In this document: in pieces, positions 1-40,933 of the stretch
Layout of the letters: every line of letters begins with the position of its first letter
How positions within the stretch are numbered: the first letter of the stretch is position 1
Notes under the pieces: generated by a model
Seen by the model: the letters and a program-made list of their open reading frames with translations, nothing else
Database searches by the model: none
What the model was told of the DNA's origin: nothing
Source of the DNA: a virus
Taxonomy: Duplodnaviria; Caudoviricetes
IMG/VR virus record: IMGVR_UViG_3300005805_000173
Location: 1-40,933 of that record
Strand: one strand, 5' to 3'
Length of the DNA stretch: 40,933 bases
Made by a program: the position numbers and the translations under genes

Positions 1-165
1 GGTGCGAACACGATAGCCATCCTGGCGCAGTTCGGTCATACGAGCCCGCAGGTTCTGAATACCGAACAAGCTACGGGCCTGAGCGGCACTGAGCTCGCGA
101 CCGGTACCACGCAGGTACTCGACCAGGAAGTCACGCTGAGAAGTCTTGATATTGGTAAACGCCAT
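1..165 (-). CDS. winged helix-turn-helix DNA-binding protein (partial, runs off window)
   Basis: Hand-translated, not in ORF track: MAFTNIKTSQRDFLVEYLRGTGRELSAAQARSLFGIQNLRARMTELRQDGYRVRT...; SD AGAGGA upstream; pattern resembles phage HTH proteins. Confidence 0.6.
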   Translation of the reverse strand, partial: MAFTNIKTSQRDFLVEYLRGTGRELSAAQARSLFGIQNLRARMTELRQDGYRVRT

Positions 166-224
166 TTTATTGTCCTCTTAGATTGATTTTAGATCAAGCA
201 ATTTGTAATTGCTGTTATGTTATT

Positions 225-253
225 AGTATACGCTGACTGGATTCCATAGTCAA
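225..253 (-). promoter_or_regulatory. sigma70-type early promoter
   Basis: TTGACT-17 nt-TATACT on minus strand upstream of the HTH gene. Confidence 0.75.
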
Positions 254-307
254 CGCATATGGTAATCTCAGTGTGCAAGATCACCATAAATAAAACAGGA
301 GACGAAT

Positions 308-472
308 ATGAAACTGATGATATTTTTAGTAACCGTGATATCTGTGATGGCCCAGGCACCTGCAACACAACGCAAAGCCGCGCCGGCTACCAAAGCAGCA
401 GCCAAAACTGTGAAGCCCAAAAAGCCCATGCCCAAAGCCAAAAACATTCCTCCTCCACCTAGCAAACGATAA
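308..472 (+). CDS. small secreted/membrane-anchored Lys/Ala/Pro-rich protein (54 aa)
   Basis: Hand-translated MKLMIFLVTVISVMAQAPATQRKAAPATKAAAKTVKPKKPMPKAKNIPPPPSKR; SD CAGGAG and TAAATA (287-292) upstream; signal-peptide-like N-terminus. Confidence 0.65.
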   Translation: MKLMIFLVTVISVMAQAPATQRKAAPATKAAAKTVKPKKPMPKAKNIPPPPSKR

Positions 473-655
473 CTAGCGAACCCTGAAAACGCCAGCGAAC
501 CACAAGTTCCAGAGCACAAACAGCAGATCGATCAGAGCAGAACCATATTCACCACGCATAGCACGGTGGATCATGAATGTGGACATGACGCCAGCCAGAA
601 AAGCAAAAACCGAGTTCTGATGTAAATACCACCAACGAAGCAGATTGTTTTGCAT
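473..655 (-). CDS. small two-TM membrane protein
   Basis: 60 aa ORF with two hydrophobic segments; start overlaps clpP stop (TAATG). Confidence 0.6.
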   Translation of the reverse strand: MQNNLLRWWYLHQNSVFAFLAGVMSTFMIHRAMRGEYGSALIDLLFVLWNLWFAGVFRVR

Positions 656-1242
656 TAGGCCCTCTTGGTGACGATCTGATCAGCCAGACCATAAGCAATG
701 CTCTGTTCAGCTGTCATGATGTTGTCGCGATCCATGTCCTGCACTAGTCGCTCATAACTCTGACCAGTGTTGGCCACATAGATTTCAGTGAGCTGCCGCT
801 TCATACGCAGAATCTCGTTGGCCTGGATCTCAATGTCTGATGCCTGGCCTCGAGCACCGCCCAGCGGCTGGTGGATCAGGTGACGAGCGTTGGGTAGCAT
901 CAGTCGCTTGCCCCGAGTACCACTGCTGGCCAACAGGCTGCCCATACTGCAAGCCTGGCCCATCACAATGGTGCTCACATCACACCTGACAAAACGCATG
1001 GTGTCCAGGATGGCCAAGCCATCAGTCACCGATCCACCAGGACTGTTGATATAGAACAGGATGTCCCGATCTGGATTTTCGCTTTCCAGATACAGCATCT
1101 GAGCCACAACCAGTCCAGCAGTGTAATGATTGACCTCATCATTCAGGACCACAATGCGGTCCCTGAGGAGCCTGCTGTAGATATCAAAAGAACGCTCGCC
1201 TTGCGAGGTCTTCTCAATTACAATGGGTACTAAGTTACTCAT
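655..1242 (-). CDS. clpP: ATP-dependent Clp protease proteolytic subunit ClpP
   Basis: [20 protein letters not shown], catalytic Ser (ACSMGS), His (IHQPLGG), Asp (DRDN); likely start [10 protein letters not shown] at 1242. Confidence 0.97.
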
Positions 1243-1248
1243 GTTTTT

Positions 1249-1278
1249 ATAATAACACTCCGTTGTGTATTGGGTCAA
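1249..1278 (-). promoter_or_regulatory. sigma70-type promoter giving leaderless clpP mRNA
   Basis: TTGACC-18 nt-TATTAT with TG extension; ATG 6 nt downstream of -10. Confidence 0.55.
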
Positions 1279-1341
1279 AAATTTTGATAAACTTCGGGTA
1301 CCAGTCTAAATACTGGTACCTTCTAGAAGGAGAAGACAATT

Positions 1342-1779
1342 ATGTTGAATTGGATCAAGAAACTGTTTGGGAACAAGAACACCCAAACCTGTCCCGAAAC
1401 TCAAAACAATGTGGTAATTGATGAAATGCCCATGGAAAATGCTGCTCATATGGTAACTCCTGTGGTTGCTGAACCAGTTGCAGAGCCTGTGGCTGTAGTA
1501 GAACCTGTGGCTGTAGTAGAACCTGTGGCTGTAGTAGAACCTGTGGCTGTAGTAGAACCTGTGGTTGTGCCTGAGCCTGTGGCTGTAGTAGAACCTGTGG
1601 CTGCTGGCAAGAAGCCTGGCAAGAAGGAAAAGAAAACCCCTGCCAAGCCCAAGAAGAAGGCTGAAACCGAAATCAAGCTGACTGTTACAGTGGAAGAGCC
1701 TGTGCGCAAGGGTCGCAAAACCCCAGCAGACAAGCCCGCCACCATCAAGACCACCACGGTTAAGAGCCGTAAGAAGTAA
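1342..1779 (+). CDS. low-complexity protein with EPVAVV repeats and Lys-rich (histone-like) C-terminus
   Basis: ORF 145 aa; SD AGGAG and TAAATA (1307-1312) upstream; amphipathic N-terminus MLNWIKKLFG. Confidence 0.75.
   Translation: MLNWIKKLFGNKNTQTCPETQNNVVIDEMPMENAAHMVTPVVAEPVAEPVAVVEPVAVVEPVAVVEPVAVVEPVVVPEPVAVVEPVAAGKKPGKKEKKTPAKPKKKAETEIKLTVTVEEPVRKGRKTPADKPATIKTTTVKSRKK
1483..1608 (+). repeat. 18-bp coding tandem repeat (GAACCTGTGGCTGTAGTA, ~7 copies)
   Basis: Direct reading; encodes EPVAVV. Confidence 0.9.
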
Positions 1780-2791
1780 GCAATTGGGCCAGCTGTGTGC
1801 TGGCCAAATTCTTGGCTTTGGCTTCACACTGAATGTCAAAGCCAGGAGAAAAACTCAGGGCCCACTGATTAGCGGCGTTGTTCCAGAAATAATCACTATG
1901 GGCCCTGAGTTTCTGTTTCTTGAAACCCTGCTGAGTCAGTGCAGCAAAATCAGGCAGTGTGTTGACACAATGACCCACTAACAGATCTTCACGGCTCACG
2001 CTGTAGTGCATGGCAGGGCGAACTCCTCGCCAACTGTCAATGACCTGCTGCACACGACCATCATCAGGCTGAATGTATTCGCCTGTGCGAACCCAATGAT
2101 GATGGATATCCAGTACCACGGCACACTGATCTGCCACTGCCAGCACATCCTCCAAGCCGTGACCCATCTCGTCGTTCTCCACTGTGATCAGGTTGCGAGC
2201 TTCGGGGCTGAGCAGATTCAGGCTGTTGCGGAAACCCTCAGCACCCAACCGACCACTCATGTGTACGTTGATCTTGAAGCCATGATCGTGCCAATCGTTG
2301 CCATAGCCCATCCAGCGAGCACAGTCAGTGTGATACTCAAATTCCTCTGCACTGCGACGTACGATTTCAGGATTGTCGCTAGCCAAGCACACAAACTGCC
2401 CCGGATGGAAACTCATACGAACACCCAGCTCGCGAGCTCGGCGCCCCACCACAGCCATCTCCCGCTCACAGTAGGCACGGACATCAGCACGTTGCCAGAA
2501 GTATCGCCAGCGACTTTCGGTGTAGACTGGCAGCAACTCGCTGCCGATCCGGAACATTCGCTGCACTGGGGGCAGAGCACCCACTGCCTCCAGCATCAGG
2601 GCCACACTTTGTATGTTGTGTTCCATGATCTCCCACAGTCGATCTTCAGCCTGAGCCTGGGTCTGACGATTCAACCAAGCCACTGTGGTGCTGCGACCAT
2701 TTAGATCGCGGTCACTGGCGCTGACCTGCATGTTGCCCACAACGTCGTGCGGATGCAACCATTTGCAACAAAAGCCAATACGAGGTGTCAT
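1760..2791 (-). CDS. uvsE: UV damage endonuclease UvsE/UvdE
   Basis: RIGFCCK, FRIGSELLP, SFHPGQF, TVENDE, VLDIHHHW, HYSVSRE, RAHSD, IQCEAKAKNLA motifs of the UVDE TIM barrel. Confidence 0.92.
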   Translation of the reverse strand: MTPRIGFCCKWLHPHDVVGNMQVSASDRDLNGRSTTVAWLNRQTQAQAEDRLWEIMEHNIQSVALMLEAVGALPPVQRMFRIGSELLPVYTESRWRYFWQRADVRAYCEREMAVVGRRARELGVRMSFHPGQFVCLASDNPEIVRRSAEEFEYHTDCARWMGYGNDWHDHGFKINVHMSGRLGAEGFRNSLNLLSPEARNLITVENDEMGHGLEDVLAVADQCAVVLDIHHHWVRTGEYIQPDDGRVQQVIDSWRGVRPAMHYSVSREDLLVGHCVNTLPDFAALTQQGFKKQKLRAHSDYFWNNAANQWALSFSPGFDIQCEAKAKNLASTQLAQLLTSYGS

Positions 2792-2797
2792 ATTCTA

Positions 2798-2826
2798 ATG
2801 ATAGCAACTGGGCTGTCGTTTGTCAA
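2798..2826 (-). promoter_or_regulatory. sigma70 promoter, leaderless uvsE mRNA
   Basis: TTGACA-17 nt-TATCAT with TGc extension; ATG 6 nt downstream. Confidence 0.75.
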
Positions 2827-2831
2827 CCGGC

Positions 2832-3074
2832 TCATTTGCTCAAAATTTCCCAAACCTGCATCTTGCGCTTTTCTCGTAGGATCAAAAACGATACCACCCT
2901 CTCAAATGCAATGGCAGCAAGGGATATGAAAACAAAGATTGAGAAATAAATTTGGTACGGCAATTTCAAAAACAAATCGCTTATATTCAGTATGCACAAA
3001 GAAACAGCGTAGATTGGCAGAATTAGAACATGTTTATAAATCTTTTCTAAACGTACCAGTTTGGCGGTTTTCAT
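2832..3074 (-). CDS. two-TM membrane protein
   Basis: Likely start MKTAKLV at 3074; two hydrophobic helices. Confidence 0.6.
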   Translation of the reverse strand: MKTAKLVRLEKIYKHVLILPIYAVSLCILNISDLFLKLPYQIYFSIFVFISLAAIAFERVVSFLILREKRKMQVWEILSK

Positions 3075-3081
3075 ATAGATT

Positions 3082-3111
3082 ATACTAGCATAAACCAGCA
3101 ACGGTTGTCAA
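3082..3111 (-). promoter_or_regulatory. sigma70 promoter, leaderless
   Basis: TTGACA-18 nt-TAGTAT with TGc extension; ATG 7 nt downstream. Confidence 0.6.
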
Positions 3112-3123
3112 TCCTGGCTGATT

Positions 3124-3447
3124 TTATGACCACCTCAGTCGAAACCAGGTAGCATCAGTCTCCCGAACAAAATAAAAGGTTCGATTATCCCAAAGCCAGT
3201 CTTCACCAATACTGCTATTGGTATCAGCAAACACAGCAAACACGTCCAGAGGGTAATCCAGGGTCACCATGATGAAAAGATGCTGATTTTCTGTGAACAA
3301 ACGAAATACCCCACCAGGGTGAGGGGGCACATCAAGAATTTCGGCTATGCGTCGAGATCTGCGGTCAATCATGGTCTGGAACTCCGAAACAGACATCGTA
3401 GACAATGGATCTGTTCGTTGCATGTAGGACAAAGCATTATTGGTCAA
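3124..3447 (-). CDS. hypothetical protein, dispersed member of the 'FxLRW' family with N-terminal extension
   Basis: C-terminus WLWDNRTFYFVRETDATWFRLRWS matches the array family at 18158-21205. Confidence 0.7.
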   Translation of the reverse strand: MTNNALSYMQRTDPLSTMSVSEFQTMIDRRSRRIAEILDVPPHPGGVFRLFTENQHLFIMVTLDYPLDVFAVFADTNSSIGEDWLWDNRTFYFVRETDATWFRLRWS

Positions 3448-3721
3448 AGGAGCCTCCCAGATAATGCCAGGTTTGATGACGCCGGTATTCCTGATTGAGC
3501 AATCGGTAATACCAGATAGAAACGCCAGACTCCAACAATTCCAATCCCACTGATATCAAAAATATTGCAGCAAAAATTCTGCTGTTCACTGGATACCCCA
3601 TCAGGGTATGTATGGACATGAATGTCAGTGCTGACCAGACTACCCAATGCAGAGCCTTGATGAAACTAATCAGCCGTGAGCAGCACTTGGTGGTGTTGAT
3701 TTTCTGCCATAATCTGCGCAT
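3437..3721 (-). CDS. two-TM membrane protein
   Basis: 94 aa with two hydrophobic segments; overlaps next gene. Confidence 0.6.
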   Translation of the reverse strand: MRRLWQKINTTKCCSRLISFIKALHWVVWSALTFMSIHTLMGYPVNSRIFAAIFLISVGLELLESGVSIWYYRLLNQEYRRHQTWHYLGGSFDQ

Positions 3722-3727
3722 ATACTG

Positions 3728-3756
3728 ACTCTAGCACAGAATCGATTGGTAGTCGA
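3728..3756 (-). promoter_or_regulatory. sigma70-like promoter, leaderless
   Basis: TCGACT-17 nt-TAGAGT with TGc extension; ATG 6 nt downstream. Confidence 0.5.
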
Positions 3757-3757
3757 A

Positions 3758-4375
3758 CTAAAAATCAACCAAAATGATATGCTCTGCGTGACGTTTGAAC
3801 AAGGGTTTGAACAACACATTGGGCATCACCTGAAAATTCTGGCAACCAGCATCAAAGCAAAATTTGGCCAGCTGTTTGAAGTAGACTGCTCGGCGTTGCA
3901 CAGTGCCCACATGAGTCACATGAACCGGCTGCTGGGTCAGATGCTCAATTAAGTAGCTGTCGTGACTCCAGCCCTGGCGGTCATCCACTGATGGTCTGGC
4001 ATTTTCAGTGATGATCAAACTATGAGCATCGGTGTTGATGGCAAAATTCATATTGAGATCATAACGACTGGTATTTTTGAAGTCTCTGACTGTGATTATC
4101 AGTCGACTTTTCACTGTGTTTACCACCTGTTCTATCAGTGCCTGCTGATCCTGCTGGTCAGCATAGGTAAAGTATTCATCAGTGGCCAGCACCGTGTGAT
4201 ACTTCTGGTTCAGATCCAGCGCCGGATAGCTGAGCCAACAACTCAGAGTCTGAGCCACGTCAGTGGTCTGAATCTGGTTGAGGATAAATTCATAGCGTTT
4301 GGCCACTATGTTAGGGTCAACGTAAGTGGCCAAACGGTTATGTAAAAGGGTTAGATATTCAGATGAAAACACCAT
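3758..4375 (-). CDS. hypothetical protein, possibly degenerate class I SAM-methyltransferase fold
   Basis: 205 aa ORF with SD AAGGAG; KYHTVLATDEYFTY...RLIITVRDF resembles the post-motif-I part of Rossmann MTases but no GxG motif. Confidence 0.4.
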   Translation of the reverse strand: MVFSSEYLTLLHNRLATYVDPNIVAKRYEFILNQIQTTDVAQTLSCWLSYPALDLNQKYHTVLATDEYFTYADQQDQQALIEQVVNTVKSRLIITVRDFKNTSRYDLNMNFAINTDAHSLIITENARPSVDDRQGWSHDSYLIEHLTQQPVHVTHVGTVQRRAVYFKQLAKFCFDAGCQNFQVMPNVLFKPLFKRHAEHIILVDF

Positions 4376-4401
4376 CAGCTCCTTATAAACTATAAGGATA
4401 T

Positions 4402-6363
4402 TTATGGATTTGTGGTGTTTTCTTCCTGATGGTTGTTTTTGGCTGTCTTGATCCTGACAATCATGCTGACATAATACTGTGCCAGAACACCAGTGTTGCG
4501 TAGCTCCTTGCAGAGTTTTATGGCCGAATCAAACTTGTGAGCATAATAAAACTCCAGCATACGGTTGTGTTGATCTGCAATGGTCAAATACTGGGTCTGA
4601 TCCAGCACAGTGAACACTTTGATTGCTTCGCTGTTTTCTGTTTTCACAGTGTCCAGTTCCACACACTGGAACTCTTCCTTGACCTGAGCAGCCGTGTGTT
4701 CGCCCAGTATCATGTTTACACTGTACAGTTTGCATAGGTTTTCCAGCTGGTCAGCAGTTTTCACTGCATCACCCATGGCAGTATAGTTGAACTTGCGTCG
4801 ACTGCCAGTGTTGCCTACCACTGCGGTGCCAGTGTTGATACCAATATCCAAGCATAATGGTACTTCCTCAGGAGCCAGGGATTCATTGAATTTTTCCACC
4901 TGTCTGAGCATTTCCTGAGCACTACGCACAGCATGAATGGCATGCCGATCCAGATCCAGCGGTGCGTTCCAGAATGCCACTACACCATCGCCAATCAGCT
5001 TGTCCACTGTGCCGCTGTTGCGAGTCACTGAGGGTAACATCTGATCCATATACCCATGTATCAGGCGCACCAGGCCTTCGCTATTGGCTTTATAACTGGA
5101 AACAATGGCTGAAAAGTCTCTGAGGTCAGCGTAGAGCACTGTGAGTTCCTTGAGTTCTCCGTCGGTTTTCACAGCTTTGGGATCCTGCTTGAGCCGGCGC
5201 AGCACTGCTGACCCTACGCTGTCACCAAACTTTCTGGTGATGCTCCACTCTGAACTGCGTTTGCGAGCCAGGTGATAGTAGAAAGTCAGCGCAAACACAC
5301 TGGTACTGCTCAGCGTGGGCCAAACCCAATCCACTGCCAGCGAACTGGTGTTGAACAGCATCCAGGCACCGATGATCACCACACCCATGCCGCCAGCATA
5401 GACCGGAATACAGGCATAGGGCGTATTGGCTTTGGCTGCTTTCAGGATGCTGGTGATGATCAGCACACTGATCAGCATTTCCAACATGTCAGCCCAGGGC
5501 GGTGTCACAATGGTGTTGCGGGTAAACAGACTCTGAATAAACTGTGCCTGCACATGATGATTACGCTTGGCTCCCAGCGGAGTCTGGACCCAGTTGTTGA
5601 CCTGCTGAGTGGCCACACCCACCACCACAATCTTGTTTTTCACAGCAGTCAGGTCAGATCCAGTGGCGTTGATGGTATCGAACTCCTGGTCGAACCTTAC
5701 TCGCCAGCGATTCTGGTTGTTTACCACCCAGGGTTTCAGGCCAGTCAGGTTGACTGAATGAGTTTGATTCTGATGCTGAATTCGTGCTCGGGCGTCACCA
5801 GTCAGTGTACGCAAAGCCTCTACTCCCAGACTGTAGTACACACGATCATCGTTGAGCATCACCAGATCCATGCGTCTGACCACACCGTCAGCATCAGCCA
5901 CAGTGTTTGCAAACCCCACTGCGGCGGCTGCCTGACTCAGTGTGTCTACCGGATTGGCCACCTGATCTTCAGCCACACTGCGAGCCAGCACCACACCGTT
6001 ATTCTGTATGGCTGCGGCAAAAACCGGGTCAGTTTTGGCCAGATCTGGATCTTTAAACACATCCACAAACACAATTACACCAGCGCCAGCGGTTCTGAGT
6101 CGAGTGACCAGATCAGCCAGATGGCTTTTGGGCCAGGGCCATTGCCCCTGTTTCTGCGCATCTGCATCGGTAATTTCCACAATCACCACATCAGTTGCTG
6201 AGTTATGTGGGGCCACCCATTGCATCAGATCGCTGCCCCATAATGCTAATCGTTCGGTAATGTCATGTTGGCCGTATCGCAAGTAAAGCAACGCCAGACT
6301 AAGCATGGTCACAAACACTGCAAAGCGAAAACGGTACCATAAATCCCAGAGTTTAGTCTTCAT
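4402..6363 (-). CDS. CHASE2-domain membrane class III adenylate/guanylate cyclase-like protein
   Basis: N-terminal TM, CHASE2 signature GQWPWP and DADGVVRR, three TMs, cyclase motifs VLYADLRDFS, VDKLIGDGVVAFWNAP, IGINTG, YTAMGDAV. Confidence 0.92.
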   Translation of the reverse strand: MKTKLWDLWYRFRFAVFVTMLSLALLYLRYGQHDITERLALWGSDLMQWVAPHNSATDVVIVEITDADAQKQGQWPWPKSHLADLVTRLRTAGAGVIVFVDVFKDPDLAKTDPVFAAAIQNNGVVLARSVAEDQVANPVDTLSQAAAAVGFANTVADADGVVRRMDLVMLNDDRVYYSLGVEALRTLTGDARARIQHQNQTHSVNLTGLKPWVVNNQNRWRVRFDQEFDTINATGSDLTAVKNKIVVVGVATQQVNNWVQTPLGAKRNHHVQAQFIQSLFTRNTIVTPPWADMLEMLISVLIITSILKAAKANTPYACIPVYAGGMGVVIIGAWMLFNTSSLAVDWVWPTLSSTSVFALTFYYHLARKRSSEWSITRKFGDSVGSAVLRRLKQDPKAVKTDGELKELTVLYADLRDFSAIVSSYKANSEGLVRLIHGYMDQMLPSVTRNSGTVDKLIGDGVVAFWNAPLDLDRHAIHAVRSAQEMLRQVEKFNESLAPEEVPLCLDIGINTGTAVVGNTGSRRKFNYTAMGDAVKTADQLENLCKLYSVNMILGEHTAAQVKEEFQCVELDTVKTENSEAIKVFTVLDQTQYLTIADQHNRMLEFYYAHKFDSAIKLCKELRNTGVLAQYYVSMIVRIKTAKNNHQEENTTNP

Positions 6364-6406
6364 ATTACTAGTTTAGCATACCTGAATGAAAGTTATAAAT
6401 ATTTCT

Positions 6407-7144
6407 ATGCCAAATCATAACTTGTTTGCTTTTGATTTAATCAGCGATTTGTATTTGGAACAATGGCCCAGCATCGATTGGAGCACCGAACCCACCAGCT
6501 TAATTGCTGTGGTGGCTGGTGATCTGAGCTCGGATCTGGATCATACTGTACACGAACTCAAAAAAATCAGCAAACATTATCGCCAGGTGTTGTATATTGA
6601 TGGTGATCTGGAACATCAGGATCAGCTATCTGAAGTGGATGGGAATCGTGCTTATCTGGCAAAGAAACTCAATAACACCAAAAACATCACATACATGCAC
6701 GAGCATGTGCTGATCATCAATCATGTGGCATTCATAGCAGCCAATCTGTGGTGGAGCCCAGGCGAAAGCACCACCAGTATCAATGACGATGGTTGGATGG
6801 AGGAAATGCAGATGCTGACTCTGCATCACGAAGATCTCAACTATATGCGATACACTGTGCAGCGTATTCAGGACTGCAAGGATATTCAGAAATGTGTGAT
6901 AGTCAGTCACACTGTGCCCAACCGTGAACTCATACTGGGTCCAGCCCATCAGAATCTGTTCAGTGATGCCAGTGACTGGGTAGAGATTGAAGATCACATG
7001 CACAAAATCAGCACCTGGTGTTTTGGTCACTGGAATCGCTCAGTGAAAACCACTGTAAACGATTGTCAGTATGTGAGTAATCCCAAAGGAAAACCCAGCG
7101 ATTCGCTGGGTTTACAATACCATCCTATGAGAGTTTTGGTTTAG
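6407..7144 (+). CDS. calcineurin-like metallophosphoesterase fold protein (degenerate motifs)
   Basis: ISDLYLE, VAGDL, YIDGDLEH, VSHTVP, WCFGHWN, YVSNPKG; start at 6407 just after TATAAATA (6394-6401), or 6386. Confidence 0.8.
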   Translation: MPNHNLFAFDLISDLYLEQWPSIDWSTEPTSLIAVVAGDLSSDLDHTVHELKKISKHYRQVLYIDGDLEHQDQLSEVDGNRAYLAKKLNNTKNITYMHEHVLIINHVAFIAANLWWSPGESTTSINDDGWMEEMQMLTLHHEDLNYMRYTVQRIQDCKDIQKCVIVSHTVPNRELILGPAHQNLFSDASDWVEIEDHMHKISTWCFGHWNRSVKTTVNDCQYVSNPKGKPSDSLGLQYHPMRVLV

Positions 7145-7452
7145 CTTTTGGGTTCCACCTTGACCACCAGGGGATAACCATGCAGGCGGGCCAGGGTCAA
7201 AACCTCAATGGTTTTCTGTTCGGCAATTTCGTAGGGCATTTCAGCAACCACACACTGCCCTTGTTCGTGAACCCTCTGAGCCAGATTGGTCGCTGAGTCA
7301 GCATCATAGTCAAAAACTTCCACCAAGCTGCTGATGACAAATTCAAAGCTGGTCACGTCGTCATTGACATAGATCACGCGGTACAGCGGAGGTTCGGCAA
7401 TCGCAGTATTGATGGCAATTTTGGTTTTTTCAATTAGATCTGTTTTAGGCAT
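7141..7452 (-). CDS. clpS: Clp protease adaptor ClpS
   Basis: PPLYRVIYVNDDVTSFEFV, VHEQG, YEIAEQK, GYPL motifs. Confidence 0.93.
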   Translation of the reverse strand: MPKTDLIEKTKIAINTAIAEPPLYRVIYVNDDVTSFEFVISSLVEVFDYDADSATNLAQRVHEQGQCVVAEMPYEIAEQKTIEVLTLARLHGYPLVVKVEPKS

Positions 7453-7473
7453 AGTTTTTGTCAGTGTGTGGAT

Positions 7474-7494
7474 GGGCGGGGAGGATCCCCGCCC
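7474..7494. other. GC-rich hairpin between hsp20 and clpS
   Basis: GGGCGGGGA-gga-TCCCCGCCC; no U-tract follows on the minus strand, so a stabilising or attenuating hairpin rather than a classic terminator. Confidence 0.6.
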
Positions 7495-7500
7495 GGGTGT

Positions 7501-7938
7501 TTAGGCAAAGTTGATAGCCACTGTACGAGGCTTCAACGCTTCGGGCAATTTGCGCTCCAGGTCAATGGTCATGATACCATTCTTCACTGTGGCGCTGACC
7601 ACTTCAACGTACTCAACCAGGCGCCATTCCCTCTGGAATTTGCGGCGGCTGAGCCCGCGGTGGACGTAGACAGTTTCTGCTTCGGGCTGATCCTGGATCT
7701 CACCAGTGACCGTCAACATACCATTGTTCACTGTGACTTCCAGGTCCTGCTCACCAAAACCAGCAACAGCAATTTCAATGCTGTAGTGGTCATCATCACG
7801 ACGGATGATGTTGTAGGGCGGGTAGCTGACTCTGGCAGGCGAAGCTGCATTCAGTGTATCAAACAGATGATCGAAACCAATCATCCAGCGGCCCAATTCG
7901 GGGCTCAAAGCAGTAGTAGTCATTGATAGATTACTCAT
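7501..7938 (-). CDS. small heat shock protein Hsp20 (IbpA-like)
   Basis: IGFDHLF, YPPYNI, IEIAVAGF, YVHRGLSRRKF, NGIMTIDL alpha-crystallin motifs. Confidence 0.95.
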   Translation of the reverse strand: MSNLSMTTTALSPELGRWMIGFDHLFDTLNAASPARVSYPPYNIIRRDDDHYSIEIAVAGFGEQDLEVTVNNGMLTVTGEIQDQPEAETVYVHRGLSRRKFQREWRLVEYVEVVSATVKNGIMTIDLERKLPEALKPRTVAINFA

Positions 7939-7941
7939 TGT

Positions 7942-7965
7942 AGTAACTCCTTTTTAAGCAAGTTA
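7942..7965 (-). promoter_or_regulatory. ROSE-like RNA thermometer over hsp20 RBS
   Basis: mRNA UAACUUGCUUAAAAAGGAGUUA: UUGCU motif pairs with AGGA SD with a bulged G; upstream hairpin 7973-8000. Confidence 0.6.
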
Positions 7966-8001
7966 TTTTTCTATGGGAGGCCTTGTTAAGCACCTCCCAT
8001 G

Positions 8002-8036
8002 TATTTATACTAACACGCCGCAAACGGCAAAATCAA
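8002..8036 (-). promoter_or_regulatory. overlapping T4-like late promoter (TATAAATA) and sigma70-like promoter for hsp20
   Basis: TATAAATA at 8002-8009; TTGATT-18 nt-TAGTAT with TG extension. Confidence 0.55.
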
Positions 8037-8042
8037 CAGTTT

Positions 8043-8288
8043 TTACTCGGACTTGTCGGCTTTGTTGTTCATATCTTCCATGCGAGCCCGCTTGCGCATA
8101 CGAGCCAGTGCCTGACCGCGGGCACGACGTCGTAACTCGCTGGGCTTCACATAGAATTCCTTCTTTTTCAGATCCTGCAGAACCCCTTCGTTCTGCATCT
8201 TCTTCTTGAGCTTGCGCAGAGCACGCTCAAGATCACCATTCTGGACTTCCACCACAATGCCTTGTGGGATGCCATTCTTGTCTCTCAT
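8043..8288 (-). CDS. rpsU: ribosomal protein bS21
   Basis: VEVQNGDLERALRKLKKK...LKKKEFYVKPSELRRR, the bS21 signature. Confidence 0.9.
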   Translation of the reverse strand: MRDKNGIPQGIVVEVQNGDLERALRKLKKKMQNEGVLQDLKKKEFYVKPSELRRRARGQALARMRKRARMEDMNNKADKSE

Positions 8289-9526
8289 TTTGCTTTTATC
8301 ACCTTGGTTGATTTAGACTGCTTATAATACATGACAGGATCGGCATCACTGGCAAACACTTCAGCAGTGAATTGGATCCTGTCAATCTTTTGTTGTTTGT
8401 ATCTGGGAATTGCAAACAGATGTGGTATCAGTTTGTATTCCAGTATGCTACGCAGCGCACGAGCACCGGTTTTCATACCAATGGCTTGCTGAGCAACATA
8501 ATCCAACGCATCGGCAGTGAATTCAATGCCGATGCCATCAGTTTCAAAATAAAATCTGTACTGCTCTATCAGATTGTGTTTGGTATTGGTTAGTACCTCT
8601 ACCAGATCCTGAACACTCAGTGCCTGAGTATGCACTGTGACTGGGAATCTGCCCACAAATTCTGGTATCATGCCAAACTTGATCAGATCTTCATTGGTTG
8701 CACCTGAGGTGTCGGTTTTGATTTCCACAGTCTTATCAAACCCAATGCGATTCTCACGATGGCGGCGGTTTACAATTTCCTGCAAGCCCACAAAAGCGCC
8801 ACTGGCTATGAACAGTATACCGCCAGTGTCAATATCCACTGTGCTGTTGCCCGGATGCTTCTTGCCGTTTTCAGCCGGCACTGTGACCACAGCACCTTCC
8901 ACCAGCTTGAGCAGAGCCTGTTGCACACCTTCACCACTGATATCACGATTGGCGCTGGAATGCTCGTTTTTCTTGCCAATCTTGTCCACCTCATCCAGAA
9001 ACACTATGCCACGTTGTGTGCGTTCCACATTGCCGTCGGCTGCTGCTAGCAATCGGCTGATTACTGATTCTACGTCTTCGCCCACATAACCAGTTTCAGT
9101 CAGGCTGGTTGCATCGGCTATCACAAAAGGCACATCCAGGAACTCTGCGATAGTTTTAGCTAACAGTGTTTTACCGCTGCCTGTGGGTCCCAACATCAAA
9201 ATGTTACTCTTTTCAATCCTGACTGCTGAACTGTAGAACAATCTCTTGTAGTGATTGGCTACTCCCACACTCAGCGTCATTTTGGCAGCTTCCTGACCAA
9301 TCACATGCTGGTCCAGATACTGTTTGATTTTCATGGGATTGGTATGTTTGACGGCTCGCTTGCTTTTTTTGATCTCGGCATTTTGTTGCTCAGTGAGCAG
9401 ATTTTTGCATTTGATCACGCACTCATCACATATAGCATGTGAACCACCTATGATCAGCTTGTTGACTTCGTTGCGGGATTTATCACAGAAGCCACAAAAG
9501 TTTGGGATGGACGAGTCTTTGTTCAT
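8285..9526 (-). CDS. clpX: Clp protease ATP-binding subunit ClpX
   Basis: C4 zinc finger CGFC..ICDEC, Walker A GPTGSGKT, GYVGEDVE pore loop, Walker B FLDEVDK, IGF loop, GARALR; start 9526 or 9541. Confidence 0.97.
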   Translation of the reverse strand: MNKDSSIPNFCGFCDKSRNEVNKLIIGGSHAICDECVIKCKNLLTEQQNAEIKKSKRAVKHTNPMKIKQYLDQHVIGQEAAKMTLSVGVANHYKRLFYSSAVRIEKSNILMLGPTGSGKTLLAKTIAEFLDVPFVIADATSLTETGYVGEDVESVISRLLAAADGNVERTQRGIVFLDEVDKIGKKNEHSSANRDISGEGVQQALLKLVEGAVVTVPAENGKKHPGNSTVDIDTGGILFIASGAFVGLQEIVNRRHRENRIGFDKTVEIKTDTSGATNEDLIKFGMIPEFVGRFPVTVHTQALSVQDLVEVLTNTKHNLIEQYRFYFETDGIGIEFTADALDYVAQQAIGMKTGARALRSILEYKLIPHLFAIPRYKQQKIDRIQFTAEVFASDADPVMYYKQSKSTKVIKAK

Positions 9527-9557
9527 GCTGTTATTTAACATAATCCATCAGGTTATT

Positions 9558-10217
9558 TCATTTTCCCAACACATTTTCCTTTTTCAGATACTTTTTGACC
9601 TGACTGAGTTGCTGGGTGTTTAGATCATCCATTTCAATGATACCGTTGACCAGCTGTTCTATCAGTTGTTCCACACTGAGATCTTCATTGTAAACCACCC
9701 AGTTTTTGCCATTGTAGCGATACATAGTGTTGGGAGTCATATCCACTCGCAGAAACTGATCACCAGTTTTGGGTTTGGTTGGAAATGCGGTGCCAAACCG
9801 GGTACTAACTGGGGCATCATTGATCAGGATGTCAGATTCTGATATCAATGCTTCCAGCTTCTGGATCAACGGATTGTCTGTGTATACAATCTTTTCCACT
9901 TCCACAATTCGCTCTGGTCCAGGAATTTCTTTGATAACCTCAACTTCTTTGATGACGTCAACTGGTACCTCTTTGATGATTTCTACCGGTACTTCCCTGA
10001 TGACTTCCACTTCTACTGGTACTTCCCTGATGACTTCTATTTCTTTGATGACTTCAACTGGTACCTCTTTGATGATCTCTACAGGTACTTCCCTAATAAC
10101 TTCCACTTCTACTGGTACCTCTTTGATAACTTCAACTGGTACCTCTTTGATAACTTCTATAGTTTGCGGAGCAGCTGACTCAGGCGATTCCGCCAAGTGG
10201 TCTGCTCCGGTTGCACA
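9558..10217 (-). CDS. C-terminal extension (EVPVEVIKE repeats + globular tail), probably reached by -1 frameshift from upstream ORF
   Basis: Open -1 frame through the slippery site; the first usable start codon is an upstream TTG buried in a hairpin; ~70 aa of VPV/VIKE repeats. Confidence 0.65.
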   Translation of the reverse strand, partial: CATGADHLAESPESAAPQTIEVIKEVPVEVIKEVPVEVEVIREVPVEIIKEVPVEVIKEIEVIREVPVEVEVIREVPVEIIKEVPVDVIKEVEVIKEIPGPERIVEVEKIVYTDNPLIQKLEALISESDILINDAPVSTRFGTAFPTKPKTGDQFLRVDMTPNTMYRYNGKNWVVYNEDLSVEQLIEQLVNGIIEMDDLNTQQLSQVKKYLKKENVLGK

Positions 10218-11017
10218 AAAGGGACAGGTTCCTGGCTGACCTCCTGGGTGATTTCAACTTCTTGCTCATCCAGTTCCAGTTTGCGATTTACTGCCAACAT
10301 CAATGCCAAAGCCAGGGGGTCAAACACAGCAACCAACACTATGATTACCCAGCGAACAGCACTCTCCAGTACATCAGCGCCAGCCTGGTCACCATAGATC
10401 AGTGCAGCAATATATTTGACTGGTCCCACTTCGGCTTCCACCTGCCTGACTTTTGCTGCAATAGGTGCTCGCTGAGCTTGTAGATCCTGGATACGACGTT
10501 GAGCTAGTTCGTTGTCCTTCTGCAATTTGGATCGTTCAGCTGATTGACTGCGACGTATTTGCACTGCTCGTTCAGCACCACGTTCATCCCGACTGCGACC
10601 CAATATCTCAGTGACACTGTTGTCCATCTGAGTTAACACCAGTTTGTTGGCAGCAATGTTGTCACGTTCGGTTTTGATTTTTTCATCAATCAGAGCAACC
10701 TCAGCCTGCACGTCAGCAGTAGGCACTGCCTGATCCAGGTGAGCTTTGCTTAGAAATCCAAAAATACCCATACTAGTGATCAGCATCAACACCACCATGC
10801 TGATCACCAGATAAATTTTCATTATGGCACCCACACGGGCCCAATTTTTTCTCAACCAGATAGTGGTTACAACTTTGCCCACTTCCAATGCGGTGCCCAT
10901 GATAATAATGGGCACCTTGGCAGCGGCAAATATTGCAGTTAAACCACTTACACTGTAAAAAGCACTTACTGAACTAATCAACAGTGCAATCAATAAAGCT
11001 GCATAATCAAGCATCAT
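10157..11017 (-). CDS. multi-TM membrane protein with coiled-coil region
   Basis: Three N-terminal TMs, long coiled coil, fourth TM (WVIIVLVAVFDPLAL); start 11017 follows stop of previous gene at 11022. Confidence 0.8.
   Translation of the reverse strand: MMLDYAALLIALLISSVSAFYSVSGLTAIFAAAKVPIIIMGTALEVGKVVTTIWLRKNWARVGAIMKIYLVISMVVLMLITSMGIFGFLSKAHLDQAVPTADVQAEVALIDEKIKTERDNIAANKLVLTQMDNSVTEILGRSRDERGAERAVQIRRSQSAERSKLQKDNELAQRRIQDLQAQRAPIAAKVRQVEAEVGPVKYIAALIYGDQAGADVLESAVRWVIIVLVAVFDPLALALMLAVNRKLELDEQEVEITQEVSQEPVPFVQPEQTTWRNRLSQLLRKL
10167..10223 (-). other. candidate programmed -1 ribosomal frameshift signal
   Basis: In-frame C_CCU_UUU heptamer (10223-10217), 7-nt spacer, stem-loop CGGAGCAG...CUGCUCCG with inner GGCG/CGCC stem. 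Confidence 0.65.
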
Positions 11018-11021
11018 AGTT

Positions 11022-14000
11022 TTAATAGGGGTCAAACAGGATCATGTGATCGTTGTGTTTGGTCGTTGCGCTCCAATTTATACTTCCGGTACTGTAGGTT
11101 ATTGTATAAGTGGTGGTTTTGTAGTATTCATTACTGTCAGTAGTGCCTCTGATTGCAACAGTATCACCATTATTAATTGTGGTACTGGTTCCCACATTGC
11201 TTCCATTTTTAAATATCACTGCTGTAGCATCACCATTGTCATTGGTTAGTGTAATGGTTATGGGCAAGTCAAAATCACTGGCTGTTAGAGTATTGCTGGT
11301 TACTACTTCTGATAGTTGACGATCTCGGACATCAATAAAGTCTCCTGGAGTCCATACAACACCAGTTCTGGCAGCTCGAGTAACGTATCTAAAAGTATCA
11401 GATACTACCGAGGGACCTGCAATCAGTGTAACTGTAAATATTCTGACAGAACTATATGCACCAGAACTAGTGGCCCGAATAGCAACACTTTGTCCTGGTA
11501 CCACCACAGTGGTGGATAATCCTGTATCTACACCATTAAGCACTATGGTTGCACTGTTATCCACAGTTAGGGTAGCACTACTCCCTTCAAAACTCAATGC
11601 TATGGTATTGGTGTTTATGGTCTGATTTATTTCTAAACCAGTACGATCTTCAAAATCCGGTGTAATTAATACTGGTGGTCTGGTAGCTAAAGTAAAGCTA
11701 TCAACTACTCCTGTTCCCAGCGTTACTCGATAAGTGTGTGTGGTAAAAAATGTTGATGGAGATGTAAGGCGGCATTTGATTTTATTGCCTAAGTATACAA
11801 AACTACTGTATCCAGTCAGTACATATCCTGCTCCAGAATCTATCAATAAATTTCCAGCAGGTCCATATGTTCCATTGACCAATTGCTCCAGTTTAACTGG
11901 AACTCCTGCACAACTGGAGATGCCACTTACTGTTATATCATTGGTTTCAACTGTGGTGCTGACTTCCAGACCCGATTGATTTGCAAAATCAAAAGCATCA
12001 GCAACTATGTCATTGGCAGCAACTCTGACAGTAAATGTGTCTTCTACTACATCATATCCGCCACCAGGACCATCTGGAAACCCTGGTGGAGAACATCTGG
12101 CACGGAACCTGACAACAGTCTGAGCGCCATTATTGCCACAAGGAGTACGAATGATAGGAGTTATAATGTCACCAGGCAATACTCCCACTCGAAGTGAATT
12201 GGGAGTATGGGGCAGAGTGCTGGGTATCAAAAATGTAGAGGTAGTAGCTCCACGAGTTCTTCGCATGCCTACCACATACAGATTATCATAATACTGTGGA
12301 GAGGTTGGTGATCCAGGAGGATCTAGAAACCAATTATCAGCAAACAGCGCCATGTTCCATTCACCCAAAAACGATCCAGTAACGGCGGATGCTGAGGCAT
12401 CTAGTTGTGTATCTGCTGCCTGTAATCCCAAATCTGGAAAGGAAAAACTGGGTGATACTATAATTGGACCAGTATTAACTGTGATGCTTACCTGTCCAAA
12501 GTTGCTAACACCATTGGGTCCCTCTACCTGATAAGTAACTGCATCACCACCACTGAAGTTAGCTGGAGGTGTATACCGATATTCCAGCGGGTTGGATGTG
12601 CCGGCTGATACAAAGGTGCCACCAGCAGCACGAGTGGGGCTGACATATTTTACTCGTGTAAAGGTACCACTGGTCACCACCAAAGTCACTGGATTATTTG
12701 AGCTGTTTTTGTCAACTGTGATGGCAAAACTGCTGACAACTGGCGGAGGTGGTGGAGGAGGTGGCGGAGCAGGACTGGGCGTAACCCTGATGATTATCTG
12801 GCCAAATTGGCTGGTGCCGTGAGGACCACGAACCGAATAGGTAACAGAATCACCACCCACATAACCAGCAAGCGGTGTATAGTAATACTGTAATGGATTG
12901 CTGGTGCCAGCAAGCACAAAGGTACTGCCAACAACATAGGTGGGGCTGATAGAATTCACCACAGTGTAGTCACCAGTGACTGGCAATGTTACCAGATTGT
13001 TGGTGCTGTTTTCCACCACTGAAATGGTTAAATCTCCAGCAATGGGTGCTGCGCCAGGTTCACCAGGTGGCGGGGGTGGTGGTTCTGGTTGATCTGGGTT
13101 TCTAGAAGCTCTGTCAAAATTCACCAGGAATATACACACAGTCTGACCCTGAGCGTTAACTGAGCTGCTTATGGGAGTCACACTGTTGACTTTATAATAA
13201 GTCGCAGGTGGATAACCGTATTGTATTGGATTGGCTGTGGTGATTTCACCAAACTGAGTGATGTTGGAAACCTGCGCTGACAGATTGGTTTCCAGAGTAT
13301 ATTGACCTGGACTGGATCCATAGCTTAGACCACTGGGTATGCCAGTGTCCTGATAGGCCAACGGAGCACAATTGGTGACTGGTGTGACTGGTGGGGGTGG
13401 CGAAGTTACCTGAGCAGGACCTGGAGGTGTTCCACCAGGCACTGGAGTATCCAGTGGTATCCATCCGATTGGAAATCCTAAATTTTGATAATATCGAGGA
13501 GTTCCGCTGGCATCATATGCTAATATGACAGCACCCACTGCATAGTCAAAACTATTATAGTCACCTATGAATCTGGGAGCAGGCGCTGGACCAGTGGGAT
13601 TGGCCGGAGCAATAGGCCCAGTAATATCCGAAGGACCAGTAGGCGAAGACGGAGGTGTCGTAATCTCAGTCCATCCAAACTGTGTTGACTGATAGAACCT
13701 CACTACGCCGTCAGCACCAGTGGCTGTGACCACTGTGCCCACTGGTAAACTTTGAGTATCATAATAGCTCAACGGCGGTGGAGCACTGCTGGTGGGTTGC
13801 GGCGGTGCAACCACTGGTGCAGGCTGAACTGGTGCAGGCGGAGGCTGATAGGTATTGGGATCTTCAGTGGGCCCAATTGGGTCTATAGGTACTACATTTC
13901 CGCCACCATCAATAATTTGCCCATCTACGCCAGACCCCACTGGTTCAATCACTGGTTCAATCACTGGTTCCACTATGATCTCTATGGGCTCTTCAGGTGG

Positions 14001-14390
14001 ATTGACTATGATCTCTATAGGCTGTTCTATTACTGGATTAACCTCTTCAGGAGGCGGAGGTTGATATATACTGGGATTTTCAACATTTCCAACAGGATCA
14101 ACAATAATTTCACCACCAGTGTTATCAATGATCTGATTTTCCACACCAGAATACACTGGCTCCGGTAGAGCCACTGGTTCAGGCGGAGGTTCAGGTGTCG
14201 GCTCTGGCTCAGGCGGATAACTGATTATTTCCACTGGCTCTGGTATTACCGGCGGGTCAGGCGGAGGTTCAGGTGGTTGATAAACACTAGCGGTATCCTC
14301 AATGGGAGGCTGTCCAGTATTCTGGTCTGGTAGTGGAAACCCACTATCATAAATCTCATTCTGAGCCGCGTATAAATCTCTTTCGTCCAT
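11022..14390 (-). CDS. large Pro-rich virion/adhesin-like protein with Ig-like repeats
   Basis: 1122 aa; Pro/Glu-rich N-terminus, two related ~80 aa Ig/cadherin-like repeats (YTPxxxxxGGDxVTY), three beta-rich C-terminal repeats. Confidence 0.7.
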   Translation of the reverse strand: MDERDLYAAQNEIYDSGFPLPDQNTGQPPIEDTASVYQPPEPPPDPPVIPEPVEIISYPPEPEPTPEPPPEPVALPEPVYSGVENQIIDNTGGEIIVDPVGNVENPSIYQPPPPEEVNPVIEQPIEIIVNPPEEPIEIIVEPVIEPVIEPVGSGVDGQIIDGGGNVVPIDPIGPTEDPNTYQPPPAPVQPAPVVAPPQPTSSAPPPLSYYDTQSLPVGTVVTATGADGVVRFYQSTQFGWTEITTPPSSPTGPSDITGPIAPANPTGPAPAPRFIGDYNSFDYAVGAVILAYDASGTPRYYQNLGFPIGWIPLDTPVPGGTPPGPAQVTSPPPPVTPVTNCAPLAYQDTGIPSGLSYGSSPGQYTLETNLSAQVSNITQFGEITTANPIQYGYPPATYYKVNSVTPISSSVNAQGQTVCIFLVNFDRASRNPDQPEPPPPPPGEPGAAPIAGDLTISVVENSTNNLVTLPVTGDYTVVNSISPTYVVGSTFVLAGTSNPLQYYYTPLAGYVGGDSVTYSVRGPHGTSQFGQIIIRVTPSPAPPPPPPPPPVVSSFAITVDKNSSNNPVTLVVTSGTFTRVKYVSPTRAAGGTFVSAGTSNPLEYRYTPPANFSGGDAVTYQVEGPNGVSNFGQVSITVNTGPIIVSPSFSFPDLGLQAADTQLDASASAVTGSFLGEWNMALFADNWFLDPPGSPTSPQYYDNLYVVGMRRTRGATTSTFLIPSTLPHTPNSLRVGVLPGDIITPIIRTPCGNNGAQTVVRFRARCSPPGFPDGPGGGYDVVEDTFTVRVAANDIVADAFDFANQSGLEVSTTVETNDITVSGISSCAGVPVKLEQLVNGTYGPAGNLLIDSGAGYVLTGYSSFVYLGNKIKCRLTSPSTFFTTHTYRVTLGTGVVDSFTLATRPPVLITPDFEDRTGLEINQTINTNTIALSFEGSSATLTVDNSATIVLNGVDTGLSTTVVVPGQSVAIRATSSGAYSSVRIFTVTLIAGPSVVSDTFRYVTRAARTGVVWTPGDFIDVRDRQLSEVVTSNTLTASDFDLPITITLTNDNGDATAVIFKNGSNVGTSTTINNGDTVAIRGTTDSNEYYKTTTYTITYSTGSINWSATTKHNDHMILFDPY

Positions 14391-14391
14391 A

Positions 14392-15834
14392 TTAGTAACT
14401 CACATAGGTTGCAAGAATAAAAGCAGAGCTAGCAGGTGGTGTAGATGGCCGCATCAGTGAAACCACAGCAACACCGCGAGTACCATTATTTAAGTTGGGT
14501 GCTACACCATTGGGCCAGTACACATCTGAACTCCATCCAACACCATGCAGATTGGTTCCCACCAGTATTAATCGAATAATTTGACCAGTCTGGTTAAAGT
14601 TAGTGATATTGATGCTTACTGCTCCAGTGAGATTGATCTGATGATTGTTAAAGCTACCATCAATGGTCACTGTGCCTGAGGTGGTTGCATTAACCTGTAC
14701 TGCACTACGCACAGCACCAGTAACATCCAGTGCGGTCTGTGGACTGGTGTTCTTGATACCTACGTTACCACCAGCAGCAGCGTAGATCATGTTGGCTGTA
14801 CTGGATGTTCCAGCAGTAAATCCCTGGCTGGCGTTAAGCTGCCCAGTCATAGTGCCACCAGAAAGTTTCAAGCGCTCAGTATCCAGTGTTGTGGTAATAG
14901 TGATGTCACTGGTGCCGTTAAAGCTAGCACTTCCTGACAAATTTCCAGCTATGGTAATGGTTCTGGCAGTGGCCAACGCTGTTGCTGTGGCTGCCAATGT
15001 GGCACTGGCCACAGCGCCCACTACATTGGCACCAGTCAAACTGCTGATTGCAGCACCATTGCCGCTGAGGTTGGCGTTGATGGTGTGAGCAGTGATGTTG
15101 GCTGAGCTTACGATGTTGGCAGTGATATTGTTGTCAACACTGGTTCTCATAAAGGCAGCAGCGCCAATGCCACCCAATGCATCAGAGTTGGTGGCTGTTC
15201 CAGCAAACTTAGCACCAGTTAACGCAGTGCTCAAATTCACACCAGGCTTTATGGTACCAAAACCCGGATACCCTGGTGTTGCGTTGGAGTCATACTGGCT
15301 GTCATTGCTGATTACAGCAACTCGATCACCCACTCCGTTGCCATCATTGTCAATGTAGAAAGTCAACACGGTATGCGGATTGTTGCCAGTGTCGTATATG
15401 GTTTCAGCAATCAACTGAGTTTGCCCCATGCTGTATGGCGCAACTGGGCCAATTAAACGAAAAGAAGAACCCTGGTAAACATAAACCTGCCCATCAGTGG
15501 TTTTGTACCACAAATCACCCGAACTGACATCTGTGCTGGGTGTGGCAGACGATTTGTTATAGGTAGCCAGTCCTTGCCAGGTGTTGGCTGTTCTCAAATT
15601 GAGTTGAGAGGTTGAACTGTTATACCAGAGCTGACCGGTTAATGCTGTCCCTGGTGAAGGTGCCGAAACATTACTGAAATTTTCCAGCAATTTAACAAAA
15701 TTTTCGTTCTGTCTTTCACCATATGTGCTGACGTTGCGTCCAATCAAAACCAGATTACAAGCAGTATCATTAACTGTTCCATCAGCCACTGTGGCTAGTT
15801 CAGCGCCATTAGTTTTATTAATTGTATAGGGCAT
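14392..15834 (-). CDS. tail fibre/baseplate-associated structural protein
   Basis: N-terminal LIGRNxxxYGExxNENFVKLLENF and GQLWY/GDLWY motifs typical of large-phage tail proteins; SD and TAAATA (15853-15858) upstream. Confidence 0.7.
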   Translation of the reverse strand: MPYTINKTNGAELATVADGTVNDTACNLVLIGRNVSTYGERQNENFVKLLENFSNVSAPSPGTALTGQLWYNSSTSQLNLRTANTWQGLATYNKSSATPSTDVSSGDLWYKTTDGQVYVYQGSSFRLIGPVAPYSMGQTQLIAETIYDTGNNPHTVLTFYIDNDGNGVGDRVAVISNDSQYDSNATPGYPGFGTIKPGVNLSTALTGAKFAGTATNSDALGGIGAAAFMRTSVDNNITANIVSSANITAHTINANLSGNGAAISSLTGANVVGAVASATLAATATALATARTITIAGNLSGSASFNGTSDITITTTLDTERLKLSGGTMTGQLNASQGFTAGTSSTANMIYAAAGGNVGIKNTSPQTALDVTGAVRSAVQVNATTSGTVTIDGSFNNHQINLTGAVSINITNFNQTGQIIRLILVGTNLHGVGWSSDVYWPNGVAPNLNNGTRGVAVVSLMRPSTPPASSAFILATYVSY

Positions 15835-15896
15835 TTCAAATCCTCTTCTAGTTATTTATGACAGAAGCGATCTGAAACGCCCTTAATATAAAAGGT

Positions 15897-16100
15897 CTAG
15901 ATTATATTTCGTTCTCGGCGATACTGATTGTGAAACTCCACAAACAACTGATCTTGCTCGCTCAACGCCCAGTTGTTTAGCCAGTTCCGAGCCTCAATGT
16001 CCTCCCGCCATTCATGTAAAAAATCATCAAGTCTGTGGCTGGGTCCGTATGCTTCAATGGCCCGCTGCACTTCGTGTGGTAGTTTATCGTATTTGGGCAT
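15897..16100 (-). CDS. hypothetical protein
   Basis: 67 aa ORF directly after TAAATA (16109-16114). Confidence 0.55.
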   Translation of the reverse strand: MPKYDKLPHEVQRAIEAYGPSHRLDDFLHEWREDIEARNWLNNWALSEQDQLFVEFHNQYRRERNII

Positions 16101-16143
16101 ATTGTGTTTATTTATGGTGTTCCTCCAGAAGCAGCTAAAACAG

Positions 16144-16668
16144 CTAGAAAATAATCACTATAAACACCACATTGATCAGCAAGCCAAAGAAAATCAGCAC
16201 AGTTCCCATTAAGCCACGACCATCACGAGTTTCAAACCGCACTGGCTCTTCAAATACATGCTGCCGTTTGCCATCCACATAGCGTTTGACCCAACGCCCC
16301 AGAAACAACCGGCGTACAAAATAAAACCAGATGGTCAGCAGCATCAGATACAGGGGGATACCAATCACTACATGCAATAGGTCTCGACCCAGGATTTTCC
16401 AGGCAATCATGGCCATGGTAAAATGACCCACTGGGGTGTTGGCGAATTTGTTGCTAACGTCCACCACACTTTCCAGGCCATTTTTCACAGCCTCACCAAT
16501 CTCCTTGCCGATGCCAATGTAATGGCTGACCTGAGTCTGAGTCTGAGCCTGATTCAGATGCTCGGCGTTCACGTATTTCTTGGGTACCGTAACCAATTCA
16601 TCAGGGTTGGACGGCACTTGCGCCAACAACCCTAAACCAGCAACCAACGACAAAATCAACAGTTTCAC
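16144..16668 (-). CDS. membrane protein with signal peptide
   Basis: SD AAGGAG, GTG start, signal-like N-terminus, 2-3 TMs. Confidence 0.7.
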   Translation of the reverse strand: MKLLILSLVAGLGLLAQVPSNPDELVTVPKKYVNAEHLNQAQTQTQVSHYIGIGKEIGEAVKNGLESVVDVSNKFANTPVGHFTMAMIAWKILGRDLLHVVIGIPLYLMLLTIWFYFVRRLFLGRWVKRYVDGKRQHVFEEPVRFETRDGRGLMGTVLIFFGLLINVVFIVIIF

Positions 16669-16695
16669 AATGGTCTCCTTGTGGTAAATTATGGT

Positions 16696-16779
16696 TTATC
16701 GATTCAGATGCTTTGACACCAGATATCCTGCTCCGACAGCCAGTACAAAATACCCAACAATGATTAGCAATTGGTCCAT
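16696..16779 (-). CDS. 27-aa single-TM microprotein
   Basis: MDQLLIIVGYFVLAVGAGYLVSKHLNR preceded by strong SD AAGGAGG. Confidence 0.6.
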   Translation of the reverse strand: MDQLLIIVGYFVLAVGAGYLVSKHLNR

Positions 16780-16789
16780 GTGACCTCCT

Positions 16790-18106
16790 TTAGATTTTCT
16801 CCCCAGCCGCAAATCCGCGCCAGCGTTCAAACCGCGGAAACCGCATGCTATAGCTTCCGTCCTGATTCTGCGTGACAGCGTCAGCTTTGACTTCCACAAC
16901 CTGTCCAATCACCTGGCTTCGGGCCGCCCAAATTTGATCGCGATCAGCGTCAGTAAAACCAGAGCCAGTGTTAACACAAATTGTCTTTCCGTCATGCTCT
17001 CCTTCACAAACCAATGCACCCAACCGTCCTGCGTTCTTGCCGGTACCCTCTTCCACAGCCACCACAGTGAGGTCCACAGTGATAAACGGTTTGAGCTTGA
17101 GCCAATGGGTGCTACGCTTGCACTCATAGCCAGCGTCCACGTCCTTCAACATGATTCCTTCGTACCCGCCATCAATGGCTTGACGATTGATTGAATTGAA
17201 CTGCTGACGACCCACTTCAGTGTCCAGGTCCACAGTACACCCATCCAGGATCTTGACGTTGGGCAGCACAGATTCAAACTCTGCATACCAAGCCTTCAAT
17301 ACCTGGCTTCTGACCTGCTGCGGAGTGTCTGAACGACCTGCACGAAACTCCTCCAAGCTCAGGTTGTCGAACAGGTACAGCACTGCATCCTGGCTCTGCA
17401 CATTGCTCTTGCGATGCACCTGCCGCATCAGATCCTGGAAGCTGGCGCTCATCACTTCACCATCAAATACCCAAGCATGTTCCATGCTCTGGGCCATCTG
17501 CTGCATCTGCGTTACAATGTGGGGGAAGTTCTGAAGCTCTTTACCATTGCGAGTAAACATGTTCACTCTGCCGTCTGGATACACAATGGTAATCACCCGG
17601 ACACCATCCAGCTTGACTTCCAGTTGCTTGCGGCCTCGCACCTTGCCCTCGTGATTCAGGCTGTCGTGGGCCAGCTGGCATTCAAACACCGGAATGGCAT
17701 ACAAGGGGCGATTGGTCTTCTTGACCACCGTGTTCACTGTCTTTTCGGTGACGCCGCAACGCAGGTCACGGATCAGGATACGCCGATACCAGCAGTTCCA
17801 TTGTTCCTGGGTGGCCTGCATCATCAGCTGATTCACAGCATCGCGAGCAGCATTGCCCGTGAGCTTGCGATTAGTCAGCTGCTGAACCACATTGCTGAAA
17901 GCAGTCCAGCTCAGCCCAACACCATCAGTACCAGCATGCTCCGGCACCTGCTTGATGCCAAAAGTTTCAAAATTGTCCAGCGCCATGCGCAACCCGGCAA
18001 ACAGTTCACCATTGCCAGCACGGGATTCAGCAGCAATCACGCCTTCTTTGAACAAGCGGCTATTGTTGCTTTCCAGCTTCTGTATCACGCTCCACGGTGT
18101 GTTCAT
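16790..18106 (-). CDS. ATP-dependent DNA ligase
   Basis: Adenylation motif EVKLDGVR, FDGEV, EGIMLK, WLKLKP, OB-fold GSGFTD, RFPRF. Confidence 0.95.
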   Translation of the reverse strand: MNTPWSVIQKLESNNSRLFKEGVIAAESRAGNGELFAGLRMALDNFETFGIKQVPEHAGTDGVGLSWTAFSNVVQQLTNRKLTGNAARDAVNQLMMQATQEQWNCWYRRILIRDLRCGVTEKTVNTVVKKTNRPLYAIPVFECQLAHDSLNHEGKVRGRKQLEVKLDGVRVITIVYPDGRVNMFTRNGKELQNFPHIVTQMQQMAQSMEHAWVFDGEVMSASFQDLMRQVHRKSNVQSQDAVLYLFDNLSLEEFRAGRSDTPQQVRSQVLKAWYAEFESVLPNVKILDGCTVDLDTEVGRQQFNSINRQAIDGGYEGIMLKDVDAGYECKRSTHWLKLKPFITVDLTVVAVEEGTGKNAGRLGALVCEGEHDGKTICVNTGSGFTDADRDQIWAARSQVIGQVVEVKADAVTQNQDGSYSMRFPRFERWRGFAAGEKI

Positions 18107-18112
18107 ATTCTT

Positions 18113-18141
18113 AGTATAGCATTGTGCTGTTGGGATGTCAA
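18113..18141 (-). promoter_or_regulatory. sigma70 promoter, leaderless ligase mRNA
   Basis: TTGACA-17 nt-TATACT with TGc extension; ATG 6 nt downstream. Confidence 0.8.
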
Positions 18142-18157
18142 CCTCTGAGGGAAACTT

Positions 18158-18367
18158 TCAACACCATCTCAACATGAACATGGTCAGATCCTGCTCACGT
18201 TGGAAGCATAGATTGCATTGATTGTCAAGTGCCCACGAATCGTAACCAAACTGCTCATTACACCAAAACAGTGCATTTTGATCAATGGGAACTCTGACTT
18301 CGCGGCCAGTGGCGTCAACACCAAGTCTGTTGTGTCGGACAGAAACTTTGAATGGATAAGGGTCCAT
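18158..18367 (-). CDS. FxLRW-family small protein
   Basis: WCNEQFG..W...CFQREQDLTMFMLRWC. Confidence 0.8.
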   Translation of the reverse strand: MDPYPFKVSVRHNRLGVDATGREVRVPIDQNALFWCNEQFGYDSWALDNQCNLCFQREQDLTMFMLRWC

Positions 18368-18374
18368 ATGTGTT

Positions 18375-18404
18375 ATTATAGCACTCTGAATTGAGCGTTG
18401 TCAA
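18375..18404 (-). promoter_or_regulatory. sigma70 promoter, leaderless
   Basis: TTGACA-18 nt-TATAAT with TGc extension; ATG 7 nt downstream. Confidence 0.8.
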
Positions 18405-18721
18405 GTCTTCAACGTGAGCCAAACCATGTGTTTTTCCAGCTGAGCAACCACTTGATCCATGGTTGGGTTGTCAGGAACGAAGTAGGCTTGATTGAATTTT
18501 TTGCGTCTTTCTGCCCGAAAACGGTACGGATTCATCCATCCTCGAATTTGATGCTGAACAGATCCGCCCACAGTGCCCCACAGGATTATAGAACCTGTGT
18601 TAGACATGCTTCCGAAGATTATGTCTTTCTCAAAAATGTTGGCTTGAGCCCAAAACAGCAGTTTTTCTTTTGAGCCTTGCCGAGATGGCCGAACTAAAAT
18701 GCTGTAATAATCCACTTGCAT
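18401..18721 (-). CDS. hypothetical protein (possibly WGR-like)
   Basis: 106 aa; IILWGTVGG...KKFNQAY loosely resembles WGR domains; SD GGAG. Confidence 0.5.
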   Translation of the reverse strand: MQVDYYSILVRPSRQGSKEKLLFWAQANIFEKDIIFGSMSNTGSIILWGTVGGSVQHQIRGWMNPYRFRAERRKKFNQAYFVPDNPTMDQVVAQLEKHMVWLTLKT

Positions 18722-18760
18722 GATGCTAGCTCCACATCAATATAAACATCACGGTATTTT

Positions 18761-18994
18761 TCAATAAACATCCATATCCTCTTCTTCTGTACAGTCGCCC
18801 CACCTCAACTTGAAAAATATCAGGTCTTGTTTGTCTCTGAAGAAAACGTCGGGCCATCCCCAATTCCAGCGTTCTCGGTCAGTGTCATCAAAATTGGCTT
18901 TACACCAGTGGATAATTTCAAACCACTGATCAAACTCAAAGGCGTTGCAAACGGCTTTGTACCGATACCGTATATAACCATTAGGAATTTCCAT
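18761..18994 (-). CDS. FxLRW-family small protein
   Basis: WCKANF..RWNWGWPDVFFRDKQDLIFFKLRW + acidic tail; start MEIPNG at 18994. Confidence 0.8.
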   Translation of the reverse strand: MEIPNGYIRYRYKAVCNAFEFDQWFEIIHWCKANFDDTDRERWNWGWPDVFFRDKQDLIFFKLRWGDCTEEEDMDVY

Positions 18995-19214
18995 AGTCAA
19001 TCCACTTCAATTGAAACCACATCAGATCTTGTTCGTCTCTGAAAAGAAAATTGGGCCACGACCAAGCCCAACGTTGCCATTCTTCACCATATGTTTGAAC
19101 GGCCCAGACATTCATTTCTTTCCATTGATCAAAGTCGGCGTCGGCACACCTGAATTTATATTGATAAGATATATATCCCGCTGGTGTTTCTACTTTGAAC
19201 CTTTTCTTTGCCAT
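18981..19214 (-). CDS. FxLRW-family small protein
   Basis: RWAWSWPNFLFRDEQDLMWFQLKW. Confidence 0.8.
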   Translation of the reverse strand: MAKKRFKVETPAGYISYQYKFRCADADFDQWKEMNVWAVQTYGEEWQRWAWSWPNFLFRDEQDLMWFQLKWIDYGNS

Positions 19215-19215
19215 G

Positions 19216-19437
19216 CTAAGACCACCTCAATTGAAAAAACAGTAGGTCTTGTTCATTATTGAAATAAATTTCAAGCCATCCTTTAGCCCATCGTGCTCTG
19301 TCATCGCCAAAATTATCGTTGCACCAACGAACTATGTCAAACCATTGGTTCATGTCAACATTGCTTTTGTTGACGCGATGAGAATAGGTCCGGTATCCTT
19401 CTGGCGTATGAATTTTAAACCGTGTTTTAGGTGTCAT
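19216..19437 (-). CDS. FxLRW-family small protein
   Basis: WCNDNFG..RW...YFNNEQDLLFFQLRWS. Confidence 0.8.
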   Translation of the reverse strand: MTPKTRFKIHTPEGYRTYSHRVNKSNVDMNQWFDIVRWCNDNFGDDRARWAKGWLEIYFNNEQDLLFFQLRWS

Positions 19438-19624
19438 GCTCAGACCACTTCAATTGAAACCACATCAGATCTTGTTCATGAACGAATACCAGCAATGGAT
19501 AATCCCAGCCCCAGCGGCGGCCCACTTTTTCAGAACCAAAATGCTCTCTGCACCAGTCAATCATTTCAACAAAATCATCCATTTTACAGCCAGAGTGAAC
19601 AGAAATGTAATACTGTTCTATCAT
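19427..19624 (-). CDS. FxLRW-family small protein
   Basis: WCREHFG..RWGWDYP..FVHEQDLMWFQLKW. Confidence 0.8.
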   Translation of the reverse strand: MIEQYYISVHSGCKMDDFVEMIDWCREHFGSEKVGRRWGWDYPLLVFVHEQDLMWFQLKWSEHDT

Positions 19625-19625
19625 A

Positions 19626-19838
19626 TCACTGCCACCTCAACACAAAAAACACAGCATCCTCAGAATGCTTGAACAGAAATCCTCTGATAACAAAACACCA
19701 AGTGTTCTGGGCATATTGATGATCGCACCAATTTGCCATGGACATAGCCAAGTCTTCATCAAACATAGATTGGTAGTCCAACTTGACAAAGTAGGGATAT
19801 TCAGGATGAAAATCAGGATTTGATGCCTCAAGTACCAT
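19626..19838 (-). CDS. FxLRW-family small protein
   Basis: YPY...WCDHQY...FLFKHSEDAVFFVLRWQ; start MVLEAS at 19838. Confidence 0.8.
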   Translation of the reverse strand: MVLEASNPDFHPEYPYFVKLDYQSMFDEDLAMSMANWCDHQYAQNTWCFVIRGFLFKHSEDAVFFVLRWQ

Positions 19839-20037
19839 ACTCTTCCCAGAACAAAACAAAAAATGTAACGTGTTCGGCTAGTTTGAAACGAACGCCTTCG
19901 GGATCCCAGTACCAATTGTGAACACCAAACTGCTCATCGCACCAGGAAAACATTGCAACCCGCGTCTCCCAGCCAGATTTATATCGCTTGCTAACAGCCA
20001 GATATGGATAAGTTTTTAGAACTTGCTCGGAAGCCAC
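19828..20037 (-). CDS. FxLRW-family small protein
   Basis: YPY...WCDEQFGVHNWYW...RFKLAEHVTFFVLFW; GTG start overlapping upstream TAG. Confidence 0.75.
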   Translation of the reverse strand: MASEQVLKTYPYLAVSKRYKSGWETRVAMFSWCDEQFGVHNWYWDPEGVRFKLAEHVTFFVLFWEEYGT

Positions 20038-20198
20038 TAGAGCCACCTCAATCGGAACATGGTAGCGTCGGCTTCTGATTCAAACCAAACCGTTTCATGA
20101 TAAGGATTCAGTGACCAGCGTCCAGTAGCGAACTGTTTACACCAATCATTCATTTCTACATAAACTCTAAACGGTGCTAGCGGCAGATTCATTTTCAT
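20037..20198 (-). CDS. FxLRW-family small protein (53 aa, not in ORF track)
   Basis: Hand-translated MKMNLPLAPFRVYVEMNDWCKQFATGRWSLNPYHETVWFESEADATMFRLRWL. Confidence 0.8.
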   Translation of the reverse strand: MKMNLPLAPFRVYVEMNDWCKQFATGRWSLNPYHETVWFESEADATMFRLRWL

Positions 20199-20199
20199 A

Positions 20200-20382
20200 C
20201 TATTGCCACCTCAACATAAACAGTATAGCATCTTTTTCGTGTCTGAAACGAATTGATTCAGCGCCGTATAACCAATTGTCAGTGTTTTCGAAAGTTTCCA
20301 CACACCAATCGTATCGTTTGGCTCGCTCGTTCCATGAACTTGCGCCGGTAGGAAGTTCTACTTTGTAAGGGAAAGTGAACAT
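20200..20382 (-). CDS. FxLRW-family small protein
   Basis: RYDWCVETFENTDNWLYGA..RFRHEKDAILFMLRWQ. Confidence 0.8.
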   Translation of the reverse strand: MFTFPYKVELPTGASSWNERAKRYDWCVETFENTDNWLYGAESIRFRHEKDAILFMLRWQ

Positions 20383-20565
20383 TTATAACCACCTCAGCGA
20401 GTACAGCACTGCGTCTTTTTCATGTTTGAAATAAAAACAAGTGGCGCCGTACATCCAATTGTCAAAATTCCCAAACGTTGCCACACACCAGTCATATCTT
20501 TTAGACCAGCTTTCAGTCAGTGGAACACTCACATGATATGGATATTTTTCGGCTAAACTGGGCAT
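20383..20565 (-). CDS. FxLRW-family small protein
   Basis: RYDWCVATFGNFDNWMYGA..YFKHEKDAVLYSLRWL; close paralog of neighbour 20200-20382. Confidence 0.8.
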   Translation of the reverse strand: MPSLAEKYPYHVSVPLTESWSKRYDWCVATFGNFDNWMYGATCFYFKHEKDAVLYSLRWL

Positions 20566-20566
20566 A

Positions 20567-20791
20567 CTAGGACCACCTTAGATGGAACAGCACAGCATCT
20601 TGCTCAGAGGTAAACCAAAATTGATCCACATTTGGTTCTACTCGACAGTTCACACTCGAGTACCATTTGTCTTTAAGGGTTTGCTTACACCAATTTTCCA
20701 CTTCTTCGAGTTTAGAACAAAGGAGAAGTTTGTCAAACTGAACATTAAATTCATACGGAGGAAATTTGTTGTATGCTTTTAGCACTAACAT
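20567..20791 (-). CDS. FxLRW-family small protein
   Basis: WCKQTL..KW...FWFTSEQDAVLFHLRWS; ATG overlaps upstream TGA. Confidence 0.8.
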   Translation of the reverse strand: MLVLKAYNKFPPYEFNVQFDKLLLCSKLEEVENWCKQTLKDKWYSSVNCRVEPNVDQFWFTSEQDAVLFHLRWS

Positions 20792-20970
20792 CAGGACCAC
20801 CTTAGCCCAAACATCATTGCATCTGTCTCCGATTCAAATCTGAAAACATGACAGCCACCGACCACAGCACACCCAAACAAATCTATTGCGTTTTGTTCAC
20901 ACCAGTCCAGAATTTCATCAGCTTCGGTCAATGCCAACGAACGCCCCATATTGATTTTGTGTGGATACAT
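20791..20970 (-). CDS. FxLRW-family small protein (59 aa, not in ORF track)
   Basis: Hand-translated MYPHKINMGRSLALTEADEILDWCEQNAIDLFGCAVVGGCHVFRFESETDAMMFGLRWS. Confidence 0.8.
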   Translation of the reverse strand: MYPHKINMGRSLALTEADEILDWCEQNAIDLFGCAVVGGCHVFRFESETDAMMFGLRWS

Positions 20971-20971
20971 G

Positions 20972-21205
20972 CTAGCACCATCTCAGCTTGAACATTACGA
21001 GATCAGCTTCTTTCCTGAAGTAAATCTCCTTTGTGATTATCGCCATGGTCCAACTGCCGGGTTCCAGATGCTCGTCACACCATGCAGCCAAACGGTTGAA
21101 ATGCTCGATGTGTTCATGCACCAGGCTATTTCGATCAAATCGTATGCCCACGCTATAAGGATACTCTGCAGAGTGTACAGGTTTGAACGTAATGCATTCA
21201 GGCAT
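20972..21205 (-). CDS. FxLRW-family small protein
   Basis: YPY...WCDEHL..GSW...YFRKEADLVMFKLRWC. Confidence 0.8.
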   Translation of the reverse strand: MPECITFKPVHSAEYPYSVGIRFDRNSLVHEHIEHFNRLAAWCDEHLEPGSWTMAIITKEIYFRKEADLVMFKLRWC

Positions 21206-21214
21206 AGTGAACCT

Positions 21215-21697
21215 TTAGCGATAGAGTTCGTGCATAAACGCCCGACGTTCCTGTTCAGCTTCCTGCTCCGCATAGGCTGCCTTGTAAACACACCGGCAAG
21301 TGGGCAGTTCTTCACCGCAGCATTCGCAGTCTGCAAACCGCTTCTGTACCGGAGCAGGCTTGGCCGGCACTGCTTTGGCAGCAGCATCTTCCTCGATGAT
21401 CCGGAGAATCTGCCCGGCATACTTGCAGATAGCCGGCTGATCGCGCCAAGGACGCCACACCATTTTGAGCTGCTTTTCGCTCAGAGGCTTGTTGGGAAAT
21501 TTGATCACAAATTCCGCCAAGCGGCTGAACCAAAGAGCATCTGCAGGCTGGAAGCCACGCAGGTTGTGATTGCGAGTCTGGTGGGAAGCCTGTTCGTCCT
21601 GGGTTTGGCGCTGGTACAAACGCACCAGCGCACGACGCACCCAACGTTCGTCAGTAGCCAACTTGTGGCGGATGAAGTCTTCGGTGTAGCGTTCCAT
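21215..21697 (-). CDS. hypothetical phage protein with C-terminal Cys cluster
   Basis: Start MERYTEDF at 21697 just downstream of promoter; RALVRLYQRQTQDEQ..GF..DA motif; CECC..CRC. Confidence 0.7.
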   Translation of the reverse strand: MERYTEDFIRHKLATDERWVRRALVRLYQRQTQDEQASHQTRNHNLRGFQPADALWFSRLAEFVIKFPNKPLSEKQLKMVWRPWRDQPAICKYAGQILRIIEEDAAAKAVPAKPAPVQKRFADCECCGEELPTCRCVYKAAYAEQEAEQERRAFMHELYR

Positions 21698-21706
21698 TAC
21701 TCTTTT

Positions 21707-21735
21707 AGTATAGCAAATGGTGTGCAGGGTGTCAA
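21707..21735 (-). promoter_or_regulatory. sigma70 early promoter heading the FxLRW array operon
   Basis: TTGACA-17 nt-TATACT with TGc extension. Confidence 0.8.
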
Positions 21736-21752
21736 CCAAATTTTCGCAACTC

Positions 21753-21777
21753 TAAGTTGTTGGAAATCAATAACTTA
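21753..21777. promoter_or_regulatory. imperfect palindrome containing IHF consensus
   Basis: TAAGTTGTTG-gaaat-CAATAACTTA; AATCAATAACTTA matches WATCAANNNNTTR. Confidence 0.5.
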
Positions 21778-22017
21778 TTGTTTGATGCTGCGCCAGTTCT
21801 GTTCAGTGGCGATGGCGTAGGGACCATATTCCCACTGATCAGTGTTGCCCACAGCGTGACACCATTCGGTTTCTATTATACCCGTAAAACAGCGTGAGCC
21901 CCGGGTCCAGCCAGCATTGCGATTGCTGACTCGCATCCCGCGGCGGGCAGCTGATTGGGTCTGATACTCAGCAATTTTTTCAGCAGTGGTGCGGTGAAAC
22001 AATATCCAGTGTTGCAT
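21775..22017 (-). CDS. hypothetical early protein
   Basis: 80 aa ORF directly downstream of consensus promoter. Confidence 0.65.
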   Translation of the reverse strand: MQHWILFHRTTAEKIAEYQTQSAARRGMRVSNRNAGWTRGSRCFTGIIETEWCHAVGNTDQWEYGPYAIATEQNWRSIKQ

Positions 22018-22023
22018 AATCTG

Positions 22024-22052
22024 AGCATAGCAAACAACACAACAGGTGTCAA
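22024..22052 (-). promoter_or_regulatory. sigma70 promoter, leaderless
   Basis: TTGACA-17 nt-TATGCT with TGc extension; ATG 6 nt downstream. Confidence 0.75.
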
Positions 22053-22061
22053 ATTTAATTT

Positions 22062-22136
22062 TGGAGCCGGAGGAGGGATTTGAACCCTCAACCCCCTGAT
22101 TACAAATCAGGTGCTCTGCCGTTGAGCTACCCCGGC
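22062..22136 (-). tRNA. tRNA-Thr (UGU)
   Basis: GCCGGGGTAGCTCAACGGCAGAGCACCTGATTTGTAATCAGGGGGTTGAGGGTTCAAATCCCTCCTCCGGCTCCA: cloverleaf, anticodon stem CCTGA/TCAGG around TGT, GTTCAAATC T-loop, encoded CCA. Confidence 0.95.
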
Positions 22137-22142
22137 TAAACC

Positions 22143-22304
22143 CTACTTCTTTGTTTCCTGTATAAAGCCAATGATCACACTGGGGCCAAACATTCCACGC
22201 ACAATGTTTCTGGCTGCATTCACATCACTGGCTTGGACCACGATCTTCTGTAGAATCTGTCCAGGAATGGTGTAGCTGACTTCAAAGTTTCTGTAAATAG
22301 GCAT
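22143..22304 (-). CDS. hypothetical protein (53 aa, not in ORF track)
   Basis: Hand-translated MPIYRNFEVSYTIPGQILQKIVVQASDVNAARNIVRGMFGPSVIIGFIQETKK; promoter TTGATT-18-TATAAT at 22318-22347. Confidence 0.65.
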   Translation of the reverse strand: MPIYRNFEVSYTIPGQILQKIVVQASDVNAARNIVRGMFGPSVIIGFIQETKK

Positions 22305-22343
22305 CGGCTTTCTCTATATTATAGCAACAGTATTTATGTTGAA

Positions 22344-22889
22344 TCAAAATTTTCGGTAGAATTTGTGATGGCCAATCACTTTGACGGGCACCAAGCCTCG
22401 CCAGGCTGGGTCTATATAAGTGGCGTGAAAGTACAGAGCATTCTTGAGAAAATTCTGATGACGTTCCTGCGCCAGTACCTCTACTGCAATTTGCCAGCAT
22501 TCAGTGCATTCAGCAGCTGATATCAAGTGATAGCTACCACACGCCCAGCTAAACTGGCATACACCATTGTGCCGCTGCTGCACCACTGCACAAGCAGATC
22601 CAGCAAAACCCTGCTGTACTCTGTTCTGAATCACACGAGCCACAGCAATTTTGCCCAGTCTGGGTTCATGACCGCTTTCATACCAGATAGCGGTGCTCAT
22701 GCATCTGACTTCACGATAGTCCAAGCTGTGTATTGTATTGGTTTTGATGTTGTTTTCTGCGGTTGTTAATAGATCTTCAACACTTTGTTCAGGGACCACT
22801 GGATTTGCGCTAACTGCCTGAGTGTAGGCCATGATTGCCAGAACCAAAGCCAATGCCAACCAGGCATTAAACCAAATTTTCAAATTCAT
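22344..22889 (-). CDS. cell wall hydrolase, SleB/Hydrolase_2 family
   Basis: Signal/TM, AIWYESGHE, AVARVIQNRV, CQFSW, ALYFHA, IGHHKFY. Confidence 0.88.
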   Translation of the reverse strand: MNLKIWFNAWLALALVLAIMAYTQAVSANPVVPEQSVEDLLTTAENNIKTNTIHSLDYREVRCMSTAIWYESGHEPRLGKIAVARVIQNRVQQGFAGSACAVVQQRHNGVCQFSWACGSYHLISAAECTECWQIAVEVLAQERHQNFLKNALYFHATYIDPAWRGLVPVKVIGHHKFYRKF

Positions 22890-22936
22890 CGTATATCCTC
22901 TGGGATGTTGATACCAACAATATTTGCCAGATATTG

Positions 22937-25240
22937 TTAAAAACCAGTAGAACTCCTGGGCAGATTAGCATAAGGATCCACTGGAGTCGGCCAAGCACCG
23001 CCACCTATCAGACCCACACCGGTTTCTGGAACTGACACTGCACGAGCAGCTTCAGACCCAGTATCGGTTCCTAAATCGCTGTTTTCCAATGCCTGAACGT
23101 TACGTCCTTCACGCATGGCTGCGATTATGGCCTGTCCTGTTATTGTGTTGGTGCAACAGTTTTCTATCAGTTCTTGTGCAGTAAAACCGTCAGTGTTTTT
23201 GCCATATCCTGGCAGATTGGCCACAAACCCCAACACCGTGTTTAGCCCACCACTCTGTACATAATATGGCACAGTGGTTTCCAAAAACTCACTAGTGTTG
23301 TGGGTTTCAGCCATGCGATTGTACAACCGGATCTGGGGTTCCAGATTCAGCACAGAGGCCTGTGCAGCTACTAAATCAGCAGCAGGATCAATGGCGTTTT
23401 TGGCCGAAACCAAAGCAACATCCCAATCAGTGGTGTCACCTGTTTCAATTTTGTCCCGAAGAGTGTTCATCTGAGTCACTATGGTGGCCATGTCACCCAC
23501 TGGATTGGTTTCTGAATGGAAATTTTTTAATACCTTTACTGACTCAGTCAGTACCTGATTGTAATTGGTATGACCCATGCAATCCTCGGCTTTCATGCTG
23601 CCGTGATCAGCACTACCAGTTCCCAAAATTCCCAGCAAAGTGTTCATCTGAGGTTGAGTGGTGGGCTGTGTCAGAGCATTGAGTTCAGCACCTGGAATGT
23701 TTTGCATCTGTTGTAGATTTTCACCCAGTGTTTTGGCTTTTGTATTGGGTTTGACTTTGCAAAACTTTTTCAAATTGAGGGCCAATCCCTGAATCAAGTT
23801 GGTATTCTGTGTGGTTTTCTGTATTAAACCAGCAGCACTGGCCGCATCTGAGCCCAGCGTGGTGGCTGGATTCAGCAAATCACTAAACCTACTGATGCCA
23901 GTCGCCTGAACACCCAGTAATTGCTGTATGCTGGCCACATCAGCCGAATCAGAATTACGATCTATCAGATCAGCCAGGGCCTGATCAGTGGCTGTGTCTC
24001 TCAACACTTTCTGCTGATTTTGTGCCTGCTCCAGCAACTCTGCAATAAACCCAGTATCAATCAGGCGGGGCTGTTGTGTAGCTGGATCCACGAAAGTTTT
24101 GCCCAGCACAGTCACATGCAGATTGCCAGTTTTTTCTGCGTTGTTCCTGATGGCCTCCTGAATCACCAGAGCTGCACTAAAACTGGCCCAGGGGTTTTGT
24201 AAATTGATTAAACCAGCTGCTTTTGCGAAACCAGCACCCACCACAGACAAATCAGTGGAATCGTTGCCGGCAATTTTACTGAAACCACCAGTGGCTCCTG
24301 CTGCTGGACCGCCTGTGCCAAACTCAGCCAGAGCTGCACTCTTCATTACCGAACGAGTCTGGCTGGCATAACCCTGCGCCTGACCCAGCACATTGGCAAA
24401 AGTTTTACATCCGTCATTGTTGAACCAACCACTGGTTCTGGCGTGAGCACGATGAAACAGATTACCAGTGCCCCACGTAGAAGTAAATTGCTGTGGAGTG
24501 CTGCCCAATGCCATGGGAAATCCTTTGGCCAGAGTGTGAAATATTTTACGTGGTCGTATTTTGATTGTTACTGTTTCGCCAGTGGCTGGTGCTGTGACAA
24601 AAGTGATTGAGCTAAAATTGCTGTTGAAATTGTAGTGAACACCAGGAGTTTTCACTACGCCATTGATATCTACCTGAATGAAATCGTTGGTTAGCCAAGA
24701 TAATCCTGTGACATCATAACTGGTGGTATAGGTGATACTAAAAACCAATGTGAGGTCATCACCTGCCAGAGTGTTGGCTATGGTTACCAGTTCAGGTATT
24801 GGTGCTCCAGATTTAGTTTCAAACACTGCCACTGTGACAGTTCCTGCCAAGGTGGCTAATGCTGCTATTCCATTGATGGCATTTTGATAGGTATCAGTGA
24901 TCTGAATGCTGGTACCAGTGACATCATTGAGAACATAGTAGGTAACTCCATCTGATAATCCTGAACCTGTTCCACCTGAAGTACCCACTACTTTGAGACT
25001 TTGACCTTTGAGATAGGTACCAGATGCCACAGTGAGTTCTCCAGCTGTGCCATCAATGCTGCTGATACTGATGGTGCTTAATGCTCCAGCCAAATGTGAT
25101 TCTATTATATAATATGACTGTATAGCTGCATATTTGCTGTATTCAGCCAGAGCCGCAGCAATATCAGGAGGTGCTATGCCTGTATCCTGGATTAATCCAT
25201 GTAATGCTGTGACCTGAATTGCGCTGAGATCTGTGGACAT
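22937..25240 (-). CDS. large virion structural protein (baseplate/tail region)
   Basis: 767 aa adjacent to PAAR; small beta-sandwich insert (VDINGV..FVTAPATG); C-terminal GQAIIAAMREGRN. Confidence 0.55.
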   Translation of the reverse strand: MSTDLSAIQVTALHGLIQDTGIAPPDIAAALAEYSKYAAIQSYYIIESHLAGALSTISISSIDGTAGELTVASGTYLKGQSLKVVGTSGGTGSGLSDGVTYYVLNDVTGTSIQITDTYQNAINGIAALATLAGTVTVAVFETKSGAPIPELVTIANTLAGDDLTLVFSITYTTSYDVTGLSWLTNDFIQVDINGVVKTPGVHYNFNSNFSSITFVTAPATGETVTIKIRPRKIFHTLAKGFPMALGSTPQQFTSTWGTGNLFHRAHARTSGWFNNDGCKTFANVLGQAQGYASQTRSVMKSAALAEFGTGGPAAGATGGFSKIAGNDSTDLSVVGAGFAKAAGLINLQNPWASFSAALVIQEAIRNNAEKTGNLHVTVLGKTFVDPATQQPRLIDTGFIAELLEQAQNQQKVLRDTATDQALADLIDRNSDSADVASIQQLLGVQATGISRFSDLLNPATTLGSDAASAAGLIQKTTQNTNLIQGLALNLKKFCKVKPNTKAKTLGENLQQMQNIPGAELNALTQPTTQPQMNTLLGILGTGSADHGSMKAEDCMGHTNYNQVLTESVKVLKNFHSETNPVGDMATIVTQMNTLRDKIETGDTTDWDVALVSAKNAIDPAADLVAAQASVLNLEPQIRLYNRMAETHNTSEFLETTVPYYVQSGGLNTVLGFVANLPGYGKNTDGFTAQELIENCCTNTITGQAIIAAMREGRNVQALENSDLGTDTGSEAARAVSVPETGVGLIGGGAWPTPVDPYANLPRSSTGF

Positions 25241-25241
25241 A

Positions 25242-25532
25242 TTATGCTCCTGGTATAATCACATCTGGGCTGGCCTGTGCTTGGCTGTGTCCACAACTTT
25301 CACCAGCGCCGTTGAATGCAGAAGGTCTGCCTTCAGTAATCACAGTGCTAGCGCCTGCCACTATAGTGGGTGTAACATGTGGCGGTGCTGGTGGGAAAGG
25401 AGGTAAATGTGTCTGAATTGTACTGCCTTTCAGAGCTGCAGGACGACCATTCACAATCACTGTGCTAGCCACTGCACCGATAACCGGTGCTCCCACATTG
25501 TTTACATCACCTTTCCTAACCCATCCTGGCAT
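25242..25532 (-). CDS. PAAR-repeat baseplate spike tip protein
   Basis: VRKGD, VIVNGRPAA, EGRPSA, His/Cys metal ligands (H, H, CGH). Confidence 0.88.
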   Translation of the reverse strand: MPGWVRKGDVNNVGAPVIGAVASTVIVNGRPAALKGSTIQTHLPPFPPAPPHVTPTIVAGASTVITEGRPSAFNGAGESCGHSQAQASPDVIIPGA

Positions 25533-25536
25533 TGTA

Positions 25537-25833
25537 TTATCCCATCAAAATTTTGTTGTTTGGAGTACGAATTCCGCTGGTGGCTTCGTACCATGCACTG
25601 GTCATTTCTTCACGACTGAATGTATGCATCACCACAGCAGTCTTCATCAGATCCAGTTCTTTGTCCAGCTTGCTGCTCAGCAGAGCCTGACCCAGGGCCA
25701 TGCCTTGTGGGCCCGGCATCAGACTCAGAGGCTTATAGATCCTGAAGCTGGTGTCGGTTTCTGACACATACTTGGCCACGATTTCTTCGCCGCTGATCAG
25801 CTTGAATGTCACGATGTCATTTTCTCTGTACAT
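25537..25833 (-). CDS. small Sm-like beta-barrel phage protein
   Basis: IVTFKLISGEEIVAK...KPL motif; SD and TAAATA (25842-25847) upstream. Confidence 0.55.
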   Translation of the reverse strand: MYRENDIVTFKLISGEEIVAKYVSETDTSFRIYKPLSLMPGPQGMALGQALLSSKLDKELDLMKTAVVMHTFSREEMTSAWYEATSGIRTPNNKILMG

Positions 25834-25844
25834 GTTGTCCTTAT

Positions 25845-26096
25845 TTATCCGTTGATTTTTTGTTTGATCTGCTCTGCTGTCATGTCTCTGAGTTCAGGCC
25901 AGCCACTGACAAACTGTGTGTCTTCCAGATAAATCTGGGGCACACTGCGATGTCCTTGCTGTCGAATAAAGCTCATGGCTTGTGTATCCTGATGCAGATT
26001 GACGTCGGTGAATGGAATTTCCAGACGAGTCAGATACTCTTTGGCCTGCTGACAATGACTGCATGAAGGGGTTGAATATATAGTAAGTTGTTTCAT
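25845..26096 (-). CDS. glutaredoxin
   Basis: CSHC active site, SVPQI, adjacent to nrdB. Confidence 0.9.
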   Translation of the reverse strand: MKQLTIYSTPSCSHCQQAKEYLTRLEIPFTDVNLHQDTQAMSFIRQQGHRSVPQIYLEDTQFVSGWPELRDMTAEQIKQKING

Positions 26097-27223
26097 AAAC
26101 TAAATCCTCGGAATGAATCTTCATCAATGTCCTGCTTGACGGCCCCAACCACATAACTGGAAATTTCGGTTTCCTGGGGAGCCACTTGTACTTCACTACC
26201 AGCAATCCACTTGTTGGTCCAGGGCAGTGGATTGGCGCTGGGCACTTTCCAGTCGCATTTTAGTCCCACTGATCCCATTCGCTTGGCGCAGATCCAATCC
26301 ACATAATCGCACAACAGAGTCTCATTCAGACCAATCATGCTGCCATCCTTGAACAGGAACCGCGCCCATTGTTTCTCTTGCTCAGCAGCAGCCTGAAACA
26401 ACTGAACGCACTCGGCTTCGGTTTCAATCCGAATAGCTTCAAACTCCGGATCATCTTTGGGTAGCAATTTCAGCAGAGCCTGTGTGCTGGCCAGATGCAC
26501 ATTCTCGTCACGGCAAATCAACTTGATGATCTTGGCATTGCCTTCCATCTTCTTGACTTCAGCAAAGGCCCAGCTACAAGCAAAGCTCACATAGAATCTC
26601 AGGCCTTCCAGTACATTTACACTCATCAGGCTGAGCCAGAGCAGGCGCTTGATTTCACGCAGATCCACTGTGATGGTGCGACCGTTCACTGTGTGCTGAC
26701 CTGTGCCCAGCAGGTTGTACCACTGGATTTGTTCCAGTAACTGATCATAGTTCACAGTGATGTCATTGGCACAGTCCACAATTTCACTGATGCTCATGAT
26801 CTCATCAAATACTCGGCTGGGATCACTGTAGATGTTGCGAATGATGTGTGTATAACTGCGGCTGTGAATGGTTTCGCTGAAAGCCCAGGTCTGAATCCAG
26901 GTCTCAATTTCAGGCAGGCTCACAATGGGCAAATAAACCAAGTTGGGACTGCGACCCTGGACGCTGTCCAGCAGGATCTGACGTTTCAGGTTGCTGGTAA
27001 ATATGTGTTGCTCGTGCCGGGTCAGATCCTTGAAATCCTTGCTGTCTTTGTTTAGATCGATTTCGTCAGGTCTCCAAAAAAATCCCAGTTGTTTGTCAGT
27101 GAGTTTGTCAAACTGCTTGTATTTTAGTGTGTCATATCGTTGCATACCCACGCCACCGCACTGGTCCAGGAAGGCCAGTGCGGTCAGGTGGTCTTTATTT
27201 TGTTGATTGAAAACAGTTTGCAT
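26093..27223 (-). CDS. nrdB: ribonucleotide reductase class Ia beta subunit
   Basis: FFWRPDEI, LLDSVQGR, ETIHSRSY (radical Tyr), EGLRFYVSF, RDENVH, APQETE. Confidence 0.97.
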   Translation of the reverse strand: MQTVFNQQNKDHLTALAFLDQCGGVGMQRYDTLKYKQFDKLTDKQLGFFWRPDEIDLNKDSKDFKDLTRHEQHIFTSNLKRQILLDSVQGRSPNLVYLPIVSLPEIETWIQTWAFSETIHSRSYTHIIRNIYSDPSRVFDEIMSISEIVDCANDITVNYDQLLEQIQWYNLLGTGQHTVNGRTITVDLREIKRLLWLSLMSVNVLEGLRFYVSFACSWAFAEVKKMEGNAKIIKLICRDENVHLASTQALLKLLPKDDPEFEAIRIETEAECVQLFQAAAEQEKQWARFLFKDGSMIGLNETLLCDYVDWICAKRMGSVGLKCDWKVPSANPLPWTNKWIAGSEVQVAPQETEISSYVVGAVKQDIDEDSFRGFSL

Positions 27224-27240
27224 ATTACTTTACCTTCTTA

Positions 27241-29514
27241 TTATATAACGCAGCTCTCACAGTCTGCGACAGGTTCGGCTATCTTTTCCACGTTGATCTC
27301 ACCTTGACCATCCCGGGTGTTGTTATAGTATAATTGTTTTCCACCATACCGATAGAACATCAGGATGTGTTTAAGTAACTCACTCATGGGAATTTTTTCA
27401 TCTGGATAAAAAGCCGGATTGTAACTGGTGTTTACACTAATGCCCTGATCTATCCATTTCTGCAATACTGCACAGATTTTCAGATAACCTTCAGGACTGG
27501 CTTGATTCCACAGCAATTCATAACGATTCTTGAGCTTGCGCATTTCTGGTACTACCTGTTTGAGTACACCATGCTTGCTCTGTTTTACACTGATCAGGCT
27601 TCTGACCGGTTCAATACCGTTGGTACTGTTGCTGACCTGACTGCTGGTTTCACTGGGCATCAGTGCCATCAGTGTGCTGTTTCTGATGCCGTACTGTGCT
27701 GCGGCAGTGCGCAAACTCTGCCAATCCTGACGTTCCTGATAGGGCACCAATTCATCCACTTCGGCCTTGCGAGTGTCCACTGGCACAACGCCCTGCGCAT
27801 AACGCAGATTCTGCCAGCCGGCGCAGGGTCCAAATTCTTTGGCCAGCTCTATGCTGGTCTTGATCAGATAATAGCTCATGGCTTCCATATACTGATCCAC
27901 CGCAGGCAAGCAAGTCGAATCAGTATAGGTGTAGTCATTTTTAGCCAACCAGTAAGCAAAATTGATGATACCAATGCCCAGAGGGCGATACAAATCAGTG
28001 CTGTTTTTAGCAGCTGGTACCGGATAGTGCTGATAGGTCAGTAGAGCATCCAGACCTCTGACAGCCAGTTCACAGGGTTTGGCAAAGTCTTCGGGTGTGC
28101 GAATCATGCCCCAATTTATCGCCGACAGAGTGCAAAGTGCAATTTCACCAGCAGGATCATTGACATCAGTCAGTGGTTTGGTGGGTAAATCTATTTCGGC
28201 GCACAGGTTACTCTGGGTAATGGGAGCTATTTTGGGGTCAAAGGGACTGTGTGAGTTGGCATGATCCACATTCTGCAGATAGATACGACCAGTATCTTTG
28301 CGTTCCTGAGCAAACTGACTGAACAGATCCACTGCTCGCAAAGTTTTCTTTCGGATTGCCGGATTGGCTTCAGCAGCGGTGTAAAGTTCACGGAATCTTT
28401 CGGTATCTGCAAAAAAGGATTCATACAGACCCGGAACATCACTAGGGCTAAACAGAGTGATGTTACCGCCACTCAGCAGACGTTCATACATCACCTTGTT
28501 GAATTGCACGCCATAATCCATATGACGGATGCGATTGTCTTCGGTGCCTTTGTTGTTCTTGAGCACCAGGAGATCCTCTACCTCCAGGTGCCAGATGGGA
28601 TAATACAGCGTGGCTGAACCATTTCTGACACCACCCTGGCTGCAACTCTTGACTGCACTCTGAAACAGCTTGTAAAAAGGAATAACGCCAGTGTGGTAAG
28701 CGTCACCGCGACGAATGGGCGACTTCAAAGCACGAATGCGTCCAGCACCAATGCCAATACCGGCTTTCTGACTCACATACTTCACAATGGCACTGGTGGT
28801 GGCATTGATGCTGTCCAGGCTGTCAGCAGTCTCCACCAGCACACAACTGCTGAATTGACGCTGATTGGTTCTGACGCCAGCCATTACAGGTGTGGGCAGG
28901 CTGATCAGATGAGTGCTGATGGCTTCGTAGTAATCTCTGACCCAGTTCAAACGAGTGTCAGCTGGGTAGTTCTGGAACAGAGTAGCGGCAATCAGAATAT
29001 AACAGATCTGGGGAGTTTCGTAGATCTGACCAGTCACACGATTTTGTACCAGATATTTGCCACGCATCTGTTCCATGCCCACATAGGCCATTTCGTTATC
29101 ACGCTCATGACGAATCATGGCATTGATCCGATCCCACTCGGCATCAGTGTAAGCAGTCAGCAACTGAGCATCATACAAGCCCATTGTGACATTTTGTTCC
29201 ACCAGACGACGAAGATGCCAGGGCTCATAGCTACCATAGACTTCTTTTCTGAGGTGATAATTGATCAATCTGCCAGCCACATACTGATAATTGGGAGCTT
29301 CCTCACTGATCAGATCAGCTGCACTCTTGATCAGCATTTCCTGGACATCAGTGGTGGGGATGCCATCATAAAATTGCAAGCTGCTGCGGATCTCCACCTC
29401 ACTGGGACTTACGCCAGTTATATCTTCACAAGCCCAAAAAACCACGCGATGTAGTTTTTCCAGATCCAGGGGCTCACGTCTGCCATTACGTTTGGTAACA
29501 TTTACTTGACTCAT
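27241..29514 (-). CDS. nrdA: ribonucleotide reductase class Ia alpha subunit
   Basis: ATP cone VTKRNG, FSSCVL, SNLCAEI, ALCTL, KQLYY, C-terminal CESC. Confidence 0.97.
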   Translation of the reverse strand: MSQVNVTKRNGRREPLDLEKLHRVVFWACEDITGVSPSEVEIRSSLQFYDGIPTTDVQEMLIKSAADLISEEAPNYQYVAGRLINYHLRKEVYGSYEPWHLRRLVEQNVTMGLYDAQLLTAYTDAEWDRINAMIRHERDNEMAYVGMEQMRGKYLVQNRVTGQIYETPQICYILIAATLFQNYPADTRLNWVRDYYEAISTHLISLPTPVMAGVRTNQRQFSSCVLVETADSLDSINATTSAIVKYVSQKAGIGIGAGRIRALKSPIRRGDAYHTGVIPFYKLFQSAVKSCSQGGVRNGSATLYYPIWHLEVEDLLVLKNNKGTEDNRIRHMDYGVQFNKVMYERLLSGGNITLFSPSDVPGLYESFFADTERFRELYTAAEANPAIRKKTLRAVDLFSQFAQERKDTGRIYLQNVDHANSHSPFDPKIAPITQSNLCAEIDLPTKPLTDVNDPAGEIALCTLSAINWGMIRTPEDFAKPCELAVRGLDALLTYQHYPVPAAKNSTDLYRPLGIGIINFAYWLAKNDYTYTDSTCLPAVDQYMEAMSYYLIKTSIELAKEFGPCAGWQNLRYAQGVVPVDTRKAEVDELVPYQERQDWQSLRTAAAQYGIRNSTLMALMPSETSSQVSNSTNGIEPVRSLISVKQSKHGVLKQVVPEMRKLKNRYELLWNQASPEGYLKICAVLQKWIDQGISVNTSYNPAFYPDEKIPMSELLKHILMFYRYGGKQLYYNNTRDGQGEINVEKIAEPVADCESCVI

Positions 29515-29529
29515 TTGTTAATGCCTTGA

Positions 29530-29979
29530 CTATTCTAATGTTCTAAAATCTTGTGGTACGAACACTGCGGATGATTGATACTCACTGCTGATGGAGTTTG
29601 TATTTACTAGTCTTTGTTCGTTGAAATTAAGAATATATTTTCCATCATCCACGTCAACTATACTTACTCGTTCGCCCCCAGGATTGTACATAATCCGTAA
29701 TCTGATCAGATGCTGCTTGATCGCAGGACACAAGGCACAAGTATAAAACATACCCAGAGCTTTGGACAGATCACAGTAACTCAGATTGTCAAACAATTGC
29801 CAAGGACTGGGCCATCTGGAGTGGTCATCACTGAGCAAGCTGATTTTTCTAGTGGGTGCAGTGAGCCACCACTGTTGTACCTGAACCAGAGCTTGTTCCA
29901 GTTCTGGTTCAGTTTGTAGATCCTGCCGGAATTTCCTCCAGGTCAATATCTTTTGTTCTATGGGTGCATACCAATGCAT
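29530..29979 (-). CDS. hypothetical protein
   Basis: 149 aa; WPSPWQL...YCDLSKALGMFYT weakly suggests a transglutaminase-like Cys fold. Confidence 0.55.
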   Translation of the reverse strand: MHWYAPIEQKILTWRKFRQDLQTEPELEQALVQVQQWWLTAPTRKISLLSDDHSRWPSPWQLFDNLSYCDLSKALGMFYTCALCPAIKQHLIRLRIMYNPGGERVSIVDVDDGKYILNFNEQRLVNTNSISSEYQSSAVFVPQDFRTLE

Positions 29980-29984
29980 AAAAA

Positions 29985-30491
29985 TTAGAAGTAGTCCACT
30001 CTTTGGTATCTGATCGTGCTGTTGTATCCAGTGCTGGTTGATGTATATTTAAAAACCAAAAGTTCACCAGTTACTGTCATAGTAATAGTTATACCTACGC
30101 CAGCACTAGGGGTTCTACTTTCATCAGACACCACAGTGTCACTGGACCCATTATATGCATATCGAATTTCACCAGTTTGGTACACACCATTGCGAACAAT
30201 ACTGTATCTCAGTACGCCTGCTGGATAACTCAGCTTGTTGAAACTGTGAAATTCAGCGGCTGTGCCAGTATTATCCTGCAGAGTGGCAGTGGCGTAGGCA
30301 CTGGAACCATTGCTCAAAGCAGTCAGAATTTCTGTATTGCCCTCACTGGGAGCACCTTCTTCAAAAGTTCCATTGCCAATATACAGTTGCTGAGTATCAA
30401 TAGCCCAGCCCAATTCTCCAGCAGCCAATTGTGGCAGATTTTCCTGTCTGCCTCTGCGAACCTGAATTTTTGAAATTTGTGTAACAGCCAT
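29985..30491 (-). CDS. virion protein with major-tropism-determinant-like N-terminal domain
   Basis: KIQVRRG..LAAGELGWAIDTQQLYIGNG; TAAATA (30511-30516) upstream. Confidence 0.7.
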   Translation of the reverse strand: MAVTQISKIQVRRGRQENLPQLAAGELGWAIDTQQLYIGNGTFEEGAPSEGNTEILTALSNGSSAYATATLQDNTGTAAEFHSFNKLSYPAGVLRYSIVRNGVYQTGEIRYAYNGSSDTVVSDESRTPSAGVGITITMTVTGELLVFKYTSTSTGYNSTIRYQRVDYF

Positions 30492-30513
30492 ATTAGTGTT
30501 TCCTATCTGGTAT

Positions 30514-31191
30514 TTAGCTATAAAACTGTTTTACTCGCTCAGCCCAGATCCTACTGTACCGCTGAAATTCTTCACCCTGAATGATCCAGTGTTGCGGCTC
30601 ATAGTTCTGGCTACACATCAGAATAACTCCCTGCTGTATATCAGTGCCATATAACTGATTGTGTGCCAGGGCATAGGCACACAATTGCAGAAAATAACTT
30701 TCAATCCACTCGGTTTTTTTGGGACGATTGGTTTGTTTGAAGTCCACGATGCTCAGTTGGCCCTGCCAATCAGCTATACAGTCAGTGGTACCAGCATACA
30801 GATCTGGGTAGAACAAGTTCACCTCAGTGCCATAGAATGCCGTGCAGTTGGGCTTCAGATACTGGTCAATAATGGCCGTGGCCATCCGATGACTTTGCTG
30901 ACTATATGGATTAGAGCCAGGTTCTTTTACCGAATCTTCCATCACATATTGTTCCAGATAACGATGCATCCGGGTTCCCCGGCTAGCTGCTTCTGTGGTG
31001 ATTTGCTGAGCCTGTTGTACGCCCACACGTTGTCGCCAGGCTTGCAAGGCTGCTTTTTGCTCTGCAGGTTTGGTAGCATCCAGAATAGTAGTTACACTTT
31101 GTAACCTGCCACCGTCGGGTGTCATATAGTATCTTTTGCCATCAATGCTGGTGCGATCAAAGCTCTGATACTGAAATCTCTGAGTTATCAT
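30514..31191 (-). CDS. PD-(D/E)XK exonuclease
   Basis: SVTTIL, RGTRMH, YAGTTD, IVDFKQT, QLCAYA. Confidence 0.88.
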   Translation of the reverse strand: MITQRFQYQSFDRTSIDGKRYYMTPDGGRLQSVTTILDATKPAEQKAALQAWRQRVGVQQAQQITTEAASRGTRMHRYLEQYVMEDSVKEPGSNPYSQQSHRMATAIIDQYLKPNCTAFYGTEVNLFYPDLYAGTTDCIADWQGQLSIVDFKQTNRPKKTEWIESYFLQLCAYALAHNQLYGTDIQQGVILMCSQNYEPQHWIIQGEEFQRYSRIWAERVKQFYS

Positions 31192-31222
31192 GTACTAATA
31201 CTTAGTATAGCATATAACTCAG

Positions 31223-31735
31223 TTACTTAATAGCTCTGGACTTGGCTCTTTTTGCCATCTGTGACACAATGCTTCTGCTGCCTTGCAGGCGATCCAGTTC
31301 GGCTTCGGGCTGTGCGACAGGTTCTGCTGCCAGCATAGTGGTTTGTCCCGGAGGTTCAACACTCTGATCGGCCTGCTGGTCCACAGGCATTTCAGTATCT
31401 GCTGGCATTTCAGTATCTGCTGGAGGCGGTTCAGGTGAAACTTCTGGTACCTGATCTGGAGCCTCTTCCTCTTCAGTACGATAAGTTATAGTATCTCTGT
31501 TTAGATCAGCAATGCGATTCTGAATAGCTGGTATGTTTTCCCAGTATTTTTTCAGTACGTCAAAAGTCACTGATGGACCAGGCAAGGCATTGAGCATTCT
31601 GACAACTTCTTTAGTTTTGATCTTGGGTTTATGAAGTTTGCTGGTTCCCTTTGGAGATTCCAGATTTTTACCCCACAGGATGATCAGAGAAATTATCTTG
31701 GTTTTTACTGCTTTGTCTGGCTTGAATTCCGGCAT
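31223..31735 (-). CDS. hypothetical protein with acidic Pro-rich tail
   Basis: 170 aa; SD GAGGT; contains 18-bp tandem duplication at 31386-31421 (ADTEMP x2). Confidence 0.65.
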   Translation of the reverse strand: MPEFKPDKAVKTKIISLIILWGKNLESPKGTSKLHKPKIKTKEVVRMLNALPGPSVTFDVLKKYWENIPAIQNRIADLNRDTITYRTEEEEAPDQVPEVSPEPPPADTEMPADTEMPVDQQADQSVEPPGQTTMLAAEPVAQPEAELDRLQGSRSIVSQMAKRAKSRAIK

Positions 31736-31744
31736 GGTGACCTC

Positions 31745-32782
31745 TTATCTCTTGCCACGGCCTAGAGGTTCAGGTTCCACTAAATTCTGTTCTTCTGAAC
31801 CTGGCTCTAGTTCTGAGGGCTCAACATCAGTCATATCTGGTTCAGATAGGCCAGTGGGCTCTGCTGGCTGTTCCCCTGCTAGTGTGCGAGTGGCGGCATC
31901 CAGCGCATTCTTGGTTTCACGAACATGGTCCAGTGCGGCATTAATAGCCTCAGTAGCACTGGCTGTGAACGCATCAGCCTGTTCAGCTGACATAGTATCA
32001 CGAATGGTTTCGTTCAGTGCAGGCAGTTCTTCATTTACCATCTTGCCCATGGTTTCCACCATGTCCTGGATGCGATCCACCATGTCTTTGGCCGCTAGCA
32101 CCACTTCAGCTTCGCCCACTGAACTTTCCATTACTATGCTTTCAGTCAGTTTATTCAGGGCTTGAGCAGCTCCAGGATTTTTCAATAAATTCTGCATCAT
32201 TTGTGCTAAATTCATTGCTTCTTTAGCCGACAGAGTGGGTTTATTGGCTAATGTCTTAAGGTCTCTGGGGTCTGTGCCTAATTTTGCAGAAGCAGCATCA
32301 ATGGCTCCCTGTTTGGCTAGGGTTTTAGACATCACATTATCAGTATCTATACCACGCAATCTCTTATACATGTCCCTCATCTTTTCACCTGAATCAGTCT
32401 TGGTTACTGGAGAGTAAACTCTGGCTCCTGGTACATTAGTCTTAACTGAGTCAGCAACGTCACCAGCTACACTTTTAACTTTATTTTTCAGGGTTGTGCC
32501 TATTTTCTTTAGTTCTGACCCAAAGGTGGGGACTTCTTCAGCAATCTTGGCTTTCAGTGTTTGCTCCACCATGAGCATGGCCAGATAATTACTGTTGCGT
32601 TCAGCCACATGACTGGCATGTGTGTTACGAAACTTCGTCAGTTTACGTTGTACATTTTCCAACATGGTTGTTGCAGTTCGAGCAGTCATCTGATCCACAG
32701 GCATTTGAATGCCGTGATGCTTTTTCAAAAGCTGTGCCATTACTGCTGCTGAGCTGGGATTCTGAAGATCGTCTAGTTTCAT
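31745..32782 (-). CDS. helical late protein (possible head core/scaffold-type)
   Basis: 345 aa helical/acidic; TAAATA (32804-32809) upstream; function inferred from context only. Confidence 0.5.
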   Translation of the reverse strand: MKLDDLQNPSSAAVMAQLLKKHHGIQMPVDQMTARTATTMLENVQRKLTKFRNTHASHVAERNSNYLAMLMVEQTLKAKIAEEVPTFGSELKKIGTTLKNKVKSVAGDVADSVKTNVPGARVYSPVTKTDSGEKMRDMYKRLRGIDTDNVMSKTLAKQGAIDAASAKLGTDPRDLKTLANKPTLSAKEAMNLAQMMQNLLKNPGAAQALNKLTESIVMESSVGEAEVVLAAKDMVDRIQDMVETMGKMVNEELPALNETIRDTMSAEQADAFTASATEAINAALDHVRETKNALDAATRTLAGEQPAEPTGLSEPDMTDVEPSELEPGSEEQNLVEPEPLGRGKR

Positions 32783-32825
32783 GTGAAATATTTCCTGTTC
32801 TGGTATTTAGCGACCGATATGGAAT

Positions 32826-33092
32826 TTAGGCTTTTGCTTTGAATAAATTATAAGCCAAAAAGGCCACAGCACCAATCAGGGAACCAATAATGGTTATTCC
32901 CCAGCCTATCAACTGATTATTGCGTTGATCCCTGAGGCCGCTGATCAGCTGTTTGATTTCGCTGATGTTATTTTCAATGGCATCCATACGACTGTCTAGA
33001 TTTTCTAACTTATCTTGCAAATTGATATAACGTTCAGCACATAGCTCAGCATGTGCTTCCAGGTTGGTTTTCTCAATTTCAGTGGTGCTCAT
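32826..33092 (-). CDS. coiled-coil protein with C-terminal TM (holin/XhlA-like)
   Basis: LEAHAELCAERY..coiled coil..single TM. Confidence 0.55.
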   Translation of the reverse strand: MSTTEIEKTNLEAHAELCAERYINLQDKLENLDSRMDAIENNISEIKQLISGLRDQRNNQLIGWGITIIGSLIGAVAFLAYNLFKAKA

Positions 33093-33101
33093 AGGGTTCC
33101 C

Positions 33102-33644
33102 TTATCCTGCATAACGATGTGGCAATGTGTTATTTATTACAAACACTGTGTTGATTTCAGCACCCTGGGTGATGATACAGGATTGAGTGAACTTAGCAGT
33201 TTCCTTCAGGCCAGTGATCATGGGCACATACATGCTTTCCAGTTTCAGAGTACCCACAGGATCTGTTTTAGTGGCATAAACATCAGCATGATCTGTAGCA
33301 AAACTGGTGATCCACAATGTTTGATTAGTACCATGCTGTTGATCAAAACCAATGTCAGTAATGTCATAATTCTGAATCTTTACTGGATTTTCCAGCATGA
33401 TGGGTTGAGCTCTCATACTGATTATCTGCATCATGGTTTCCCAATTGCGCTGTTGATTTCGGCTTCGTTCCCATTCGGCTCGATTCCGTACCAACTGATC
33501 AGCATCATCCAGAAAAGTAGGTATGTTGGCATTGTAGACTTTTAGTACACCAGTCTTGGTGATATCAAACAGGGTAAACACAGTGACAAATTGCATGTCC
33601 CCCGACAGATTATAATTGGGCATGGTTATACCGTGTTCACGCAT
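33102..33644 (-). CDS. hypothetical protein
   Basis: 180 aa; TLFDITKTGV, RNQQRNWET motifs; TAAATA at 33650-33655. Confidence 0.65.
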   Translation of the reverse strand: MREHGITMPNYNLSGDMQFVTVFTLFDITKTGVLKVYNANIPTFLDDADQLVRNRAEWERSRNQQRNWETMMQIISMRAQPIMLENPVKIQNYDITDIGFDQQHGTNQTLWITSFATDHADVYATKTDPVGTLKLESMYVPMITGLKETAKFTQSCIITQGAEINTVFVINNTLPHRYAG

Positions 33645-33667
33645 GTGAGTATTTACAAAGACAACGA

Positions 33668-33690
33668 AGGGACCTTATAAAAAGGTCCCT
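33668..33690 (-). terminator. probable intrinsic terminator
   Basis: AGGGACCTT-tttat-AAGGTCCCT followed by T-rich TCGTTGTCTTTG, downstream of 33715-34092 gene. Confidence 0.6.
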
Positions 33691-33714
33691 GGTTGTGATT
33701 CTGTGAAAAATCAG

Positions 33715-34092
33715 TTAGAATGCAGTTGCATCAGCAATGGCTGAAGCAGTTGCAATACCCAGCTTGGTGCGGGTCACAGTTGCACTGCTCAGGTCCACGC
33801 TATCCACTGTGCCCAATGCTACAATAGCATTCTGCAAAGTGGTTGCTTCAGCAGCCACGATTGCGCCTTCCACAGCAAAGGTTTGCTGGGTGTTGGTGTC
33901 AAACAGAGGGCCTGCTGCAACGATGGTGTAATAACGCTGAATGGTGTTGTATACAGCCTGCAGAGCACCTTCGGGTCCCAAGCTGCCATTGATAGCATTT
34001 ACATAATCAACTGTGAAGAAGCTCAGGTCCTTGCTGAGGTTTTCAAAGTTAACTGTCATTGCAGTGGGATTAACTCTTGTTACTTGTGCCAT
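33715..34092 (-). CDS. small virion structural protein (putative)
   Basis: 125 aa Ala/Thr-rich; strong SD TAAGGAG, TAAATA (34127-34132), own terminator. Confidence 0.55.
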   Translation of the reverse strand: MAQVTRVNPTAMTVNFENLSKDLSFFTVDYVNAINGSLGPEGALQAVYNTIQRYYTIVAAGPLFDTNTQQTFAVEGAIVAAEATTLQNAIVALGTVDSVDLSSATVTRTKLGIATASAIADATAF

Positions 34093-34201
34093 AATAAAAT
34101 CTCCTTAATAGCTTTACGCTTACAGTTATTTAGCATTCTGAATCAAAAACTGTTGGTTACTTGCGTTTTTTTCTGCGCCCGGCAGAACGTTTTTTATAGG
34201 G

Positions 34202-34897
34202 TCAGGTTTCTGACAAATTCACTTTGGTCTGAACTTCTTTCAGTGTTTCCCATTCTAGACCTGTTTCAACTGCGTTATACCATAGCGAAATTAATTTCTC
34301 CACATCGTATCTTTTACTAAGTTGAATTATTTTTATACCAGTATCAATGGCTTTTTTATAGGATTTACTGACTTCAGCCTTAATCGTCTGTTCCATTTGT
34401 TTGGATTCAGCAGCATCTAAATTAGTTTTCCCAATAGTGGTGCCTGATAGATTCACCAATGCCTGAAGAACTTTGTTAAGTTGTTCCTGTAGTTTTTTCT
34501 GCTCTTCTTCACCAGCATCAGGTTTTGGAGGCTCAACTGGTTTGGAAACTACCTGATCTTTTAGCTGGGTCACTCTGTAGAGTATTTTTTCAACGTCTGG
34601 TTTTTTCAATCTGTAGTCAAGATCTGTGATTCCCACATCTTCCAGCGCCTGATCCAGGTTGGGTGTTTTACCAAAATTCAGTTTGAACTTTTCAACAGTT
34701 AGAGTGCCTCCATATGTCAAACCACTGCGTCCTAGCCAAGTTTCAAATGCTTTGAAGATTTTTGAAAACTCAGCTTTAGTTTGCTTTTTGCCTTGACGAG
34801 TTTCTGCTGAACCAATGTCAGATCGAATTTTGGCTGCTACTGAACCAAGTTTAGATAAAATTTTTTTTCCGGGTATCTCAAACTCCACTAGTCTCAT
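34202..34897 (-). CDS. hypothetical Lys-rich protein
   Basis: 231 aa ORF coupled to upstream gene. Confidence 0.6.
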   Translation of the reverse strand: MRLVEFEIPGKKILSKLGSVAAKIRSDIGSAETRQGKKQTKAEFSKIFKAFETWLGRSGLTYGGTLTVEKFKLNFGKTPNLDQALEDVGITDLDYRLKKPDVEKILYRVTQLKDQVVSKPVEPPKPDAGEEEQKKLQEQLNKVLQALVNLSGTTIGKTNLDAAESKQMEQTIKAEVSKSYKKAIDTGIKIIQLSKRYDVEKLISLWYNAVETGLEWETLKEVQTKVNLSET

Positions 34898-35133
34898 AAT
34901 AATCTCCTGGCTGCACGACTAAACTTTTGCGGATCCCGACTCCGGATGCTGCTGAGCAAACGGCGTTCCATGTCTTCAGCAACACCTGCACCATAGTTTT
35001 CAGCTATGCTGTTCAGCAGATTGATGGCACTGGAAATCAGGTGATTGCCTCGACTCTCAATCAACAGATTACGATTGTGTTCGGGCAATCCATTGGTGAG
35101 TTCGTCCAGGATGGTTTTAGTGGCTGCTTTCAA
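34894..35133 (-). CDS. hypothetical protein
   Basis: Probable TTG start at 35133 after TATAAATA (35153-35160); ESRGNHLISSAINLL..RRLLSSIRSRDP. Confidence 0.6.
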   Translation of the reverse strand: MKAATKTILDELTNGLPEHNRNLLIESRGNHLISSAINLLNSIAENYGAGVAEDMERRLLSSIRSRDPQKFSRAARRLL

Positions 35134-35164
35134 AATCGGGTACCTTTGATGGTATTTATACCGT

Positions 35165-35515
35165 TCAGAAGATTTGCTGAGGTCTGTGACCTGCACTGGC
35201 CTGAAAGACTGGAGATCCATGTTTGCGAATCCAGTTCACTATGTACTGCGGATTGACTTCGAATGTTTTGACCAGATCTTCTATAGATACTCCAGAATCC
35301 AGAGTTATCGTGTATACTTCATATCTTCGATCACTATTGGCTTGAGCTCGCATCACAGTGCAGAATATCAGATTTCTCAACCAGGGCTCAAAGTTACTCT
35401 CGCCTCGAATCAGATCAAACAGCTGATTTTTTTCAGCCTGGGTGATGTCTTCACACAATTCCAGACCATACATATCCCAAGCAACCAAAATTAGATGTCC
35501 TTGTTCTGAGTTCAT
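35165..35515 (-). CDS. hypothetical protein
   Basis: WDMYGLE..MRAQANSDRRYEVY..NPQYIVNWIRKHG; start 35515 after TATAAT. Confidence 0.65.
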   Translation of the reverse strand: MNSEQGHLILVAWDMYGLELCEDITQAEKNQLFDLIRGESNFEPWLRNLIFCTVMRAQANSDRRYEVYTITLDSGVSIEDLVKTFEVNPQYIVNWIRKHGSPVFQASAGHRPQQIF

Positions 35516-35535
35516 AGCTATACTGTTATTATACA

Positions 35536-36942
35536 CTATTCTGCGGAGGTTTTCAATTGAGCCAACATGCTTTTGAGCTTGCTGCCCTGTACATCAGCTT
35601 TGACCTTGCCCAGGTTGTCACCAGCAGCGTCCCGAGTACGCACTGTGCTGGTGGTTTTCAGTTGTGCCATGATGTTGCTGGCAGCCGAACTGGCAGGCGC
35701 CGATTGCTCATCTGAATCAGTCTCACTGGTATCAGTGATCCTGAGACTGTTAACATCAAAATCCAGTTCCACTTTCTGCCCCACACCGCTAGAACTACGA
35801 GTTTTCATCAGCTGTAGCTGATACTTACCACGCTCACGCATGGCTCGGCTGGTAAAGATACCAAACACATTATCAGCTGTGTTGATTTTGCTGATACCAC
35901 CTGAAATATGACTGTGATCGAACTCAATCTCTTCCACAGCCGAACGGTTCAACTGACTGGCTGTGACAAACAGCACATTGAGTTCTTTGGCCAGATTGCG
36001 CAACTCTTCACTGACATACTTGTCTTTCACAAACAGGTCATTGGGGCTGACTTTAGCACTAACCGGCATCAGCAGATCCAGATAGTCCACGCACAGAAAA
36101 TCCACTGTGATACCAGTGCGTATCTGAAGCTCCTTGATGTAACTACGGATATCATTCACTGTGCTCTGAGCCGGCAGATACTTGATCCAGAAGTTGCCGC
36201 TGCGTTTGCCAATGACACGCACCTTCATTTCCACATCATCCAGATCTCTGAATATTTCTTTGGTGGGTTTGCCTGTGATCATGCTGTCAATACGCATAGC
36301 ACACAGGTCTTCACTGAGTTCCAGTGTGATGTATACACCGTTCAGACCAGCCAACGACCAGTTACAACCCAGATTTTGCATGAATAGCGATTTTCCCGAG
36401 CCAGAACCGCCAGCAAAAATCTGCAACTCTCCCCGATTGAATCCGCCATACAGTTTGCGATCCAGGCCATTCCAGCCTGTGGATATCTGACCATTATTGC
36501 TCTTGAGACGATTCAGTCTGGATCTGGGATCGGCAAAATATTCAGTACCCATGTCCTTGGTCAAACTGATCTGCACTGCATCTTTAATCAGCTTTTCCAC
36601 CGGATCATATTCACCTTTTTCCAACAGATCCGCAGCCTTCAGAATGGCTCGCTCCAGTTCCTGCCGCTTGGTGAAATTCTCAAACTCTTCCAGAAACCAG
36701 TTAATGTGACCGTCGTTGATGCCATCAATGGGTTGCAAGTCCACACCAGCCACTGCTTTGAGCTGAACTCGATCCGGTAGAGTGCTGTGTTGCTCTGCAT
36801 GATCAGACACAAACTTGGCTGCTCTTTTCAGACTCTTGTCAAAGTTATCTGAATTGTAAATGTTACTGACTCTGGTAAACAACGAAGGATCCTGGAGCAT
36901 GAACTCCAGGAACAGTTTCTGAACGTCTGCGGTAAATTCCAT
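35536..36942 (-). CDS. replicative DnaB-like (T4 gp41-type) helicase
   Basis: Walker A GGSGSGKS, YITLELSE, VDYLDL, TASQLNR, MKTRSS. Confidence 0.93.
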   Translation of the reverse strand: MEFTADVQKLFLEFMLQDPSLFTRVSNIYNSDNFDKSLKRAAKFVSDHAEQHSTLPDRVQLKAVAGVDLQPIDGINDGHINWFLEEFENFTKRQELERAILKAADLLEKGEYDPVEKLIKDAVQISLTKDMGTEYFADPRSRLNRLKSNNGQISTGWNGLDRKLYGGFNRGELQIFAGGSGSGKSLFMQNLGCNWSLAGLNGVYITLELSEDLCAMRIDSMITGKPTKEIFRDLDDVEMKVRVIGKRSGNFWIKYLPAQSTVNDIRSYIKELQIRTGITVDFLCVDYLDLLMPVSAKVSPNDLFVKDKYVSEELRNLAKELNVLFVTASQLNRSAVEEIEFDHSHISGGISKINTADNVFGIFTSRAMRERGKYQLQLMKTRSSSGVGQKVELDFDVNSLRITDTSETDSDEQSAPASSAASNIMAQLKTTSTVRTRDAAGDNLGKVKADVQGSKLKSMLAQLKTSAE

Positions 36943-36948
36943 GGCTTC

Positions 36949-37917
36949 TTAGTTATGCTTTCTGCTGAGCTTTAATCGTAGTTTTATCTGTGTCACACCG
37001 CTCACACTAGATTCCCAGATGGATCTGGCAGTAAACAACGGCCCCCAGCGTCTGACTGCGTCATTGACGTCTTTGACTTCAGGCGGCCAATCTGGAAAAC
37101 TCACACTCCATCCGTAATCCAATGCAGCCTGTACCAAGCTGTCACCTGCACTGTCCTGATCCGGCACCACTATGATTTTGCGATTCAGTTGATCTATCTG
37201 TTCGGCCTGTACTTCATTAACTTCATTGCCCAGTACAGACAGCCCGCCAATGCTGATGGCGTCAAAAACACCTTCCACCACCGGGCACCAGGAATATTGT
37301 GGTTTCTGAAATACATCACCAAACACATAGGGCATGGCCAGTGTTTGCAGATATTTGGGTCTGACTTGGTGTATGGTGCGAGCACTATAACCCACCAGAT
37401 ACTGCTGGTAGGTAAAAGGCACTATGATTCTGCCAGGCAGTTCAGAGCTCACGAAGTAGGTGTACGCTTCAGGATCAATACCACGACTCAGTAAGTATTC
37501 CCAGTGTTCAGGATGCAATTTGGGATCCATCAACACTGATTCTGCAGGCAGATCTCTGGGCTCAATTTGAATTTCTGGCGCAGGTTCTGTTTCCAGATAA
37601 CCTTCAACTAATTCTCGCTCTCTGAGAGCCTGTATTTTCAGAGCATTGACTTCTGCAGGGCTTACACCCAGCCAGATCAGCAATCGTCTGAATTTTATTC
37701 CAAACTGTCCACCTACCCGATAACCTGTGGTGTAACCACAGTTGAAACAATTATAGACGACGCCGTCGGCAGTTGTTTTGATACCCCCACGGCGTCGTCC
37801 ATCTGTGCCCTGACCTCGATGAGAACAACACGGTGCATTGAAACTGGTCCAGCCATTGGGAGTTTTCCTGACGGCAGGCAAGTTATCCAGCAGAGTTTGT
37901 ACAATCACAGAAGTCAC
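36949..37917 (-). CDS. DNA primase (T4 gp61-like)
   Basis: Zn finger APCC..CFNC, TOPRIM VEGVFDA, PDQD, KDVND; GTG start 6 nt after TGtTAGAAT. Confidence 0.9.
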   Translation of the reverse strand: MTSVIVQTLLDNLPAVRKTPNGWTSFNAPCCSHRGQGTDGRRRGGIKTTADGVVYNCFNCGYTTGYRVGGQFGIKFRRLLIWLGVSPAEVNALKIQALRERELVEGYLETEPAPEIQIEPRDLPAESVLMDPKLHPEHWEYLLSRGIDPEAYTYFVSSELPGRIIVPFTYQQYLVGYSARTIHQVRPKYLQTLAMPYVFGDVFQKPQYSWCPVVEGVFDAISIGGLSVLGNEVNEVQAEQIDQLNRKIIVVPDQDSAGDSLVQAALDYGWSVSFPDWPPEVKDVNDAVRRWGPLFTARSIWESSVSGVTQIKLRLKLSRKHN

Positions 37918-37935
37918 ATGTTTATTCTAACACAG

Positions 37936-38178
37936 TTATCCGTTACTTACAAATCTATTGAGCTTTTCCGCTTCAGCAATTATATCAGCTGAAGTGGGAA
38001 AGTCTGGCATTTCGGGAAATGGAATCCGGGGAGCCTTGTCTTCAGCGCCAGGAACCGTTTCTCTTTTGGCGAAAAATTCATCCCTGAGATCACCACGCCG
38101 GTTGTGAATGGGTTCAAATAGGATGTCCTTGGCCAGGGTTAGTAAATCGAAACGAATTTCGTAGGGTGTTTTGCTCAT
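37936..38178 (-). CDS. small hypothetical phage protein
   Basis: MSKTPYEIRFDLLTLAKDIL...FPTSADIIAEAEKLNRFVSNG; SD AGGAGG. Confidence 0.75.
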   Translation of the reverse strand: MSKTPYEIRFDLLTLAKDILFEPIHNRRGDLRDEFFAKRETVPGAEDKAPRIPFPEMPDFPTSADIIAEAEKLNRFVSNG

Positions 38179-38180
38179 AG

Positions 38181-38250
38181 GTGAGCCTCCTTTGTATGTG
38201 TGTATTGTGCAGATTGCGTCTGCACAGGTACTTATACAGCAGAGGCTCAC
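38181..38250 (-). promoter_or_regulatory. RBS-sequestering hairpin with internal late-type promoter
   Basis: Outer stem GTGAGCCTC/GAGGCTCAC covers SD; TATAAGTA at 38229-38236 inside; inner stem TGTGCAGA/TCTGCACA. Confidence 0.6.
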
Positions 38251-38258
38251 TCTCTATT

Positions 38259-40931
38259 TTAAAGTCTACCAACCACTGCTTCAATCAGTTGGATACTACT
38301 ATCAGCAATTTCACCTAGACTCTTGCCAATTACACAACCGGGTTGATATTGGGCTGAATCCAGTGCGCACGCAATACCAGGCAAATGGCTGCTGACCAGC
38401 AATGTGCCCTTGGATACCGGCCCCAATACACGGCAAGGCACGCGGCCTGTCAGTGCCAAAGGGATACCGCTAGCAGTGTCATTCATCAGGAAAGCTGGCT
38501 GTTGACTGACTACCCCAGCAATACGAGTATCGTGACTCACTGTGCTTATGGTAATTTCAGCACTGCCACCAAAAACCATCACTGTGCCATATTCATAGAT
38601 GCCATCAGCTGCATAAATTTCTGCCAAGTCAGCATAGTTAGCTGATGCTTGACGTGCAAACAGGGTATCAAAACCCTGACCTGCTGCACCTATGTTGCCT
38701 ACTCCAGCACCACCACCATTGGCAATGGCCGTAGCCACATTGCCGTAATTCACAGTGAGCGTGTTACCCACACTGGCTAATCCTGACACATTGGCTGTGC
38801 CAGTAACATTAGCTCCAGTGCTGGTTACCACAAACACGTTGGCCACACCACCAACACTGGTGTTGACGTTGCCTCCAGCAGCTGGTATGGATACATTACT
38901 AGTGCCGTTGGTGATTGATGTTGTGCTGATTGTGGCAAAACTCAGCACGCCACTACCATTGGTTTGTAAGAATTGACCATTAGTTCCGCCAGTGATGGTC
39001 ACATTGCCCACTGCACCCAGGTTACTGGCACCAGTGACACTCAGGTTTCCTGCACTGACATTACCGCTCACCGTCAAGCTGGTCAGTGTTCCTAGGCTGG
39101 TAATATTGGTCTGCGCTGAGGTGGTTAGTAAACCAGATAAGTTGGTAGCACTGACTAGATTGGCTCCACTGATACTGGAATTGGCTCCACTCAGTGTGAT
39201 ATTAGCATTAGCGCCCATGGTTAAACCAGTCAGTGTACCTAAACTGGTGATATTGGTTTGAGCGGCGGTTTCCAATGTGCCAGCCACATTGGTAAATGCG
39301 CCTCTGGTACCACTCACATTGCCTGATGTGATGTTGCCAGTGACTGCCAATGAACCCAATGTACCCACTGAGGTAATATTGGTCTGACTTGCGGTTTCCA
39401 ATGTGCCAGCCACGTTGGTAAATGCACCACGAGTACCGCTTATGTTCCCTGATGTGATATTGCCAGTGACTGCCAAAGACGTCAGTGTGCCCACTGAGGT
39501 AATATTGGTCTGAGCTGCTGTCTCCAAGGTACCCACAACGTTAGTAAATACGCCTCTGGCGGCCCCGATGTTGCCCACATTAGCGTTTCCTGTTACGTTC
39601 AAAGTACCAGCAGTGGTTAGGTTCCCACCAGTAATATTGCCAGTGGCTGTAATCAGCCCAGCTGTTCCTAAGTTCCCCACATTGGCATTACCAGTAACAC
39701 TCAGGATGCCACTAACGCTATTGATGTTACCAGCAGTGATGTTGCTGGTAACAGCCAAATTGGCTTGACCAGTAATGTTGCCACTCACTGTGAGTGAAGT
39801 CAGAGTGCCTACAGCAGTGATATTGGTTTGAGCGGCTGTTTCTAAAGTTCCTGCTAGATTGGTAAATGCGCCTCTGGTGCCGCTCACATTGCCTGATGTG
39901 ACGTTGCCAGTGACTGCTAATGAACTCAGTGTGCCTACACTGGTAATATTGGGCTGAGCTGCTGTCTCCAAAGTACCCACAACATTAGTGAACACACCTC
40001 TGGTAGCACCTATATTACCCACATTGGCATTACCGGTCACACTCAATGAACTCAAGGTTCCCACAGCAGTAATATTAGTCTGTGACGCAGTTTCCAAAGT
40101 GCCCACAATGTTGGTAAACACCCCACGAGTAGCGCCAATGTTTCCCACATTGGCATTGCCGGTGACGCTCAATGAACCCAACGTGCCCACAGCAGTGATG
40201 TTGGTTTGACTAGCAGTGGCAATAGTACCGTACAGATTAGCACCATAGATATTATTCCAGTGATTACTAGAACCACCAAAATTCAAACTGGCGTTGCCAA
40301 CTGGAGTGATCCCTACACTGCTTTGCCAACTGGTAGTAGCATTGTTGAACAGCAAGCTAGCTACCTGAGCATTACCTGTAACATTACCAGTGATAATACC
40401 TGATCCGTCAGCAGCAGCACCTGTGCTAGCGTTGTTGGCCAGGATGAAAGTCTTGTCAGCAATGGTGACATCGTTGGCATTGACTATGGTGCTGTTTCCG
40501 GTTACAAACAGGTTTCCATCAATATTTACGTCACCGCCAATATAAGCGTTTCCAGCAATACCGATACCGCCGGCAACGGTTACAGCACCGCTGGCTGTGC
40601 TAGTGGATGCGGCAGTGGAACTAAAAACACCTCTAGTAGCACCAATATTACCCACATTGGCATTGCCGGTGACGCTCAATATACCACTTACATTGTTGAT
40701 ATTTCCAAAACTACCATTGCCAGTAATTACACTGTTTGTGGCACCTATGTTTCCCACATTAGCGTTACCAGTGACGCTCAATGCTCCTCCAGTGGATAAA
40801 TTACCACCAGTGACGTTACCAGAGGCTGTAATCAGACCAGCAGTACCTAAATTACCCACATTGGCGTTACCAGTAACATTCAGGGTAGTGGAACCAGTAA
40901 TGGCTCCAGTAAATACGCCTGCTGCGGCGCC
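38259..40931 (-). CDS. long repetitive tail fibre with C-terminal chaperone/peptidase-like domain (5' end beyond window)
   Basis: Frame open to window edge; ~40 aa repeats GTLETAAQTNITSVGTLxSLxVTGN; C-terminal YADLAE..AGVVS..ALTGRVPC..VIGK domain common in phage fibres. Confidence 0.8.
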   Translation of the reverse strand, partial: GAAAGVFTGAITGSTTLNVTGNANVGNLGTAGLITASGNVTGGNLSTGGALSVTGNANVGNIGATNSVITGNGSFGNINNVSGILSVTGNANVGNIGATRGVFSSTAASTSTASGAVTVAGGIGIAGNAYIGGDVNIDGNLFVTGNSTIVNANDVTIADKTFILANNASTGAAADGSGIITGNVTGNAQVASLLFNNATTSWQSSVGITPVGNASLNFGGSSNHWNNIYGANLYGTIATASQTNITAVGTLGSLSVTGNANVGNIGATRGVFTNIVGTLETASQTNITAVGTLSSLSVTGNANVGNIGATRGVFTNVVGTLETAAQPNITSVGTLSSLAVTGNVTSGNVSGTRGAFTNLAGTLETAAQTNITAVGTLTSLTVSGNITGQANLAVTSNITAGNINSVSGILSVTGNANVGNLGTAGLITATGNITGGNLTTAGTLNVTGNANVGNIGAARGVFTNVVGTLETAAQTNITSVGTLTSLAVTGNITSGNISGTRGAFTNVAGTLETASQTNITSVGTLGSLAVTGNITSGNVSGTRGAFTNVAGTLETAAQTNITSLGTLTGLTMGANANITLSGANSSISGANLVSATNLSGLLTTSAQTNITSLGTLTSLTVSGNVSAGNLSVTGASNLGAVGNVTITGGTNGQFLQTNGSGVLSFATISTTSITNGTSNVSIPAAGGNVNTSVGGVANVFVVTSTGANVTGTANVSGLASVGNTLTVNYGNVATAIANGGGAGVGNIGAAGQGFDTLFARQASANYADLAEIYAADGIYEYGTVMVFGGSAEITISTVSHDTRIAGVVSQQPAFLMNDTASGIPLALTGRVPCRVLGPVSKGTLLVSSHLPGIACALDSAQYQPGCVIGKSLGEIADSSIQLIEAVVGRL

Positions 40932-40933
40932 CA

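Follow-up and report, generated by a model that had tools for sequence, protein, structure and literature searches.

Gene organization of the locus

The window, meaning the whole stretch of 40,933 nucleotides analysed here, is a 40.9-kb virus record with a completeness of about 11%, and the sequencing runs in which it was found are mostly from freshwater. It encodes ribosomal protein S21, Hsp20, ATP-dependent protease subunits, an ATP-dependent ligase, and virion structural proteins, and such a gene set has been described near bS21 in large phages (PMC9723584, the main text of which does not contain the word "frameshift"). The features discussed below lie on the minus strand and are collected in Table 1. 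ORF1 is overlapped by an ORF in the −1 frame, referred to as ORF2, which extends from 10253 to 9558; of its 231 codons, 31 precede the stop codon of ORF1. The name of the neighbouring clpX-like gene was read off the sequence, and its PHROGs label is ATPase/ATP-dependent protease. Together, 7141–9541 and 655–1278 carry genes for clpX-like, ribosomal protein S21 (8043–8288), Hsp20, and ClpS-like products, a ClpP-like gene follows at some distance, and this cluster is a phage-encoded proteostasis set. On the other side of ORF1, a minus-strand gene (11022–14390) encodes a 1122-aa proline-rich protein with Ig-like domains (Big_9). Because ORF1 has no Shine–Dalgarno (SD) sequence and the stop codon of this gene lies 4 nt before the ORF1 start, translational coupling of the two genes is possible.

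Elsewhere in the window, a minus-strand gene (4402–6363) encodes a 653-aa membrane protein of a PHROG family of unknown function, which looks from its sequence like a sensor with a cyclase-type domain and adjoins a metallophosphoesterase gene (6386–7144), the sole clear plus-strand gene. The region 18100–22300 is gene-poor, with few convincing long ORFs. Promoter and terminator scans remained at chance level, and the single Rfam match (E 0.92) is also attributable to chance.

Table 1. Positions of the genes and of the predicted recoding elements in the window.
Feature	Positions	Strand	Description
ORF1, short product	10157..11017	-	286 aa; ATG 11017, TAG 10159-10157
CAGGAGG, SD-like	10240..10246	-	16 nt 5' of the heptamer; kept in L083 and L241; role doubtful
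-1 frame after the slip site	9558..10223	-	221 codons; predicted 486-aa long product
Slippery heptamer C_CCU_UUU	10217..10223	-	ORF1 frame GTC CCT TTT = V P F; Pro266-Phe267
Spacer, 7 nt	10210..10216	-	heptamer to hairpin
3' hairpin, predicted stimulator	10167..10209	-	lower stem GGAGCAG/CTGCTCC
GGAG 10208-10205 and TTG 10196-10194	10194..10208	-	possible ORF2 start; inside the hairpin, not conserved
Dual-coding stretch	10157..10195	-	frame 0: basic amphipathic C-terminal helix and TAG; frame -1: linker into the repeats
EVPVEVIKE-type repeats, long form	9885..10160	-	copy number differs among relatives
C-terminal domain, long form	9561..9884	-	small beta module (FGxxFPxxPxxGDxF...Y.NG..W) and two helices
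clpX-like gene	8285..9541	-	directly 3' of ORF2; order common to L083, L162, L243, L246

Predicted products

A slip at the heptamer would join 265 residues of ORF1 to 221 residues of the −1 frame, giving a 486-aa protein, and the product sizes of about 286 and 486 aa, as well as the junction peptide, had been correctly read in the original prediction. By hydropathy, ORF1 begins with three hydrophobic segments, which are followed by a long helical hairpin (approximately residues 100–208), a fourth hydrophobic segment (approximately 212–245), an acidic linker, and a basic amphipathic tail. The AlphaFold2 model is all helical (mean pLDDT 76.5), and in it the long hairpin connects the third hydrophobic segment to the fourth. 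Basic residues follow segments 2 and 4, and application of the positive-inside rule to this arrangement suggests four inner-membrane helices, with the coiled-coil hairpin in the periplasm and the tail in the cytoplasm. With this topology, the frameshift would exchange only the cytoplasmic end of the protein. The hydrophobic moment of the short tail (0.62) is within the top 2.4% of 11-mers from 33 window proteins. Of 17 short forms that were scored, 15 end in a basic amphipathic tail (moment 0.49–0.81), and two forms of the nine-adenine (A9) type described below have a value of 0.28. The basic amphipathic helix of the short form would lie on the membrane, whereas the long form carries a long acidic repeat spacer with a module that is found also in virion structural proteins.

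The C-terminal domain matches phrog_11591, a family of virion structural proteins, in 65 of 71 aligned members, and a fold search with this domain gave weak matches to tail-fibre proteins. When structure models of the ORF1 and ORF2 halves were searched separately, the same 547-aa chain was the best match for both. A weak match to DUF4407 (PF14362) was obtained in 46 of 62 aligned homologs (E ≤ 0.01, best 1.9e-5) and is absent from the window protein. Searches of solved structures by sequence and by fold gave no significant match. A weak Pfam/PHROGs match of ORF1 to Tetraspanin (E 0.01) fell below the cut-off, and generic coiled-coil matches (BAR domains, pore-forming proteins, and ABC transporters) were discarded. 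The best guess at a function, although more likely wrong than right, is a membrane scaffold of mixed short and long subunits in late infection, in which the shift would determine the number of subunits that carry the docking module.

ORF2 as the C-terminus of the family

Over the last 120 codons of ORF2, comparison with L083, a metagenome locus with 94% identity, gave 31 synonymous and 7 non-synonymous codon changes, or 33 third-position and 12 other nucleotide changes; ORF2 is under purifying selection. In the sister clade P0025–P0031 (seven proteins, 79–80% identity), the same repeats and domain are fused in frame to the N-terminal part. After removal of duplicates and open-ended loci, 161 of 240 loci remained, in which the C-terminal domain was detected in frame 0 (61 loci) or in frame −1 (9 loci), never in frame +1, and was undetected in 91. 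As judged from these sequences, ORF2 is the normal C-terminus of the family, and there must be some way of reaching it. Two products are not essential everywhere, because the sister clade, as seen from its proteins only, lacks the short form, and 61 of the 161 loci are fused.

The slippery heptamer and its hairpin

The overlap of the two frames, the in-frame heptamer, the 7-nt spacer, and the stem-loop all lie at the coordinates originally reported. The base of the hairpin is an 8-bp stem (CGGAGCAG, 10209–10202, with CTGCTCCG, 10174–10167), to which an inner stem is added. Its folding energy is −24.8 kcal/mol (z −3.07; 2 of 200 shuffled sequences were equally stable), a trimmed 46-nt version is more exceptional (z −4.55; 0 of 200 as good), and approximately 0.07% of 2,726 45-nt windows fold as strongly. 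Across 41 minus-strand ORFs with 11,376 codons in total, there are 21 in-frame XXXYYYZ heptamers. Of these, C_CCU_UUU precedes the strongest fold (−24.8 versus −16.0 kcal/mol for the runner-up) as well as the longest −1 extension (221 versus at most 79 codons), and it is the only such heptamer in the tail of ORF1. It also spells one of only seven Pro-Phe pairs in 33 window genes, although these codons alone prove little since CCT and TTT are common. The second-ranked heptamer, C_CCT_TTG at 38463 on the minus strand, is followed by the −16.0 fold and a 50-codon −1 frame and sits 67 codons before the stop codon of the 38259–40859 gene; this combination is probably due to chance.

According to PMC4066793, C_CC.U_UU.U shifts at more than 0.10% in Escherichia coli in the absence of stimulators, motifs made up of pyrimidines only are favoured, and the tetramer C_CC.U is itself prone to shifting. 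The same source places the beginning of frameshift hairpins 4–10 nt past the motif, a range that includes the 7 nt observed here, and reports that in E. coli A_AAG is a stronger motif than U_UUY; the long form may, therefore, be scarce. The AGGAGG noted in the original prediction is indeed present 16 nt upstream of the heptamer (10245–10240). Its suggested role as an internal SD stimulator is not supported, because internal SD sequences that stimulate −1 shifts lie 9–14 nt upstream (PMC5009743) and because the SD-like CAGGAGG is itself able to pair with the heptamer.

A programmed −1 ribosomal frameshift with predicted 286-aa and 486-aa products is the explanation favoured for this gene, with a probability of roughly 80%. 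Most ribosomes would read ORF1 to the TAG at 10157 and release the 286-aa form. A fraction of them could stall at the hairpin and slip back by one base on C_CCU_UUU, with tRNA-Pro moving from CCU to CCC and tRNA-Phe from UUU to UUU, and would then read on to 9558 to yield the 486-aa form as a minor product.

Persistence across samples and alleles

The possibility of an artefact was examined with assembled contigs from 8 of the 24 listed runs, which represent eight studies (seven without X1, possibly the source run); RNA runs X18–X20 (8–14% of words) were left out. Contigs from all eight runs cross the heptamer without a frame-changing gap, and junction-spanning contigs are free of gaps apart from a 3-nt insertion that a diverged allele carries upstream of the site. 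The assembly indel against which the original prediction had advised a check was thus absent, as judged from assembled contigs rather than raw reads. The metagenome loci L082 (100% identity) and L083 show the identical split, and the heptamer is unaltered in both loci and in all contigs examined.

The site is covered by only two clearly different DNA alleles. Between the window and L083, the 12 differences in 10160–10229 all spare the heptamer and the lower 7 bp of the stem (p 0.009), and one of the 12 affects them if the eighth pair is counted (p 0.043), values that have to be read with the stem boundary having been set after seeing the data and with dual coding alone also expected to conserve bases. 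The hairpin of L083 is weaker and not significant relative to shuffled sequences (−17.4, z −0.99; by a second measure −16.6, z −1.53). The outermost pair is lost, the upper stem is variable, and the lower stem GGAGCAG/CTGCTCC is retained. Of the single changes, that at 10198 keeps its pair as G-U, that at 10200 is in a loop, and that at 10191 disrupts the apical pair.

Conservation in homologs

A protein search retrieved 21 further short proteins of 283–287 aa with 82–100% identity, two of which, at 99–100% identity, are perhaps the window's own. For comparison of the tails, 24 short forms, including two that are N-terminally short, were reduced to 13 distinct tails. All 13 contain Pro-Phe at −21/−20 from the stop codon, have Glu at −16, and end in LLRKL; the residue before Pro-Phe is only V, D, or A, and codons of all three can end in C. 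The conserved positions coincide with the heptamer and with both sides of the lower stem. Residues −14 to −10, which the upper stem covers, are by contrast free to vary, and indels occur upstream of Pro-Phe. As to the proposed test in homologs, Pro-Phe covers the heptamer in 13 of 13 tails, and no compensatory change in the stem was found in the two alleles. A split with a similar tail recurs at 63–78% identity.

In viral contigs, a search for the exact junction pattern gave 0 matches, a query with the C-terminal domain yielded none that were confirmed, and the clade pattern was found at two loci of one sequence type; genome contigs contained no locus of that pattern. L246 begins past the junction. 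The GenBank phages retrieved (15 records) are all below 43% identity. A first pass over 80 viral loci had suggested that all homologs are single-frame, a view that was overturned by the frames found behind A runs.

Alternative explanations

Translation of ORF2 as a separate protein, from its own start at TTG 10196 or at a GTG in the repeats, made accessible as ribosomes terminating on ORF1 melt the hairpin and re-initiate, would also reach the C-terminal domain, and re-initiation by ribosomes that have finished the preceding gene is known from the MS2 lysis gene. The original claim that the −1 ORF lacks a good start is not wholly correct in this respect, as the TTG is preceded at 8 nt by GGAG with an anti-SD duplex energy of −5.8, like ordinary window genes; such motifs occur in 15 of 33 window genes, and gene callers do annotate ORF2 separately (P0122 and P0127). 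However, the codon is CTG in L083, an allele that recurs with this CTG in runs X13 and X14. An NTG in the −1 frame further requires that frame 0 encode Trp or Cys, neither of which is found in 5 of the 13 distinct tails, where this start is impossible. A TTG start would also leave the invariant Pro-Phe nine codons upstream unexplained, and the domain is tethered to the membrane by fusion in 61 loci. Separate translation is accordingly very improbable. Addition of one base by RNA polymerase at C3T4 is a shade less probable again: the A9 runs of the family occur in two different phases, the pattern expected of transcriptional slippage, but the run in the window consists of only four T's in place of the approximately nine A's or T's reported to be efficient (PMC5009743), and the site is followed on its 3' side by the hairpin at a ribosome-sized spacing.

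A −1 shift elsewhere in the 31-codon overlap, or unprogrammed leakage, could be imagined from the L241 group, which would shift without this heptamer, and from the misfit of the SD sequence with the site. It is highly improbable, given that the sole heptamer of the tail is correctly spaced from the strongest hairpin and is invariant at the protein level in 13 of 13 tails. The least probable reading of all, and one already largely refuted, is a fixed truncating mutation with a dead ORF2 remnant, or an assembly error. In its favour, the closest outside clade is fused, and the region contains repeats of the kind that fragment assemblies, but the eight runs agree without exception, the frame of ORF2 stays open with a synonymous bias, and the split recurs at 63–78% identity. 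None of the three contrary results named beforehand was obtained: contigs carried no indel, the homologs were not all single-frame (the 21 further short forms being joined by split relatives in DNA), and initiation at the TTG conflicted with the relatives. The −1 frameshift interpretation is thus supported at the level of sequence comparison.

Recoding signals elsewhere in the family

The tails of the family contain, in 99,459 nt, 29 A runs with a length of exactly nine, compared with one in 662,361 nt of flanking sequence. These runs are in phase 0 at 12 loci, in phase 2 at 16, and in phase 1 at one, and the two main phases swap the default tail. Both tails are conserved at loci with A9 in phase 0 or 2 (L005, L016, L021, L091, L167, L222, and others), and L005 and L091 have near-identical N-terminal parts and opposite default tails. 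Nine A's or T's slip efficiently, whereas T5C5 needs context (PMC5009743), and the A9 sites of these distant relatives are, from their sequence, probably sites of polymerase slippage. No A9 run was found in the window's clade. At A9 sites with a −1 extension, downstream folds are weak (−2.7 to −12.3 kcal/mol, compared with −25.3 kcal/mol for the window by the same measure). L323 and L325 are two further −1 cases. The remark in the original prediction that a membrane protein upstream of clpX is an unusual target is less apt: many members of this gene family show recoding into two products, in most cases at A9 runs, so that the window gene is less singular.

In L241 (= L162, L242), 71% identical to the window, the domain is in frame −1 without an A9 run and without the heptamer. 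Upstream of its clpX (L241:1800–1873), a C_CCU tetramer is followed after 7 nt by an unrelated hairpin that spans the stop codon (−23.7, z −3.07), and this tetramer is the candidate slip site of L241. A small CCCC/GGGG hairpin is also present in L241 past the SD-like CAGGAGG. A tree built from 44 N-terminal parts joins the short clade to the fused P0025/P0029 and to P0048, which has a long branch (97/95). Beyond this group are short forms with similar amphipathic ends (P0032–P0037, P0043, P0046, and P0047), as well as P0040/44/45, the tails of which run via KKK into apparent out-of-frame repeats (protein only); L241 is one of these outside forms. The tree and L241 indicate that the split probably arose before the window's clade did, that the sister clade lost it by fusion, and that the signal changed.

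The tails of P0032–P0034, P0037, P0059, and P0103 contain QKKT, EKKT, or QKKS, followed by apparent out-of-frame repeats or an amphipathic end; these are possibly A-run sites in a third phase. L321 (28% identity) ends just past an A-rich run and has a 223-codon −1 frame that is unlike the usual C-terminal domain.

Comparison with known recoding systems

The closest parallel is dnaX, in which tau and gamma arise by −1 ribosomal frameshifting in E. coli, whereas Thermus thermophilus relies on a run of nine bases at which transcription slips (PMC5009743 and PMC6787027). As in that case, one gene gives short and long products with a shared N-terminus, a heptamer with a 3' hairpin in one lineage is replaced by a nine-base run in another, and in some bacteria the longer form comes from the shift, as proposed for the window gene. 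In contrast to dnaX, the window gene encodes a phage inner-membrane protein, its heptamer is C_CCU_UUU instead of A_AAA_AAG, the spacing of its SD-like sequence is 16 nt, and many members of its family are simply fused. The A9 sites of the family itself share with the window the same −1 entry into the repeats and C-terminal domain and the basic tail of the short form, while the window has a heptamer and a strong hairpin and no A run. By analogy with dnaX across bacteria, the new element would be the use of a ribosome-type signal by the window's clade, which lacks A9.

Lambda gpG/gpGT (PMC5009743 and PMC10885494) is likewise a case of low-level −1 frameshifting in a double-stranded DNA phage near the end of the first ORF, which adds a C-terminal domain, and here, too, the ratio of the two forms likely matters. 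Unlike gpG/gpGT, the window gene is not located between the major tail and tape-measure genes and has four hydrophobic segments, and no tail-chaperone homology was found with Pfam/PHROGs. The signals of the IS3 family (X_XXZ_ZZN or Z_ZZN with a hairpin; PMC4066793) resemble that of the window in motif class, 7-nt spacing, and G-C-rich stem base, and L241 fits the C_CC.U tetramer class, but the window gene is no transposase. West Nile virus NS1' (PMC11507841) has the identical C_CCU_UUU heptamer and a C-terminally extended product; its eukaryotic ribosome, pseudoknot stimulator, and lack of homology leave convergence only.

Significance

The present case adds a well-supported predicted −1 frameshift in phages beyond tail chaperones and capsid/tail extensions, with a heptamer of the pyrimidine type that is seldom cited in bacteria. 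In the open-access literature, no paper was found on recoding in this membrane-protein family. As different signals yield the same two products within one family, independent evidence is provided that both forms are useful. A further implication is that databases mis-annotate this abundant family as truncated genes and orphan repeat proteins. It is tentatively proposed, as an idea more easily doubted than accepted, that this widespread membrane-protein family of large phages reinvented its recoding signal more than once because selection holds its two cytoplasmic tails at a fixed ratio, by polymerase slippage on nine A's in most lineages and by ribosomal slippage on C_CCU_UUU or C_CCU with unrelated hairpins in the clpX-adjacent lineage, and that this ratio tunes a mixed scaffold that docks virion parts via its tail-fibre-like module. 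If this is true, the family would offer a natural series for investigating why genes switch between transcriptional and ribosomal recoding.

Follow-up and report, generated by a model that had tools for sequence, protein, structure and literature searches.

A shuffled tandem array of paralogous mini-genes in a large phage, with capsid pieces fused to the same domain in relatives

Small accessory genes that are shuffled at short common sequences occur in integron arrays, whose cassettes are separated by intergenic attC sites, and in the promoter-stem-loop cassettes of T4-type phages. Diversity-generating retroelements have a template and variable repeat pair of about 100 nt. A lineage-specific expansion of a small domain has been described in jumbo phages, where Bacillus phage G has ~35 zinc ribbons (PMC7824862); no mention of the family described here was found in the available part of that article. 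Capsid proteins are known as immune triggers (PMC9712102, PMC3014915). According to the available parts of the sources, CapRel-SJ46 senses the major capsid protein directly (PMC9712102), the Gol peptide, located in the first quarter of T4 gp23, acts with the Lit protease and EF-Tu (PMC3014915), and DSAD1 is a phage inhibitor that competes with the tail tube for the DSR2 sensor (PMC11087589).

The array analyzed here lies in a stretch of 40,933 nucleotides, designated the window, which is a 41-kb fragment of the genome of a large uncultured phage. As with the zinc ribbons of phage G, a large phage carries numerous divergent copies of a single small domain without a known role, but the fold is a different one, there is no metal-ligand motif, the gene end probably couples translation and crossover, and some members of the family carry capsid pieces. 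The array resembles integron and T4-type cassettes in that small genes are shuffled at shared short sequences, but the shared sequence is inside the coding end, there is no intergenic site, and every cassette is a paralogue. The intergenic spacing of attC-type cassettes was not found, 12 of the genes overlapping or sitting a few bases apart. The repeat pair of a diversity-generating retroelement was not found, the longest exact repeat within 18100-21260 being 33 nt, though a distant template may lie in the part of the genome outside the fragment.

The comparison with capsid-sensing systems concerns relatives of the array. The piece fused to the domain in these relatives aligns to T4 gp23 86-126, inside the same first quarter that holds Gol, which we take to be residues 94-122. 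However, Gol belongs to the capsid protein itself and sets off defense, whereas in the relatives a small carrier bears a separate copy of the piece, which the window members lack. DSAD1 provides a precedent for a small phage protein that blocks the trigger site of a sensor, but it is one gene directed at one system, while the array is shuffled, and no sequence or fold link between the two was found. CapRel-SJ46 is the type of sensor that a capsid-piece decoy would address, although it stands on the host side of the conflict and concerns another capsid family.

The analysis added three observations to an earlier sequence-only reading of the window: an AGG signal at the gene ends, cassette shuffling in a close strain, designated L004, and capsid pieces on the same domain in relatives. 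The main interpretation, to which we assign a probability of roughly one half, is that the array consists of 13 related mini-genes gained and lost between close strains, that their shared 3' end is likely the ribosome-binding site of the next gene as well as a recombination point, and that the predicted domain is likely a scaffold presenting variable surfaces or peptides to host defense proteins.

The array and its predicted domain

All of the 13 paralogous minus-strand ORFs of 53-77 aa claimed in the sequence-only reading were present, including those at 20037-20198 and 20791-20970 (Table 1). Between 21205 and 18761, twelve of them overlap or directly adjoin one another, and the thirteenth is set apart from them by a non-member gene. 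A 14th member, which had been overlooked, was identified by profile, and no kin of its leader were found in the leader comparison. The probable starts of cassettes 3, 7 and 8 differ from the longest-ORF starts. The promoter proposed for the operon head was located as described, but the designation of the operon as "early" was not sustained: its basis was the sigma70-type promoter only, and in PA5oct, a cultured relative, transcription depends on host RNA polymerase throughout. The cassette 13 mRNA, to judge from the sequence, is likely leaderless. Two short, low-depth contigs in one metatranscriptome run gave no evidence of transcription, and the single RNA sign, from one run, is a contig of 189 nt at 2.8 depth, which may be DNA.

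Table 1. Positions of the array members and neighboring features in the window
Feature	Position	Strand	Score	Remarks
Operon-head promoter	21707..21735	-	11/12 matches	sigma70-type, TTGACA-17-TATACT, extended -10
Non-member gene	21215..21697	-	E 1e-16	first gene of operon; phrog_21015 (unknown function)
Cassette 1	20972..21205	-		77 aa; L004 orthologue differs chiefly in loops
Cassette 2	20791..20970	-		59 aa; absent from L004
Cassette 3	20567..20791	-		74 aa from ATG 20791; absent from L004
Cassette 4	20383..20565	-		60 aa; L004 copy frameshifted, with a stop
Cassette 5	20200..20382	-		60 aa; absent from L004
Cassette 6	20037..20198	-		53 aa; L004 copy has another leader
Cassette 7	19828..20037	-		~69 aa; probable GTG start 20037
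Cassette 8	19626..19838	-		70 aa from ATG 19838
Cassette 9	19427..19624	-		65 aa; predicted beta-alpha-beta-beta-alpha, pLDDT 88
Exact 33-nt repeat, copy 1	19445..19477	-		in end of cassette 9; L004 crossover site
Cassette 10	19216..19437	-		73 aa; absent from L004
Cassette 11	18981..19214	-		77 aa; tail alone left in L004
Exact 33-nt repeat, copy 2	19002..19034	-		in end of cassette 11
Cassette 12	18761..18994	-		77 aa from ATG 18994
Deletion scar	18722..18776	-		start and end of one cassette (intact in L004, 10694-10915) joined to end of a second (L004 10912-11124)
Non-member gene	18401..18721	-		106 aa; no family match
Cassette 13 promoter	18375..18404	-	12/12	sigma70-type; 7 nt before cassette 13 ATG
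Cassette 13	18158..18367	-		69 aa; L004 protein identical
Dispersed 14th member	3124..3447	-	E 3e-8	long leader; probable ATG start 3423

On sequence evidence, the 13 genes and their relatives are one undescribed, uncharacterized module. The alignment columns W24, F47, L58 and W60 are invariant among the array members and C25, W38, D52 and F56 nearly so, while pairwise identity ranges from 18 to 59%. With leave-one-out profiles each member scored 36-63 bits, whereas the highest score among 500 shuffles per member was 12.4. Adjacent members were more similar than chance (35.1% vs 29.6%, p=0.003), and cassettes 9 to 12 (19427/19216/18981/18761) formed a clade with support of 96/81 in an otherwise poorly resolved tree, from which 20383 was omitted, in agreement with the serial duplication suggested earlier. 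The domain was predicted to have a beta-alpha-beta-beta-alpha fold of ~60 residues. The shared pattern and diversified paralogues of the first interpretation were borne out by the profiles, and its constant scaffold is supported by the predicted structure.

That reading had recognized no characterized family, and neither the profile nor the structure searches assigned one. None of the 14 window members matched in a Pfam and PHROGs scan, family scans found no family common to more than one of 113 aligned members, and there was no matching Pfam, PHROG, NCBIfam, PADLOC or PDB family for the domain. The best E values in a PDB sequence search were 0.43 and 0.9, Foldseek against the PDB returned nothing at E 0.001, and the named matches listed by Foldseek against viral models were all uncharacterized phage proteins. 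A description of the family was not found in a literature search.

The structure search gave a best Z of 6.1, shared by unrelated folds, with an rmsd of 2.1-2.9 over 56-59 residues. The predicted model has five of the six elements of the beta-alpha-beta-beta-alpha-beta topology of RRM and ferredoxin-like folds, the fourth strand being absent. The members could be nucleic-acid-binding regulators, with RNA or DNA bound at the open sheet of an RRM-like half-ferredoxin domain. The similarity to RRM, ACT and HMA folds at Z 5-6, including Pes4 RRM4 at 5.6, is consistent with this idea, as is a Methylobacterium member fused to an apparent winged helix (by eye; no Pfam match). However, a Z of 6.1 at best indicates a common arrangement, and a net acidic character predominates in the window (11 of the 14 members, with a single one net basic). 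The hallmark of the RRM is the exposed aromatic residues of RNP1/RNP2, and the domain has no conserved exposed aromatic or basic strand positions; in a 160-sequence column profile the alternate strand positions were variable, with the best residue at <=28% (exposure was taken from alternation, not coordinates). A role in nucleic acid binding is consequently regarded as improbable.

Gene ends and cassette turnover

The terminal L-R-W is encoded by TTG-AGG-TGG, with a probable Shine-Dalgarno sequence directly ahead of the next start. The motif Arg was AGG in 176 of 268 non-redundant members, compared to 72 of the 888 Arg codons elsewhere in these genes (8%) and a 6% AGG share in long ORFs (motif-Arg bias, p 2e-79); in the window it was AGG in 9 of 11 members. 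The next ATG was <=14 nt away in 149 of the 176 AGG cases vs 51 of the 92 cases with another Arg codon.

In strain L004, whose ligase gene shows 98% identity, the array site contains 10 cassettes. Relative to the window, five cassettes are missing, one is broken and two are extra; one tail has been replaced by another, and the window line has itself lost two cassettes, leaving the scar. The L004 junctions fall at shared gene ends, one exactly within the 33-nt repeat. The shared gene end likely doubles, as its codons and the junctions suggest, as the ribosome start signal of the next gene and the swap point between strains. Each cassette would hand translation on to whatever gene comes next, so that cassettes may be lost, gained or given a new leader without silencing the operon. 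Such dual coding would explain how a dense array of paralogues is reshuffled without an integrase.

The shared copies are under purifying selection that is relaxed relative to the ligase. Pooled over 472 codons, pN/pS was 0.36, which is lower than the neutral expectation (p 0.001) and exceeds the value of 0.10 for the ligase (p 0.02), and with pN/pS <1 in every orthologue pair there was no sign of positive selection.

The C-terminus had also been proposed to be a ClpX-docking tail, in which case the members would be adaptors that dock on the phage ClpX via the C-terminal LRW and deliver host proteins for degradation. The members share a C-terminal L-R pair with SspB, and the window encodes ClpP-, ClpX- and ClpS-like genes. 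Moreover, a basic residue is retained at the Arg position of the motif (R 78%, K 17% in the column profile), and even among the uncoupled members 62 of 80 have a one-residue tail. Of seven cultured genomes checked for both, three with the family have ClpX and three without ClpX lack the family, a co-occurrence confounded by kinship. However, the ClpX-docking motif of SspB is an unstructured C-terminal tail, whereas the motif here lies within the last predicted helix (50-60, up to the last Trp, pLDDT >90) and is encoded by the probable ribosome-binding site, which would explain the Arg codon; the codon choice and tail length would follow from this site and the ATGA/TAATG overlap. The tails vary from 0 to 12 aa among members, those of 3-12 residues being represented, with longer tails in 4 of the 14 window members and a swapped one in L004. 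Many Phosso members have other ends, and SCTP-2 has ClpX with no family match. The SspB substrate-binding fold was not among the 50 matches listed by either structure search, which does not exclude it. The docking proposal was therefore judged highly improbable, and a C-terminal motif that is constant across such an array is not necessarily a docking tag.

Capsid pieces and possible functions

Among 255 leaders, 17 scored higher against a capsid profile than the 99.9th percentile of shuffles, where 0.26 would be expected, with the matches falling in two regions of the capsid protein, and three passed the Pfam Gp23 cut-off; the remaining 238 (~93%) had no capsid-piece match. The capsid piece and the domain were found together in 108 of the best 120 of 734 homologues, in whose capsid pieces P, A, I, G, V, Q, P and M were kept at 96-100%. 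A Phosso fusion carries a C-terminal capsid piece. The model of a capsid-piece fusion had a pLDDT of 88-96 in the domain and 46-58 in the leader. The captured pieces came overwhelmingly from one of 356 long proteins, the major capsid protein, and were closest to that of the clade itself; the domain tree was too short for counting capture events. Terminase pieces were weak, 4 of the 255 leaders being above threshold, two of them at Walker A, and no polymerase pieces were found in the 255. The 14 window members had no match to the capsid, terminase or polymerase profiles, with capsid-profile scores all <0 bits. A free capsid piece could trigger a sensor instead of blocking it.

In our analysis the family is likely a carrier of decoys or binders against host defenses. 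The domain would supply the stable fold on which a leader or loop can vary. A capsid peptide fused to it would occupy a sensor or factor of the host but not trigger it. The decoy step is carried over from the relatives; the short-leader members of the window would bind other host proteins via their leaders, loops and open sheet face. The counter-defense or host-takeover repertoire envisaged from the sequence is thus favored indirectly, by the fusions in relatives, but none of the window's 13 carries such a piece. A broader proposal, advanced tentatively, is that large phages related to PA5oct and Atu_ph07 share a cassette system that works without an integrase and has this domain as its common carrier. 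The gene end would serve as protein motif, ribosome-binding site and crossover, pieces captured from immune-triggering proteins of the phage itself (capsid, perhaps terminase) would be shown as decoys, and peptide-free members would be evolved binders of other host sensors, together forming a combinatorial mimic library against pattern-recognition immunity.

The cassette losses in L004 and in the window line, the relaxed selection and a copy number of 1 to 39 could also be accounted for by a gene nursery, in which good folding and a built-in coupling signal let the module spread, the majority of copies have little effect and usefulness is confined to a few captured leaders. This is rather unlikely, in view of the purifying selection on shared copies, the unchanged protein and perfect promoter of cassette 13, and the predominance of one protein, with its core residues kept, among the captured pieces. 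Somewhat less likely again is a part in assembly control or in conflict between phages, in which head assembly of co-infecting relatives would be jammed, or that of the phage itself tuned, by the capsid and terminase pieces and by the variable surfaces of the other members. Since T4-type capsid proteins are most conserved in the copied segments, as given in the available part of PMC3014915, these could act on many relatives, and the weak Walker-A pieces would also fit. On the other hand, the clade's own capsid, to which the pieces are closest, would be jammed too, the window members have no capsid piece, and the PA5oct members gp247, gp274 and gp275 are missing from the virion ESI-MS table, which does list proteins of 8.6 and 9.1 kDa. 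The latter result also bears on a role as internal virion proteins of the T4 IP type, though not directly for the phage of the window.

Occurrence in other phages and in cells

A total of 3,226 relatives of the domain was found. Strong copy-number variation was observed, with one copy at the locus in each of three genomes (L001-L003, 74% identical), 10 in L004, 13 in the array of the window and 39 in the cultured phage Phosso; the cultured PA5oct, Paride and Atu_ph07 have 3, 3 and 6, respectively. A tblastn search of the cultured phages with cassette 11 gave no match, members there being reached by profile alone. XaC1, Vibrio phage 2.275.O, BF and SCTP-2 had no profile match, and distant members may escape the profile. 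No form longer than 152 aa was found among 3,328 candidates, which is weak evidence, and the long multi-repeat matches P0026, P0030, P0045 and P0074 were unrelated repeats on inspection. Since cultured phages hold the family, it is testable now. If the proposed function is correct, thousands of unannotated genes in abundant large phages would belong to one shuffled immunity-handling toolkit, and the carried peptides would point to capsid features recognized by bacterial sensors or host factors.

The 77 cellular pattern matches were largely chance, the majority being a chance match in a Nitrospira membrane protein and ~12 being true members. No further match was found in two proteobacterial orders with 200 genomes each, and a cellular family was therefore rejected. 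The cellular members inspected adjoin resolvase, HTH or HNH genes.

Family, fold and distribution

The proposal of the sequence-only reading that the 13 array ORFs form a homologous family was borne out by leave-one-out profiles, which scored 36-63 bits as compared with 12.4 or less for shuffles. Pairwise identity within the array was 18-59%, and the similarity of adjacent genes exceeded that of random orders (p 0.003), in agreement with the earlier remark that neighbouring cassettes are closest to each other. A 14th member was found with the family profile (see the table). None of the curated libraries searched with the window members and with aligned relatives named the family, and the same reading had recognised no characterised family either. 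In a search of 1.84 billion representatives, 3,226 relatives were recovered at E 0.001. The fold predicted by AlphaFold2 (pLDDT 88) was beta-alpha-beta-beta-alpha, which would correspond to a ferredoxin-like arrangement minus the fourth strand. The best match among solved structures (Z 6.1) was non-specific, and viral models of uncharacterised proteins matched the predicted fold with TM up to 0.77. That a domain of this predicted shape serves to bind nucleic acid is improbable.

The window takes in the entire record, a 41-kb piece of the genome of a large tailed phage, and its DnaB-like helicase is closest to those of Pseudomonas phages PA5oct and Paride (52%), followed by Agrobacterium phage Atu_ph07 and Sinorhizobium phage Phosso (48%). 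Copy number, for which a profile search of phages had been suggested, did vary, from 39 matches per genome in Phosso to 6 in Atu_ph07, 3 each in PA5oct and Paride and 0 in XaC1; three more distant jumbo phages gave 0. A complete 344-kb uncultured genome had 21 members, 17 of them within one cluster, and the density among 134 viral loci reached 12 members per 5 kb. Cellular copies were rare, and those inspected lay in mobile-looking DNA. Two-domain tandem forms (protein-search relatives P0022, P0029, P0037, P0091 and P0136) are either genuine fusions, which would hint at pairing, or else products of read-through in gene calling. PA5oct has a Clp cluster comparable to that of the window, and the PA5oct family members gp274/275 adjoin ClpP.

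Positions of features in the window and in related loci
Sequence	Position (strand)	Feature
Window	655-9541	ClpP-, ClpS-, Hsp20- and ClpX-like genes (by eye, ClpX excepted); UV-endonuclease-like and metallophosphoesterase-like genes (by eye)
Window	1342-1779 (+); 9558-10196 (-)	Proteins with short Glu/Val/Pro-rich peptide repeats
Window	3124-3447 (-)	14th family member
Window	4402-6363 (-)	653-aa membrane protein, by appearance a CHASE2 sensor and adenylate/guanylate cyclase fusion (by eye)
Window	21735; 18404; 18141	Sigma70-type promoters
Window	18367; 18106; 21697 (-)	ATGs with consensus -10 box just 6-9 nt upstream
Window	18722-18776	Scar of two extra L004 genes
Window	22112; 22085	Counterparts of the ends of the L004 insertion, inside tRNA-Thr gene (22062-22136)
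L004 (very close strain)	6355-7566 (-)	403-aa nuclease-like ORF (by eye) within 1.35-kb insertion
L004	8230-9003 (-)	GIY-YIG-like ORF (by eye), opposite strand, interrupting orthologue of window gene 21215-21697
L151	1546-1950	Leader with non-capsid piece
L179	1944-2276	Leader with non-capsid piece
L193	2805-3158	Leader with non-capsid piece
L030	3884-4180	Leader with non-capsid piece
L359 (Phosso)	1396-2076	Same N-terminal capsid piece on unrelated C-terminal part
L272 (Methylobacterium)	805-1545	Winged-helix-like region (by eye) N-terminal to domain; adjoins integrase-like ORF
L200	1943-2548	Winged-helix-like region (by eye) N-terminal to domain; weak MCM_C match

Gene ends and promoters

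The arginine of the terminal L-R-W motif was encoded by AGG in 9 of 11 window cases, as compared with 6% of the arginine codons in core genes. A codon-neutral pattern scan yielded 369 non-redundant members, of which 315 carry the terminal motif and 268 have arginine in it; since the seed pattern demanded L-R-W, residue frequencies from this set are biased, but codon shares are not. AGG was used at the motif arginine in 176/268 members and at 72/888 other arginine codons of the same genes (p 2e-79). The motif codons TTG-AGG-TGG contain GAGGTG, which is complementary to the 16S anti-Shine-Dalgarno sequence, and an ATG followed within 14 nt in 149/176 AGG cases versus 51/92 others. The commonest junction, GAGGTGG-NN-ATGA, also fixes a one-residue tail. 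Among coupled next genes, 123/235 were family members. These arrangements suggest that successive cassettes are translationally coupled through a putative ribosome-binding site at the gene end. The motif is also constrained as protein, in that lysine replaces arginine in 17% with the tryptophan retained, and 62/80 uncoupled members kept the one-residue tail.

The sequence-only reading had described an early operon behind a sigma70 promoter. The promoter was confirmed, but such promoters do not prove early timing because PA5oct, which has them upstream of both ClpP and gp274 (PMC7318152, supplement sheets S3/S5), is described there as requiring host RNA polymerase throughout infection. At three ATGs the gap to the -10 box is too small for a ribosome-binding site, so leaderless mRNAs are likely, which may hint at the host group.

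Cassette turnover between strains

The L004 ligase gene is 98% identical to that of the window, and 10 cassettes occupy the same site. Cassettes 2, 3, 5, 10 and 11 are missing, cassette 4 is broken, cassette 6 has a different leader and two cassettes have no counterpart in the window. One L004 junction lies inside a 33-nt repeat that cassettes 9 and 11 share at their ends; as a result, cassette 9 there bears the tail of cassette 11. Since remnants of the two extra genes persist in the window as a scar, cassettes were lost in both lines, from at least 15. Junctions are not confined to the motif, and within the scar there is a further break at a few bases of shared sequence. At this site a single copy is present in a relative whose DNA is 74% identical. 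The copies common to both strains gave a pN/pS of 0.36 (26 vs 17 changes, 472 codons, recombinant ends excluded) and the ligase 0.10; selection on the shared copies is purifying but relaxed. A nursery of nearly neutral genes, which would bear on this relaxation, is rather unlikely. The L004 insertion in the tRNA-Thr gene may be an intron that encodes a homing endonuclease.

Capsid pieces in relatives and proposed role

A Pfam scan of the leaders of 75 viral members of at least 88 aa and 24 protein-search relatives found three that passed the Gp23 cut-off by the leader alone. With a profile built from six capsid proteins of this phage clade, 17/255 leaders scored above the 99.9th percentile of a set of 5,100 shuffles, their matches falling in two stretches of the profile (55-104 and 161-214). 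Of 330 control small genes, 5 also matched, every one of which ends in a family-like or truncated motif. When leaders were compared with 356 long proteins, the capsid alone yielded matches below E 1e-7, shuffles giving up to 3 matches at E 0.005 per round. Fusions of the first region are common (734 matches); among the best 120 of these, 108 had both capsid piece and domain, and capsid core residues were retained at 96-100%. The model of a fusion has a firm domain and a predicted loose helical leader. In one genome the complete capsid gene and a fusion lie 160 kb apart, and cultured Phosso has a fusion bearing a third, C-terminal capsid piece. The L359 fusion indicates that the family domain is not the sole carrier.

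The capsid piece aligns with T4 gp23 86-126 (probability 95%), a stretch that includes residues 94-122, which we take to be Gol. In a review, Gol is placed in the first quarter of gp23, its most conserved region, and binds EF-Tu (PMC3014915). Among the window's 14 members, profile comparison detected no piece of a capsid, terminase or polymerase protein. The five best neighbours of each were also capsid-free, save one weak match for the 3124 member. Both results count against a capsid-piece reading of the window array. The most striking feature belongs to relatives and not to the array.

We consider it about an even chance (probability roughly 0.5) that the array is a shuffled scaffold repertoire. 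What the data show are the family, the dual coding, the turnover, the selection and the capsid pieces in relatives. In the proposed reading, each cassette would hand translation on to the next gene, recombination would occur at shared gene ends, and the domain would display variable leaders and loops to host defence or translation factors. Precedents exist in CapRel, which senses capsid protein (PMC9712102), and in a phage protein that competes with the trigger at DSR2 (PMC11087589). Interference with other phages or with assembly, to which capsid pieces might be put, is somewhat less probable than the nursery, and the more speculative suggestion of the sequence-only reading, that the cassettes are ClpX adaptors, is the least probable of all.

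Paralogue expansions in large phages are already known; the cassette architecture and the cargo distinguish this one. The portions consulted of the open-access full-text literature (the search being partly context-directed), including PMC7824862, PMC11702601 and PMC12926258, described neither the mini-protein family nor coupling-encoded cassette ends nor capsid-piece decoys. The finding is surprising and can be tested in cultured phages. Other leaders carry short pieces resembling the terminase Walker A, a lysozyme/chitinase motif or a family-B polymerase motif, of which the terminase ones alone exceeded the shuffle threshold, weakly.

Follow-up and report, generated by a model that had tools for sequence, protein, structure and literature searches.

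Integron cassette arrays carry attC sites between their genes, and the integrase adjoins the array. In T4-type phages, the PeSL cassettes are built on ~100-bp intergenic promoter-terminator linkers that end in a Shine-Dalgarno (SD) motif plus a start codon, and crossovers between the repeated linkers excise or insert whole non-essential genes, with mini-circles as intermediates (Arbiol et al. 2010, PMC2839356). C-terminal SD-like hexamers are overrepresented among genes closely trailed by another gene (Diwan and Agashe 2016, PMC4943179), and the contribution of the SD at overlapping gene pairs ranges from indispensable to nil (Huber et al. 2019, PMC6728339).

Here we describe an array in a 40,933-nt stretch of DNA (the window), a fragment of an uncultured phage with a probably very large genome, of which the contig represents about 11%. 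On the minus strand, twelve paralogous ORFs follow one another head to tail from 21205 to 18761, and further family members outside the array bring the total in the contig to 14 (Table 1). Stop-to-start gaps are -1 to +1 nt at 8 junctions, with an overlap of 11-14 nt at the other three. Judging from the sequence, we consider it quite probable that the C-terminal Leu-Arg-Trp of these small paralogues (mostly YTG/YTA AGG TGG) doubles as the SD of the next gene, and that this shared DNA end is a joint at which whole genes are gained and lost, likely by homologous recombination.

As in termination-reinitiation on intragenic SDs, the upstream gene carries the motif in its 3' end and the stop and start codons overlap or are adjacent. 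That coupling is a genome-wide tendency arising gene by gene, however, whereas here a single conserved protein motif bears the site in hundreds of paralogues, biasing the amino acid itself. The array shares with PeSLs the repeated short homologous linkers and the crossovers that add or remove entire genes, which we observed in relatives of the window. In contrast to the intergenic PeSL linker, with a sigma70 promoter and stem-loop terminator per unit, the window units have neither element and no intergenic space, the linker being the gene's own coding end. Unlike in integrons, there are no attC sites between the window genes, which are separated by 0-1 nt. Intragenic SD sites and linker-mediated shuffling are already known; the mechanism extends both and overturns nothing.

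Table 1. Features of the array and its surroundings in the window. Distances run from the Trp codon to the next start codon.
Feature	Coordinates	Strand	Description
Sigma70-type promoter match	21707..21735	-	11/12, extended -10
Unit 1	20972..21205	-	77 aa, ends LRWC; AGA TGG; 7 nt to ATG; weak site
Unit 2	20791..20970	-	59 aa, LRWS; AGG TGG (site 20797-20803); 5 nt; TGATG overlap
Unit 3	20567..20791	-	74 aa from ATG 20791, LRWS; AGG TGG (20573-20579); 7 nt
Unit 4	20383..20565	-	60 aa, LRWL; AGG TGG (20389-20395); 6 nt
Unit 5	20200..20382	-	60 aa, LRWQ; AGG TGG (20206-20212); 7 nt
Unit 6	20037..20198	-	53 aa, LRWL; AGG TGG (20043-20049); 5 nt to GTG
Unit 7	19828..20037	-	69 aa from GTG 20037, ends LFWEEYGT; stop lost, no site; 7 nt to ATG 19838
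Unit 8	19626..19838	-	70 aa, LRWQ; AGG TGG (19632-19638); 7 nt
Unit 9	19427..19624	-	65 aa, LKWSEHDT; AAG, stop lost, weak site; 7 nt
Unit 10	19216..19437	-	73 aa, LRWS; AGG TGG (19222-19228); 7 nt
Unit 11	18981..19214	-	77 aa, LKWIDYGNS; AAG, stop lost, weak site; 7 nt
Unit 12	18761..18994	-	77 aa, LRW + 12-residue tail; AGG
Stub of two lost units	18722..18771	-	Joined to next gene at 18721
Uncoupled member	18158..18367	-	69 aa; AGA TGG; own promoter match 18404-18375; ligase promoter match follows
Distant uncoupled member	3124..3447	-	Start uncertain; AGG TGG, then promoter-like sequence

The promoter match of Table 1 is the sole strong one directly upstream of the array; it probably drives the array as one operon, with a first gene at 21697 that is probably leaderless. 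Strong matches flank the array before and after, and the few internal ones lie inside coding sequence at chance level. The array is likely read early in infection. At its far end, the follower of unit 12 starts at ATG 18771, within the tail of unit 12 and behind another GAGG. The stub there consists of the first 19 nt and the final ~30 nt of a unit, found intact in two related loci (L141 and L142), its decayed end reading VMFILMWS-stop.

Nine of the 11 Arg-Trp ends use AGG TGG, two use AGA TGG (20972 and 18158) and none uses CGN, confirming the counts of an earlier note on this DNA; of the ends without Arg in the contig, one is Phe-Trp and two are Lys-Trp, each with AAG. No Arg codon in the window is rarer than AGG, which accounts for 46/569 Arg codons (8%) in 44 non-family ORFs, 3/51 of the other Arg codons within the family genes and 0/10 Arg-Trp pairs in non-family ORFs. 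Set against this background, the 9/11 at the Arg-Trp ends is not chance (binomial P(>=9 of 11) 7e-9 assuming independent copies, a figure that is overstated since the copies are paralogues).

To widen the comparison, we used 138 related loci found by a pattern that leaves the Arg codon free. AGG occupied 208/312 positions in these loci vs. 6.8% in the background, where 2/64 Arg-Trp pairs used it. The contrast between copies with a start codon within 12 nt (coupled) and the remainder (uncoupled) was computed on 263 representatives at 50% identity: AGG was found in 136/174 coupled vs. 4/26 uncoupled copies (p 7e-10), and in 94/119 vs. 2/17, respectively, among non-seed members only. The effect was also seen within contigs (CMH OR 27.7 and p 4.9e-7 for the 14 contig groups that were informative). 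Loci anchored on the ligase, and thus picked without the motif, gave 5/7 vs. 0/4 (p 0.06). The Lys codon AAG (20/33 vs. 3/17) and the Leu codons TTG/CTG (157/209 vs. 17/44) were likewise more frequent in coupled copies, and the Arg:Lys ratio was 174:33 in coupled vs. 26:17 in uncoupled copies. In the window's phage group, therefore, the Leu, Arg and Lys codons and the choice between Arg and Lys depend on a follower within 12 nt.

These data support the view that the codons act as a putative SD-like signal, with selection tied to the presence of a follower. AGG is far less common in uncoupled copies; equal enrichment there was the outcome that the earlier note had said would refute an SD. That note had also held up 18761 and 3124 as AGG copies lacking a coupled gene; 3124 is a true exception, but 18761 is not a true orphan, because the stub of two lost units follows it. 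AGG also preceded 34/48 non-family followers, followers not recognised as family members making up 76/185. An AGG majority was absent in 12/43 contig groups. The unit 12 codon is AGG in the window and AGA in L141 and L142, where another GAGG serves the follower. The suggestion that part of the protein motif is selected at the RNA level holds for Arg over Lys but not for Trp, which was retained in 39/47 uncoupled copies. In every lineage that we compared, the family proteins end F-x-L-[R/K]-W-x-stop, so the motif is, in its position too, first of all a protein-level feature. Selection on a neighbour's translation would here choose an amino acid, and hundreds of paralogues, each placed with or without a follower, offer an exceptionally clear natural test of dual coding.

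Pairing energies were predicted for an E. coli-type 16S tail, from which that of the host may differ. Predicted anti-SD pairing was strong, i.e. below the cut-off of -8.4 kcal/mol for window sites, at 7/11 window junctions (-8.8 to -10.4 kcal/mol) and not at the AGA, the two AAG and the TTC junctions. The good anti-SD match proposed for AGG or AGA TGG is thus predicted at seven junctions, none of them the AGA one, and it was too much to say that every gene's 3' end supplies the next ribosome binding site. The SD-less junctions fit known systems, in which the SD contribution ranges from indispensable to nil (see above). In family ATGA overlaps, the median predicted pairing was -8.9 kcal/mol (n=173) vs. 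-3.3 kcal/mol at non-family candidates (n=192), with strong sites in 62% vs. 6%, respectively. We propose that a ribosome terminating beside the site would be held by anti-SD pairing and reinitiate on the next gene. The three units that lost their site overlap the gene after them by 11-14 nt, and reinitiation there would proceed without a site.

The next start lies 7 nt past the Trp codon at 8/11 array junctions, as had been reported. This near-fixed spacing is not a family property, since in other lineages 137/215 coupled representatives have 2 nt (ATGA overlap) and just 16/215 have 7 nt; it is the inherited spacer of the window phage's lineage. Its persistence in three units that lost their stop (7, 9 and 11) had been pointed out as well. 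Substitution of a stop codon leaves spacing unchanged, however, and these units are therefore no evidence for selected spacing. They are precisely the TTC, AAG and AAG units, all without a strong site; stop loss and site loss coincide in 3/3 cases in the window (p 0.024), but for the family as a whole this link is not established (1:3 vs. 135:76, p 0.14).

A history of descent only, in which an ancestral AGG and its 7-nt spacer were copied by tandem duplication and 3'-end conversion in the absence of RNA selection, explains the window's spacer well. It is also consistent with the exchange of 3' ends, 33-nt identical ends being shared by otherwise unrelated units both in the window and in L142 (in the window, the final 33 nt of unit 9 through Trp are identical to those of unit 11), and with the AGG kept in 3124. 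It does not predict the coupled/uncoupled contrast inside single contigs, AAG over AAA or AGG ahead of non-family followers, and last-in-array copies, which have the same ancestry, mostly lack AGG. We consider this explanation unlikely.

Alternatively, the rare AGG or an internal SD-like stretch could slow the ribosome before the stop, affecting termination-reinitiation or folding and not the placing of initiation. Such pausing would suit the rarity of AGG and would likewise matter mainly where a follower exists, and AGG is still kept at spacings of 2, 5 and 6 nt within the range of 2 to 7. However, AAG and TTG/CTG are not rare, yet they extend anti-SD pairing, and the AGG share drops with longer spacing (97/118 at 2 nt, 27/32 at 5, 5/9 at 7 and 1/4 at 8), as expected of a spacing-dependent site. 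We therefore regard pausing as quite improbable.

Comparison of unit order among relatives, which the earlier note had suggested as a search for breakpoints, revealed units gained and lost whole at the AGG TGG joint. Near-identical strains differ by entire genes, and the crossover points, mapped on assembled contigs in L140-L142 and runs X2, X6 and X7, fall within the last ~45 nt and the spacer. One RNA run, with a word share of 0.06, was left out of this comparison. Unit 3 is missing from L142 and the contigs of X6 and X7, unit 10 from L141 and L142, and unit 11 from L142; unit 6 is the left crossover point of a 411-nt two-unit deletion, and L140 has one additional unit inserted directly after the TGG of unit 5. 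All four runs also have loose ends at 20206; we left these out of the insertion tally, since they may belong to other genes with a ~35-nt end in common. For other lineages, an indel scan covering 68 array loci yielded 5 distinct events, of which 2 are further crossovers at the junction (+3 to +14) and 3 lie outside units or are unrelated to them.

By hand tally, about 8/9 unit-scale changes between the window and its relatives lie in the last ~45 nt or spacer, as a dedicated integron- or PeSL-like site selected for shuffling by a specific recombinase would produce, but we find this very unlikely, given crossovers scattered over ~45 nt and not at one base, too little space between genes to hold an att site, no Pfam recombinase among the 59 ORFs scanned (of a contig that covers ~11% of the genome), one internal, frameshifting window deletion off the motif, and the loss of AGG in last-in-array copies.

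If crossing-over is unequal and falls where conservation is highest, in a stretch that the fixed codons make longer, it would yield intact genes and a functional junction, and whatever gene arrived behind a unit would inherit a site. Window units match one another exactly through Trp over 6.1 nt vs. 4.2 nt with codons resampled, exceeding all 500 resamples. The fixed codons add just ~2 nt of exact match, however, and no more than 11/66 unit pairs have their longest shared stretch ending at the junction; protein-level conservation may therefore explain most of the crossover placing. A bolder reading is that, in one giant-phage branch, the last codons serve as protein motif, ribosome binding site and crossover hotspot, making a recombinase-free, promoter-free cassette platform that captures unrelated genes too and expresses an inserted gene at once, RNA selection having fixed Arg over Lys. 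We offer this tentatively, as a possibility that is more doubtful than probable.

With 3,432 clusters at 50% identity, the family ranks among the largest that phage proteins form without having a name. Profile searches with 126 members found no Pfam match and just single-member matches in PHROGs, NCBIfam and PADLOC (E 0.003-0.009), and we found no published description in a literature search that covered few subscription journals. The folded model of unit 5 is beta-alpha-beta-beta-alpha, an order resembling ferredoxin-like, RRM and ACT folds, its best structural matches (Z 5.5-6.0 against the tool's bar of 8, rmsd 2.1-3.0 A, 50-59 residues); the model lacks their fourth strand, however, and the fold gives no function. 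Foldseek against the PDB gave no match at E<=0.001, its myosin rows being rejected as chance. BFVD matches (best E 0.003) were uncharacterised phage proteins, one from Atu_ph07 among them, and ESM Atlas matches were unnamed viral clusters only, a Gp23 row (13% of members, score 0.81-0.84) being rejected. The proteins might conceivably form a fast-diversifying repertoire of small alpha/beta scaffolds, used in early infection against host or rival-phage targets.

Among cultured phages, tblastn gave no match for unit 5 and one weak match for unit 10, in phage Phosso; relatives of the window ligase reach only ~33% there. Entire phage lineages differ in their use of the site, extending the dual-coding comparison. 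In a 561-kb phage (G001), the 119 kb sampled contained 130 copies, a minimum for that genome, ending in Leu-Lys-Trp (117 with Lys); AAG was used in 33/90 coupled vs. 9/27 uncoupled copies, and 97 coupled copies lacked a site. Phosso has 27 copies, with AGG in 2/6 coupled vs. 1/4 uncoupled, and its other genes do use SD motifs (43% vs. 13% shuffled); SD use across all genes stands at 19% in G001 and 30% in the window. Both phages chain the family without the site, which is thus not required for chaining; this argues for a lineage-specific co-option, and not for a cause of the expansion. The presence of family members in a cultured phage whose host is non-pathogenic makes their function testable.

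Twelve paralogues of 53-77 aa (units 1-12) lie head to tail in the array. Their identity to the first sequence of the alignment is 15-35%, and the residues they share are W-C, W, F, D-A and F-x-L-[R/K]-W. The earlier note proposed that their AGG TGG ends double as the Shine-Dalgarno (SD) site of the following gene, and our recount agrees with its Arg-codon and junction-spacing counts in the window. AGG is scarce elsewhere: across 44 other ORFs it accounts for 46/569 Arg codons, and at the remaining family positions for 3/51. Pairing computed with an E. coli-type 16S tail, which may not be that of the host, is predicted to be strong at 7 of the 11 junctions (-8.8 to -10.4 kcal/mol), weak and off-register at the AGA junction, and about -4 kcal/mol in the three units that lost their stop (AAG, AAG, TTC). 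The 7-nt spacing kept in these three, to which the earlier note pointed, is uninformative about selection, because it follows from a substitution in the stop codon.

Related phages were searched with a pattern in which Phe, Glu, Asp-Ala, Phe, Leu and Trp were fixed and the Arg codon was free, giving at least 138 viral loci in 11 of 64 database parts. An iterated profile on these loci yielded 397 distinct members with a terminal Trp (45 rows lacking it were excluded); clustering the 366 with 150 nt downstream at 50% identity left 263 representatives, of which 215 are coupled (followed within 12 nt by a start that opens at least 35 codons) and 48 uncoupled. AGG encodes the terminal Arg in 136/174 coupled vs. 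4/26 uncoupled representatives (p 7e-10), and is thus not equally enriched in copies lacking a coupled follower. The association persists when members matched by the seed pattern are set aside (94/119 vs. 2/17) and when copies are compared inside contig groups (OR 27.7, p 4.9e-7, 14 informative strata), AGG being the majority codon in 31/43 groups. A separate ligase-anchored set of 79 loci, with just 15 representatives, gave 5/7 vs. 0/4 (p 0.06). Coupled copies also differ from uncoupled ones in other choices at the motif: Lys is encoded by AAG in 20/33 vs. 3/17, Leu by TTG or CTG in 157/209 vs. 17/44, and the Arg:Lys ratio is 174:33 vs. 26:17. AGG is equally frequent before non-family (34/48) and family (76/93) followers, and 76/185 followers are not recognised family members. 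In Phe-anchored copies the Trp is retained in 180/191 coupled and 39/47 uncoupled cases (p 0.03); its retention in the latter indicates that it is mainly a protein feature.

The near-fixed 7-nt spacing stands for the window but not for the family, where the 215 coupled representatives use 2 nt (ATGA overlap) in 137 cases, 5 nt in 40 and 7 nt in 16; it is therefore a habit of the window's lineage. Two AGG copies had been feared to lack a follower. Unit 12, at 18761, has two more units behind it in the related loci L141 and L142, where its Arg codon is AGA; the start of its follower lies within the read-through tail and has a different GAGG ahead of it. Of the two further units, a stub alone remains in the window. 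The copy at 3124 is a real exception.

Four relatives (L139-L142) are 90-99% identical to the window over the array. No change is seen in L139, which spans the last units only. In L140 units 7-8 are missing, the join falling inside a shared 10-nt stretch across Leu-Arg-Trp (the same 411-nt skip occurs in sequencing runs X2 and X6), and an additional unit follows the Trp of unit 5. Unit 10 is missing from L141, units 10-11, 2-3 and 5 from L142, and unit 3 from run X7. Counted by hand, about 8 of 9 unit-scale changes have their crossover in the last ~45 nt or spacer, breakpoints at the junction region as the suggested cassette-like shuffling would have it; the remaining change, in the window, is an internal deletion that shifts the frame. 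Unrelated units carry identical 33-nt ends in the window and in L142, and 2 of 5 distinct events in other lineages are junction indels. Exact matches through Trp average 6.1 nt with the fixed codons vs. 4.2 without; as this gain is modest, protein-end conservation and survival of in-frame products probably place most crossovers. The contig divergence after unit 5 (see table) is due to a hotspot of insertion or else to other genes with the same end. The unit-4 homologue of L142 is frameshifted.

The AGG site is dispensable for chaining and massive family expansion, since two phages chain the family without it. All five large records searched contain the family. The 561-kb record G001 has at least 130 copies in 119 kb sampled, in long arrays on both strands. 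Most of them end in Leu-Lys-Trp/Phe (Lys in 117, Arg in 10). Coupling is seen in 97 copies, of which 57 have the ATGA-type spacing of 2 nt, and it brings no preference for AAG (33/90 vs. 9/27). SD motifs precede 19% of 142 G001 starts vs. 12% shuffled, and this low general use fits the absence of the site. The cultured jumbo phage Phosso (Sinorhizobium; PV764938.1; 27 or more copies in about 63 kb searched) has Thr, Arg or Ala at the motif position (AGG in 3/10 Arg); its genome-wide SD use exceeds the window's (43% vs. 30%), yet the site is not used.

Judged from sequence, the codon pattern is real, statistically strong and lineage-specific, and the arrangement would be a variation on known translational coupling plus linker shuffling. 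Passages of Huber 2019 (PMC6728339) describe an SD motif as typical ahead of the downstream gene in overlapping pairs, with a variable reinitiation effect; those of Diwan and Agashe 2016 (PMC4943179) report C-terminal SD-like hexamers enriched where the follower is close, and those of Arbiol 2010 (PMC2839356) concern PeSL shuffling. The family is absent from passages of PMC11242549 and PMC13573597, and a literature search on main texts found no description of it.

The family comprises 3,432 clusters at E<=0.001, its members matching no named protein family in profile and structure-cluster searches. The predicted structure (beta-alpha-beta-beta-alpha, pLDDT 82), whose last helix is closed by Leu-Arg-Trp, is somewhat like a ferredoxin-type domain short of one strand (best Z 6.0). 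The proteins may form an early accessory repertoire, given a strong promoter match upstream, their small size, their divergence and their turnover. In P0026, P0028, P0103, P0155 and P0157 the family domain occurs twice, which losing a stop and fusing adjacent genes would produce; the very long repeat proteins P0019, P0039 and P0061 also match, perhaps by chance.

The window, an entire virus record of 40,933 nt, is an estimated 11% of a complete genome, which makes a jumbo phage probable. Its genes include ligase, DnaB, primase, ribonucleotide reductase, ClpS/ClpX/ClpP, Hsp20, bS21 and PAAR. Array-bearing runs number 20 from 12 studies, mostly freshwater or aquaculture metagenomes. bS21 influences anti-SD access, and a link between the phage bS21 and SD use is possible. 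Several genes starting close to a -10 box (see table) probably give leaderless early transcripts.

Locations of the array and of neighbouring or related features (window coordinates unless a locus is named)
Feature	Location	Remark
Units 1-12	21205 to 18761 (-)	Array
Further member	18158	AGA; promoter match after it
Further member	3124	AGG, then promoter-like sequence
Contig divergence	20206-20240	All four compared runs directly after the unit 5 Trp codon; three of four also about 35 nt before it
Insertions of ~1.35, 0.8 and 1.1 kb in L142 (~90-98% identity)	L142:2514-3870, 4519-5331, 9317-10407	Sites: beside tRNA-Thr (window 22062-22136); within the 21215 gene region; after ligase
Phosso member	L222:2821-3189	Directly behind tRNA-Arg(CCT), which reads AGG; own codon CGC
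ClpP, ClpS, Hsp20, bS21, ClpX	655-1278, 7141-9541	Phage-encoded proteolysis set and ribosomal protein
CHASE2-adenylate/guanylate cyclase gene and divergent 252-aa ORF	4402-7144	ORF is the sole long plus-strand gene identified
Gene starts without SD	21735-21697, 18404-18367, 18141-18106, 22052-22017	~7-10 nt from a near-consensus -10 box
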